DNA of 59,554 bases, filler included, from Dugesia japonica (lineage: Eukaryota), in the NCBI GenBank assembly GCA_001938525.1. It is 6 parts of 6 records of this genome, joined end to end, with 100 filler letters (N's around TTAATTAATTAA, not from the genome) between each part and the next. Parts side by side here need not be neighbours in the genome. Positions count along the whole stretch, not along the records: positions 9,291 to 18,226 come from MQRL01638214.1; positions 18,327 to 26,454 come from MQRL01576008.1; 4 more parts are not named here. One strand, 5' to 3'. Position numbers and translations under genes: made by a program. This document shows positions 1 to 59,554 of the stretch, piece after piece. Within the stretch, counting starts at the first letter, position 1. Every line of letters begins with the position of its first letter. The notes below the pieces were generated by a model. The model did not search any database, was not told where the DNA came from, and was given only the letters and a program-made list of their open reading frames with translations.

Positions 1-156
1 CATGAAATATTGTATAAAATGAAATCATAGAAAATTTGATCCTCTAATTTCAAAATTGTAAAATACAAAAAAAACCAGCAATATTTTTCGTCGAAAAGAA
101 CATTGGGAACTTTACTATTGTATCACTTGATAAACGGTTAATCATTATCGATCAAG

Positions 157-1656
157 CTATTCGCTCAAAATAATCGGCTTGGCAAAAAATTTAACAAAAA
201 CAGAATCATTTTTAATGTATCCTGGATAAGAATTCAAAACTTTCCGTTTAATGAATTCCGGGAACCCGTAACCATCACTGAAATCATTTTCTGGTTTTTG
301 ATAAATCGCCATTTGAGTTTCATCTGACGGATCGTAAAACAAATGCAATTCTTTATTGTTGTTTCCAATTTGATCAAGAATACTTATGGAAATATCATAT
401 TTAAAAGGCCATTCAAGTATCTCATCAAACCGACTCTGCATTAGTTGAAATGTTATAGAAATAAAACCAGAATGATGACTAAAAGGAACTAAACACATTC
501 GTAATTTATATCCATTTCGTGAAGTAAAAAATGGTTTACTATACACATTACGTTTATCATTATAATCTTTAGCATCTTGTGTTAATCGCGAGAAATAATC
601 TATTTTCCAAATATATTCCGTGAAAACTTTTTCATATTTTAAATTATTTTGTTCTAATTGTCTTTGAATTGAAGAGATTTCAGACTCGTTCTTTTCCACT
701 GCGGAACGGATATCATTCAAATCTGGATTACAGCCGGATTCATTTGAACGGTTGTCTCTTATATCTGTAACCATTCTTTTGAGCGCATCTAATTCCATTT
801 TAGTATTATTGAAATCAGTTCTCAATAAATCATTCTCTCTTTTCACATTTTCCAATTCATTTTCCACCAAATCTAATCTGTCTTTGTAATCTTTATTTTC
901 TTTATCTTTAAATATCGAATTAATCTCATTCGTTTTCACTTCATTCGCTAAATTCGTGATCATTTCTAGTAATAATTTCGTATGCTCAAATCCGTTTTTA
1001 CATAAATGATCACTCATTTCTATTTGACGAATTGATGAAGCATTACAACCCATCTGGGAAAAAGGACATTCCGACGGTTTACTTATACACACTCTAATAT
1101 GATTTTTCAATAATATTATATCTTCTATTCCACATTCATAAGGACACTTGGATTTATATTGATCACACAATTCTTCACTATCTATATTGTAATGTAACGA
1201 TTGTATTTCACTAGCCTTAAATTCTTTTTCACAAAATTTACAAATACTAGATTCTTCAATTACATCAACATTATCCTCATTAATTAATGGATACTGACAT
1301 ATTTTTATATGATCATTAAGATTTTTTAAACAATCTTTGAAATCGCACATATTATTCGTACATTTAACCACCATTTCACTTATTTTACGATTGGCAAAAT
1401 TATCAAATGTTAAATTTTTTTCAGACAACAATTGAAGAGGACAATCTTCACCATCTCCTGGACAATTATCTTTCCCAGAATTTAAGTAATTCAATAAACA
1501 TTGTTCGCAAAATCTACAACCGCATGTAGACTGCTTGGCATTAATTAATATATTTTTGCAAATTGTACATTTTAATGTTTCGGAAACTGAATTTTCAAAA
1601 TCAAGTGGTGTGTCTTTTAAAATTGCCCAGATACTTTCAAATTTCGCGCTTTGCAT
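157..1656 (-). CDS. TNF receptor-associated factor (TRAF)-family protein: RING, TRAF zinc fingers, coiled coil, MATH/TRAF-C domain; intronless
   Basis: Intact 499-aa ORF. RING CTIC...CGCRFCEQC...CP; Zn fingers CTNNMCDF..H...C and CPFSQMGC..H; heptad coiled coil; MATH motifs YIWKID, YSKPFFTSRNGYKLRMC, FDEILEWPF, GYGFPEFI, YIKNDSVFVK. Confidence 0.95.
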   Translation of the reverse strand: MQSAKFESIWAILKDTPLDFENSVSETLKCTICKNILINAKQSTCGCRFCEQCLLNYLNSGKDNCPGDGEDCPLQLLSEKNLTFDNFANRKISEMVVKCTNNMCDFKDCLKNLNDHIKICQYPLINEDNVDVIEESSICKFCEKEFKASEIQSLHYNIDSEELCDQYKSKCPYECGIEDIILLKNHIRVCISKPSECPFSQMGCNASSIRQIEMSDHLCKNGFEHTKLLLEMITNLANEVKTNEINSIFKDKENKDYKDRLDLVENELENVKRENDLLRTDFNNTKMELDALKRMVTDIRDNRSNESGCNPDLNDIRSAVEKNESEISSIQRQLEQNNLKYEKVFTEYIWKIDYFSRLTQDAKDYNDKRNVYSKPFFTSRNGYKLRMCLVPFSHHSGFISITFQLMQSRFDEILEWPFKYDISISILDQIGNNNKELHLFYDPSDETQMAIYQKPENDFSDGYGFPEFIKRKVLNSYPGYIKNDSVFVKFFAKPIILSE

Positions 1657-2243
1657 ATTCTACAAATAATAATATTTTATTACAATACTAACACATTTAA
1701 TTTCAAAATAATAAACTGTAATTAATTATCTCAAATAAGTTACATGATTTAAAAATGAATTTCTTTAACAAAATAATTTCCATAAACTAAAATTTATTAA
1801 CACAGAAACGTCAAAAAACGGCATTAGTTAAAATGTTGCCATATAAATTAAGATTACAAACAAATTATTTCTAGTGAAATTGATTTGAAAGTGAAAACTA
1901 TTAAATTTTAGGAAGAGACCTTAAGTTTTCTGGAAATATACAAATTCGATTTAGTTTTTTCATTAATTAAAGTTTTTTTAATCTCGTATATTAATAAATA
2001 ATGAATTATAGATTTCTTCACAAATAATTTAATTTATTATTAATTCAGAAAAAAGTGAAAGAACTAAATGAACAATTTAATTATTTATAACAACTTGTAT
2101 GGATTTAATAACAGTATAGTGCCTAGGTAAAAGAACATTATGAAGTTCAAATATGATTGGCGTATTCTTTATTGCCATTCTTTATTATGTAATTTGTAAT
2201 GTCTACTAAATGAGTTCCACAGAAACTTCATATAGATTTAGAC

Positions 2244-2557
2244 CAGAGGTTCCAAACTTATGGCCCGCGGGCTAAAAGTATCTCACCAGGCATAAATTAG
2301 TGGCCCTCAACCTCTCAAAGAACTAAAAACATGAAACATTCCACCTTCTATGGAAATAGTTTGCCTTAAACTTAGTATTAANAATATAGTATAGTCACGT
2401 AAACGAAAAAAACATACAAAATTAATACATTTCATTAAAAAATACATTACATTATTAAAAACCTTCTTTTAAAACCAATTATTTTTAACCTTGTGGCCTC
2501 TCAAGTTATCCAATTAAATGATAGTGACCATAAGCCAAAAAATGTTGGTAACCACTG
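2244..2557. mobile_element. Non-autonomous hAT (Charlie-like) MITE
   Basis: Termini CAGAGGTTCCAAACTT ... AATGTTGGTAACCACTG form an imperfect TIR, flanked by a perfect 8-bp TSD ATTTAGAC (2236-2243 and 2558-2565). Confidence 0.85.
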
Positions 2558-3569
2558 ATTTAGACTGTCAGCTATAAAATGTTTTTCGTTGCAGCTCATT
2601 ATTAACATTGTTTAACTTATTCCGATTCCTCATTTTCTTTGTTTAACATAGACCTGTATTGCATTTTCTTTGTTTACTTGCATATGTGTTACTTTTATAA
2701 TGAGCCTTGACTTATATTTTGTATTTATAGAAACATATATAAATTTTAATAAAGTTTCTATATTTGTTTTGAAAATTTGCACATGGCTTAATAACTTTAA
2801 AAATTAAATAATAAATTTTATTCAATAACTAATTATTGATTGCAATAATTAATCTGATATTTAAAATGGATACAATAATCTGTAACAATAATTTATTATA
2901 ATGCGATGTATTTAATTAATTAACACACAAACACACACAATTTAGTATATAAAGTGATAAATTTTCAAATCTATCGCAATTTTATTAACTATTGTGCAAA
3001 ATGTCCCAATTAAAGTAAATATTATTTACTATTTCTCATAATTTAAATTGTTAGAAAATAGTGATTATTTAAACGGTCAATATTGTTTAAACGATTTGGT
3101 GGATTACTTGGCAAAACCCTTATTATTTACATTAAATTTTCTCAAAATTGTCAGAGTCATCTTATTTTTCCACATAATTGTTAGGGTGTTTCTGTGATAT
3201 TCTAATGAATTTTTGGTATTATACCATCCTTCCTTGATTTTCTCACGTTTTGTGAGAAAATATTATAATTTTATCCCATCTTAATTTTAGTTTTCATGGA
3301 ATAATATTTGCTATATATGTATTCTTTGTGTGTTTTTCTCATAATTCTTTTGGTTATAAATTAGTTTTAAATATTATTAAAGCTTCAATATCAGTTGCGT
3401 TTTGTCCCAACACTATTTTAAATTTAAGCAATATTACTTTATTTCAGGAGAAAATTAATTTATTAAAATTTGGACCGAATTTCAATTTTAGAAAACGAAT
3501 TTATAAATTTAAATTCCAATCAAAAATCGAGTCATTTTTTAAAACAATTTTTGAGCTTCTAGGTGATTG

Positions 3570-4148
3570 ATATTAATCTCTTCTCTTTTACTTCCATTTC
3601 TTTCTTGAATATCTTTGCTAGAAGTAGATACCCAGAAGCCGGCAGAAATTTGACAATGCCTCGTGCATTGCTCAATCTACCCCGTGGTTCATGCGAGACT
3701 ATGCAGTATCCAGTCTTGTGGGTCCAATTTCAATTTAGTTGGATACAGTTCCGGTTAAATTTCATCAATGTATCAAGAGTATTGATGGGTTATTTACTTC
3801 GACTGCATTTACCCGTATCATTCGTCGTACCATCTATTTACGAGTTATAATATTCTCTCATTGTTAAGTTATTATTATATTCATTTATAAATGAACTTTT
3901 AAATAATAGTTTAAAATATTACTCTTAATCAACAAACCATCGATCATTCATAATCTTTGATGGAGCTGGATCTTCTCCATAATATTTTTCCTTTACCAAT
4001 AGTGGAGGTCTTATTGCCATTTAGATCCACTCTGTTTTTCTTAATATGAATCCGGTATTTCGTTCCACTTCAACTACAATTAATGATAGTTTGCGGGAGT
4101 CCAACTCCCTCCTTATGATGAATGGTCCTCCTGTTGCCGGCATATCTA
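3570..4148. repeat. Dispersed repeat of unknown class, related to 40880-41340
   Basis: Shared motifs in the same order, e.g. cgtgcattgctcaatctaccccgtggttcatg vs cgggcattgttcatctatcccggttcatg, then gagttataa, then tggagct...tccataat. GC-richer than the flanks. Confidence 0.5.
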
Positions 4149-4779
4149 NNNNNNNNNNNNNNNNNNNNNNNNNNNNNTAATATTATTTAATAATTCTAAA
4201 ATTAAGTTTATCAAATCATTCATTATGCATATTAAATATCCAATTATCATATTAACAATAAATAACATTAATAATAATCATTTAATAATCAAACAATATA
4301 AGATTATAAGAGTAAAATTAAATCAAAGTACTTAATCAACGTCATATTTNNNNNNNNNNNNNNNNNNNNNNNNNNNNNNNNNNNNNNNNNNNNNNNNNNN
4401 NNNNNNNNNNNNNNNNNNNNNNNNNNNNNNNNNNNNNNNNNNNNNNNNNNNNNNNNNNNNNNNNNNNNNNNNNNNNNNNNNNNNNNNNNNNNNNNNNNNN
4501 NNNNNNNNNNNNNNNCATACTCATGTTACAACATCTCTCGTATCAATAACAATTAATCTTTCTTAACTATCAAAACCATCTCGTAACATTTTATCCATTC
4601 GTCTATCAAAAACATCTCGTAACATATAATCGATTCATTTTTTTAATCGTATCTCATTATTTTCCTCGTTTATAATTTCTTCATTCATCTTATCTCATTA
4701 TCAGTTTATTTCATCACATCTTATAGCATATTTCATGTTTATCAAATTTTTAGAGTGAATAATTTCGAGGTATCTGATG

Positions 4780-7403
4780 TACAACGATCATTACAGTCGG
4801 CTGGGCCAACTTCTGATGAGCATTGCCTCAGTATCCTCGAAATGATGATACAACAATTTATAATATTGTAGTAATTAATAAATAATTACTTGTCTCCGTA
4901 AATTTAATAAAAATGCTACTTGGGATTTTTAATTTTAAATCAACAAGAGCTGAAAATTAACATTTTTAAGAGTAATTTTTATGAAAAATGATTTTTCTTT
5001 TATACTCCATTGTATCGTCAAATTTTGACAGATACAGTTGGCGTCCACTTCAGATTTCTGTTAATGCAAGAAATCGTACGTTGCTCACCTGTGATTATTT
5101 TTATTTTTTGTTAATTCTGTAGTGGATTATGTGCTCATAAATGTTCTATGTTTTTTACTCAAGTAAAGACGCTTAAAAAAATAATATTTTCTCAACAAGT
5201 AATAATATTTCTGAAACTTGTAAGAGTTTTAGAAATAGAGATAACTACACAATCACATAAAAATATGAAAATATAAATACTGAATTCTTACATAAAATCA
5301 TCAGACATTCTTCTACATATAATTTTCGTGTTATAATTCCTCCAGGTTCATTAGAAATAATAATATTTATTGAATAATAATAATTTTAATTAAATTTATC
5401 GATAATAATAATAATTTCACATATTTTTTATAAAATTATAATAATAATACAATTCTTGTACTTAAACCTGACTAATAATCTATTATTTTATTATTTATAA
5501 TGATTATGATGATTAATTCTGCTTTTTTCCCTATGATTTGTTTTGAAAGTATCAAAATATTTTAATACAATTATTTGTTTTATTCTTTCAATTTCTCTCA
5601 TAAATATACTTTTTTTTAATATATGAATACTTTCAACAGATTTTTATAAATTATAAATATGATATATATTCCTTGTTTTATTTACATTCTCCTTTTCGAT
5701 CACTTAAACAATTTGATTTATTTTCTGAGTATATTTTACTTTAACCATCTAATTACTGATTATCTTCAATTATTATATCTTTTAATATTTAATCAATTCT
5801 TCGTTTTCTCGACAACTTATTACATCTTTGTTTTCTTTTTTACCGTTTTACCCTAGATCTTGTTTAATATTTTCTTGTGCTTTTTAATTTCAATTATAAT
5901 TATTTAATAATCATTTGCTTACCATTTTGTTGATTAATATTTCTTTTATTTCAGACGATTTTCTTATTAATTTTAATTATTACTCTTTCATTTGTTTCAT
6001 TTTTTGCCTTTCTTACTTTAATGAAGGCTGTTTCAGCCCAACACTATTATTTGAAGAAATTTTCTGGGAATTTAAAACTTACTTTATTAAAATATTCTAA
6101 TGAAAATTTAAACTAAAATGTAAAACAGAGTAATTATGATTTTAAATTATTGTTGGGCTGAAACAGCTTCGAGTAACATATGAAAAGCAGAGAAAAAACA
6201 AATAAAGGGTTAATAATAAAATGAATAAGAAAATAAATCAAAGTATTTATGTAATCGAAAAGGAGAATATAAAATAAAATAAGGAATACATATCATTATT
6301 TATAATTTATATAAATGCGTTGAAAGTATTCATGTATTAAAATAAAGTTATATTGATGAGAGAAAAGGAAAGATTAAAACAAATAATTATATTAAAATAT
6401 TTTTATATTTTAAAAAGAAATTATAGGAAAAAACAGAGAAATAAATCATCACCATTATAAATAATAAAATATTAGATTATTAGCCAGGTTTAAGTGAAAG
6501 AATTGTATTATTATTATAATTTTATAGAAAATATGAAAATGTAAAATTATTATTATTATCGATAAATTTAATTAAAATTATTATTATTAAATAAATATTA
6601 TTATTTCTAATGAACAAGGATGAACTATAACAGGATAGTTATATATAGAAGAATGTCTGATGATTTTATATAAGAATTCAGAATTGAAAATTTCAAATTT
6701 TCATGTGATTGTGTGGTTATCATTATTTAAAANTTTTTACAAGTTTTAGAAAATTATTATTTTTTAAGAAAAATATTATTATTTATAATGAAAGAGAAGG
6801 AATTATAAAATAAAAGTTATATGTAGAAGAAGGTCAGATGATTTTACGTAAGAATTTAGGATTGTCATGTTCATATTTGCATGTGATTGTGTAGTTATCT
6901 CTATATCTAAAACTCTTACAAGTTTCAGAAATTTATTATTTGTTGAGAAAATATTATTTTTTTAAGCGTCTTCACTTGAGGAAAAAACAGAACATTTGTG
7001 AGCACATATTTCACTACAGAATTAACAAAAAAATAAAAACAATTACATCCATATTTGGAAATCTCTGTAGAAACTACGGGTGAGCAATGTACAATTTTTT
7101 GCATTAACAGAAATCTGAAGCAAACAGTATTTGTCAAAATTTGACGATACAGTGAGGTATAAAAGAAAATCGAAATCAATAAAAAATCAGTTTATAAATT
7201 CAATTATTTTCTGGAGCTCTTATTAGTCGATTAAGCCGAACTTTTAAGCAGCATTTATTATCAGCCAAAAGGAAAAGAAAATAAGTAATTATTTTACTGT
7301 TTATTTAAATATTAGAATAATATGCAATAAATGAGGAAAAGCGTACCAAGGTTAGGATCGATACCAGTCGACCCTGCTGGCGATGATGAGGTTGTGCTAT
7401 GAC
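4780..7403. repeat. Large imperfect inverted repeat: two back-to-back LTR-like units (about 4780-6043 and 6151-7403)
   Basis: gctgtttcagcccaaca (to 6043) mirrors tgttgggctgaaacagc (from 6151). tgtatcgtcaaattttgaca (~5011) mirrors tgtcaaaatttgacgataca (~7132). Collinear similarity between these points; outer ~200 bp only weakly alignable. Confidence 0.85.
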
Positions 7404-7669
7404 AATTTAGTATTTGTTTTAATATAAATTGCATTTTTCTTAATTATGTTCGAATTTTGTTTTACTATTGTTAGGTAAATCTTCGATTATTAATTCATTT
7501 TGCAAATCCCTACTAATATTTTGAGACAACGTTTATTTTATTACTACAAACTATAATTCATAAAATAACTAATATTGAATACAAGCATTTCAATATTAGT
7601 ATTTATATAACTCAATTTCTATTGGGTGAAATTATTAATTAATAATTATTTCCTCATTTTGCACTTCTT

Positions 7670-9190
7670 ATCTTATTTTAGTTTATTCCTTAGTTTTTCC
7701 ACATTTCTTTCTAATCGCTGTCCATTTTCTCCTTGTACGCATACCGCCTTTCATGAATTTTCTCAATTATTCGATAAGGTTCTTCAAATCTGTCTTGATG
7801 TTTATTTTTAGTTTCTACTTTTATGAGTACTAAATCGCCCACTTTGAATTCTCTTTTAGTATTNNNNNNNNNNNNNNNNNNNNNNNNNNNNNNNNNNNNN
7901 NNNNNNNNNNNNNNNNNNNCTCTGCTAATTTTCTTTCCAGAAACGATCTCAGCCGGACTCTTTCTAGTCGTCTTCTGTTTTGTTGCGTATATTGTAAATT
8001 CTATTTCCGATAAAAGATCTGCTTAATCTGATGTCTTTCTTATCTGAAGTGTTGCATTAATTAAATCTCGAATTGTTCTGAACTGTCTCTNNNNNNNNNN
8101 NNNNNNNNNNNNNNNNNNNNNNNNNNNNNNNNNNNNNNNNNNNNNNNNNNNNNNNNNNNNNTCTATCATAACTTGGGATTCAAAAGCTTTTCCACAATCT
8201 AATCTTATCTCTCTTGGACATCCAAATCTCAGTATTGACTTTTCAAAAATAGTTTTTTGTATTGTTTCCTCGTCTTGTTTAGGTAATGGTATAAAAACCA
8301 GATATTTAATGTACTGCTCGATTATTCCAAGAATGTATTTTTTCGTCCACTTGTTTCCCGCATTGGCCCACATATATCTGTGAATATCACTTCAAATAAA
8401 TTGGTAGCTTCTAAACTCTTTGTCTTCTCTTAAATTGCTGTAGTCACTACTTTGGTCTTCTGACAAATTTCACAACTACGAACTATCTTCTGTATTTGGC
8501 TACACAAATTCTTTGCNNNNNNNNNNNNNNNNNNNNNNNNNNNNNNNNNNNNNNNNNNNNNNNNNNNNNNNNNNNNNNNNNNNNNNNNNNNNNNNNNNNN
8601 NNNNNNNNNNNNNNNNNNNNNNNNNNNNNNNNNNNNNNNNNNNNNNNNNNNNNNNNNNNNNNNNNNNNNNNNNNNNNNNNNNNNNNNNNNNNNNNNNNNN
8701 NNNNNNNATCTTCCCTTTCTTGGCATCTTCATGCGACATTTGACACTGTACACATACCTCACATCTTGGTCTAGATAACATTTATGCATTAGCATGTTGA
8801 ATTCCTTTTCTTTATTCCAAAGCGATGTCTAAACTGCTCAGATAATTAATCCATGTCTGGAATTGTGACGTAATTGTTTTCTTGTCGTCATCATAAAGTT
8901 TAGAGCTATGTAATCTGTTCTAAGAGAAAATCTTCTACCGTACAAGTAATGTTTGAAATGCATACAGCCAATAACTCTTTTCGTGTAATGCAGTATCCCT
9001 TTTCATGACTTGTCATTGAGTGTGATCAATAAGCAATAACGTTTTCTCTTCCTTCTTTATCTCTCTGTGACAATACTGTTCCAATTTTATCAAATCTGGC
9101 ATCCGTGTCTAATATAAATGCTTTGTTTATGTTCGGGAAACACAATATTGGTGCAGTCATTAGAGATGTTTTCAAACCCTCAAAAGTATC
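7670..9190 (-). mobile_element. Degenerate Ty3/gypsy pol (RT connection, RNase H, integrase)
   Basis: Minus-strand FILDTDAR, VIAY, YLYGRRFSLRTD, integrase Zn finger (CEICQK), KKYILGIIE, FGCPREIRLDCGKAFES, RQFRTIRDLI; many stops and gaps. Confidence 0.9.
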
Positions 9191-9290
9191 NNNNNNNNNN
9201 NNNNNNNNNNNNNNNNNNNNNNNNNNNNNNNNNNTTAATTAATTAANNNNNNNNNNNNNNNNNNNNNNNNNNNNNNNNNNNNNNNNNNNN
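9191..9290. other. Artificial assembly spacer (N44-TTAATTAATTAA-N44); repeated at 18227, 26455, 37098 and 48538
   Basis: Identical 100-bp structure five times; the 12-mer carries stop codons in all six frames. Confidence 0.95.
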
Positions 9291-10703
9291 TTTTCTTGAT
9301 TATTTACAATATAAACCCCAAGAGAAATTGGTTTTTGTTTATTATCGTTGGTGTCGGTCCATGCCTCAAAATCACCATAAACTGCAAATGGAAGTTTTAT
9401 CATAAAATTAAAATCTGTAAATTCATGAAATTCTTTTTTTTCAAATTTAATTTTTCTTGGTTTGTGATGAACACACTCTTCTTGATGATTATCAACTCTT
9501 TCTTGAGAGGAATATGCATTCATACAATTTATACATAAATAATTATCAATTCCTCGCCGAGAAATAAATGTGTTTAAGTTTTTACATAGGACAGTGATTT
9601 TTTTAAAGTAACAAATTAAATTTATTCATATTTTGTTCTGGTTTACAAACAGTGTGAGAAATATGAGTTGATTCAGGAATTGCATTTGCTTTTTCAATCT
9701 CAAAAACATTTATTTGCCAATTATTATTTTTTTCAAATCTTTTTATATCATCATTTGTTAGTGGAAAATTTACACCTGTTAAAGCAAATTCATTTAAATG
9801 TTTTTTATGAAGACTTACTCGTGTTGGATGTCCATATCTATATCTGTGTGCTAAAATTGAATAAAGAAAACATTTATTATCATCGTTTTCAATATTAATA
9901 ATTTCTTTTTGTTCCACCTGCGCATGATTTATAAATACCAAGTTTTATTTTATAATAAACCGCATAATCTAAAGTCCAATTACTTTCATTTCTTTCACCA
10001 TTAATTTGTGTTACTAAATCTGTTATTATTTCTTGAACTCTCTCTCTCTCTAATATCATTTCTTATTGTTATTCTTCTAATGAGGGAATGAGATTTAAAT
10101 CTTCTTTCTATTCTATTATTATTATGATTATCATCATCATCATTGGATCTATTATTAATTACTGTTTTTGAATAATTTGCCTCTACACCAATATTAACAT
10201 AAATTCTTTTTCCAAATTTAAAAAATCTTGTAATAATTTTTTCAATCTCATATTGATAATAAAATTCTTTACTTTTAAAAACTTCAATATCTCTTAATAA
10301 ACAAATTTCAGATTCATCAAAATATGTAATAACAAAATATTCATATTCAGGTCCTATAAATAATTCATCTATTTTTAATTCCTCTGGTCTTTCTCCAGGA
10401 AGTTTTTCAAATAAATCAACTACAAGATCCTCTTCGTTTTCATTGTGCGTTCTTGATGCATAATGATTTTTCGCTTTTTCTTGATTAGGAATTTTTTTTT
10501 ACAAATGTAACAATAAACATTTTAACACAAACATTTGAATTAAAATGAACAGTTAGTAGTTGTTGTGTTAAAAATCTATCCTTGCATCTTTCACACTTAA
10601 ATCTATAACCTCTTTTACCACAATTTTTTCTATGGGTTGCAAGACCCGATTGTCTTTGAAATAATTTATTACAAATGTTACATATGAGTGTTAATGCTTC
10701 CAT
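9291..10703 (-). pseudogene. 5' part of a Polinton/Maverick-type B-family DNA polymerase with N-terminal C2H2 zinc fingers (frameshifted)
   Basis: Consecutive minus-strand blocks: C2H2 fingers (CNICNKLF..LATH; CERCKDRF..LTVH), INIENDDNKCFLYSILAH..HPTRVS..GVNFPLTNDDIKRFEKNNNWQINVF, then Exo I-like LPFAVYGDFE. Truncated by the spacer. Family call is from motif recognition. Confidence 0.7.
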
Positions 10704-10824
10704 TTATAAATATAAATTTTAATCATATTTATAAAAATTTTTGAAGCCTTTTTTTAGCCTAAAAAATTTTAGATTGTGAGGGTATCCTCTTTAAGAGGTG
10801 AAAATCTTTTTACGAGGAATTTTT

Positions 10825-11220
10825 TTTATGCATTTGAAAATTTTACATTTTTCATTTTTTGTAAAAAATACCACATTTGAAAATTTTGCATTTTCCCATG
10901 TCGAATTTTATATTCTCGATTTTTCATAGAAAATGGCGCATTCGAAAATTTTTCATTTTTCATAATATTTTAAAAATCGGAAAATCGGAAATTTTTATAG
11001 TTTGTAAAAAATCGAAAAATCGGAAAAAAATAACACATTCGAAATTTTTCTTTTTTCATAGAAAATAGTGCATTTGAAATTTTTCATAGAAAATGTAACA
11101 TTCGAAAATTTTCCCGAATTTTCGGAAATTTTTCATTTTTCGTAAAAAATTGGAAATCGAAAATTTTACATTTTTTCATTTTTCGTAAAAAATCGAACAT
11201 TGAAAATTTTACATTTTAAA
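10825..11220. repeat. Degenerate tandem repeat array (cattYgaaaattttWcattttt-like units)
   Basis: Units such as gaaaattttacatttt, catagaaaat and aaaatcgRaaa recur many times directly upstream of the PolB-like gene. Confidence 0.75.
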
Positions 11221-11869
11221 GGCAGTAAAAATCCAAGGCATCATGAAGTCTATATCTATATACTCTCGTGTTTTGTCTTCTTCCGGAATTTGAGTTGAAT
11301 TAAACTAGTGGTTACACAATAACCAAAAAGAAACAATATTTTCGTCGAAGCTCTTTAATTTATTGAAACTTAAAATCCGATCAACTATTTAGTTTTACAA
11401 TTATTCTTGAAATTGTAAAATTCTATTGGTTGTCTAATTTCGTGCGTTCTACCGAATTCGAGCAAATCCGGTACATGCATGGTTCCCAGTTGAATAATAC
11501 CAGTGTTGGTAGAAAGATGTGATCTGCATTTCACACTGAGAATCACTCCATGAGTTAAATTCGAGGTGGAAAGAATCAATACTTTCTCAAATTAAAATTT
11601 GTCACGAATTTATTTGATGTGCCTATTGTAGTGATTCTTAAATTTTTCTTATCCTTTCAATAATCTTTATCTTAGTAATAGATCTCTAGCTAGTAAACCT
11701 TTCTTGGTAATGGGTAAAAATCCACTAAAATTGGTTTTAGTTTTTATATTAAAATCCCTAAGTGAGTGACTAGGAGGGGATAATAAATAACCTAATTACC
11801 CGCGATAATAGGTTGAAGACTCTTGAGTTAGTGTGTATTCCAGGTTTTCTAATTTGATCATACCAGGAG

Positions 11870-12160
11870 AGATTCTACAAAGACATTGTTGGATTTGGAA
11901 GAGTAGGTTACGTAAGAAGGTTATTTGAAGAAATTAGATGTATAATATTCGGAAATGGTGGGCATAGAGCAGAAATGTGCTACAACAACTGATAATGAAA
12001 ATAACAATTGAGAAATGTATGACTGTTGTAGGGTAATGAAACCAACATAATCGAATACATACAGTTGAAGATGAAGACGTAAAAATATACAATGGATATG
12101 AGGAAACAGGTGAAAAAAATTCAATGTGAAAACCACGCATCAATACTTTATCAAATTAAA
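11870..12160 (+). pseudogene. Degenerate gag zinc-knuckle remnant
   Basis: Reads ..RVGYVRRLFEEIRCIIFGNGGHRAEMCY.., resembling decayed tandem CCHC knuckles followed by an acidic tail. Confidence 0.35.
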
Positions 12161-12606
12161 ACTTATGAATCGAGGAGTAATTGGGTTTTCTGCGCCTTTG
12201 ATAATTTTTCAATCTTTCATAGAAAATAATTGAATTTCTCTTATTTATGACAATAATTGCATAGTCTGATAGTCACATATTGATGTTAAAAATCCAAAAG
12301 ACAGGAAGAATACTAAATAAATAGAAGGATATTGTTGCGTTAATACAAACATTAATGTCAATTCTGAACATCGGTTTTGGTAATTATCTTGAAAGAATTG
12401 TGTGCGAGGCTCCAAGAATTGGGTTGCATAATTCGATTCTTATTACTCAGATTGACACACATTCACTTTAATATTTATGTTAATCTTATTTTATTTTATT
12501 GATTATAGTTAGTAAATAGTGATTATTTTAATAATAATTTTTGTTTGAATAATACAAAATATATATTCTTAAAAAAATCCATAATATTAATGTCAAGTTT
12601 TTTTAC

Positions 12607-14800
12607 TGGCAACTACGCCGAAATTAATGCGTTAACTAGAGCAAAACGCGAAGTAAGGCAAAAGATTTTTTAAAATTTGCCTCAAAAAACCCAAGAAATC
12701 TTGATTCAGAAACCAAGTTTCTTTGATGGTCTCAGTCAAAATGCCGAAGATTGGATGTATACAACATATAAAGATTGTGATCGGGTTAAAACGGCATTAA
12801 ATTATGTTGCTGACAGAACTCTATTTATTGAAAACCTTATTAAAAAATATGGATCGATTTTTATGGCATCCAAATTTGATTTAGGANTCACTACATTGAT
12901 TAAGCATCATGTTAATACTAAAGGACCTCCAATTTCTCAAAATCCAAGAAGACAACCAATGTATTTAGAAGATAAAGTTGATAAACTAATTGACGATTTG
13001 TTAGAATCAAAAGTTAATGCGTTAACTAGAGCAAAACGCAAAGAAAGACAAAGGATTTTTTTTAATTTGACTCCAAAAACCCAAGAAATGTTGATTCCGA
13101 AACCAAGTTTCCCTGATGGTCTTAGTCAAGATGCCGAAGATTGGATGTACACAACGAAAGATTTTGCGACATTCAATTAAATGGAAGTTGCTTTTGCATT
13201 AGATATGCTTCTAAGAAGTGATGCAAAACAGTTATAGGAAGAATTTACCTGTTCAAGTGATTCTGTTATTAATGAGGAGGTTGAAAAATGGTTTATGGAA
13301 ACCTTTACAAATACAAAATTGATTTTTGATAAAGTAAAGGAATTTTCTTCAATAAAACAGAGAACAGACGAGAAGTACAGAAATTTTGAGATTCGAGTGA
13401 AAAAAATGGTTACAGATGTGTTTCAAAAGAAATTAACAATTGAAGAAATTGCAAGAGCATTTATTCTGCAAGGATTAGAGAGTGAGAAACTACGCGAATC
13501 CTTTGCTCGAGCTCCATCAATGTCTGACGAAAGAAGAAGAGAATATGCAATGAATTTAGAAAAATTGGTTTCGCATTGAGAAGTCCATGTCATGAAACCA
13601 ACATATTCGCAAGCGATTAGTAAACCTCGATATTATAATCAACGTTCAGAAGGGAAGACACATTTTGGCCACCAAAGGAATTCAGGAAATTTAAAATCTT
13701 TAGAAAATAGAAATCAATCTGAAAAATCTACTGCATATAAGGATCAANATAAAAATTTTTCACAATCAAACAATAATGAGAATTTTTCTTATTAAGCTAT
13801 AGGATCAATGAAGATGATTGCTATGAAATTCTACAATCCGTGTAGCGGTAAAACAAGGTGCATGCGTTTGTTGTGGTAATATGAGTAATAGACGAAATGA
13901 ATGTCCACTTAAGAATAAATGCTTAATTTGTGCTAAAAATGGTCCTTATTTCAAAGACTGCCATTTAGATACGTCCGTCAAAATGGAAGAAAATCATGTA
14001 TTCATGACGAAGAGCAAAGTGCAAACAACATGAATAATTTAGATGAAATCCATGATATTAATGGCAGCGAAATGTAAAAAAACTCTTACCAACTCCCTGT
14101 AGCTATTTCGACGGTGGAGTTGAGTTAATAAATTCTATTATTAATAGAGATAGAAAAGTGGAAGTTGAGATGAATGTTGAAGAATTTAGAATGTTTCAGA
14201 AGTTAGATGGACGGCAATGTAGTATTATGAATTGCAATGGCTGTGATATTGAAATGTTGTGGGATTCTGGAGCATCAATAACAGTGATGAGTGAAGAAAA
14301 TTGGATCCGAATTNGTGCACCTAGTATGATAAAGTCAGAAGTCAGGTGTTTTTCTTACTTGTACTTGCTTGTTATTATCGATAGATTTAGCAAACTATTT
14401 CGACTGATAACTCTTATTAAACAAGATGAAACAGCAATATCAGATGCAATAAAGAACCAATGAATTTATCGATTTGGAAAACCAAAATCAATCTTATATG
14501 ATCGGGATAGAGTTTTTGAAGATAGCAAATAAAACGAATTGTGTGTAAAATTTTGAATAACACAAGAATATACATCACCTTGCTAACATCAAGCAAACGG
14601 TCTAGCAGAGTGAGAAGTTAAAACTGTCAAAGATATGTGTCACTTCAGTGAATAGTGATAAGAACAGATTTACTTGGGATAAATACATTCCCAAGATTGA
14701 ATTTTCAATTAATGCAACATATCAAAGCGCTATTAAGAGATCTCCATTTGAAGTTCTATATGGGCGAAAATTGCTGTTACATGGGTTGTCGAGAAATGAG
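12607..14800 (+). mobile_element. Internally deleted Ty3/gypsy element: gag, protease, integrase (RT/RNase H mostly missing)
   Basis: Gag KPSFFDGLSQNAEDW; knuckle remnants CVCCGNMSNRRNEC and CLICAKNGPYFKDC; protease LWDSGASITVM fused directly to integrase YLLVIIDRFSK..FGKPKSILYDR..ANGLAE. Confidence 0.88.
14077..14122 (+). promoter_or_regulatory. Putative -1 programmed ribosomal frameshift signal at the gag-pol junction
   Basis: Slippery A AAA AAC (14077-14083), 6-nt spacer, then stem CAACTCC-CTGT...ACGG-T-GGAGTTG (14090-14122), located between the end of gag and the protease. Confidence 0.65.
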
Positions 14801-16152
14801 CCCGCTAATGAAACAAAAGTATAAATATACTTACAGTATATAAACTTGTCAATATTGTCATTTGATCACTCTTTTATAAAAACTAAAATGCGGACTTCGT
14901 CATTTGCGACTTAAGACCGTTTAGTTAAAAATAATAACGTATATTTATTGTAATATAGCAACGTCAAAAAAAATTTTCAAAGTAAATCTTTTTATTAAAT
15001 ATAAGTGTTAGCTGTCGATGATTCCCCTAACATTGTAAGAATTATCAATTATGTATAATAGATATTATGATGACGCCGAGTACATTGAAATGAAACGTCA
15101 ATAGTGTTAATATTAATTAATTATAATTATCAAATGTTAATGTAAATAGAAATGTAAATAGAATATAAATATTATAATATTTAATAGACTGAAATTTAAA
15201 AATAACTTACTATGAACTTTACAAATTCAATAACAAATCATAAACTGATAATCAAATGATAATCCACTAATATAAATTCCAAGTTCCATTAGGTTTTGTT
15301 AATACAATTGAATAATCGAAATAATAAGACTGTACTTTTAAACGAAAATATTTTTAAGTTTAATAATATATTTTATAATATATATTATGTTCTAAATTTG
15401 TATTATATTTCTTACTTAGTTTTCGCGGTGGTTACCCATTATTCAAACAACCACTCCGAAAACTTAAGCGTTTATAATTTCAAAAATTCCTCACTTTAAC
15501 TCTAATTATCTTTTCCTCACAATAAGAATTCTATATAGTATAATATATTTATAAAAAATATCATTATATTTATAATATATAGTAATATAGTAATTTATTA
15601 ATATATAGTAAATATATTAAAATCATATAAGGTTTATTATATAACGGTACTATAATTTTCTAAACTCATCCAATTGTTGACTTGCCTTTACAATAACCAA
15701 AAGACATCTCAACAATATAAAAATTACAAATTTTCGAAAGTTTATAACAAAATCATTTTAATAAACTCTCAAAATGTTTTAAGACAAAAAATGAAGTTAA
15801 AAATAATAAATTTTTGTTGAATGATTTCACCACCTCCGTTGGATTCTTGATAATTCAGCACCATAAAAACACAATATTTAACAGTGTCTTTTCTCAGTTT
15901 TCTTATTGTTGGGGTCCCACCTGAGTTGATCTTGAAAAATATGCTGGCCGGGGAAAAACGATCCTCAGTGGTACCCCTTTAAGAATTTAAATCTAATGTC
16001 CCTGGATTCAGTGCAGAGCGGTTGACCTTCATCACTGATTTGAGGTTCACACTCCTACACCTTTGGTTTGGGTTCCTATTTATTTCCCTATTAGTTCAAT
16101 CATTTAAATAAATAAGCAAAAATGCTATTATTAATAGATATTTTAATATACA

Positions 16153-16514
16153 TTACATCTCTTCCAGAGCCCCTAGGTCTAACCATTGGGTCGGCTCCTC
16201 AAGAATAAAGTTAAATGGCGCGATTTCATCGTTATCATCCTAGTCAAGCCATGGCGCATTGCCCAATTGGTGGTACAAATCGGAGATATACCGTTTTAGA
16301 AAGTCTACTTTATTTTGGAGAAGTTGTTTTGTTTGTTCCGCCAGGTCTCCCTGCTTTTTAATGATAACATCTAACTTCTTAATCAGCTTATTCCGTTGTG
16401 CCAGATGCTGCAATAAAACACGCTCGGTCTGGCGTTTGTGATGTCGTTCTAATAGAAGTCACCGGATTATTCTATGGCAACGTCTTAGACTGTTGGGGAA
16501 TATAATTCGTGGCA
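16153..16514 (-). pseudogene. Cassette copy 1, ORF-B (~120 aa, coiled-coil-like; 2 internal stops)
   Basis: tttag|TG CCA CGA ATT gives [M]PRIIFPNSLRRCHRIIR*LLLERHHKRQTERVLLQHLAQRNKLIKKLDVIIKKQGDLAEQTKQLL..; homologous to 21031-21342. Confidence 0.75.
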
Positions 16515-16646
16515 CTAAATAAAATGCATGATTAATTAATGTATTTCTCTTAAAATAAATGAATTATTAATTGACTAATAGTTATGTTGGAAGAATTTAA
16601 TAAAAGGAGGGAGTTATTTATTTATAATTTACAAAAATATCAAATT

Positions 16647-17005
16647 TCAAAACCGCAATGTCTGTGTGGTTTTGTCGATCATCAACGGTTTGGGCGGCAT
16701 CACTATTTATGGCTTTAAAATGTATTTGACCAGTTTATTTTCTCGGTCTTGGTATGACCAGATGACTTCGGCGAAGGACTCTATTTGGGTCTTCCCTACT
16801 CTTTCCTGGGCATGTGATGCTTCAGCCTCCTTCCTAAATTCAACACATTTGGCTTTATACTGTTTTACTTTGGCTTCTGCAGAAGCGGTATCTGCCTCCC
16901 AACACCGCTTGGCGAGGCGATAGAGGTCCCAAGTCATCTCTTGGTCCTCGCTTGATTCCTGCATCTTTTTTATCGAAGCAGAGAAACTATTCAGAGAGGG
17001 GTGCA
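16647..17005 (-). pseudogene. Cassette copy 1, ORF-A (~119 aa helical protein; 1 internal stop)
   Basis: tttag|TG CAC CCC gives [M]HPSLNSF..MTWDLYRLAKRCWEADTASAEAKVKQY..LMIDKTTQTLRF*; homologous to 21454-21809. Confidence 0.78.
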
Positions 17006-17203
17006 CTAAAAGTAAGTAACAAAACATTAAGATATTTAAGTTGTAATAAAGACAAGATAACATTTGAAATTCTAATTAAACACACTCACTTAGACTTTAA
17101 AGTTGCTAAATCCTAAAATAGGTTGCCACAACACATAAATAGACCCAAGAAACATATTTTTTATTCCATAGCAAAACACAAAACACAAAAAAATTAGAAT
17201 GAT

Positions 17204-17620
17204 TTAAGCTCCATTCATGTCAGAAGTATTATTGTTTTCGGAGATACCACCACCTGCCTGATTCCGCAGCTCCAATAAGGTACTGTTTACAAATTCGGTC
17301 AACCTAGTGAAAGGCGGAAGGTGAGCGGTGGACACGGGTATGACCGAAAGCCCGTCCTGCCATACACTGGTGGTCTGAAGAGTCTCACGGTTTGTGACTG
17401 TGGTAAGGTGTAGTATTTCTTGTGTACGATCATAACCCTTCCATTGATAGAAGGCCTGTCACTCGGCTGCAGCCCACTCTCTTTCATTATCTGTGTCCTC
17501 CTTGAATAAATTTGAATAGTCTACAAGAACTCCAGCGTTTCGGTAGTAAGGGTTCCAGTATCGACGGAATATCACTCTATTGGTGCGCCGATCGAACAGT
17601 GTTTCCCATACGTGTTCCAT
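17204..17620 (-). pseudogene. Cassette copy 1, ORF-C (138 aa; 1 internal TGA)
   Basis: tttaATG: MEHVWETLFDRRTNRVIFRRYWNPYYRNAGVLVDYSNL..E*QAFYQWKGYDR..; homologous to 22101-22441. Confidence 0.75.
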
Positions 17621-17777
17621 TAAATTTATTTGGTTCTGTAATAAAGTTGAATTAAAATTAATTTTAGCTATTTACGAACTAAGTTAACAAAAATGTGTTG
17701 CAGAAGGATTCAAAATTTTTGACTAAGACTCGCAATATATATTTAATTTACGCCAGAGATAAAACCAAATACACTGA

Positions 17778-17968
17778 TCAGTCTTCACTGTCTATATCAA
17801 CGCTACAATGTAATGGAAATAAGTCGACGTAACATTGAAGATCCAACTCATCGGGGGTAGGGATACTATCTGGGAAGAGAAGATGTGCGATTAACTGCTT
17901 TCGGCAAATTCGCTTACATTATCGCCGAATAACAGCTAAGGTTTAGGTTAAGATGCTTGAAATTAATC
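17778..17968 (-). pseudogene. Cassette copy 1, ORF-D (3' portion)
   Basis: ILT*TLAVIRR*CKRICRKQLIAHLLFPDSIPTPDELDLQCYVDLFPLHCSVDIDSED* aligns with 22546-22731. The 5' end is undefined. Confidence 0.6.
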
Positions 17969-18326
17969 TGAATGAAAATTATCAATGATAATAAAAGATT
18001 TCTTGTTAATTGAACATAACCCGGCGAGAGTGATGATTATTCGTTCCCAAGATTTTTCGTAGAAGCTAATCCTATTTTTAGCATAAAGCGACTTGATAGT
18101 GATACTATTGCTCTTATCTCCTAATAGTAACCGTACTGATAACGCTAGTAAAATTCATAATAAGAAAATAATTCTGAAAAACTAGATATCATAGAACTTT
18201 ATTAACAAATAGATTATTAGTGATACNNNNNNNNNNNNNNNNNNNNNNNNNNNNNNNNNNNNNNNNNNNNTTAATTAATTAANNNNNNNNNNNNNNNNNN
18301 NNNNNNNNNNNNNNNNNNNNNNNNNN

Positions 18327-20968
18327 AGTATAAAAGGATTTAATAGACTCGGAGAAACAATGTTAGAGAAAAACGAGGAAAGATTGGATTGCGCAAATAA
18401 CAGCTCATTGGAAACGATTGGAAAGATACGTGTCGAAGTTATAGTTTCAGAGGTATGCAAGGAAGTAACATCTATAATAGTAAAAAAACTAATATCAAAT
18501 CTAATTGGTGGAGTGGAATTTCTGAATATGTTTAGGTATCATCTTCAAAAACGTGCAGGGTAAACACCAATAATCATCGAGAAAATTTTGTTTGCAACAT
18601 TGAGACAAAATTTGAAAGACAAATACAGACGGGTGACCAATTGAGACATGCAATGGAAATTCTAGAATTGATTGACTGCAATTATTCAGAATAATGAGAA
18701 TGTATTTATGGCGGATAAATGGGACATTGTATGTACACACTTAACAATGCTTCGAATAATCACTACAGGAGGTTCAATTAACATAAAACCGTATCGTCAA
18801 TCAATGAATCTAGAAAAGATTGAAGAGGCCATCAAGAATTTATATTATAATAGTATCATCCTGAAGTGCAATTTGCAATAGAATATGCCATTTATCCTTT
18901 TTTAGAAAAAGGAAAAAAGGATATGCAATTATGCTTAGACTTTAGACAGCTCAATGAAATAACNNNNNNNNNNNNNNNNNNNNNNNNNNNNNNNNNNNNN
19001 NNNNNNNNNNNNNTTTTCCTATGCCAAATGTGGACAAAATGCTAGATGCTTTGGAAGGTACGCAGTATTTTAGCTCAATAGACTTGGAAAATGCATACTA
19101 CCAAGAAAATTTCAGTGAAGAATCTCAAGAAAAACGAAAGAAATCGACCAAACAAGGGGAATTTTGTTTCAATAGAATGCCTTTTAGAATTGCAGCAGCA
19201 CTACGTACGTTCCAGGAAATGATGAATAAAGTAATCGGAAAAATAAAGGGAGAGATGGTTTATCTAGTTAATATTCTCATATTTACCCAAACAAAGGAGC
19301 AACACAATGAAATAATCAATAAAGTATTAACAGAAATTAAGAAGGCTGGTCTTAGAGTTAATCCGGAGAAATGTCAATTCTTGCGAAAGAAGATCAAATT
19401 TTTGGGACACCTTATCAGTAAAGAAGGTGTCAAACAGATCCAACTAAGATAGAATTAATAAAGAACTTTTGTAAACCAAAAAGACGTTAAGAAAATGAGA
19501 AGCTTGTCGAGAATTTGCAATTACTATCACAAATTTATTAAAGATTATTCGAAAAAAGCTAGATTGCTGGAACAACTCTGTAGTGTAACAAGAAAATTGA
19601 ATTGGCGAATAAATTAAAAGAAGTTTTTAATGGAATGAAAGAATGGACAACAATGGGCAAGAAAGAGTAATTGCATATGAATCGCACGAAATGACGAGTC
19701 ATTAAAAAGGATATTATACTTAGCGGAAAGAATTACTCGCAATTTAATACTTTTGTATTCATTTTAAAAATTATTTATCTGGGAAGAGATTTATTCTTAG
19801 AACAACCATAAAGCTATCACTTTTATGCTAAATACAAAGAAGCCGATTACATCACAGTTTAAAATCTGGATTAATTATTTGAGTTGTTTAGATATAAAAT
19901 TGGAATATAGAAAAGGATCGCTTCATACACATGAGGATATGTTGTCAAGGAGTAAGTTCGATACATGTTCAAAATGTCTAATGTCACATAAAAATTCCAA
20001 AAGTAAAAAATTAAAAAACAAGGATGTTAAATACAGTAGATATTTAAGGAAAACAAGGCAATTTTGAAGAAAACGATGAAGGAACATGGATGGTTAAGTA
20101 GACGAGGTTATAATGAGGACACACCATCTTTTCTGGCATGCTCAAGCAGAAAAAATAGCGTAGTGTATGAAAAGTAAATATAACGCAAAACATTTGTGGA
20201 ACAAAGTCCAAGAGATTGTTCCAACCTGTATAATATGCCAGAAAGCTAAAGTGTTGACAACAAAACGAAGGAAGAAACGAAAAAGACACAGACAACTGTT
20301 ATTTATAGATGTGTGTGGACCACTGCCGGAGACAAGAGGTCATAAAAAATATGTTCTCGGTATAATAGATCAATTCAGTAAGTATGCAGCCTTAATAGCA
20401 AAGACAAGACAAGATGTAGATACCATACGGAAAGCAACAATAGAGAAGTGAATATTAAAGTTCGGTTGTCCGAGATAAATTCGAGTTAATTGTGGAAGAG
20501 CATTTGAGTCTAAATCAATGAAAGATTTTGCAGCAAAGCATGAAATTACCCTCAATAATTTGAGTCCATATCATCATAACACAAATGAAAAAATCGAGGG
20601 TTAGTTTAGAACTATGCGAGATATGATAAATGAGCCACTTAAAGAAAAAACCTCAGATTGAGTGGATGTATTGCTAGAGATGGAATTTACCTTAAATGCA
20701 ACAAAACAGAAAACTAAAAGAAAAAGCCCTTCTAAAATCGTATTTGGGAAGAGAATAAGCAGAGAAAAATGGTACTAAACAAATACCCAGAGTGCATAAA
20801 GAGCAAGATAAAGAGAAGTTAACCGAAAGACAATTCGTTTTCTGTGATGAAGTCTTAGTGAAAGTTGAAACCAGAAACAAGATTGTTATGAAGGAGCTTT
20901 TAAGATCAAGAGAAAGATTCACGACAGACGTTACATCCTAGAAGATACAAACGGAAAAAGTTAGCAAG
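18327..20968 (+). mobile_element. Degenerate Ty3/gypsy pol (protease, RT, RNase H, integrase)
   Basis: PYRQ, LCLDFRQLN, YFSSIDLENAYYQ, FNRMPF, VYLVNILIF (decayed YxDD), KCQFL..KFLGHLIS, CIICQK, KKYVLGIIDQFSK, SPYHH; many frameshifts. Confidence 0.93.
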
Positions 20969-21030
20969 AGGAATTTATTTTACACATAAAACATTTAATT
21001 CTACATAAAATTTAGCGCCTCAGAGTCAAG

Positions 21031-21342
21031 TCACTGGGAGGGATAGCCATTCAGAAAATCAAATGCGGCCTCATCGTCGTCGCTATTCCACCTTGTCCAT
21101 GACCCCAGCTCTAATCGGGTGGATGAGCTAGCGATGTATCTGTTTAAGAAGTTAATTTTCTTCACAAGAATCTGCTTGGTACGTTCGGCCAACTCTCCTT
21201 GTTTTTTAACTATTAGATCTAATTTTTTGATTAGCCTATTCCGTTGGGTAAGATGCTGTAACATAGAATGTTCATTTTGTTTGGTAAATTGCCGTTCTAG
21301 AAGTAATTTTTGGATTAATCGGTGGTAGTCGTATTCTTGGCA
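21031..21342 (-). pseudogene. Cassette copy 2, ORF-B
   Basis: tttag|TG CCA AGA ATA gives [M]PRIRLP, then a frameshifting deletion, then HRLIQKLLLERQF..MLQHLTQRNRLIKKLDLIVKKQGELAERTKQIL..FDFLNGYPSQ*. Confidence 0.75.
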
Positions 21343-21453
21343 CTAAAAATTATATAACATAGATTTTTTAACACAACAAATGAATCAGAAATTCAAAGTA
21401 GATTCAACATGAAATATTTATTTAAAGACATGACAGGAAAATCATATTAACGA

Positions 21454-21809
21454 TCAACTAAAAGTTTGTGTGGCCTTATCTACCATCAAAGCCTCTAAAG
21501 AAATATGGTTCCGCATTTCAAGTAAATCGGAAACCAGTTTATTTTTACGGTCATGGAGGGACCGGATAACATCCGCAAAGTATTCCAGTTGGCGTTTCCA
21601 AAAGCGCTCTTGAGTATGGAAGGCATCCGCTTTGAGTGGGTAATTACGACATTTACTTTGGTAGCGTTTCACTTTAGCATTAGCCGCAGCAGTATCGACC
21701 TCCCATTTTCTCTTGTATAACCGGTATAAGTCCCACGTCATGTCGAGGTCCTCACTTCCTTCATGTAATTTCTTAGTGGGATAGACGGATCGGTTAAGTG
21801 ATGAATGCA
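21454..21809 (-). CDS. Cassette copy 2, ORF-A (open frame, ~118 aa, unknown function)
   Basis: tttag|TG CAT TCA gives [M]HSSLNRSV..MTWDLYRLYKRKWEVDTAAANAKVKRY..LMVDKATQTFS*; uninterrupted, and similarity to copy 1 starts at the AG|TG. Confidence 0.75.
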
Positions 21810-22100
21810 CTAAACAATTAAGATACAATTACCCATTTACTGGTTGTTACAAATAAGCTCAATTAACTTGCTGGCCATACTTAATTAAATAAAAGGTGAA
21901 AGAAAAACCTCCCAGCCTACAAATAATATTTCAGGTAATTTCTTCTACGGTTACACCATAGTTGAACGTAAAAGGAAGTCAGATTATGATGGCGGTATGT
22001 ATTCAAATGTTAAACCTAAGTAGAATGATTAGACATAAAACAAAGATCGCAAACAGACTATTAATTAAAACAACTTTATTTGTAACAAACAACATCAAGA

Positions 22101-22441
22101 TCAATTTCTGGAATTTTCAATGTTTTCCAAATTTTCCAAGTTTGTAGGGTTCCCAGGCTCCCTAACTTTCTATAGGAGATTATCAATGGCCACTCTTATC
22201 CCAAGGGGAGCCGGTAGAGTCCCATAAGAAAACTGGGTTATCAAACTACGGGTTGGGCCATTCCATGAGTGAAAGTTCTGGCTTTCTCCTAAATCTCGGA
22301 TCCGTTCAAGTATCGTTTCCACAACAGGCAGGTTAGAGCGGTCTACTAACATACCGGCTCCTCTATTCTAGGGGTTACCTTGACGCCTGAAAATCATCCG
22401 CAACATTCGGTGATCTCAACTTTGCTCCCATTTATAGTACA
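22101..22441 (-). pseudogene. Cassette copy 2, ORF-C (internal stops)
   Basis: tttag|TG TAC TAT gives [M]YYKWEQS*DHRMLRMIFRRQGNP*NRGAGMLVDRSNL..ESQNFHSWNGPTR..; the N-terminus aligns without gaps to copy 1 ORF-C. Confidence 0.72.
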
Positions 22442-22545
22442 CTAAATTAAAAAAGTAAAATTTAAATATGATTAAAGACACAATTACTAATTACAGAATT
22501 ATTAACACCAATAAGGATTTATTCACACCCAAACAGATATAATAT

Positions 22546-22731
22546 TCATGGTTCATAATCCAGATCTAGACCAGATTGAAGCGGAAACAACTCTTCAAAG
22601 CATCACAGATCTGTTTCATTCGGGGATAGAATCAGATCTGGGACCAAAAGGTATCCTACCAATTGCTTCCTACGGGATCTTTCCCTCTTTTTACGGATAT
22701 ATTTTACAGTTTCCGTTAGAATATAGGTCAT
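22546..22731 (-). pseudogene. Cassette copy 2, ORF-D (3' portion)
   Basis: MTYILTETVKYIRKKRERSRRKQLVGYLLVPDLILSPNETDL*CFEELFPLQSGLDLDYEP*; homologous to 17778-17968. Confidence 0.6.
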
Positions 22732-22959
22732 TTAATAAGGGTAATCTATGACCTAAATACAACAAATTCAATATCAATGATGGTGCATATGGGATTTTAA
22801 ATTCAGGTTCGACCTGTTACTAGAAAATCTCAAACGGAACATATCGTAATTTACTCCAATAATCTGCGAAAGGTTAAAAAATTTGATTTAATAGTCATAT
22901 TTAAACCGAATAAAACAGTTGACATTTAATAATAAAGGGGCAATAATGTTTCGTGAAAC

Positions 22960-23285
22960 CGAAAACTCATATAACAGTAATAATACTGGGATTTTTACTA
23001 ATCATGATCGTGATAATAAAAATAATACTGGTGATGATAACCAGAAAGGGATTGCGGTTAGTGACATTAATAATGACATGAAAATAATAAAAACAATGAT
23101 AAGAAACCATAACTACAAAAATAATAATGAATGTCCTACTGATAATGATGATAGGAATAACGATAATGACAATATTAATAATAATGTTACCAATATCAAT
23201 CATAATAATAATAATATTAATAATAACAATAATAATAATAACAATAACAGTTACGATAATAATATTAATAGTAATAATGATTTTC
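22960..23285. repeat. Degenerate (AAT)n low-complexity tract
   Basis: aataat/gataat/aacaat repeats that generate Asn- and Ile-rich spurious ORFs in several frames. Confidence 0.8.
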
Positions 23286-24279
23286 ATTAAAGCGTCGGCC
23301 ATAATATCACTGAATGATGTTCAATGCCCAATTGATGTTGAGTAAAATTGATGATAATCTTTTCAATCATAGGGACACGAAGACATCCACCAAAATTATC
23401 ATAAGACCAGTGTATCGCAATAAGAATCACAAGTTGAGAAAATTCATCGGGTGTTGACACGGTGATTCCACTGGTGATGAGTAATGATGACTCTTCTCGA
23501 TTGTGGATGAGTTTGTTAAAATATGAAATGACCAAGATATTTTTTACGTGAAGTCATGAAACGATAGTTTAATACCGGGATGTGGTTATGCCACCATAAT
23601 CATTAACTTGTCTGCACTAATTCGGCAGATGGGCTAACTAGATAGGACAACATACGGCTGGTGTTGCTAGTTATAATGATGGCAAAGGTATCTCCATAAA
23701 GATAAAGTTGGTATGTATCACTACTGATTAACTATCATTCCTTAGCAATATTGTACCAAGGTCTCAATTTCCATTAGGGGCCCTAATTTTCTGGATTTAA
23801 CGGCAATTATTGCTGGCGTGCATACTCTTAACAAAATAGGCAGCGGAGAAAGTTAAATCATCCTCAGTTCGTGATTTACACACATCTCTCATATCACCAG
23901 ACAGCAAATATCTACTACCAATATTGATTTGTAGTTATTGCTATTATTGAATTTAACTGATATCAGTTGTGGAAATAATTTACGAAGAAAATTATATTAC
24001 ATTTCCAGTGGCAGAGTGACCAAGATTGAATACTATTTAATTTAATATAATCAACTCGCTTTTAATCGTTTATGGAAAATTTTAAAATAAAACTTTACAC
24101 TGTTAATTATTATCGATGAATCTAAAATTAAATACGTAAGTTTGATCAAATAATCCTTATTTATTTATATAACAAAGCATCTATTCATTATTCATACACT
24201 AAAAACAAGAATCATACTTACTAGTTAATAGTAGACTCGTCTGCAACAGGAATTGTAAATTTTAACCATCTTCTCCTTA

Positions 24280-25184
24280 ATTTCCACAAAAACGTAATGA
24301 ATTTCTTCTTTGACAGAATCTGATAAAAAATTATCCACCTATAAGTTGTGTATCAGTGTTTGGAAAAATTAACCGCAATGATGATACTCGTAATAAAATA
24401 AACTTGAGAAGTTATTGCTTTTTCAATGATTATTAACCAGACACTTTTGTATAAGTTGTTGTAACACAATTAGTAAAATTTTTAGAGTATTTTACGTCTA
24501 AAATATGAGGGTTTATATATTTTTTTGCCATGCACCACCACTTTTCCTAGATTGGTGCCTATTTTTACTTTTGCTTCTTAAGTTTCTGATTGGTGCCAAC
24601 ACTGAATTTTCTACTTTTTCTATAAATTTTATACTTCCCATTGGTGTCTATTTTTAGAGCACCTGCTGACTTCTTGCTCTTTGTTTTCTGTTTATTTTCT
24701 GGCCCTTATTAGCCTGATCCTTAACTCCTTTTTTTCAGACCATTCAGATATAGGTACCTTTTTCTCGTTAGGAAAATCTATTGCACCATGCCGTTTGGCT
24801 TCTGAATTTTCTTTCCCGAAATTTTCCAATTTTTCTGAGTGAAGATAATCGCCTATAACTGATTTTCTTGTAATTAAAATCTTTTACCCGAATAAATTAA
24901 TTAATTTATTCCAATAATTTTTAGTCACAATTTTAATAATATTTTCTTGTTTTTCAATAATAAATTATAATTTCTTTAATCATAATTTCTAGTTTATACT
25001 TTATTATGATAATTTTTCCATTTCATAATAATTTTAACTTTTCGGATCTTCTTTACATTATTTATTACCCGTTAATAGTGAATTTACAGTTATTGTTGAT
25101 TATTTTCTTATTAATTTCTCTCTGGCTGATGATCTGGGGTCCTTGATTATGACTACTTCTTCACATGGGTGTTTCACCCTAACA
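24280..25184 (-). mobile_element. LTR-like repeat (family starting TGTTRGGGTGAAACACC), minus orientation
   Basis: Starts TGTTAGGGTGAAACACCC at 25184; collinear blocks shared with 47437-48240 (caggtg.ctctaaaaatag..ccaa; aatctag.aaaagt.g; TATA box at 24512-24517; gtcaa(a)gaag.attca). Confidence 0.65.
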
Positions 25185-25196
25185 ATAATAATAATA

Positions 25197-25265
25197 CAGT
25201 CAAACCTCCCCATAAAGTCACTCAGTTCCGGTCCCGATGGTTGACGTTATAGGGAGATTTGACTG
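25197..25265. mobile_element. 69-bp Tc1/mariner-pogo-type mini-MITE
   Basis: 24-bp TIR CAGTCAAACCTCCCCATAAAGTCA / CAGTCAAATCTCCCTATAACGTCA (3 mismatches), flanked by TA on both sides within an AAT tract. Confidence 0.8.
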
Positions 25266-25756
25266 TAATAATAATAACAAGTAAATAAGGTATTTTTAAA
25301 TTTTAGATTATATAGGGAATTTCATTTCAGAAATTAAAATTTTCATTTCAAAATTTTCAATATCTAAAAATTAATTTTTCCACTGATCTTTAAATTAAAC
25401 AAATATTTTGTAAAACAAATTTTACTTATTAAATTTGTTTTTCAAAATATTTATATATAATGAAGTTAAATATACTATAATTAATAATGATAATTACAAT
25501 TATATATAAATATTGATCTGTTTTTCTAAATGCAACTTTTGAATTGAATTATCAACCAGTATAAATTATTTCAATCAACAAATTTACAAATGAAAGTACA
25601 CCATACATGCGCAATATCACAAAAAATTATAAAAAAACAAATTATTTGTTTTAAAAGGTTATTTTTAGCATTCAATTTTATATTCCTTGGTAACGAAATA
25701 GTAAAATAATTATGTTTTATGGAATTTTAATATTGCTTCTAAAAATTTGAATTTCA

Positions 25757-25965
25757 TTAAGTTCTTTCTATGGTGACCACTGTCAATTCAATCAAGGCTA
25801 TGTTGATCAATTGATAAACTTTACAATCAACATTGATACCGTTAAACCAGGAGTACCAAAAATTTTTCCAAAGCATACTAAAAAAATGTCCACAGCGCTC
25901 AAAATCAAAATATTGGTTTATTATTATGTAAGTTTTTAATTTATGGATTGATAGGATTGATTTTC
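25757..25965 (-). pseudogene. Possible class A GPCR fragment (TM2-TM3), frameshifted
   Basis: KLKT../TNILILSAVDIFLVC (TM2-like) then WFNGINVDCKVYQLINIALIELTVVTIER (ECL1 W..G..CK and TM3 ending in ER); cut by a gypsy fragment. Confidence 0.4.
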
Positions 25966-26454
25966 TCCAATTTTGGAGAAAATGATGAAGGAACATGGAT
26001 ACCTGATGATAAAGTAGATGAGGTTATAATGATGATACACTATATTTTGTGTCATGCTGGAGCAGAAAAAGCAGCAGCGTATATGAAGCATAAATATAAC
26101 GCGAAACATTTGTGAAGCAAAGTCAAAGACGTTGTCCGAAGCTGTATAACATGTCAGTAAGCTAAAGTGTTGACAACAAAACCGAAGGAAGAAACGAAAA
26201 AGACGCAGCTAGCCAAAATATTTGAACTGCTATTTATAGATGTATGTGGACCACTGCTGGAGACAAGAGGCCGAAAAATATGTTCTCGGTATAATAGATC
26301 AATACAGTACGTATATAGTCTTGACAACAACCATAAAACAAGATGAAGATACCATACAACAAGCATTATTGGAGAAGTGGATATTAAAGTTCGGGTGTTC
26401 GAGAGAAATTTGAGTTGATTGTGGAAGAGCACTTGAGTCTAAATCAATGAAAAA
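25966..26454 (+). mobile_element. Ty3/gypsy integrase fragment (same family as 18327-20968)
   Basis: Near-collinear DNA match to 20060-20525 (gatgaaggaacatggat, gctaaagtgttgacaacaaaac, tgtggaccactgc, gagtctaaatcaatgaaa). Confidence 0.9.
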
Positions 26455-26554
26455 NNNNNNNNNNNNNNNNNNNNNNNNNNNNNNNNNNNNNNNNNNNNTT
26501 AATTAATTAANNNNNNNNNNNNNNNNNNNNNNNNNNNNNNNNNNNNNNNNNNNN

Positions 26555-26588
<34 letters not shown>

Positions 26589-28232
26589 GTTAAGATACAA
26601 TCCCATATATTACAAATATTTATCACTACTGGTTAATCGAAATATATATATATATATATTGCAATTGCAATTATTGCGATAATAATTGTTGGACATAACC
26701 ATTGACCGTTTTACATAATTCATTTAAAATAAAAGTTTTCATCAAAAGGTTATATGCTTAAAATTACCATGTAATCTTGGTCATTGTTAAGGTTCAAGTC
26801 CAATAATTTGATAAAGTTTGCTTGTATTTGCTTAAACTAATTTTCTCTCATGGTCAAGTCCTTGTCGCTCTCAGAATCAATTTATATTATATATTTGATA
26901 ATGTAAACTATTATCAATTATATTACAAAAGAAAAAAAATTATTAATGAAAAAATAACATTAAATTTATTTCAAATATAAAATATTAAAACAAAAATAAT
27001 TTCATATGTAACATAAAAATGTTTTAAAGTTCAAACAATAAAACATCATTTTGAAGAGACTATGTTTTCTTAGGGCTAGGAAATTGATCAATTTTAAACG
27101 CCATTCAAATTTGCTATTTTCATCTATAAAAAAATTATTACATAGCCATAAAAACGAATATTTACCTTTGTAAAACGAAAGAATAGTAAAACAAAATTTG
27201 ANAACTAATAAATTAAATATAATATATTTCATTTATATTGGAATATTTAGTTGAATATTATTATATCACAAATTTATGAGCGATCCAATCTAAAATCAAA
27301 TTCAATTATTAAACAATTTTTACATAAATATTAGCAAGATTATGTTGCCATTAGCTTATTATTTAATGAAATACTAAAGATTCCTTTACTAATGAATGAT
27401 TTCTTTATGATAATTTTATATATTATTATATTAACGTTTTAGTAAAAAGAAATTTAAATTATTTAGTCCAAGGTTTCCTAGTCGTTTAGATTTTCGGGCA
27501 TATAAATATGCGATTGGAGATTTTAATGCGAATTTTATATAATTATATTTGGGTCTACGACATGGGAGAGAATGACAAAAATTAAAATCCGTTATGTGAA
27601 ACTAGACGATTTATATAAGAAAACAATTAGAATCAGTGCAGGACTTGTAATACTTATTAAAATTAATATGATTTGTAAAATACTATACATAATAATCAAG
27701 ATACATAATAAGTCAGATTAGTTGGAATTGTTTTAATAAAAGGTTTCATCAGTTTGTTAAATTCAAATTATAACTTCAAATTAAATCACTAAATATTAAA
27801 ACAAAGAGGTTGATATAAGTAAGTAAAATTAATCCAATAAAAGATAAAAATCATTAACTTGAAAAATAAGATGATGAGAAATAATTTTAAAAATCACTGA
27901 ATGATTGAAAATTGAAGAATTCGTGAAAAAGTATGAAATTAATTAATGAATTCTGTTGGGGTTTCCAGCAGAAATTTCGTAATTTTAATTGAAATTCAAA
28001 CTTCAGATTAATCATATCTAATTTGTCCAAATGAAAGATAACGACATGCTAGGTGAAAAGAAAATAAAATATATGGAAATATAAACTTGGCAAAACAGAT
28101 TAATACGGCAAAGGGACTTCATGGAAATGAAACGAAGAACCTTTCTTTTCAAATAAAGTGTACTTTATTTTAGTAGATAATTTTGTTAGAACCAAAGAAG
28201 AAAAATATGGATTTCAGCAAATTGAAAAGTTT

Positions 28233-28835
28233 GATTTACGGACTATTGACTATAGGTCCATTAACCGTATGGATCATTGATCACTAGGTTTGTTNATCAT
28301 AGGGTCTATGACCATAAAACAAATAATAAAACTTTTGTATTCTTTAAAGGATATAAATTATATAAAAAAACAGCACAATTAATAAATAAAGAAACTACCG
28401 AACCGAATATAAAAGTGTTAACATAGTTTAAATAAGGAAAATCCATTTCAAAATAATTTGTATTTGATTAAATAGGTCTAATTGCTTTATCTAATTATAA
28501 AACACTATAATTAAAAAGTAGGTTTAAATACCCAAACTATGGACTGATATAAACTAAACACCCTATTTTAGTTTCAAGTAAGTCTTAGACATATGACAAA
28601 TGTGCTATGGCTTAAAGTTATGTCAAAATATGTGTTTGTTCGTATGTTGCAATCTTATTTTATTATATTCAATTTGTTATTTGTCTTAAAAATCTGTCTT
28701 ACAATTTTCAAATTTTAATTTAACTAAACCTTGTTTTGTGTTCAAAACCCCAATGACTAACGAACCTAGTGGTCAATGATCTCTGTGGTCAACAGATCTG
28801 TGGTCAATATACATATGGTTAATAATCCGTTTACC
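28233..28835. mobile_element. MITE with ~80-100 bp internally repetitive TIRs (Mutator-like)
   Basis: acggactattgac..gatcattgatcactaggtttgtt mirrors aacgaacctagtggtcaatgatc..gttaataatccgt; 9-bp near-perfect TSD GAAAAGTT(T/G) at 28224-28232 and 28836-28844. Confidence 0.7.
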
Positions 28836-30062
28836 GAAAAGTTGATTTTATCCAAGAAATTCGTAAACGTTTTTTGTCATAAAGAAAGTGTTTTTGTTTT
28901 AAAAAACTTTGAAATGAAAAATACTTTATAAGTGATGTAAATATTAAAAATTTTGATTGAAGTAAAAAATTCACCACATCATTTTAAAATGATCTGTGGT
29001 TTTGCAATTACTGTTTTACGAAAGACACTACTTANNNNNNNNNNNNNNNNNNNNNNNNNNNNNNNNNNNNNNNNNATTTATTCGGGTAATTTGATTATGT
29101 ATTTGTACTTGATTATTTACATCAATATAACTTTCTCGTCGGTTGTAGACTTTCGTTGAAGTAGACTCGGCACCTAGGCACCAAATCGTATGATTTTTAA
29201 TCAAAGGAAAAATTTGAAAAATCAAGAAACTTGTTGTCAAACAATTATTCGTTTTAAACTCTGAAAACTTACAACTTCAATAATTCTGAGTTTATTAGAC
29301 TATATTAAGTTGACTATGATAGTCAGTTAAAAGTCCGTATGAAGGAATTGATTTAAAATCAAATAAAAGTTTACCTAAAGGTTTTGGAAATAATACACAA
29401 ATTTTCTATAATGTTGACATCAAATCAACATATGCATACATAGTCATAAAATATTTCATACAACACGTTCAAAGTTTTCAAATTTTGAATTGAAAGAATA
29501 AACTGAATTAATTCTGTTTTTGTAAATAAAAAATCTTTGTAAGATTTATTTATAATAGTGGTAGCGGTAAATATCGATTCAATTTCAAATAGGTTATTAC
29601 CAAATGTGTTCTGTAATGAAGATATTGAAAAATATTTTTATGACTATGAATTACCTTTTCATGCTGAAGGCATTACACAAAAGAAACAAAAGGAAAGATT
29701 AATTTCACGTTTGAAAATGCCCATTTAGTAATTCAATTGAAATGAAGTAAATCAGATGTTATTTATGAATGAAATTTTATTTCCATATTGAGATCATAAA
29801 ACTTTAGAATTAAATAGTAATTATGCCTTTGATAACATAATTTGCTTTGTGAAAATTAAAAGAAATATAACTTATAAGGGGACAAAGTACTAACATGACA
29901 ATGGCGGGGATTATTTATAAAAATTGGATTTGGTGAAGCACTTCTGCGTCGGTCGCTTTTCTTTCTTCTCAAATCTTCATAAATACGAATTTCAATCTGA
30001 GAAAATACAATTNNNNNNNNNNNNNNNNNNNNNNNNNNNNNNNNNNNNNNNNNNNNNNNNNN

Positions 30063-30068
30063 ATTATA

Positions 30069-30107
<39 letters not shown>

Positions 30108-30135
30108 ATTATTATTATTATTATTATTATTATTA
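30063..30135. repeat. (ATT)n microsatellite
   Basis: Near-perfect ATT run next to a gap; similar runs at ~26555-26587 and ~37060-37097. Confidence 0.95.
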
Positions 30136-30199
30136 GATTTGGAAATAGAGTTAAGCATAAAATGTATATTCTAAATTAAAATGACACTGTAAAATATAT

Positions 30200-31057
30200 A
30201 TATAGCTTTTAAGGAATCAGTTATGCAATAATGTTTGAGCACTAGAATCATACACACATTCAAACAGTCAATTAGGCATTCACCTATTATCACATACATA
30301 TGTCGATTTACTTATATAAAGGTCAATATGAAATATTATATTATTAGCCATATCTCATATTCCCCCCTTTTAAAGTGTTTTACCATTCAATATTTTTTAT
30401 TATTTTTTACGATTAGTAAGTTCTAATTTAAAACTCATATCATGTATTTGCTCTATAATTATTGCTGGTCCTTCATGTGTTTTCATTTTTATATGGACTT
30501 TCTCTTTTAATTAAAACTTCGTCACCAATATTAAATTTTCTAACTGCAGTATTCTTTTCTAAAGTTTTGGAATTTTCATAGTTATTTAAATTGTTTATTA
30601 TTCTTTTATGCTTTAAATTTCTTTCATTTAAATTATTTTTTACTTTCCTAACAATCCATTCTTTAAATCGTTCCCAAAAAACTATTTCAGCTGGAGCTAC
30701 ATTCATCGTTCTGTGAATTATGGTGTTCAACATAAATTCTATTTTTGGTAATATTTCGGCCCAGTCCTGCTTTTTTTTATCCTGTAAACTAATATGAATT
30801 GTATCTCTTNNNNNNNNAAATTGTCTTTCAATTATTCCATTACTACTATGATGATATGGACTAGAGTATTGAATTTCACAATTAAATTCTTTAGTTAATT
30901 GTTGGAATAGATTTGATTCAAATGATTTTCTCAGGTCTGTATGTATTATTCTCGGTGCACCATATTTCAAAATCCGATTATTTTTAAATATTTTAACAGT
31001 GTTATTTTCATTTTGATGTAAAATTGCATTGAGAGATGAATCTACTGAATTTATCAA
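30200..31057 (-). mobile_element. Ty3/gypsy 3' fragment (integrase core and C-terminus, PPT, start of 3' LTR)
   Basis: YGAPRIIHTDLRKSFES..SSPYHHSSNGIIERQF..WAEILPKIEF..FNIGDEVLIK; polypurine tract AAAAGGGGGGAA on the minus strand (~30360-30371). Confidence 0.85.
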
Positions 31058-31064
31058 TTATAAC

Positions 31065-33250
31065 TAAAAAAACTTTACACAACTCAATGCAATAACAGAA
31101 AGACATGCTTTTCTTATGCCAAATGTGGACAAACTGCTAGATGCTTTAGAAGGTGCACAGTATTTTAGCTCAATAGACATGGAATAAACATACAATCAAG
31201 TAGAACTTAGCGAAGATTCTCAAAAAACGACAAGTGTTTCCACCGAACAAGGGCACTTTTGTTTTAATTGAAAACCTTTGGGAATTGTGGCAGCACCAGG
31301 TACGTTCCAGGAAATAATGAATAAGGTGATTGGGAAAATAAAAAGAGCAATGGTTGATCTAAACTATATTCTCATATTTACCAAAACAAAGAGGCAACAC
31401 AATGAAATAATCAATAAAGTAAANAATTCTCGTCTAAGTGTAATTCCTGAGAAATGTCAATTCATCCGAAAAGAGATCAAATTTCTGGAATACGTTATCA
31501 AGAAAAAAGGTGTCAAAACAGATCTAACTAAAATAGAAGCAACTAAGAACTTTTGTAAACCAAAATACGTTAAGTAGATGAAATGGTTTTTGGGAATTTG
31601 CATGTTTATTAAAGATTATTCGAAAAAGGCTAGATTGCTGGAACAATTGTATAGTNAGCCGAGTAACAAGAAAATTGAATTGGCGAACGAATTGGAAGAA
31701 GTTATTAATGGAATGAAGNAAGCACTAATTATGTCTCCAATACTATGTTTTCAAGATATAAATAGAGAGTTTATTTTGAACACGGATGAAAGTTTCTACG
31801 CATTTGGTGCACAACTATCTGAAAGGGAATACAATGAACAGAAAAGAATAATAGCATATGGTTCACACGCAATGACGAGTCACGAGAAAGGAAATTGCCC
31901 TACGCGTAAAGAATCACTCGCCATTTACTACTTTTGTATTTATTTCAAACATTATTTATATGGAAAGAGATTTATCCTTATAAGGCTAACACTATTATAC
32001 TAAATACCAATAAACCAATCACATCACAGTTTCAAACTTGGATTAATTATTTGAGAAGTTTAGATATAAAATTTAAATATAGAAAAGGATCGCTTCATAC
32101 TACTGCGGATATGTTTTAATGCTATACACATGCACAATGTCTAATGTCAAGATCCCAAGAGTGGACGATTAAAACAAGAATGTTAAATACAGTGGATATT
32201 CAAGACAAACAAGACAATTATGTAGAAAACGATGAAAGAACATGGATTTCTGATGATAAAGTATAAAAGGTTATAATAAGGATACACCGTCCTTTGTATC
32301 ATAATAGTAAAGAAAAGTAGCAGCGTATATGAAGAATAAATATAAAGCGAGAAATTTGTGGACTATAAAGTGCAAGAGGTCGTCCAAAGCTGAATAACAT
32401 GCCAGAAAGCTAAAGTGTTGACTACAGAAACTAAGGAAGAAATTAAAATCAAGCAGCCAGCTGAAATGTTTGATTTGTTGTATATAAATGTGGGCAAGCC
32501 ACTGCTGGAGAAAAGAGGTCGGAAAAATATGTTCTATGTATAATAGATCAATACAGTAAGTATAAAGTCCTGATAACAATGACAAGACAATATGAAGATA
32601 CTATACGAAAAGCAATATTGGAGAAGTGGATATTAAAGTTTGGGTGTCCGAGAGAAATTAGAGTTGATTCTGGAAGAGCATTTGAGTCTAAATCAATGAA
32701 AGATTTTCCAGATGAACATTTAATCAGCGTCAGGTTTTTGAATTCATATCATCATAACACAAATGGGCAAATCAAGAGACAGTTTAGAACTATGCGGGAT
32801 ATGGTAAATGCAACACTTAAAGAAAGAAAAACCTCAGATTGGGTGAATGTATTTCCAGAGATGGAATTTAACTTGAATGCTACAAAACAGAAGACCCTCG
32901 GGTAAAGCCCTGCAGAAACCGTATTTTGGAAGAGAATAAGCCGTAAAAATTGGTACAAAACAAGTACTCAAAGAGAACACAAAGAACAAGATAAATAGAT
33001 ATTGACCAAAAGATAATTCAAGGTTGGTGATGGGGTTTTAGTGAAAGTTAATACAAGAAACAAGAACCAAGATCGTTATGAAGGACCCTATAAGATCAAA
33101 GGAAAGGTTCATGACAGGCGTTACATCCTGGAATATACAAATGTAAAAAGCAAAAGAAACGTAGAGAGGATCAAAACAATTCCTTAAAATGGGGATGTGG
33201 GTATGTTTTAAAAAGCGAGTTGAAATTTTGGTGTGATTATTGATCATTTA
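31065..33250 (+). mobile_element. Degenerate Ty3/gypsy pol (RT, RNase H, integrase) with PPT and LTR start
   Basis: Same family as 18327-20968: APGTFQEIMNKV, FILNTDES, IIAYGS, FGCPREIRVDSGRAFES, YEGPY; ends AAAATGGGGA-TGTGGG (~33186-33201). Confidence 0.92.
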
Positions 33251-34754
33251 TCTTAAAATCTTTTATTTTAAAAAAATTGAAATTTTTAGATGAAAAATAT
33301 ATTTCGTTTTAAATTTTAATAAATTGAAATTTTGGGTAAACGAATATTCGGTTTTCAATTGAATTATTGAATGAACAAATATTTGATTTTAAATTTTAAT
33401 AACAAAGTAAAATTTTTAATTAACTTAAAATTAATTTTAAATAATTTGAAAAATTATCAACAATTAGAATATAAGATTGTAATTTGTTTGAATAAATAAA
33501 TAGTGTTAATTAAAGTTTTGTTTGTGAATAATTTTTCTATGGAATTGAGTTTTGATATTGATGATCTGATGAGTACTTCAAACTCATCTAACAAATATTA
33601 NNNNNNNNNNNNNNNNNNNNNNNNNNNNNNNNNNNNNNNNNNNNNNNNNNNNNNNNNNNNNNNNNNNNNNNNNNNNNNNNNNNNNNNNNNNNNNNNNNNN
33701 NNNNNNNNNNNNNNNNNNNTTGTAATTATCATAATTATCATAATTATTATTAAATATTTACATCAATTCATATTTTAAACTGTGTTTATGAAATATTATC
33801 TCATATTTTTGTTTCTGATATAATTAAATCAAAAGAGTTTGAGTAGTTTTTTAATGTCACTAAAATTGAAGTCTAATTGATTTTAATTTAGATTACAAAT
33901 GTTAATTCAGTTTAAAATAAATAAATTCGTTTAATTTAATTAGACTCTTAATAATAATCTACATTTTCATTTAATTCTTGTTTCTATTGATAAGAATAAA
34001 TTAAAATTTTATCATTTGCTTTTTGACTAGAATGATTGGTAGTAACTTTAAATTAATTCAATGGAGAAAAACATTATTCTAAAATTATATCATAGAAAAA
34101 TAAATTAATTTCTACAGTATTATCAATATATTGTCACATTTAAAAGCATATATATAGTAATACGTTATCCAGAAAGTTCTCTCGGTGTCTTACTATGAAA
34201 TAAAAAGAAATTTTAGACACAGAAAGTTTTTATTCTTGATAGATTTATATGGTTGTTTTATTCAAATCAACTAAAATAAGACTTTTGATTCAATACTTTA
34301 TTTAAAATAAAATTAATTCTTCGTTAAAATTCTTATTGCTTTTTGATCGCTTCTTCCCACACTTGCATTTCTAGATTTATATTTTTTAATAATAATAAAC
34401 TTAAACAAATTTATTATATTTATTAAAAATGTATTTTGCAAATATAAAAGTTTTGAATTTAAAATAATTTAAAAATAAAATCTAATTACTAAACTTTTAA
34501 CTAAATGTTTACATTTAAAAACTTATGGAAATAAATATTTTTTATAAAGCATTAATATTAAATTTCACATTTTAAAAATTTAAACTAATAAACCTTGATT
34601 TTAATTGAAAATTTATTGCATTAAATTTTAAAAATATTAAAAAATTTACGAATTTCTAATATTATCTAATAATTCTAAAAAATATTTGCCATTATTATCG
34701 AAAATTTGTTGTAATCTCTTTTTCAATATTATGAATTCCTTTTCAAACAATACC

Positions 34755-35440
34755 TGAATTTTTTATCCAAAAATACTTCAAGGTATGTTTTGATACTGTC
34801 ATTAGGGGTAAAGGTATTTCCAGCTAAAGAGAATTATAAAGACCGAAACAGATATAAGTCAAATGGTGTGGCAACGAATCCCAGCCAGTTTTAAAAGATG
34901 TGTGAAATTTTTATGTTTTTTGTGATGGAAAACTAGACTTTCACGATTTTCTAATTTTTGGACGTTACTGCTGCAAGGAATCATCTAATTTTTTGAACTG
35001 CTAACATTAAATATATAAGTCATTGTAGTATTAAGTAGTACGAGTTAAAATATAGAATAACCTTATAAACCAAATATATTGACAAGTAAGACCTAATATG
35101 AGATATTAAAGTAATTAACAATTCACCAATAATATTCGAGTCGTCAAATGTTGTTTTCAACATCTTATATTTTGTTTATTATAAATCGAATCTGAAAAAA
35201 TTTTAAAATTGACAAAAGAAAACCTTGAAAAACATGTGGCACTGACTATTTGACTAGGATCTCTGGTGCAGTAGTCTAACAAATGAACCACAAATTCATN
35301 NNNNNNNNNNNNNNNNNNNNNNNNNNTCAAGAGCTTACCAATCGCATTCCTCTTTCAATTGGATCAATCATATAAATTCCGTTTGGCGCAAAGTATTTTA
35401 GATTTACTCTTTTTATGTATCGAGATGCCTTATTTATATA
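34755..35440 (-). pseudogene. Multi-exon gene or pseudogene fragment of uncertain identity
   Basis: Clean 102-nt exon 35339-35440 (tttcag|YINKASRYIKRVNLKYFAPNGIYMIDPIERGMRL|gtaag) followed by further exon-like blocks (EFVVHLLDYCTRDPSQIVSATCFS; QFKKLDDSLQQ*) containing stops. Confidence 0.35.
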
Positions 35441-35908
35441 CTGAAATAATAATTAATAATTTAATAAATGATCAAGAAACAGGTAAAATATCTTTATGAT
35501 AGATTTCTAATTAGAATTTTGAAAAAATGTAAATTAAAAATTTAAAATTCATAAAATAAAATAAAATTCATAAAATAAAATAAAATTCATAAAATGAATC
35601 CATATTATTTAATTAACTGATATTTTTATAAAATTTTATTAATCAGTATTATTATTAGTTTCTTTTAGCTGATATTTCGTTTACGTTATTTATATTGCCA
35701 ACTTGTATCTCAGGTTTTCAAGCAGCATTTGTCGGTAAAAACGTTTTAAATTTGAAAAGTACTTCTAACTTTTATTTAAAAATGGAGAATGTTAATTAAT
35801 TTCTTGTAAAATGCTACCACAAGAAGCATAGTGATTTTAACTAAATCTAACGTCATTTAATTATAAAATAGTAAGAAATAAAAAATAATAATTAATAATT
35901 TAAATATA

Positions 35909-37036
35909 TTAGGTTGTTCAGAAAGTTTTGCATTTTTTTGTTAAAATATATTAAAATTATTAATATTTCAAATAACTTATTTAAATATTATTGAATATTA
36001 TATATCATTTAAAAGCTTATTTATTGTTCTCTTCAAAGTATTTATTTGTTTTGCTTTTTAAATTAAAATTTGACTATATATTTTCCTTTTTAATGTAGGA
36101 TGTCGTGTCGTGATATACGTCAAATTTATTTTTATGAGTTCCGTTTCGTTAGAAAAGCAGCTGAAACTGCTCAAAAAGTTTATGAAGTTTGGGGTCATGA
36201 TACTGTAAATTAGTCAACAGTAGGATGTTGGTATCAAAGGTTCCGCAATGAAGGTTGAATCCGTGAAGATGCGGAACGAATTGGCCGTCCTTCCATACTT
36301 GATGACAGTGAGTTAAAGGCTCTAGTAGAAAAGGATACACAAATAACAATTAGAAAATTTGCCAAAAATCTAGATGTCAGTATTGTAACCGTTTTCTGTC
36401 ATATTAAGCAAATAGGTAAGATAAAGAGACTCGATATGTTGGTGCCACATGAGGTAACGATAAAAATTAAAATGCAGCGCTATGACATTTGCCCAGAACT
36501 CATTTTCAGGATGAAAAACAAGCCATTTCTTCATCGACTGATTACTTGTGATGAAAAATGGCTGCTATACAACAATAATAAATGTTCAGCACAGTGATTA
36601 GACATCCATAAATCTCCCAAGTCCTTCCCAAAACCGAGTCAACACGAATAAAAGGTAATGTTTACGGTATGGTGGTGTTCAAAAGGAGTGATTCATTACG
36701 ATTTCCTGAAAAAGGGAGAAATGATAACAGCAGATAAAAAATTGCCTAGAGATTAATATTATGCAAGAAAAGTTGAAAAGATGTACCCAGCATTGATAAA
36801 TAAAAAAGACCCAAAGATTTGAGAACGAAAGTGTCTTAAAAAAAGAATTTGAACAGTTCCTTGCCTCCGGGTCTGCCAAATTTTATCGCATAGGGATGGA
36901 CAATCTACCTATTTGTTGGCAAAAGTGGGTACACGCTAATAGTTTTTATTTTAATTAATAAACCTTTTGTTTCAGCTCACTTATGATGTTTAAAAATTAA
37001 GATTCAAAAACGTGCAAAACTTTCTGAGCAACCTAA
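35909..37036 (+). mobile_element. Mariner DNA transposon, decayed transposase
   Basis: TIRs TTAGGTTGTTCAGAAAGTTTTGCA / TGCAAAACTTTCTGAGCAACCTAA; motifs LVPHE, FLHRLITCDEKWLLYNN, KVMFTVWWC, GVIHYDFL; internal deletion of the catalytic C-terminal part. Confidence 0.93.
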
Positions 37037-39318
37037 TTTTTTACATTATGTTATACACTAATTATAATAATAATTACAATAATAATAATAATAATAANNN
37101 NNNNNNNNNNNNNNNNNNNNNNNNNNNNNNNNNNNNNNNNNTTAATTAATTAANNNNNNNNNNNNNNNNNNNNNNNNNNNNNNNNNNNNNNNNNNNNTTA
37201 CATAAAATATCTAAATAAAAAGGGTAAAACCCCAACATATTTCTTATAATTAAGTTTTGGAGAAGTCATCTTCGTTGACGAAAAAAATTATTCTAGTTGT
37301 TTTGATTAATAAGTTATTGCTACTTCCATAAGAAAGTTTCGAAAAATAAAGAGTTAATTGATTGTAAGTTTGTGATATTTTTGAGTATTGCTTTGTTAAC
37401 TTATGTTTATTGGTTAAAAGAAATGAAGGGTTTAACTTTAAACAAAAAGTAGATATTCTAAAGTATTATTTCATGTTAATTGAATTGTTTAAGATAGTTT
37501 CTCATTTTTTCTCATAAAGAAATGTTAATACTGATAACCCGCCTGCTATTTCTTTAAAATCAAAAATAATAGAGAATCTTTGTTAATGGTATCCAATTAC
37601 ATTTGTGGTATGAAACAGCATCAAAATAAAGCTAAAATAATAAATAAAGCAAACTAAGATATAAAAAATATGTTTATTGCAAGGCATCATTTAATTTTAT
37701 ATTGATACGAAAACTTCAAAAAATATTAAGCAGTATATTTAAAAATAATGGTAAAACCATCGAAAAAGATGTATTGTAGCGAATTTTCTAAATATGTCAG
37801 AAAGCATTTTCAATTAAGATTTATTATTTTACTCACTTATTTATTCAGAAAAGTGTCTATCTCAGTCAAAAGTAAATTTTTATTTAATTCACGAGTAATT
37901 ATTAGATATGAGATTGATTTCACTAGATTACACATAGGCAAATATCAGTGTTGAATACTTTTTCTAAAAATGCGTGATAGACAGTAACTAGTTCACTGCA
38001 AATATTGACTAGTTATTTGGTGTTATTTAAATCCCTGAAATAATTTTCCGTTTCTGAAAGATTAAGCCGTGGATAAATAAGAAGAAATCCAGAAAATTAA
38101 AAAAGACATAGGATGCTGACTTAATGATTAAATAAAACCTTACTAACTATTGAAAAATTGTGACTTGCCCTATTTAATAAATATATTTGAATTATATTTT
38201 CAAATAATTTATCAGTAGAGTTAGTTTTAAAACCATTATTGAATTATTATATCTTTTTGAGAGTTATATCACTCCTATATGAAAGTAACAAAAGTGGTAC
38301 GAGTCAAAACTTCCATAATAGACGGATGGGAGTCATTGGCTCTACTAAAAATCAATCAGGTAATAATTAATTAAATTTAAGAGTATTGTGTGAGTTGTTT
38401 CTTTTTTGAAACTAATTTTTCGTGAATTTACAAAAAAATAATACCCCTGAATAGACATTTAAAAATTTTGAAAATTTTTTCCCGTAGTTACTGTTGTTGT
38501 GAATTAAGCATTTTCGGAACTGGTATGCAAAATCCAGGCTGAGTTTCTTAGATTTTTAAAGACTCCAGTAATTAACAGAGTTTTATATTAGTGAATAAAA
38601 TAAAGTCAAAAGCTTATTTCTGAATCAGAGATATATTTAATGTGTCAATTGATTCTTACAGCAAATAACAATTATTAAAAAATGTAAACATACAATAACC
38701 TATTTATAACTCAGTATTTTACAACTGAGTTTCCAACTAACACGCTAGATTATTTGTTGACTTAAATAAATAAATAGTGCGGAACTTTGTTTGGGAACTC
38801 TATTTTAAGCTTTTTAAGTATATTTCATACAACACAGTTATAAATAATTCGACATTTTATTGAACCGATATCTATGATGGATATTTATGCAAAAAACATA
38901 TTGATAAGCGAATCATTGTATAAATATAATTAACATAAATTCAAATTTAGATAAAAAAAATTACAGTACATACTTCATTCGCGATTTCTTTCTAAAAAAT
39001 TTTGGAATTTTGAAATTAGAAAAAATAGTATTTTTTTTACAAAGAATCGATCAAAATTTCCAAATGTTACTTAATTAATGTATGATATAGGTTATTATTA
39101 ATACCTGAAAATTTTTCATTTCTAAAATCACAAATACTAAATTTACTGTACAATTTACTGTAAATTACTAAATTTAAGAACAAGTTAATTATCCTAAATT
39201 GATATTTATTCATTTGTTTAATTATTAAATTAATTAACGCATTTAAATTTAATTATATTGTAATTTGGCGAATTTTNATAATTTATTATTGCAATTATTA
39301 AATTTTATATACTGTATA

Positions 39319-42300
39319 ATGCTAAAGTATCACATATACAAGCATTTATGTACTGTAAGAATTATCTTAAAATGTTTATAATTCAATATTTTTAATAGAA
39401 CCGTTCACTTTTGACATCATTTGTTAAAATGTATTCATCAGTAGCAATTCCAAAAACAGAAGTAACTAGTTTACCTAATAACTTTCGAGTGGTATCAGAA
39501 AATTGGAATTCAAGAACTTCGACTGTTATTTTCCAGCATCATTTTTTATTTTATAAATATCTTAGGTTGGTGTGTGGGTTGATGCTGGAAGTCGGTATGA
39601 AACTCCTGAAAATAATGGATCTGCCCACTTTCTTGAACATATGGCCTTTAAAGGTACAAATAAAAGAACTCAAAATTCATTGGAACTTGAAGTGGAAAAC
39701 ATGGGTGCCCATTTAAATGCATATACTTCTCGAGAAATGACAGTTTTCTATGCTAAATGTCTCAATAAAGACATTGAATGGGGTATAATGAGTTTATATT
39801 TGTATTGATAATTAATGAAAAGTATTAAGCTGTTGAATTGTTGTCCGATATTGTGAAAAATAGCAAATTAAAAGATGACTTAATTGAAAAAGAAAGAGCA
39901 GTTATTTTAAGAGAAATGGAAGTGAGGTTAACTTTTTCTAAATATTTTACTTTTCTATGGATTATTTAAGTTTTAACGATACCTTTAACGAATTTTACAG
40001 GAAATAGAAAGCACTTATCAAGAAGTCGTGTTTGATCATTTACACGCTACTGCGTTTCAAGGTTCGACGTTAGGTCAAACAATTCTCGGAAGTGAAAATA
40101 ATATCAAATCATTAAATCGCGGAGATTTGAAAACGTTTATCAATACGCATTACGTGAGCCCGAAAATGATTCTCACAAGTGTGGGTGGTGTCGAACATAA
40201 ACAAATGGTTACTATAGCGAATAAATATTTCGGAGATCTATCGGGAGGATCAGGTGAACGAAATATTCCTCCGAGTCGTTACACAGGATCAGATTTCAGA
40301 CAGCGTAACGATCGGATGCATCAAGCGTATATAGCTGTGGCATGTAAAGGACCCGGTTGGATTCATGCCGATACGTTGGCACTGATGATTGCCTGCTCAA
40401 TCAATGGATCCTGGGATCGTAGTCATCCAACTATGGGCCCATCAACCAGCCAGTTGGGACAATCGTTTTTTGCGTCGGGCAATGTGCACAATTTTCAGAA
40501 CTTCTTCACATGTTATCACGATACATCTCTTTGGTGAGTGATTTATTTGTCAAATCTGTATCAAACTCAAATGCTTTTATACAATTCTTTATTTTTTCTT
40601 CTTTGTTTTTTTAATCTCGTTTATCGATTCATTCCCGTAAGAACTGTTCTTCTCTGTTGAGTTTTCACATATTCTCTACCAACTAATTCTTTATTTCTCG
40701 TAAAATTTTAATAATTTTTCTAATTTTATAACAAGTTTTTATTTTTACAATGCTTGATATTTGTTTGTGTTGCGAACATTTCATGATTAATTACGATTTT
40801 AATCAATTAAAATAATTGACCAATCAGAGGAATACAATAATATTTTTGTAATTTTTATAGAAATATTAGAATAATTTTGTTTTATTTCGCTTCTCTTTTC
40901 TTTCTATCTTGATTGGTTTATCTATCTTCAATCTCTTCCTATGATTATTGACACTCTGAGGGGGGTGCTTACCGGGCATTGTTCATCTATCCCGGTTCAT
41001 GAGGGTCTTTACGGTAACCCGTTTGCTCAGTGACGATTGATTCTGTTACAAATGACAAACCGACATGGTTACACTATACGTTAATTTGAGTTATAACATT
41101 TATACATCAGGGCGATCCTGATGACGCAATCGGTTCTGGAGCTACCTTCTTCATCTCGAACGTTTTCCATAATGTTCTTACATTTCCGATTACGATTGCT
41201 TCTCTGTAGGAATAGCATTTAATTATTTCTATAATCATTCCACCTTTACCGACTCATGCCTACTCGATCTCACAATATCAACACTTTCTTCTTTAGCGGG
41301 TTATATTTTCCTCCTTTACTTCTGACTTCTCAGGAATAATTTAATGGAATACCAATTGAAAGCCCGCCCGGTTTATTTGTAATTTTTCTACGTTTATTCC
41401 ACAGTTTCAATGCGATTTAACAAGTGTATTTCACGCAGGGGGTCTATTGGTCATGTGAAGCTAACGGTTTATGGACCATACATTAAGGACGCCCAAAAAA
41501 ATAGCACTTTTTGAGTCCCCCTCCCCATTGTCCCTTTATGTCCATTTCCAGAACCCCCATATTGCTAACACGTGCCCCCTTTGTGGAGACCCCCTCTTCT
41601 TAGGGGACGTGCTTAATGGGTGGTCCTTTAAAGAAAACCATTGATTGCTATTAATTAAGAATGGCAAAGTAATAGAAAGAGCTAAAAATATTTTGTTGAT
41701 TTGGTTGATCTGCTCCTGAGGATATTTAATTGATTGTTATTTCATGCTAGTTTATGTCTTTTTTATTTATTATGTTCCCCAAAATTTTCTATTAATAGTT
41801 TGCCACCATTCTTCTTTTATAACAAGTTTTTATTTTTCCAATGCTTGTGTTCCGAACATTTCATGATTAATTACGTTTTTAGCCAATTAAAACAATTGAC
41901 CAATCACAAGTTCATTACTAATTTTTTATTCTTTAATAAAAATATTTGAATAATTTAAATACCAATTGAAAGCCTTTAGAGCTTTCCCTGTTATTTATCT
42001 CTCTTCACTAACTGTTTCAATGTGATTTAACGATTATTTCACAGGGGCATCTATTTGTCATGTGAAGGTAACGGCTTAAAGGAAACGATTGATACGATTA
42101 TTAAAGAATGGCAAAGAATTTGTATGAATGTAACGACTGAAGAAATAGAAAGGGCTAAAAATAATTTGAAAACTAATATATTGTTGCAATTGGATGGTAC
42201 AACTTCAGTTTGTGAAGAGATTGGTCGGCATATGATTACATACGGACGCCGAATACCACCAGACGAATTTCTTCACAGAATAGAAGTGATTTTTTTTCTT

Positions 42301-42471
42301 TTACCAGGAAATTGTTTCGATGTCATATTTTTGTTATAGTTGATAACTGCAGATGATGTGAGAGAAGTTTGTTCGAAATATATCAGAAATCAGAATCCAT
42401 CGGTGGCATCAATCGGACCGGTCGGTGGTCTTCCCGACTATGAGTATATTAAAAATAAATTTTATTGGTAA
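39319..42471 (+). CDS. PMPCB: Mitochondrial-processing peptidase beta subunit (M16 family); exons 39319-39354, 39399-39524, 39566-39782, 39830-39921, 40001-40533, 42045-42285, 42340-42471
   Basis: [12 protein letters not shown], intact HFLEH zinc motif, [50 protein letters not shown]. All junctions are GT-AG and in frame. Exon 1 is the least certain. Confidence 0.92.
41347..41700 (+). pseudogene. Duplicated, decayed copy of the intron 5 end and the start of PMPCB exon 6
   Basis: cag|ggggtctattggtcatgtgaagctaacggttta..aagaaaaccattgattgc..aagaatggcaaag matches cag|gggcatctatttgtcatgtgaaggtaacggcttaaaggaaacgattgat (42041 onward). Confidence 0.85.
41472..41627. mobile_element. PIF/Harbinger-like MITE
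   Basis: TIR (t/a)GGACCA..CATTAAG.ACG; 3-bp TSD TTA confirmed by the empty site in the functional exon 6. Confidence 0.8.
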
Positions 42472-43868
42472 TAAATATTTCGGATGAAAAATTTTTCAAT
42501 TAAGAAAAATGTTCAATAGTTTTTCCTTATTTTTAATATGATTGTTAAAATTTATATATNNNNNNNNNTTCTATCCAGGTAAGTCAGTTTTCTAGGGGTT
42601 ATTTACTGTCAAGAATTTTTCTGGAAAGTATCCGATGACTTGAAACTCACTCCTTTGGTTCAATTTTCACGATTCTCTATTTTACACTTTTCTTTCTGAT
42701 TAACAGCCGAGCTGAAGAATCGATTGACATCCCAGTGTGCTTTTCATTCATATTATTGCATGTTCATATATTCCTCACAATTGTACTGTCTTCTTCATAG
42801 TATATTGAATTATTAGCACATCATATTTCGTTCTATGAAATCTGAACTCGTTGATAGATTTCATCGTACATAACTTTATTTAATAGACTTCACAGAAATT
42901 TGCTGTATGATTTTTTCTAAGTGAAATTTTTTATTATCATGTGTTTCCGGTGATTATTTAAGTCCAAGAGTAATTGGTACAGACTCTTGTATTCATGTCA
43001 CGTTATACTTCTTGATTTTTCTAGAATCTTTATTCTTATTTCTTTGATTTAGCATGAAAATAATTCTGCTTGAGGTTTCTTCTTTGGTGATAATGTATTC
43101 TATTTGTTGAAGAAAAACAGGGTAACGAGTAAATATTAGGAAATTTCATAAATGGAATATTAAATAACTTTCTAAAAACAAAAATAGGAACAATATATCG
43201 GATAAAACTAAGAAAATATCATGAATTTATAAAAATAAACGGAGACAAGGATTAATGTGAAAATAAAGAGTCACAGAAAGTCATAGGAGTTTGAAGTAGA
43301 ATTAATAAAAAAAGAGTGATATTGGGGTTGATATATTTAAAAAGAACTACGAAAATGATTAAATTTAAAGGTCACAAGTAATTTAGTATATATTATTTTT
43401 TTGTAAAAATTGATAAGTTTACTCGACTTGAGTTAAATATTTAATACTATTAGATTTCATGGATGTGATTTTTCTTCGAAGTTGGATTTAAGTTATATAT
43501 TAAAACAATTTTAAATGGTTAAAAACACTTGATTTTAATATTTATTAATTTAATCCTAAATGGCATGAATGCAGTTTTTCATGGAAAATCATTTAAAAAA
43601 ATTTAATTTTAAAATACATCAAAATTATTGTTTTTTTAAAATTGTAATCTTCTTATTTAAACTGTTTTAATAATGTTATTTATTTTAGCAATAATTTGAA
43701 ATTTAAGTATTATAATTTAGATTAAACTTTAAATAAAATCTGACTAAAATTATTTAATTCTTTAAAGTTTGTCATTAAACTATTATAACTTTATTAGTCA
43801 GGTCTTACCAAAAAATTGAAGAAATAAAAGTATATTATTAAATACCTTTAATTTTATAAGTATTTTAA

Positions 43869-44816
43869 ATGGAACCAGCATTATTATTTATTGGTTCTCA
43901 ATATGATATTACCTGCGTTTTTATGACGAAGAATGATTTATATTCAGGTGATACAAATGGATATGTTATTAAGTGGGATTTTGAGTCTAGGCGTTCAGAC
44001 TTGAAATGGAAAGCTCATAGCAAACATATTTTAAGTATTGAGTATTTAAATAGCAAACATCAAGTTGTTACTCATGGTAGAGATGGATTTATAAAATTTT
44101 GGATGAGAACAGATAATAAGTTTGTGGAAGTTAATCGTACCGAATCAAATCAATTCAGCTTTTGTCGAATGGCATTGTATCACGCAGAATTCAATGAAGT
44201 AGAGTTGATTTGTAATACTTTAGATGATGAGGATCACACCTTAGAAATAATTGAATATCCAAAAGACGTAATTACACATAATCTATATTCAAAGCCATCT
44301 GTAGATCTACCTATAACAAGTTATGGAATGGTAATGTGTGTTTGTATATTAGACATAGAATTNNNNNNNNNNNNNNNNNNNNNNNNNNNNNNNNNNNNNN
44401 NNNNNNNNNNNNNNNNNNNNNNNNNNNNNNNNNNNNNNGATTGTATTATTTGTATGGCTATCAACAAAGAACGATTAATAATAGTGGGAACTCCTGAATC
44501 GGAGTTGAATGCGCTTAAAATAGACGACGAATGCAACAAAATAATTGAAATTAAAAAAATTTCATTAAAAAACGCTGGAATCAGTTCAATTGTATTTAGA
44601 CAAGATGGCAAAATATTTGCTACAGCTGGATGGGATGGATTGATCCGAGTGTTTTCCAGTAAATCATTTAAGCAATTAGTAGTACTGAAATGGAATATTG
44701 ATTATAGAAATAACGAAAAACCAACTCATCTAGCATTAGCTTTTAATAATGAGAATTATTTATTATCGGGATCCGATGATAAGATTATTTGTTTTTGGGA
44801 TGTATTTCGGAAATAA
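43869..44816 (+). CDS. GNB1L: WD40-repeat protein, GNB1L/ASA1-like; apparently single exon (internal N gap)
   Basis: 315-aa frame with VTHGRDGFIKFW, FSFCR, YGMVMC, GISSIVFRQDGKIFATAGWDGLIRVFSSKSFKQLVVL, LLSGSDDKIICFWDVF. Confidence 0.8.
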   Translation: MEPALLFIGSQYDITCVFMTKNDLYSGDTNGYVIKWDFESRRSDLKWKAHSKHILSIEYLNSKHQVVTHGRDGFIKFWMRTDNKFVEVNRTESNQFSFCRMALYHAEFNEVELICNTLDDEDHTLEIIEYPKDVITHNLYSKPSVDLPITSYGMVMCVCILDIEXXXXXXXXXXXXXXXXXXXXXXXXXXDCIICMAINKERLIIVGTPESELNALKIDDECNKIIEIKKISLKNAGISSIVFRQDGKIFATAGWDGLIRVFSSKSFKQLVVLKWNIDYRNNEKPTHLALAFNNENYLLSGSDDKIICFWDVFRK

Positions 44817-45445
44817 TTTTCAATGAAATAAAATTGTGTAAATTAATGATCTCAATTACTTGATTATCGAAGAGAAATTGAAAATAAACTTATTTTTAAA
44901 TTAGTTNNNNNNNNNNNNNNNNNNNNNNNNNNNNNNNNNNNNNNNNNNNNNNNNNNNNNNNNNNNNNNNNNNNNNNNNNATTACTATGTTTTTATAGTTA
45001 TATTAATGCAGAAACTGAACCAATTTTTGAAAAACCAAAATTTTGCTATATAAGCAATTTTTATTATAATTAGTTTAGTCAAGTTGAGACCAATCTGTCG
45101 ATTCCATGATTTCATTCTCGCTGCTACTACTCTGAAGACTGAATTGTATAATTGAATGTGGGGAATGTTATTTTCTTCCGTAGAGCAGTCAGCTAATTTT
45201 CACCTGACGTAAACAAATGTTAAAATGAATTTTGAATTAATGATTGTAGGATCTCATTCCATGGTTGAATGGTTAAATGTGCCTCATACTTTAAATTAAT
45301 TATTTTTAAAGTGAAAACTGTTGAAGCTGTTTATTGGTTTTCAGATAAATAAGGCGGTGTAGTATGGAGGCGGTTTCTGTTGTGTTATTTCTGTGATTTG
45401 ATCACATTTTGACCCAGCATTTGCAACAAATAGATCATCTATATA

Positions 45446-46705
45446 CAGTAAAGCTCCTAACCGCCAAATAAGGGACCTAACAAAAACTATAGCAAAATAT
45501 TAACAAAATACATTTTTTTCTAATGATCCAATTATATAAAGTAACCTGAGTCTTATTTTCTTCTAAAGCTTTACTAATTCCATTTATTCCAATTTAAATT
45601 TAAATAATTTTTTCAAAAAATAAGATTAAAATGAATAATTAAAATAAACCAATAAAAATCAGATAAAATCTAAAGAATTGAGTAACAAAGATCTATTGTA
45701 TTGAATATCTCAAGAAGCCAACATGTTCCAGAAGAAGACTATTGTCGAAAATTTGAACTTTTTTACAAATAAATTTTACTTTGAAGTTTTTCTTTATTTT
45801 AATGAAATCTCAAATGCGATCAATGGTTAAGTCCAACAATTATTCTCTCAATAATTGTAATTATAAAATTTTTAACTGTTTGAAAGGCTAAATAGCACAT
45901 TTTTTTTAAACATACTTAGTTTCATCTTCTTGTATATCTGTTATATCGTTAGAACTGTTTTCACCAGAATCAATTTTCGCTGACTTCTTAATATCATAAT
46001 TATCATATTCATCAAATTCAAAATGCATAAATTAATTTTTATCAGTGGCGTAGCCAGGAATAAATAAAGAAGGGGGTTTAAATTTTTGTCAAAATTTTTG
46101 TTTTCGTTTACTAACATAAAACTACAAAGACGCCAAATATAAAATAATGACCTTATTAGCTGATTCTTTACAGTATGGGGACAACGTATGGAACATCAGA
46201 AAAAATTAATAATTATAGTGTACTGAGAGTACAGAGTACAGACAGGTGTCACAGAATTGCTGTAAATAAATTAATAAAATAATAATAATACTAATAAAAA
46301 GAGAATAAAGTAGGAAAAACCATTTTTATATAACAATTGTTTTGTTTTTTTATTATTTAAGTGAATAATCTTTTTTAGGCACATGAAGTTGCATCAAAAT
46401 GAATTTTTAATCCCCTTAACCCCACTTTGGCTACGCCACTGATTTTTATCCATAGAATCTTCCACATTAGCTATAAAATCATCATAGACATCAATTTCAC
46501 TATTTTCAATTTTAGATGGAGTTTCATGTACTTTTGGCATGGACCATTTTNCATGCTTAAAACAATTTGCAATGCTTATTACAGTAATTTCTTGCCAAGA
46601 AAAATGAATAAAACATATAGCATCTTTAATAGTAATTTTTTTATAAACACTAAATGTATCTTCTCCACTCTCCACCTTTTCACATAACTTCTTATCTATA
46701 AACAA
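45446..46705 (-). mobile_element. Pogo/Tigger-like transposase 3' remnant
   Basis: KKITIKDAICFIHFSWQEITVISIANCFKH (TIGD/CENP-B DDE C-terminal motif), acidic tail, and a TA-CAGT terminus at 45444-45449. Confidence 0.65.
46043..46441. mobile_element. MITE with CAGTGGCGTAGCCA TIRs (hAT-like), nested in the Tigger remnant
   Basis: Perfect 14-bp TIR and perfect 8-bp TSD ATTTTTAT (46035-46042, 46442-46449). Confidence 0.9.
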
Positions 46706-46719
46706 TACTCGATTGAATG

Positions 46720-47425
46720 CATTTCTTCCGCGTGCATTGGTTGTAATAAATGAGACATCTAGATTTTTCTTAACAAAGTGATGGATTGTAATCTCAATGA
46801 ATTTTTGATAGCGAGCATTTAAGTCGGGTTCTCAGTCAACTGTGAACAGAACAATGTGATTGATTACCTTTTCTCTTTCATCTCTGATGATTGTGTCAAA
46901 TTCAACAAATTCAATAGTCTATCAAAGTCTAAGTAATGAGCAAAAGCAGAAGATGATGAATGCTTCCATGATCAAATTGCAATATAAGTTTTGATCCGAA
47001 TAGTTTACAGCTTCCAGTTTTTCCCAATGCAAATTCCAGTATAGATTGATGGGATAAATTTGTGTTTGGCTGAAACAACCCAATTATGGTTTGCTAACCT
47101 GACTCCGTATTACAAATACCTGAGCAATAGCACCTGTTTATTCTCTGCTGTCAATATTATTGGAACCCGTGCTTAATCATCCTGGATAATGAAACATACT
47201 TCATAAGGTCTGAGCACTGATGATAATTCTTCCAAATGTCTCAATGTGGCTGTGTAGAATGTTTTATTGATGTGTTTGGAGTGGGAGTCATCCTGGGAAC
47301 AAATTAGCTTGACTGATACTGTGTAAATTTGTCTTTTTCTTTTTAATGTAAAACTTCGTCTTGGCAAAAATCGAGTTATAACGATGTTCCGGCAGACATG
47401 GAATCCATTAGTAATAAGTTACTCA
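46720..47425 (-). mobile_element. Decayed DDE transposase, tentatively Zator-like
   Basis: TVSVKL..SHSKH..LEELSSVL..CFIIQDD*ARVPIILTAENKQ..VRLANHNWVV..HKFIPSIY resembles the SQDDKARVPIG..PDHDWVV..HKLIPSVY transposase family. The superfamily name is tentative. Confidence 0.55.
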
Positions 47426-47436
47426 GTCAATATATC

Positions 47437-48300
47437 TGTTGGGGTGAAACACCCAGTAGAATGAGAAATCAAAGGGAGTCAATAAACAGCCACCATCAAA
47501 ACAAAAATAGTGTCACGGGAGGAAATAGAAAATCAAACAAGAAGAATCGGGATAACATTAATAAAAAGAATTGAAAGACTTAAATGATTAAATCAAACGG
47601 GATAAATTATATAATCGGAGAAATTAATAAAATTAATAAAGAAAATGGCTAACAAAAAAAGAAAATAATTACAAAAATAACCATTAATTTAAGCGAAAAA
47701 TTAATTAAAATTGAGACAAAATCCGTTTTAACCGAATAACTTCGCTCACAGAATTCGGAAAGAACCCGGACAAGAAAATATGAGAAGAGAACAACAAGAC
47801 GCATTGAAAATGCTAAAAGAAGAAAACTTACCACCGTTCCAAAGGTTGCTGCAGGGTCCTGAAGATCGGGCCAATAAGAATCCTAAAAAAAAAATAAAAC
47901 AAAGACACAATTGCCAGGTGTCTCTCTAAAAATAGCTGCCAATCATGGCACCAAAACTTGAAGAAAATTGTAGAAAATTGACGATGAAACCAATGAAATC
48001 AAAAAAAGGCTGATCTAAAAATAATCAGCAAATCTAGAAAAAGTCGGGGTGTAAGTCAAATCCTATAAAAGGACCCCTGTTTTTAGCAGAAAAACAACAA
48101 CTATTTTTACAACTCACGAAAACAAATTTTACACCGATTCTCAACATACAACTCAAAAGTATTCACTAATCAATTATCGGACTCGCGTTAAGTTACAAGA
48201 AAATATTATCCGTCAAGAAGGATTCACTTACAGGAGGAAAATTTCTAGTAATTTCTAAATAATTGAATATCAATTAATCTTATTTCAAGGATAAGTAAAA
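47437..48300 (+). mobile_element. LTR-like repeat (TGTTGGGGTGAAACACCC family); a further copy starts at 48433
   Basis: TG-start motif at 47437 and 48433; TATAAAAGG at 48064; collinear with 24280-25184 (minus). Confidence 0.65.
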
Positions 48301-48689
48301 TAATCAGCAGAACCTAGACAAGAAAAATTATTTCTCCGAGGAAACCATTCTTATCAGTTACTACCGATTGCCAGCACTGTTGCAGAAACCCTCTAATTAA
48401 TATCGAAAAGTAAAATTTTATTTTTATGATTATGTTGGGGTGAAACACCAGATTAAGGCAAATTAATGGCGTAAGTAGATACGAAATTCCAAAGATCTAC
48501 ATAAGAAAAGAGAATGAAGAATTCGGACCCAGAAAGGNNNNNNNNNNNNNNNNNNNNNNNNNNNNNNNNNNNNNNNNNNNNTTAATTAATTAANNNNNNN
48601 NNNNNNNNNNNNNNNNNNNNNNNNNNNNNNNNNNNNNATGATATTTATAATAAATATACGTAAATATATAATAAATTTCAAGTAAATTA

Positions 48690-48990
48690 TCATATGTTCA
48701 AAAAGGTTTCCTTGCACTGCATGACATCTTCTTAACCGTGAAATCCATTTTTCTGTTGAAGTTCAAAGTGGGGATAGTGTAATGTTATTCCAGGCGTCTA
48801 CCAAGATGAATTTCAGTTTATCAATTGTATTCGTATTGGGACAATTTTTTGTGTCTCTATTAGTAACAAACTTCAGATTTCATCACATTCATATCTGTAC
48901 TGTTAGAAGATCAATGTTCTGTTTCAATAAAATTTGGAAAAGCATTTTAAAGGAAGTCAACCGTAGTCCTGGCAGTATGGGCTCTTGAGC
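48690..48990 (-). mobile_element. Tc1-like transposase C-terminal remnant
   Basis: ..PNTNTIDKLKFILVDAWNNIT..ARKPF resembles the Tc1 C-terminal 'L...L...W..I' segment. Confidence 0.4.
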
Positions 48991-51904
48991 TAACTTGTTG
49001 TCATACTATACTATACTTGAAATACTATCAAGTACTAAAACAATGAAAGTTTTGATCAAAGCTTTTAATCTAATGAAATCTCAAATACGACAAATGGTCA
49101 AGTCCAAAAATTCTTCTCGTAATAATTGTAATTGTAAAACTTGTTATCATGTCATACTTCAACTTCCATCACATTCTCTATTTCTTGAAATATATGAAGA
49201 TACATTTCCTTGAAATAAACATTTTAATTTACAGTTTTCTTTTCCCTTCTTTACCAATGGAGATGCTTTTGAAGCCCCAGTTCTGTTTTCCATAAAAGAA
49301 CATTGCTGCATAACAAATTACATACGGCTGTAAAGTGTCATATTCGACCAGTAGGTCTACATTAGGCATATCAGTTTTAACAGCTCACGAAAAACTCTTT
49401 CATTTTGAGAATTGAAAGGAATTTGTAATGAACAATTACATATTTACATCTCCTTGTCGATTTTTCATTGGCTCAAAAGCTTTCATTCAATATCTCTTTT
49501 AATTAACTTTTGGGGTCCTGTTTTTTTTTCGAAGTTACTTTTTAATTGATTTCTTTTAAAACGTGCAATTAGATTGTCAAATTAATGTTTCTTAATGTTT
49601 CCGAAAATTCAGGTGAGACCTTGGAACGTTAGAAATTTAGATGTAAGATTCTCCATCTTAAATATATTTAACTTGCATCTCAAAGTCAAATACTGGTCTT
49701 TGTTCTGTCATAAAGTTAGCAATAACTCATAATAACTGAAATTTAAATAATTCAATAACAATGAAATAATAAAGGAATACTTAATTGTTATTCTAATCAA
49801 CCAATCAGAATCAGTTAATCGCGCGCTTACAACATGATACAAATTGCACTAACAAATCGAATTAAATTTCCCGGTTGTTTAATGGCTACCTTGTATAAAT
49901 AAGAAGATTTGCAAAATGTGAATCTAATTGATTTCTAAATATCGATTCATTGATAATTTCACAAATAAAATAATTAACTATTTCAAATGTTTTATGGTTT
50001 CGTTTATTTATATTTTATCTGAATAAAATATATTTCAATTGCAAATTTAAACAAAAATCGAATTTCTAGAAATTACACTCTAATTGACTAGATCAATTGA
50101 TAATGTTAATATTTTAATAGATTAGCACATTGATGTTGTAAATCGTTCATTTCAAAGTCGTCTTAATTATCTCATTAGAGTTTTAGATTTATTTTTGATG
50201 TTTTTTCTTATGATAAATTCAAACGATTACTGTTAGGGCTAATTTTCTTTAAAACAAAGTAATTTATGATTTTCATATAGCGTATAACATATAACAAACA
50301 ATTTTTCAAATATTATTTAAAAATATTGTTTTAATTTTTCTTTCAGAAATACGAATTTCAAAACTTATATTAACAAGTTTAACTAATTTTACTAATAATA
50401 ATTATTAGTTAAAATTTATTATTAAATGTTATCAATTGTTATCTATTAGTATTATTAATATTATTACTGTATGGACAAAACATCAAAAATAAAAATTGAA
50501 AAAGTTGTATAAATAAAATCATCAGAAAATTGTAGTAAAATTTTCAACAAACACGTAATACAAACTGGAAATAATTTGCCAAAAATATAAACGAATTAAA
50601 TTAAAAGAAAATCAATAATAAATAAGTAACAGATATTACTATAAATCAATTTCCATTTCGATTAATACAGATAATTTACGAACAATAAAAACATTAATCA
50701 AATTATTAAACGAACTAATAATTAAATCAATAGATTTTGGAATATTAATGAAACGCACTAAACTCAAATAATTTATCAACAAATTGAATTAATTTTGAAT
50801 TTATTCCACCGAATCAAAAACATAAATTACTCTTAAAAGACTATAAATACCCCAGAAAATTTGGAAAAAAGGAGGTTTGAAAACAAATTGCAGCTACATT
50901 GTGATCATCTCACATTTTCATTCGGTTAGAAATTTCCAAATTCAAACACACCAATAAAATTTAAGATTTATATTCTACACCAAATCACAAGATAGGGATA
51001 TCGGCATACAACCCAGCAAATTCGGTACCGATTGCCAACTAGGAATAGAGAAAATTGTTCAAGCTAGTATGCAAAAGTATAAAGCATAAGACAGCTGATA
51101 AAAAATCATAAAAAAAATTTTTACTTAGCGTATTTTTCAAACCAATTCAAAAATAGTTTATCTCAATCAATTCAGAAATCGTTTAATTTTTCTCAACAAA
51201 GAAGTCGCCATTTTATAGGCCATTTTGTTTGGTCAAATTCAATATTTTTTTTTAATTTTAAAAATTTAGCCTCCTGATCTCGATACATTTAAGACATTAT
51301 TGTAGCCCAATTTAATGAGATGATACTCTTATCGCATTTAATAAACCGAAAGTAATCATGAAATAATATTACGATCACAATTAATAAACTGAAATTATTT
51401 TGTGCAATTCAATGAGAGCGTCTGGCGTCGCAATCAATCGGGAGCTTCTATTGCTCGCAACAAAAAAAACTACATAAAATCGGTGCACGCCTGCACTCCC
51501 TCAAGGAATCACCGACGCTACCTAAAATACCGGTCTCAGGACGTCCGGGTAAATCATTGATGGGTGTTGTTGATTACACTTAGATCGGCCATATATCAAA
51601 ATAAAACAACCCACACCCCAACATTATTATTTTTATAGTAATAATTATTAAAGTATTAATAATCGAATTAAATAACACTTATTCATTAGTTTTTTAAAAT
51701 AAATTGTATATCAAACGTTTGTCATTTATTAATTCCCTAAACTTCCAATTCTAGATTAAAATAATACCAAAAGATAAGACATCCTTGTCAACAAAACAGT
51801 ATAAAAATGAATGTCACATAATTGATACAAACTAATTAACAAGATAATTAGCAAATAATAATTAATTAATATGAAATTATTATATAACCAAGTAAAAGAA
51901 ATTA

Positions 51905-52670
51905 TAGGGTGTTTCAAAAAAACAGCGCTATAAAATATTTCTGAAAAGTAAACAAAAAAAACAGAGAAACTGTACTACAGATGCATATGCATATTAGAGA
52001 AATCTCTGCTCTTACAAATCTCAGCATTAGTTCAGTATATCGAATTTTAGTGATGGTTTAACAGATAAATAATTGCTTTGCAATTAATACGACTGGCCTA
52101 TTATAATTGTGTTTAATTATGCAGCTATACAATTGAATTTTAACCAAATAACTTGCTTCGGCAGTCGTCTGTATATAAAGATCTGGTTGATCCTGCCAGT
52201 GTCACATGCTTATCTCAAAGATTAAGCCATGCATGTCTAATTACACAGTTTCATAAACTGAAATCTAAAGAAAGAAGGTGAGTTCCTCATCGAATAACAA
52301 AGAATCACAAAGTCCAAAGAATAAATTTAGCACAAAAGTTGCTTAGAAATCTGAACATTCATACTGTTGTCATTGACGAAAAATGGATATATAATGATCC
52401 TTTACCTTTTTGACAGCATAATTCATACTGGGTGGTGGCAAATGGTCACCAGCTAACAATTGCCAGAAGAACAATATCAGACATAAAATTTCATATAATA
52501 GTTGCCTGTCATTTTTGTGGTGATTTCCGCTTTCAAGTTTTTGAGCGTAACAAATCTATTAATGCTGGTTGTTATGAAGATTTCCTTCAAACTATCTTAA
52601 ATATGAAAAGAGTTGGACACTTAAAACTCATGCATGACAATGCTCACCGCCATGTGGCTGTCATGACACA
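51905..52670 (+). mobile_element. Decayed mariner-like transposon interrupted by an rDNA fragment
   Basis: TA-TAGGGTGTTTCAAAAAAA terminus; HTH IREISALTNLSISSVYRIL; *VPHRIT; VVIDEKWIY; LMHDNAHRH. Confidence 0.75.
52181..52263 (+). rRNA. 18S rRNA 5' fragment (non-functional pseudogene)
   Basis: ATCTGGTTGATCCTGCCAGT-GTCACATGCTTATCTCAAAGATTAAGCCATGCATGTCTAA is the universal eukaryotic SSU 5' end with a few substitutions; it stops after ~80 nt. Confidence 0.93.
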
Positions 52671-52862
52671 CACACACATATATATATATAGTTTGAAAAA
52701 AAGCGCTAATTTGTTCATAAAATTTACCAATTGTGAAAATAAAGCTATAATTTCATTAATAGATTTCAGAGATTCTTTGCATTCATCAATAATTGCAAAT
52801 TTTTCTTCAAAGTTATTGTTTCTTACAGTCATTCTATAACTGTTTCCATATTTTTAGATATA

Positions 52863-52937
52863 TAAGGTGCAACCTTTTAAAAAAATGTATAATCTTTAAA
52901 AAGAAATAGTGTTACTTATACGCCTGTTTGCACCTTA
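52863..52937. mobile_element. Mini TA-flanked inverted-repeat element
   Basis: TA-TAAGGTGCAA ... TTGCACCTTA-TA. Confidence 0.55.
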
Positions 52938-53030
52938 TACGTGGATTTTGTATAACATTTACAAATAAATATTAATTGCTTATATATTAATTATTTATAA
53001 AAAGTTTTAAAATTTTTAAAAACATTGACA

Positions 53031-54530
53031 ATGAGTTCCATGAAAGGAATTTAATATAATGCAGAATTTAAATTGAAAGTTATCAAATATGCAAAGTAAT
53101 GTAACAATCGTGCAACAGATAAAGAATTTGGGATAAATGAATTCATGGTTCGAGGTTAAGAGGATGATCTACCTCAGACTAAATATTAAGTAGTTGCATT
53201 AATTCTGGCAGTTTGTTTTAATTAACTAACTTATTAAATATTTCAGCGATAATTTAAATCAATCGGTAAGATTTGTTCAGTATTAAGTATATTATTTAGT
53301 TAAGTTGTACAGCAAACGAAAACCGATTCATTTAATATGACTAGTTTTTTTTCCAAAAAATGCACATTTGCGAGAGGCGTTGAGTTTTTGTTTTCATCTC
53401 AAAAGAAGTGCTGCAGAAAGTTATAGGATGCTTTCAAAAGCTTATGGCAACCATGCTCTGTCTGAAACAAGCTGTCGTGAAAGGTTTCTTCAATTGAAAA
53501 TGGGTGATTTTGATTTGCACGATAAACAACGTCCAGATCAACCAAAGCGCTTTTCATATGACATGTTAGAAAAGGTGTTGATCAAAGATCGGATCAAAAC
53601 AATTGAAACAATGTCAAAAATCAATTATGCAAATAAATTTACCATAAGCAGACAATTAAAAGCCATTGGATACAAACAGAAAGTCGGTAAATGGTTGCCT
53701 CGTCAATTAAAAAAAGCAAATATCGCATTACGATTAGACATTTGTCAGACGCTGCTCAGCAGCAAAGGAAAAAGTCCTTTTTACATCGCATTGTTACTAG
53801 TGAGGAAAAATGGATTTCTTATGAAAATCAAAAACTAAGAAAATCATCGGTGAAACTTGGTCAACCCGGAAAATCAACACCAAAATGAGACTTGAATGTA
53901 ATCCAGGTGATGCTATCCATTTTTTTGAATCATGTGGGATAATTTATTTTGAGCTTCTGAACAAAAGTGAAATGGTTGATGGTTGGCGGTATCAACAACA
54001 ATTAATAAAATAGAGGCAAGCATTGTACAAAAAACGGCCAGATTATTCCAAAAAACATGGTGTTGCTACAATACTTCAATATTAAAGAGGAATACGATAC
54101 CAGAATTTAGATGGGAAGTTTTACCCCATTTGCCATACTTACCAGACATTGAACCAAGTGATTACCGTATTTTTCGCTCAATGCAAAATGGCTCTTGTGA
54201 ACAGTACTTCTATAATCATTATGATGTCCAGAAATGGCTTGACTAATGGATAAATTCCAAGGAATAAAAATATTTTAATTGTAGAATTCAATTGTTTGCC
54301 AGAAAGGTGAGAAAATGCTGTTAGCAATAATGGACGCTTCTTTGAATGAGACGTTATGTAAAAATAAATGTATTTAGAGTTTTTATTTACATTTCTTCCT
54401 ATTATTAGAAAACAGCGAGAATTAATGCAACTACCTAATAACTCAAGAAAGCTTTCAAATGTGGCAATATTAAACTTGAACAGAACTTGAAAGTGAAATT
54501 AAAAGAAGGGTTGATGATGCTTTGGCAAGT
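53031..54530 (+). mobile_element. Pogo-family (Brinker DNA-binding domain) transposase 5' remnant, split by a mariner
   Basis: YNAEFKLKVIKYAK*CNNRATDKEFGINEFMVRG before the mariner; LKKAFKCG..ELESEIK after it. Confidence 0.6.
53186..54438 (+). mobile_element. Near full-length mariner transposon, frameshifted transposase
   Basis: TIRs TTAAGTAGTTGCATTAATTCTGGCAGTTT / AAACAGCGAGAATTAATGCAACTACCTAA with TA TSD; WLPRQL, FLHRIVTSEEKWISYEN, WEVLPHLPYLPDIEPSDYRIFRSMQN. Confidence 0.95.
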
Positions 54531-54779
54531 AATCAATATGATTTATTAATTATAGAGCCTCAAATAGTTCAGTGTTTCGATTCAAATGTTGGAGATGAAA
54601 ATTTTAATAAATTGGAATAAACTAATGGTATAAAGATCTTTTATTATTATTAAATTTAACATTTATGTTTTAAATATTCCTTATTCTGAGGGCTTTAAGG
54701 ATTTTAAAAATGGTTTGCTAAAATTTTCAGTAAATCTCCCAAATTTTAAAATTGTCTTTCGGTCTTTTAAAATTTTAAG

Positions 54780-55270
54780 TGCGTTCAGTAATTAGTGTAC
54801 GAATCCTTATGGATTGGTTTCTAATCTTATTTATAAATATGAGTGTAATGGGTGTAACGCCACATACATTGGAGAGANNNNNNNNNNNNNNNNNNNNNNN
54901 NNNNNNNNNNNNNNNNNNNNNNNNNNNNNNNNNNNNNNNNNNNNNNNNNNNNNNNNNNNNNNNNNNNNNNNNNNNNNNNNNNNNNNNNNNNNNNNNNNNN
55001 NNNNNNNNNNNNNNNNNNNNNNNNNNNNNNNNNNNNNNNNNNNNNNNNNNNNNNNNNNNNNNNNNNNNNNNNNNNNNNNNNTCTAAATCTTTATTGAATA
55101 TCTTTATTTAATTTGAATTTTTTTGGGTTGTTACATAATTGATTGCATAATACAGCATTTTAATATAAATACTCTATTCATAGTTTAAAACAGTTTGCCT
55201 GAAGATGACAGATATGCTGTCGAAACTTCGAAACACCGATAGGAAAATTGGTTTATACGTCAAAATAAAT
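54780..55270 (+). mobile_element. Penelope-like retroelement 3' remnant (GIY-YIG endonuclease plus pseudo-LTR)
   Basis: SNLIYKYECNGCNATYIGE is the PLE-type GIY-YIG motif; a hammerhead-like core and AATAAA follow downstream. Confidence 0.75.
55190..55251 (+). ncRNA. Degenerate type I hammerhead ribozyme (Penelope-associated)
   Basis: CTGAAGA (55199-55205), T, stem II GACAG-atatg-CTGTC, GAAAC; partial stem I cagtttgc / g(g)aaaattg. Stem III region disturbed by a tcgaaac duplication. Confidence 0.6.
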
Positions 55271-58200
55271 GGTGACTGTAAGATTATTTTGAAAGCATTA
55301 TTACAAACTTTATTCAATGCAAACATTTTTAGAAAATCATATAAAAAACTTTGATTAAATCTTTTTTCTAAATTTCCACACGTTGTTTTAAAAAAAACTC
55401 AAATATTTAAACAAACACACTATTACCACAATAAGAATAAATAATAAGTGTCTACCAATATTTCCCTACTACTTTTGCAGTTCCATTACATGTGTAACCA
55501 TTTGTTTGTTTTTCTATGCATGGCATTTTTCACAGTGGATTCCAGAAATCAATGATAAACAATGATAAATAATTAAAACATTTGATGCATTACAGAATTT
55601 GTATAGCTATTCGTGAAAATGCATTGAAATTTAATTTAATTTCTTCATTTACTTACATGTTAAAATTTCAGCTTTTTAAAAACTATTGTTTAACGCTAAA
55701 ATCCTGAAGTAAAATTGCCTCATTATCAGCATCAATAATATCACTCATATCGAAATTTTATGTTTTATTTACGAATTTAAATTATTTCCTATCTAAATCA
55801 ACTTATAATAATATGTTAAAAATTATAAAACGAAAAATATTATAAAAAAAAAAATTTCCAGGGGAAATTATAAAATACATTTTCAAACATTAGCATAATT
55901 ATAAACAAAAATTGATTAAAGAGGATAAACCTAATGTTGTTATAATAATCATAGTAATTAAAATAAACATAAATAAATTTATTAAAAATAATATAATAAA
56001 AAAGTGTAATAACAAAAATTCTTTTTTAATTCTTAATTTTAATAAAATTAATATAAAATTAATAATTTTAATTTATATTTATATTAATTATAATATAAAT
56101 AAAAAATTAAACATTTATATAAAGTACATAATTCACACTTTAAATAAAAACCGAAATAAAACATATAATTAAAATAAATAAAAAAATTTTAAAAAAAATT
56201 TTTATATTTTAATTTTTTTATTTAAAAAAATTAATGTAGTATATGATGATTATAATAAAAATAAATTTTAATAAATTTAAAATAAAATACACTTAAATAA
56301 TAAAACATTTTAAAATTTTAATTTAATTTAAATTTAGATCTAATGATATTTAAATAAAGTAGAAAACAATTATGTAAAAAGTTTCAATTATCGTTTAAAT
56401 CTATCAAAAAGTCATAATATTCCTGAAGAAGACAATTCAATAAACCAACAATTAAACAACAAATTAATTTGGTTTTTATTTTTATTTGATTTTAATTTGA
56501 TTTTTTTAACAATTTAAGCTATTATTTCAATGGAATCTGAAAACGATCAATGGTTAAGTCCAACAATTATTCTCGCAATAATTCTAATTTTAATACTTTA
56601 ACAAATCTAAATATATTTTTAATAAATTTACATGTATATTAAATTTTATTTATATTTTTAATTTAATTACATCAGCTTTAATGAAAAAACATTTAAAACA
56701 ATAATTATATTTACTTTTACAGTTGTAAGTAAAAATTAATTTTAAAAGCAATTTTTTTCAGATTTCAGCTTTGATTATTTTTTCGAAAATTTTAAATTAA
56801 AATAATTTGAATTTTAAATATTTTAAAAAGTTTAATTTTAAGATATCTCAAAATCTTAAAATAGATTAAATATAAAAAAATTAAAATTAATAGAATTAAT
56901 AACAACTTAAAATAAACAAAAATATTTTTGGAAAATATTAGATAAATAGTAGTTGCGCATGAAGCCACCTCCCTATCTAGCTGACGCCATCACATTCAGG
57001 AGCTCTGAATTTTTATATAGTGGGTTAGGTAATCAATTAATTCATATAACTTCATGCATATATTTACTTTTTAATAACCATTGATTACGTCATCATTACA
57101 CATTAGTTACATAATAATTAAAAAATTACGTAGCAGTTTGAATTATATCACAATTACGTCATTTATTACGTGGCCGCTCGGAAATTTTCCTTTCTTTTAA
57201 CGGATATTAATTTTAAATTAGGTTTTAAATTTTTTCAAAAATAATTTTCATTGTCCAAAAATGACAATTTTTATACCAATCTGCTGAGAATTTCCTTGGG
57301 ATCAGTTTTTGTAAATATTTTATTCCAAAATTTTACCATCAACAAATGAGCGAAATTTACATAATCCTATAAAACATACTTACTTGGCTTTTGTTGTCCA
57401 ATGTCCATAAATAAATTTTGTTATTGGAAATATACTTGTAAGAACTGGTTTTCTCAGTTTATTTCACATGTTTCATTTAGTGAAGTGTGCGAATTGTAAA
57501 TGGTCTGATAAAATAAATTAACATTTTCAAAAAAGGCGAAAAAGTTTTTGTGTAACAAAAAGAGTCTTTTCGAAAAANNNNNNNNNNNNNNNNNNNNNNN
57601 NNNNNNNNNNNNNNNNNNNNNNNNNNNNNNNNNNNNNNNNNNNNNNNNNNNNNNNNNNNNNNNNNNNNNNNNNNNNNNNNNNNNNNNNNNNNNNNNNNNN
57701 NNNNNNNNNNNNNNNNNNNNNNNNNNNNNNNNNNNNNNNNNNNNNNNNNNNNNNNNNNNNNNNNNNNNNNNNNNNNNNNNAATTGATTACTTAATAAACT
57801 GTATAGAAATTCTAAGCCACTGTATGTGATTGCGTCAGCAAACGTGGATGTTATTCGGTTAGTAACTATCTATTTTTTGAAAATAATAAGTATAATAAAG
57901 TTTAAAATTTAAAATTAATAATTAATTAAAAATTAATAATTAATTAAATATTATTAATTAATTAAAAATGAATGAATTTAATTTAAAAGTATTAATATAA
58001 TTTTTAAAAAAAATTTTTAAATTTCTTTAATGAAAATCTTTCAATAAAAAAAAACAAATTTATGTTTTTATTTTTTATTTTTTAATATATTCAATGGATA
58101 CAAAAAACTCAACAATGATATTCTAAGACTCACCTAACAACAGTAAATTTAAAAAAAATAATTAAAATTCCTCAAAATCGGAATCGATTTCTAAAAGAAA

Positions 58201-58340
58201 TTTACGACTTAAATTCATTTGTTCTTTAGAATTTGTGTTTTAAGTATTTATTTTATATTTATTATATTTGATAGCTTAAATAAACCACGATAACACATCC
58301 TTTTAACAAAATTAAAACAAAATATTTTTTTAAAACTTAC

Positions 58341-59301
58341 TAAGTATGTCAAATAGGATATTTTAGGCAAACATTGATTAACAACAAATTTAAATGCTAT
58401 CAATGTTAGAACAAGTGTGTACGACAGTTGCAGCCTATTTTGAGGTAGGTCTTTATCAACAGCAAATGTGACAAGAGACAATGAGCAGATCAAAAACTAG
58501 AAAACCGTAATCATCATTTAACGTTATACTGGTAATCTAATTATTACTGTCACTAAAAACAAATTCCACAAAAAATAAGCCGGTCTTCTTGCAGCCCGAC
58601 ATTGAACAAGTAAAGCTGGTCTAATAGAAAGTGGATCGGCATATTCAAAAATCATATCCTTTTGTTCTGATTCAATATTTTTATAAAGAAACCATTCTTG
58701 TTCATCTTGTATTGTAATAATAAATTATAATTCATAAACAAAAATAAAATTTTCAATCCAACCTACAAAAGACTGCTTATTGATTCTGTGAGGTTCATCG
58801 GGATCATTAACCAATCGGATTTCTGATGTAGATAAAGTCGTTGCTACGGTTATTGTTAAATCCTAAATTGAATGAACAAATCAAATCAAATAATATACCA
58901 ATTAAAGAAAGAAAAACATTGTCTCACTTGAACATCAAACGGAAAATGATTTAATTCCAGATTTTCTAAAAATACACCAGAAACTCTTCTTTTTTCACAA
59001 AGAAAAGCATGCCCAAATTCATTAAACGTAATCATTTGATAAACATGTTCTCTTGGATCACCAACTGTATTTTCTACATAGAGTTTTGGAGTCCAACATT
59101 TCGACCAATCATAATTCTTGACAAAAATTTTAATTTTAAATTCATTGTAGATTAATTAATAAAGCTTACTAATCCGTCTACATGATAATCTAGACTCGGT
59201 TCTCTCCATTTTGCTTTTACAATAATATCTGCTGTAAATTGTTCTTTAATTGTATCGATTTCCCCAATTTTTAAAAACACCACACAAATATAAACTTGAC
59301 G
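58341..59301 (-). CDS. Cys-less pentameric ligand-gated ion channel subunit (partial); exons 59301-59170, 59116-58928, 58862-58763, 58705-58548, 58496-58341
   Basis: FLKIGEIDTIKEQFTAD, WTPKLYVEN, GVFLENLELNHFPFDVQDL, QEW, RRPAYFLWN (TM1), NRLQLSYTLVLTLIAFKF (TM2), LPKISYLTYL. Four in-frame GT-AG introns of 51-65 nt. The first exon and TM3/TM4 exons were not located. Confidence 0.9.
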
Positions 59302-59554
59302 CTATAATTACAATGAAAATCAATGATTTTTTTAAATTGAAATTATGAATTTGTCTTTATTAGAAAAATTCATATCTTATTAATCATAAATTAAAAGATT
59401 AGATATCAAAATATAGCACGTAATGAATATTTATATTATTAATTAATTATTTTATTTCATTTTTCGAAAATATCGTTTTCTATTTTAATCGTCTTAATGT
59501 CTACGAAGATAATCTTGATAAAATAATCGTTACAAAAATAATATAATAATAACA

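Follow-up and report, generated by a model that had tools for sequence, protein, structure and literature searches.

Results

Two diverged copies of four small open reading frames

The window, i.e. the whole 59.6-kb stretch of DNA that was analysed, contains two copies of a cassette of four small open reading frames (ORFs), which are all located on the minus strand. They are termed ORF1 (RKQL), ORF2 (IFRR), ORF3 (MTWDLY) and ORF4 (LQHL) and correspond to D, C, A and B, respectively, of a preliminary description of this DNA. In the following lines and throughout the text, a slash within a motif marks the presumed splice position.

16153..16514, minus strand: ORF4 copy 1; long helix; begins TTTAG/TG; stops at codons 18 and 91; first ATG not before codon 119
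16647..17005, minus strand: ORF3 copy 1; long helix; begins TTTAG/TG; internal stop at codon 99
17204..17619, minus strand: ORF2 copy 1; begins TG, acceptor not intact; stop at codon 53; first ATG not before codon 134
17778..17954, minus strand: ORF1 copy 1; conserved block only, 5' end undefined; two stops
21001..21342, minus strand: ORF4 copy 2; begins TTTAG/TG; frameshift near the 5' end
21454..21809, minus strand: ORF3 copy 2; begins TTTAG/TG; 117 codons open
22101..22441, minus strand: ORF2 copy 2; begins TTTAG/TG; three internal stops
22546..22722, minus strand: ORF1 copy 2; conserved block, interrupted by a single stop

A tblastx comparison of the window with itself recovered each copy as four collinear minus-strand blocks (joint E 3e-98), which bears out the order and strand given in the preliminary description, and revealed no cassette copies beyond these two. 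The protein identities of the block pairs amounted to 49% for ORF1 (17954-17766/22722-22534), 46% for ORF2 (17626-17423/22448-22245), 54% for ORF3 (17009-16659/21813-21463) and 51% for ORF4 (16431-16153/21279-21001). The spacers between the ORFs are unalignable (z -0.2 to 2.0 versus shuffles), and the reported likeness at the protein level without spacer similarity thus holds. One additional tblastx match (18221/25649) was weak and judged to be noise. The blocks are exon-like in being GC-rich and separated by AT-rich spacers with acceptors; each is ended by a stop codon, the place of which is aligned between the copies for ORFs 1, 3 and 4.

In the read frame, all four ORFs showed saturated synonymous differences (pS 0.79-0.83) at a pN of 0.30-0.40 between copy 1 and copy 2, and the pooled differences at codon positions 1, 2 and 3 were 142, 87 and 218 over 344 codons, i.e. 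an excess at third positions (P 1e-11). The bootstrap upper bound of dN/dS was 0.13, and none of the five other frames carried a selection signal as strong as the read frame, whereby all of these figures refer to blocks that had been picked for protein similarity beforehand. Among the 40 of 557 variable places listed across natural copies, 14 of 24 in ORF4 were third positions, and ORF3 showed no such excess (1 of 11). From this we conclude that the four small ORFs are the product of old purifying selection on coding DNA, as had been proposed. Their status as genes has to be qualified, since the coding signal is present but stops or a frameshift interrupt seven of the eight ORF copies, and only ORF3 copy 2 is open throughout.

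Predicted proteins and searches for homologues

ORF3 and ORF4 were each modelled as one helix (pLDDT 82 and 86), in line with the coiled-coil appearance ascribed to them before. Their products would be single helices, about 100 and about 70 residues long, that are soluble and mildly basic. No membrane segment was detected in any of the eight ORF copies (top 19-residue hydropathy 0.14-0.93).

No Pfam family reached the cut-off for nine ORF pieces, and Pfam and PHROGs together gave matches below the cut-off or one weak family of unknown function, which agrees with the earlier impression that no known domain is present. Homologues were found neither in a word search for ORF3 at near-matching length, nor in a search of longer proteins (524 candidates, 0 at E 0.01), nor with HMMER against 1.84 billion representative sequences, and an exact look-up of six proteins returned no match. 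Atlas features (ORF4 excepted) gave a best value of 0.82, at most a lead, PDB sequences a best E of 0.069, and metagenome and viral contigs contained no relative. These blank results weigh little, as the collections seemingly lack proteins of this organism. No published description of the cassette was found at the level of listings and abstract openings, with the primary Burro descriptions, in which these ORFs may figure, lying outside the search. Judged by sequence, the four ORFs appear to represent four protein families not previously known, in which no domain is recognised.

The ORFs lie within an abundant repeat with TG...CA ends

The ORFs are carried in sense by an abundant repeat unit of about 4.5 kb with the ends TG...CA. 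Both the size and the pair of ends are a composite of two diverged copies, because neither copy shows both ends. The parts of the units are as follows.

15907..16152, minus strand: 3' terminal non-coding block of unit copy 1; ends ...CCCCAACA, with an LTR-like end at 15907 recognised by a depth step and a motif
22760..24200, minus strand: central part of unit copy 2, with an AAT-rich repeat at 22946-23290 and a GC-richer block at 23300-23950
24485..25184, minus strand: first 700 nt at the 5' end of unit copy 2, U3-like; begins TGTTAGGGTGAAACACCC at 25184
47437..48537, plus strand: third unit, represented by its 5' part alone; shares the start motif of unit copy 2

Unit copy 1 continues to the gap at 18227, and unit copy 2 is cut about 25 nt past its ORF4. 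A fourth unit starts at 48433, directly before a gap, which brings the units in the window to four; their 5' end is common to unit copy 2 and the third and fourth units. The segment 24485..25184 is collinear with 47437-48130 (z 8.6 and 15.2; overall z 15.3). The middle of unit copy 2 (22760..24200) has no homologue in the window, and its GC-richer block may be further decayed coding DNA.

The two end motifs, TGTTGGGGT at 15907 (plus strand) and TGTTAGGGT at 25184 (minus strand), match in 8 of 9 letters, and the sequence TGTT[AG]GGG occurs 11 times in the window versus 0.9 expected (at most 4 in 200 shuffles). When DNA reads were aligned to 15800-18200, the bin that contains 15907 showed a jump in depth from 9.8 to 1516, and the values ranged from 76 to 43,500 within the unit versus 9.8 outside, where depth is not to be equated with copy number. 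In one DNA run (X1), 2404 contigs aligned to these 2.4 kb, 1210 of which were less than 90% alike, and the order ORF3-ORF4 was seen again in contigs of other copies at 4 of the 15 joints listed.

Two other roles for the terminal block 15907..16152 were rejected. A fifth ORF was discarded because of frame-breaking indels, as the six listed from DNA reads at 15929-16035 are each 1-5 nt long and none is a multiple of three; a structured RNA was discarded at a z of -0.64, the only Rfam match being below the gathering score. An element with short LTRs was rejected too, since no repeat of the 3' block is present in the 5' terminal region (z -0.8 and 2.8). A 5-bp flank match between 3179 and 25184 (22 kb apart) was attributed to chance, being one of 15 pairs, AT-rich and located at ends that are unlike in sequence.

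The termini TG...CA, which form a short inverted repeat across two different copies, and the dispersal in many copies are features of solo LTRs. The four unit ends seen in the window adjoin neither a parent gag-pol nor a primer-binding site or polypurine tract, which is compatible with solo LTRs without proving them. The same absence, together with the very long R/U5 that an LTR would require and the reported expansion of Mavericks in Dugesia (10.64898/2025.12.11.693146, as far as that source is drawn on here), favours a self-standing non-autonomous element or an integrated piece of a DNA virus or Maverick-like element without a gag-pol LTR, mobilised by an integrase in trans. We consider this unlikely: the unit terminates in TG...CA and its inverted repeat comprises only about 9 bases, replication, capsid and transposase genes are absent from the 4.2 kb of copy 2, and viral and metagenome contigs hold no relative.

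The neighbouring integrases are unrelated debris

Both cassette copies are preceded by remnants of gypsy elements on the opposite strand.

12600..14810, plus strand: gypsy gag-PR-IN remnant, deleted, of another family, outside the unit; neighbour of copy 1
18327..20975, plus strand: gypsy pol, decayed, outside the unit; truncated some ten codons short of its terminus; lacks a polypurine tract

The preliminary description had regarded the cassette as an antisense accessory module of a retroelement, 3' of a gypsy integrase, and had referred to the antisense ORFs of plant Retand elements. In this reading, the cassette would occupy the stretch from pol to the 3' LTR of the gypsy element next to it, where Retand elements are described with antisense ORFs (PMC11963269). 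Indeed, each cassette copy is located on the 3' side of a plus-strand integrase and in the opposite orientation, with a gap of only about 40 nt in the case of copy 2. The integrases, the ends of which had been placed at about 14800 and about 20968, are present and end near 14800 and 20960, but both are truncated debris and only 37% identical over 92 aa, compared to 46-54% for the cassette. The second pol has a sister (77% nucleotide identity over 1356 nt) that runs from its integrase end directly into a polypurine tract (33186-33201) without a cassette, and none of the three other integrases in the window with a visible 3' side is followed by one. Furthermore, DNA with a depth of about 10 (15800-15880), rising to about 1500 in the next bin, separates integrase 1 from copy 1. 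Because pol debris fills 9.7 of the 59.6 kb, adjacency of the cassette to pol carries little weight. Within the window, the cassette is not tied to these pol families and a module of the adjacent elements is refuted; in general terms we give this reading very little probability. What stands of the earlier proposal is a mobile repeat that is probably derived from a retroelement. The flanking integrases are best taken as unrelated remains in a region rich in transposons.

Putative promoter, splice acceptors and polyadenylation signals

Two candidate signals for expression were located in the 5' part of unit copy 2.

24512..24519, minus strand: TATA-like box, 665 nt from the 5' end of unit copy 2
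24216..24222, minus strand: donor-like A/GTAAGT, about 270 nt past the presumed transcription start; candidate leader end, weak

The TATA-like box of the third unit is located 627 nt from the same end and aligns with that of unit copy 2; the ORFs run in sense relative to the box of their own unit. The donor-like site is not kept in the third unit, sites of this type occur six times on the minus strand of the window, the candidate itself is at chance level, and the leader contains an upstream ATG.

An acceptor-like TTTAG/TG is intact at five of the six openings of ORFs 2-4, all in phase 1; ORF1 has no acceptor of this type. TTTAGTG occurs 2 times versus 0.21 expected and 4 times versus 0.50 expected in the two units, and five of these six occurrences open ORFs 2-4 (in ORF4 copy 2 the phase is shifted downstream), whereas it is not enriched across the whole window (15 versus 11). 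A usable ATG is absent from ORF4 copy 1 and ORF2 copy 1. In ORF3, coding conservation extends 5' beyond the ATG common to both copies, with 10 of 22 residues identical there, 7 of these via changed codons. AATAAA is present in seven of seven spacers tested (chance 0.07-0.38 each) and also after ORF4 copy 2; every ORF thus has AATAAA on its 3' side, and the signal also precedes the 3' end of the unit. From acceptor to acceptor, the arrangement consists of an ORF, AATAAA (6 of 6) and a spacer of 104-291 nt.

Spacers of this length fit the intercistronic distance of flatworm operons (up to 300 bp; PMC12582326, as far as excerpted), and an operon resolved by spliced-leader trans-splicing on a repeat might be considered. 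The reported flatworm leaders all terminate in ATG (PMC12582326), which would fall out of frame on joining a TG exon in phase 1, and in copy 1 neither ORF4 nor ORF2 possesses an early ATG; we regard such an operon as quite improbable. The exon-like GC-rich blocks amid AT-rich spacers with acceptors could also be taken for a four-exon host gene or a host gene family, in either case with decayed duplicates. Each block is ended by a stop with no shared donor ahead of it and is followed by AATAAA, more than 1000 diverged contigs and mobile-element ends were found, and host proteins gave no match, which leaves a host gene the least probable of all readings weighed here.

Of 13.6 million and 11.6 million RNA records, 36 and 4, respectively, aligned to 15800-18200, the region compared; no spliced joint was seen among them and none was 95% alike; no archive run containing the stretch was recorded as RNA.

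Discussion

The arrangement is best explained by ORFs located within an abundant TG...CA repeat of about 4.5 kb that is probably a solo LTR derived from a large Ty3/gypsy element, and whose own promoter would drive the ORFs as alternative last exons with a start codon likely completed by splicing. Transcription would begin on the minus strand about 0.7 kb inside the 5' end of the unit, a short leader ending in A would be spliced to one acceptor TTTAG/TG to give A/TG, and each mRNA would terminate at the AATAAA 3' of its ORF. With a promoter 0.7 kb inside the unit, R and U5 would together span about 3.8 kb, which is unusually long.

More tentatively, and with somewhat less confidence than in the explanation above, we propose an accessory transcription unit internal to the LTR, in which one leader gives its A to several last exons with their own polyadenylation signals, splice choice alone picks the coiled-coil regulator and solo LTRs keep producing without their parent. 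The products of ORF3 and ORF4 would most likely be coiled-coil adaptors; that these helices have an intracellular role in the transcription of the element itself or in silencing by the host is a guess that we hold more loosely still.

Should the genes indeed reside in the LTR, solo LTRs would be units that encode proteins. Division of the start codon between a single leader and several exons, if true, would represent compact, virus-like control and would account for ATG-based annotation overlooking the ORFs. Four protein families under long selection in an abundant repeat are candidate element-encoded regulators in a piRNA-rich stem-cell system, and accessory genes of animal Ty3/gypsy elements begin to account for the spread of elements between cells and their coexistence with stem cells, as exemplified by MDG1 sORF2 and the anti-apoptotic domain of Burro1.

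Several known systems share some features with the unit; they are compared here from excerpts of the respective sources. Retand elements likewise carry extra conserved ORFs in Ty3/gypsy, some with coiled-coil (Smc-like) matches, but these lie between their own pol and the 3' LTR and mostly encode TRP28 (PMC11963269), whereas here there is no TRP28 (PF04195) and no tie to the adjacent pol. In gypsy elements of the MDG1 group, sORF1 and sORF2 are small accessory ORFs that lie in sense close to the 5' end and give a short transcript terminated at an internal polyadenylation site; unlike what is proposed for the four ORFs described here, these transcripts are unspliced, and sORF2 is a membrane fusogen (PMC11952523), and the single transmembrane helix of the MDG1 sORF2/FAST type is absent in all eight ORF copies. 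In the env gene of Drosophila errantiviruses of the springer subclade, leader splicing also completes the start codon, though as AU/G and for one env gene 3' of pol (10.1101/2023.08.03.551782), in contrast to the putative A/TG of three non-env ORFs with their own AATAAA. Burro/GYPSM1, which was compared by its description, encodes a giant Gag-MATH-BIR-BCL2-Env-Pol polyprotein between its LTRs (PMC6431247), and Burro1 is cited for an anti-apoptotic domain (PMC13465017); none of the Burro domains was found in the unit, and no internal element region adjoins any of the units. It nevertheless resembles the unit in its planarian-type host, very high abundance, long LTRs (more than 30 kb in total versus up to 25 kb internal) and accessory ORFs, and differs in that its domains reside in the polyprotein and an upstream accessory ORF (PMC6431247), whereas here small, presumably spliced genes would lie within the LTR.

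Conservation of the cassette ORFs

We number the four small ORFs in reading order (ORF1 RKQL, ORF2 IFRR, ORF3 MTWDLY, ORF4 LQHL; D, C, A and B in the preliminary description). The proposed arrangement of four ORFs in one order and strand, present in two diverged copies, was recovered as collinear minus-strand blocks (16153-17954 vs 21001-22722) with 46-54% protein identity; a translated comparison of the window with itself yielded no third copy. Indeed, the spacers between the ORFs align no better than shuffles, as had been noted. The silent/replacement comparison of the two copies agrees with the suggested past purifying selection, with saturated pS (0.79-0.83) and unsaturated pN (0.30-0.40), and the differences are distributed as 142/87/218 over the three codon positions. 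Note that the blocks were selected on protein similarity, yet the pattern is weaker in all other frames. Seven of the eight ORF copies are broken, the open one being ORF3 of copy 2. For two of the internal stops in copy 1, other contigs show a different letter in the bulk of the DNA depth (58/85 and 122/153), and these stops therefore look private to copy 1. We regard the cassette ORFs as almost certainly real, selected coding modules belonging to a mobile repeat.

Within ORF3, DNA depth at 16691-16771 is about 30 times that of the terminal block, the non-coding 3' end of the unit (43,500 vs ~1,500), which is why ORF3 may be common to many more families than the remainder of the unit.

Relation to the neighbouring integrases

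The cassette had been read as an antisense module 3' of two plus-strand Ty3/gypsy integrases, which end near 14810 (next to copy 1) and 20975 (next to copy 2). These share 37% identity over 92 residues of the integrase core, which is below the value for the cassette, and the pol family of the second neighbour has three further remnants in the window.

Further gypsy pol remnants; a polypurine tract follows straight after the integrase in 2/4.
7600-9190, gypsy pol remnant
25968-26452, gypsy pol remnant
30340-31057, gypsy pol remnant
31058-33201, gypsy pol remnant related to the second neighbour (sister pol)

In the sister pol, which is 77% identical to the second neighbour, the integrase end leads to a polypurine tract (33186-33201) with no cassette between. 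The likeness of the second neighbour to it stops near 20960, the last codons and the polypurine tract are missing, and the remnant adjoins cassette copy 2, whose terminal block is lost; this meeting point is a candidate deletion junction or assembly join. The first integrase is separated from copy 1 by ~1 kb of very AT-rich DNA, where the last bin has a depth of 9.8 and the next one 1516. A check of the linkage to gypsy pol found the cassette absent from all three other integrases in the window with a visible 3' side. The cassette is very likely unrelated to the adjacent integrases, so that the earlier interpretation is retained as regards coding DNA under selection within a mobile repeat, and the tie to these integrases is dropped.

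Ends and orientation of the repeat unit

In DNA run X1, 2404 contigs align on 2.4 kb of the unit region and half of them are less than 90% alike, from which we conclude that the cassette-bearing unit is an abundant, old repeat, read depth not being equivalent to copy number according to the tool's warning. The bin of the depth step contains position 15907, where the plus strand reads TGTTGGGGT, and copy 2 reaches 25184, where the minus strand begins with TGTTAGGGT. The motif TGTT[AG]GGG occurs 11 times in the window vs 0.9 expected. A third unit starts at 47437 (plus strand), its first 18 letters matching the start of copy 2 except for one, and is collinear with copy 2 over ~700 nt (overall z of 15.3; 8.6 and 15.2 for its parts), a stretch that includes a TATA-like box at the place aligned with that of copy 2. 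The shared 5' start and the aligned box indicate an orientation in which the cassette ORFs are in sense relative to the unit. The region 47437-48537 holds two unit starts, that of the third unit and another lying 996 nt inside it and cut by a gap.

The unit length of ~4.5 kb is a composite of the 4.2 kb of copy 2 and the terminal block of copy 1 (15907-16152). LTRs are characteristically bounded by TG...CA within a short inverted repeat. Neither a primer-binding site nor a polypurine tract was found beside the four unit ends seen in the window, and the terminal 3' block was not found repeated at the unit's 5' end; for these reasons a solo LTR would fit the sequence best.

Start codons of the cassette ORFs

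ORFs 2-4 open with a TG immediately after an acceptor-like TTTAG in 5/6 cases, the sixth keeping the TG next to an altered acceptor, and these sites always lie one base into the codon. Protein-level conservation covers the 22 codons of ORF3 between acceptor and shared ATG (10 residues identical, 7 of these through changed codons) and also 20 codons that precede the first ATG in ORF4 of copy 2; in ORF4 and ORF2 of copy 1 the first ATG appears only among the last codons. Because coding is conserved before the ATG and these two ORFs of copy 1 have no early ATG, the start codon would have to be supplied from upstream. A leader ending in A, spliced to the TTTAG/TG acceptors, would complete A/TG, and the retention of TG by three unrelated ORFs seems hard to explain otherwise. 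Reported flatworm spliced leaders have a terminal ATG (PMC12582326), which at the ORF acceptors would fall out of frame.

Every ORF closes at a stop codon with no shared donor there, and AATAAA follows in 7/7 spacers tested, a layout that would be the one expected for alternative last exons. The donor candidate, at position 24222, has a frequency at chance level and is not conserved. No spliced joint was present among 36 + 4 RNA reads matched to 15800-18200, none of which was 95% alike; contigs of run X8, which may contain DNA, match the cassette region. With moderate confidence, we favour a solo LTR with splice-completed starts.

Predicted proteins

From two-sequence alignments, AlphaFold models ORF3 as a single long helix (residues 20-118, pLDDT 82) and ORF4 as a long helix (2-73) plus a short helix (pLDDT 86), in line with the coiled-coil look previously ascribed to both. 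Since no membrane segment was detected in any cassette ORF, a FAST-like fusogen or Env identity was excluded. Sequence, profile, PDB, metagenome and viral-contig searches returned no family or relative, consistent with the reported lack of a known domain. Our best guess is that the products are intracellular coiled-coil regulators, acting on element transcription or host silencing.

Other features of the window

The DNA, of animal type, is AT-rich with many gaps. Judged by the MPP-beta exon listed below, the host is probably a flatworm, and composition may point to a planarian.

Additional features of the window.
157-1659, RING-TRAF-MATH host gene, intronless
4993-7169, fold-back repeat of 2.2 kb whose arms reach 590 nt (85%)
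9239-10703, minus strand, decayed ORFs with C2H2 zinc fingers
10836-11217, tandem array after the zinc-finger ORFs
25186-25276, MITE-like fold-back element of 91 bp within an AAT run directly bordering the 5' end of the unit, its 35-nt arms being 83% complementary
39989-40537, MPP-beta host exon, top match unnamed, best named match Echinococcus (tapeworm) with 218 bits, next named 199
43869-44816, WD40 host gene
46394-46831, weak DDE_1 transposase remnant
53341-53838, Mariner-type (HTH_48) transposase remnant
3179, 15032, 27954, 37237, 50231 and 51623, further TGTT[AG]GGG motifs, each bordering another repeat

These six motifs are probably ends of other LTR families, and at 15032 the motif may form the LTR end belonging to the integrase remnant that stops near 14810. 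One decayed ORF of 9239-10703 may resemble the N-terminal portion of a Maverick-type polymerase.

Comparison with known systems

Our search, outside of which the two most relevant planarian papers lie, found no published account of the cassette, which may already have been mentioned elsewhere among unnamed accessory ORFs. Related literature comprises PMC11410931, PMC8532177, PMC13465017, PMC13524379, PMC8629364 and 10.64898/2025.12.11.693146. Burro elements (PMC6431247) are the obvious candidate parent of the unit, and the cassette is not of the type of the Retand antisense module (PMC11963269). It resembles the small accessory ORFs of MDG1 (PMC11952523) in its predicted internal polyA sites, and springer-type env (10.1101/2023.08.03.551782) in a start codon that splicing would complete.

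Follow-up and report, generated by a model that had tools for sequence, protein, structure and literature searches.

The window, the whole 59,554-nucleotide stretch of Dugesia japonica DNA analysed here, is eukaryotic and AT-rich, and its GT-AG introns are short. It includes an intronless TRAF gene, mariner remnants, several decayed Gypsy-type pol pieces and two copies of a minus-strand cassette of four small ORFs, arranged as D, C, A, B in both. The ORFs are mutually unrelated and about 60-140 codons long, and the two cassette copies align with each other in four homologous blocks (46-54% identity, tblastx). No third copy was detected within the window, and the cassette comparisons described below are those of these two copies, both broken. 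ORF D, the fourth ORF of the cassette, had been overlooked in an earlier reading made from the sequence alone (the sequence-only reading), as had the acceptor-like AG located 15 nt upstream of the C1 ATG and the poly(A)-type hexamer downstream of each ORF. The features of both copies and of the adjacent pol remnants are the following (the slash in TTTAG/TG indicates the putative splice junction):

12674..14824, plus strand: decayed remnant of gag, protease and integrase, 1.3 kb away from cassette copy 1 on its 3' side
16153..16515, minus strand: ORF B copy 1 (B1), stops at codons 19 and 92, first in-frame ATG at codon 120
16513..16519, minus strand: TTTAG/TG of ORF B copy 1 (AG 16516-5)
16647..17006, minus strand: ORF A copy 1 (A1), 99 codons open from the TG, stop at codon 100 with homology running on, AATAAA at 16622
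17004..17010, minus strand: TTTAG/TG of ORF A copy 1 (AG 17007-6)
17204..17620, minus strand: ORF C copy 1 (C1), ordinary ATG start, codon 54 a stop, AATAAA at 17165
17636..17637, minus strand: acceptor-like AG, 15 nt upstream of the C1 ATG
17780..17963, minus strand: ORF D copy 1 (D1), decayed, ATT where copy 2 has ATG, stops at codons 7 and 15
17968..17969, minus strand: acceptor-like AG, 4 nt upstream of D1 codon 1
18958..20960, plus strand: decayed Gypsy-type pol with RT and integrase, adjoining cassette copy 2 at its 3' end and probably belonging to another element
21001..21343, minus strand: ORF B copy 2 (B2), 20 nt fewer than B1 close to the start, frame of the body different, AATAAA at 20979
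21341..21347, minus strand: TTTAG/TG of ORF B copy 2 (AG 21344-3)
21454..21810, minus strand: ORF A copy 2 (A2), 118 codons open from the TG, AATAAA at 21422
21808..21814, minus strand: TTTAG/TG of ORF A copy 2 (AG 21811-0)
22101..22442, minus strand: ORF C copy 2 (C2), stops at codons 9, 25 and 91, AATAAA at 22080
22440..22446, minus strand: TTTAG/TG of ORF C copy 2 (AG 22443-2)
22546..22731, minus strand: ORF D copy 2 (D2), ordinary ATG start, a single stop inside the ORF, AATAAA at 22523
22746..22754, minus strand: two acceptor-like AGs, 14 and 21 nt upstream of the D2 ATG
22853..22855, minus strand: candidate donor A/GT, low confidence, about 100 nt upstream of the D2 acceptor

Each ORF is followed by AATAAA or ATTAAA, positioned 78-269 nt ahead of the next acceptor in all six spacers, and the spacers between the cassette ORFs span 102-284 nt. 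Copy 1 runs into an assembly gap at 18227, 260 nt above ORF D.

The uncorrected pN/pS values between the copies were 0.33 (ORF A), 0.37 (ORF B), 0.45 (ORF C) and 0.35 (ORF D), compared to 0.75-1.73 in the other two frames; pS was saturated across the ORFs (0.81-0.90, and 0.81-0.87 in A and B). This substitution pattern indicates that D, C, A and B were real genes under purifying selection, both copies now being decayed. The products of ORFs A and B are basic (22 K+R out of 117 in A, 17 out of 97 in B) and likely to be helical; our best guess is that the cassette proteins would act as accessory regulators of the element. Word searches among proteins of near length gave no relative of ORF A, an ORF A profile had no match at E 0.001 among 1.84 billion representatives, and no relative appeared in metagenome and viral contigs; the best values were E 0.09 against PDB sequences and 0.82 in the ESM Atlas, where recognition is low. 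No relative of ORF B was found in the searches run, no Pfam family reached the cut-off with the ORFs (C and D included), none of three sequences (C1 among them) was found by exact look-up, and Rfam gave three weak matches, all under the gathering scores.

Cassette context and neighbouring pol remnants

Each cassette copy is located on the 3' side of a pol remnant that runs on the plus strand, and is antisense to it. Membership of the cassette in these neighbouring Gypsy elements was considered and lowered in rank: the two neighbouring integrases are 37% identical, below the values of the cassette ORFs, and the second pol family is mostly without the cassette; none accompanies the pol at 31109-33150, which is 77-79% identical to the pol beside copy 2. 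Of the 166 reads of sequencing run X7 that cover position 20940, 98 exit this second pol at 20956-20961 and continue as the usual tail of pol, and the depth of the next bin is 0-1.5. The cassette is probably a separate unit nested among pol remnants, rather than a standard component of the Gypsy family beside it; it is likely to belong to a mobile element, and perhaps forms part of a long terminal repeat (LTR). The segment 23580-24001 is a candidate LTR. In a search for a PPT and 3' LTR, the best match of the pol tail (23546-23590) was not significant, being equalled by 37 of 200 shuffles. A PPT/LTR start at about 17875 was dropped, as it falls inside ORF D, and the ORF at 23287-23553 had no tblastx match to ORF D.

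The TTTAG/TG sites

The sequence-only reading had described five ORFs beginning at TTTAG/TG and a sixth at TTTA-ATG; all five AGs were found at the positions listed above, each within TTTAG/TG, and so was the TTTA-ATG of C1 at 17620. Its observation that the homology between copies begins at the TG also stood, the last 30 nt upstream matching as a block only in the final 5 nt (5 of 5 nt in both A and B; 6 nt in C, followed by A in one copy against G in the other). Across all six sites (the five TG sites and C1) the GC content climbs from 0.15-0.27 to 0.38-0.48. Alignments of the spacers were no better than those of shuffled sequences, their scores being matched by 43 (D-C), 291 (C-A) and 145 (A-B) of 300 shuffles, and TTTAG is the sole conserved island within them, which points to selection for an acceptor; initiation at GUG would not call for one. 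TTTA stands upstream of 1.7% of the 881 GTGs of the window and at 2.9% of spacer positions.

A basic criterion for acceptors (YAG, 12 or more pyrimidines out of 20, and no AG in the preceding 20 nt) selected 400 sites in the window, that is 3.46 per kb per strand, with TG next in 7.25% of them. All five TG sites were selected, together with the AGs upstream of D1 (4 nt) and C1 (15 nt); the two AGs before D2 (14 and 21 nt) narrowly failed, with 11 of 20 pyrimidines. An acceptor-like AG is found 0-21 nt from the start in all eight cassette ORFs. From the window background, the chance of an in-frame AG/TG site within 30 nt is about 0.0025 per ORF, the independent cases being two or three ORF families, not five sites; TG follows the intron in none of five host introns (MPP-beta gene, introns placed by eye). 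The comparison between copies supports the acceptor reading with TG at codon 1 put forward earlier, and it suggests that the TTTAG/TG sites are non-random and that their AGs are likely to be real splice acceptors.

The further claim that the TG always opens the conserved frame was true of A1 (99 codons) and A2 (118 codons), and failed in B1 and C2 (stops at codons 19 and 9) and in B2 (stop at codon 24). The conserved body of B2 lies in the frame beginning at T, with 103 codons open, a frame change due to the 20 nt by which B2 is shorter than B1 right after codon 4. In ORF A, codons 2-23, located ahead of a shared internal Met, have a pN/pS of 0.32 compared to 0.34 in the remainder (other frames 1.19 and 0.86), indicating that coding reaches back to codon 2; A1 has in-frame ATGs at codons -7 and -19, neither of them present in A2. 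The signal was weak in ORF C (pN/pS 0.72 in codons 2-14), whose copies have TTTA-ATG (C1) and TTTA-GTG (C2) at the same aligned codon, the acceptor 15 nt upstream of the C1 ATG being situated in a 13-nt segment absent from copy 2. The first three whole codons of ORF B hold two differing sites between copies, both synonymous in the TG frame, and no in-frame ATG is common to both B copies; the TG frame assigned to ORF B is thus the one suggested by B1 and by these two synonymous differences in three codons.

For copy 2, sequencing reads from four runs out of the 24 listed were examined. The three raw runs contributed 6, 215 and 13 reads on this copy, with depth 0 in the bins containing its three TG acceptors, and are therefore uninformative there; none of four joints and of the 15 listed out of 79 loose ends was at an acceptor, the acceptor bins being uncovered. 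Inside ORF A, at position 21546, run X7 has 25 reads (first mates 18 plus, 7 minus), a pattern opposite to that of the pol reads at 20940 (42 plus, 124 minus). Assuming the usual stranded library, the reads at 21546, which derive from relatives, point weakly to RNA in the ORF A sense; all five reads at 21742 run in the direction opposite to the 21546 majority. In the contig run X1, which is RNA only by guess, one variant at 21546 was present in 45 contigs, indicating a family whose members are numerous and diverged; portions of ORF A and ORF B occur together in one contig. The contigs resembling ORF A are 85-95% similar to copy 2.

A proposed shared leader exon and its alternatives

We consider it fairly probable, from the pattern described above, that the AGs are real acceptors and that the AUG is completed by a cis leader exon ending in A. 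In this reading a single non-coding exon, located upstream in cis and without a start codon, would have A as its last base and be joined by splicing to one or another of four acceptor-like sites, these AGs being in use. Its terminal A plus TG would form the AUG in ORFs A and B, perhaps also in C of copy 2, and D and C1 would be joined to the same leader, relying on their own ATG. Each ORF would form one of several alternative last exons and have a separate poly(A) site, and A and B would be translated only from mRNAs spliced directly to them, not from unspliced or read-through RNA. Such a leader would serve six of the eight starts (A1, A2, B1 and C2 through TG; C1 and D2 through their own ATG), leaving out D1 (ATT at codon 1) and B2 (frame change). 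The proposal that these genes are untranslatable until spliced has to be narrowed to A, B and perhaps C2, because D2 and C1 carry their own ATG. The occurrence of one state per copy in ORF C suggests that split and whole starts are interconvertible. The broader proposal is that a mobile element would express several unrelated genes through a single leader, the final nucleotide of which would provide the A of each start codon. The choice of splice site would by itself set the protein, read-through RNA would be locked, and split and whole starts would interchange (ORF C); in our judgement this proposal is evenly balanced between right and wrong.

Eight donor-like matches were found between 24100 and 22750, and A-ended only at 22855-22853, a candidate with no clear counterpart in copy 1; host donors are degenerate and too varied for prediction, and the inter-copy alignment of the region upstream of D was no better than shuffles (26 of 300). 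Counting against an A-ended leader are the body of B2, which lies in the frame that a whole-codon leader would read, and the upstream in-frame ATGs of A1; the GTG of C2 may be plain decay.

Near-cognate initiation, with low protein output, would operate either at acceptors joined to a leader whose last base is G, C or U (giving GUG, CUG or UUG) or on the genomic GTG read unspliced. Codon 1 of the DNA is GTG at all five sites, D1 has ATT at the position of the D2 ATG, and a G-ended exon would rebuild GUG; exons commonly end in G, and the spliced version appears to fit the same DNA data as the A-ended leader. Unspliced GUG, however, leaves the conserved TTTA unexplained and would have T at -3, a weak initiation context, and a genuine ATG stands at the same codon in C1. 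We regard near-cognate initiation as unlikely.

An operon resolved into single mRNAs by spliced-leader trans-splicing, flatworm style, seems less likely again. The cassette resembles flatworm operons in its same-strand genes no more than 300 bp apart, with a poly(A) signal and then an acceptor: the hexamer-to-acceptor distances (78-269 nt in six of six spacers) are within the 300-bp rule given for same-strand operon genes in the relevant part of PMC12582326 and near the 100-bp mode reported for Macrostomum in that of PMC8629364. This layout fits alternative last exons and a trans-spliced operon equally. Flatworm spliced leaders are described as ending in AUG in parasitic species (PMC12582326, in part), and an AUG-ended leader would be in frame at B2 and C1, but it would open merely 4, 23, 9 and 15 codons at A1, A2, B1 and C2; codons 2-23 of A are under selection in the TG frame, where the leader AUG is out of frame, and the fixed TG is left unexplained. 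The sequence-only reading had dismissed such a leader as giving the wrong frame, which applies to four of the five TG sites and not to B2, where it is in frame; it is in this out-of-frame AUG that the cassette differs from the flatworm operons of those partial accounts.

We judge very improbable a common coding exon ending in phase 1, which would give all the proteins the same N-terminus and make the xTG an ordinary internal codon. Phase 1 is found at all five TG sites, but such an exon does not account for the presence of TG at +1/+2 across two or three unrelated ORFs (background 7.25%); moreover, D1 would need phase 2, D2 phase 1 or 0 and C1 phase 0, and D2 has TAA directly ahead of its ATG, and these other phases together with the TAA make a shared coding exon unlikely. 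Slimmer still is the chance that no splicing occurs, the GTGs being decayed ATGs of dead copies and TTTA merely T-rich DNA: stops and one frame change are present across both copies, TTTA has a frequency of 2.9% in the spacers and the idea is plausible for C2 alone, yet the G is common to both copies of A and B despite saturated pS, in ORFs still selected after the split, and an acceptor-like AG is close to all eight starts. A non-canonical TG acceptor, putting a leader AUG in frame, was also considered and given a very low probability; non-canonical TG acceptors are rare.

Relation to known systems and significance

In the adenovirus major late unit and in the accessory genes of complex retroviruses, one leader joined to alternative acceptors produces several unrelated proteins (with separate poly(A) sites in adenovirus); in general, each ORF there either contains an AUG itself or receives a complete one from an exon further upstream. 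The proposed A-ended cis leader of the cassette, with its alternative acceptors, would resemble these systems in design, without any sequence relationship to them.

The nearest split start is that of the env gene in springer-subclade Drosophila errantiviruses, an ORF without a full start codon that is spliced to an upstream AU dinucleotide, according to the portion of bioRxiv 10.1101/2023.08.03.551782 drawn on here. Both cases share a Gypsy-type context and an ORF without a full start codon; part of the AUG comes from an upstream exon in springer env and would do so in the cassette, whose DNA pattern fits. As far as that portion goes, they differ in that the springer junction is AU/G, concerns one gene and was mapped by experiment, whereas the cassette would use A/TG in two or three unrelated small ORFs known from DNA. 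In addition, the cassette ORFs have no match to the F-type envelope glycoprotein (Pfam, none at cut-off), and the cassette is antisense to both neighbouring pols, which probably are not its parent.

The antisense additional ORFs of function unknown named aORF-3R in Grande, RIRE2, Retand and Boty (PMC7264820, in part) are comparable to the cassette in their orphan status and in their antisense position 3' of pol. From the same part of that source, aORF-3R is present in most copies of its family, unlike the cassette, absent from most of the neighbouring pol family, and no split start codon is described there for it. The giant planarian Gypsy elements Burro and GYPSM1 also have accessory coding capacity in a similar genome; their extras, as described in the part of PMC6431247 used, consist of domains within a long polyprotein or of an ORF located upstream, unlike those of the cassette. 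A literature survey conducted mostly at the level of titles, and largely outside subscription papers, gave no account of the cassette or of a multi-gene A/TG design; PMC6431247, PMC13524379, PMC5408684, PMC11410931 and PMC8629364 provide context, with no description of shared-leader split starts in the parts consulted.

A start codon split by an intron is already known; several genes sharing one would be new. The significance of the cassette is limited by the mechanism itself not being new and by both copies being dead. The four selected proteins without known relatives are candidate new transposon regulators. If the A-ended leader is real, it would explain the absence of such genes from protein collections, since gene-calling programs depend on an ATG or on exon annotation, and it would motivate a search of repeat families for conserved YAG/TG starts. 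It would also provide a transposon with a compact splicing on/off switch for each gene, extending the one-gene split start of springer env to a multi-gene unit.

Region upstream of cassette copy 2

Two features lie upstream of the second copy of the cassette, the minus-strand unit of four small ORFs, and may extend it.

23287-23553, minus strand: stop-free frame of 88 codons, upstream of cassette copy 2
22749-22865, minus strand: candidate short exon, ahead of ORF D copy 2

The frame is possibly an additional gene of the cassette; a Pfam scan of it gave no match. It is followed by an ATT-rich tract (about 23100-23290). Ahead of ORF D copy 2 there is a strong acceptor-like site at 22865 (minus strand), and a 100-nt segment within 22749-22865 is common to the copy 2 region and to one contig of run X1 (the contig run compared with copy 2, taken as RNA only by guess). 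The stretch 22749-22865 may be an extra short exon preceding ORF D.

Sequence near cassette copy 1

A 28-nt stretch at 15006-15033 starts with TGTTAG and ends with CTAACA, termini that resemble, as motifs, two closely spaced LTR-type ends. Directly beyond ORF B copy 1 is a patch of about 250 nt with higher GC (15830-16080), for which other matches were sought within the window and none was found.

Other repeats and genes in the window

4993-7169: fold-back element, long inverted arms 80-85% identical
25186-25276: inverted-repeat element of 91 nt, MITE-like
11354, 26657, 45793, 49064, 56516: scattered repeat unit, roughly 80 nt long, with a minimum of four or five copies
9242-10498, minus strand: broken frames
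160-1656, minus strand: intronless TRAF gene, 499 codons; encoded domains: RING, TRAF finger, MATH
39399-42470, plus strand: MPP-beta/core-1 gene, five introns

The sole Pfam match of the broken frames was a weak C2H2 finger; the frames look similar to polymerase genes of the Polinton/Maverick type, in the region that encodes the N-terminus. The 1.5-kb intron of the MPP-beta/core-1 gene contains a partial duplicate of the start of the following exon (41334-41471).
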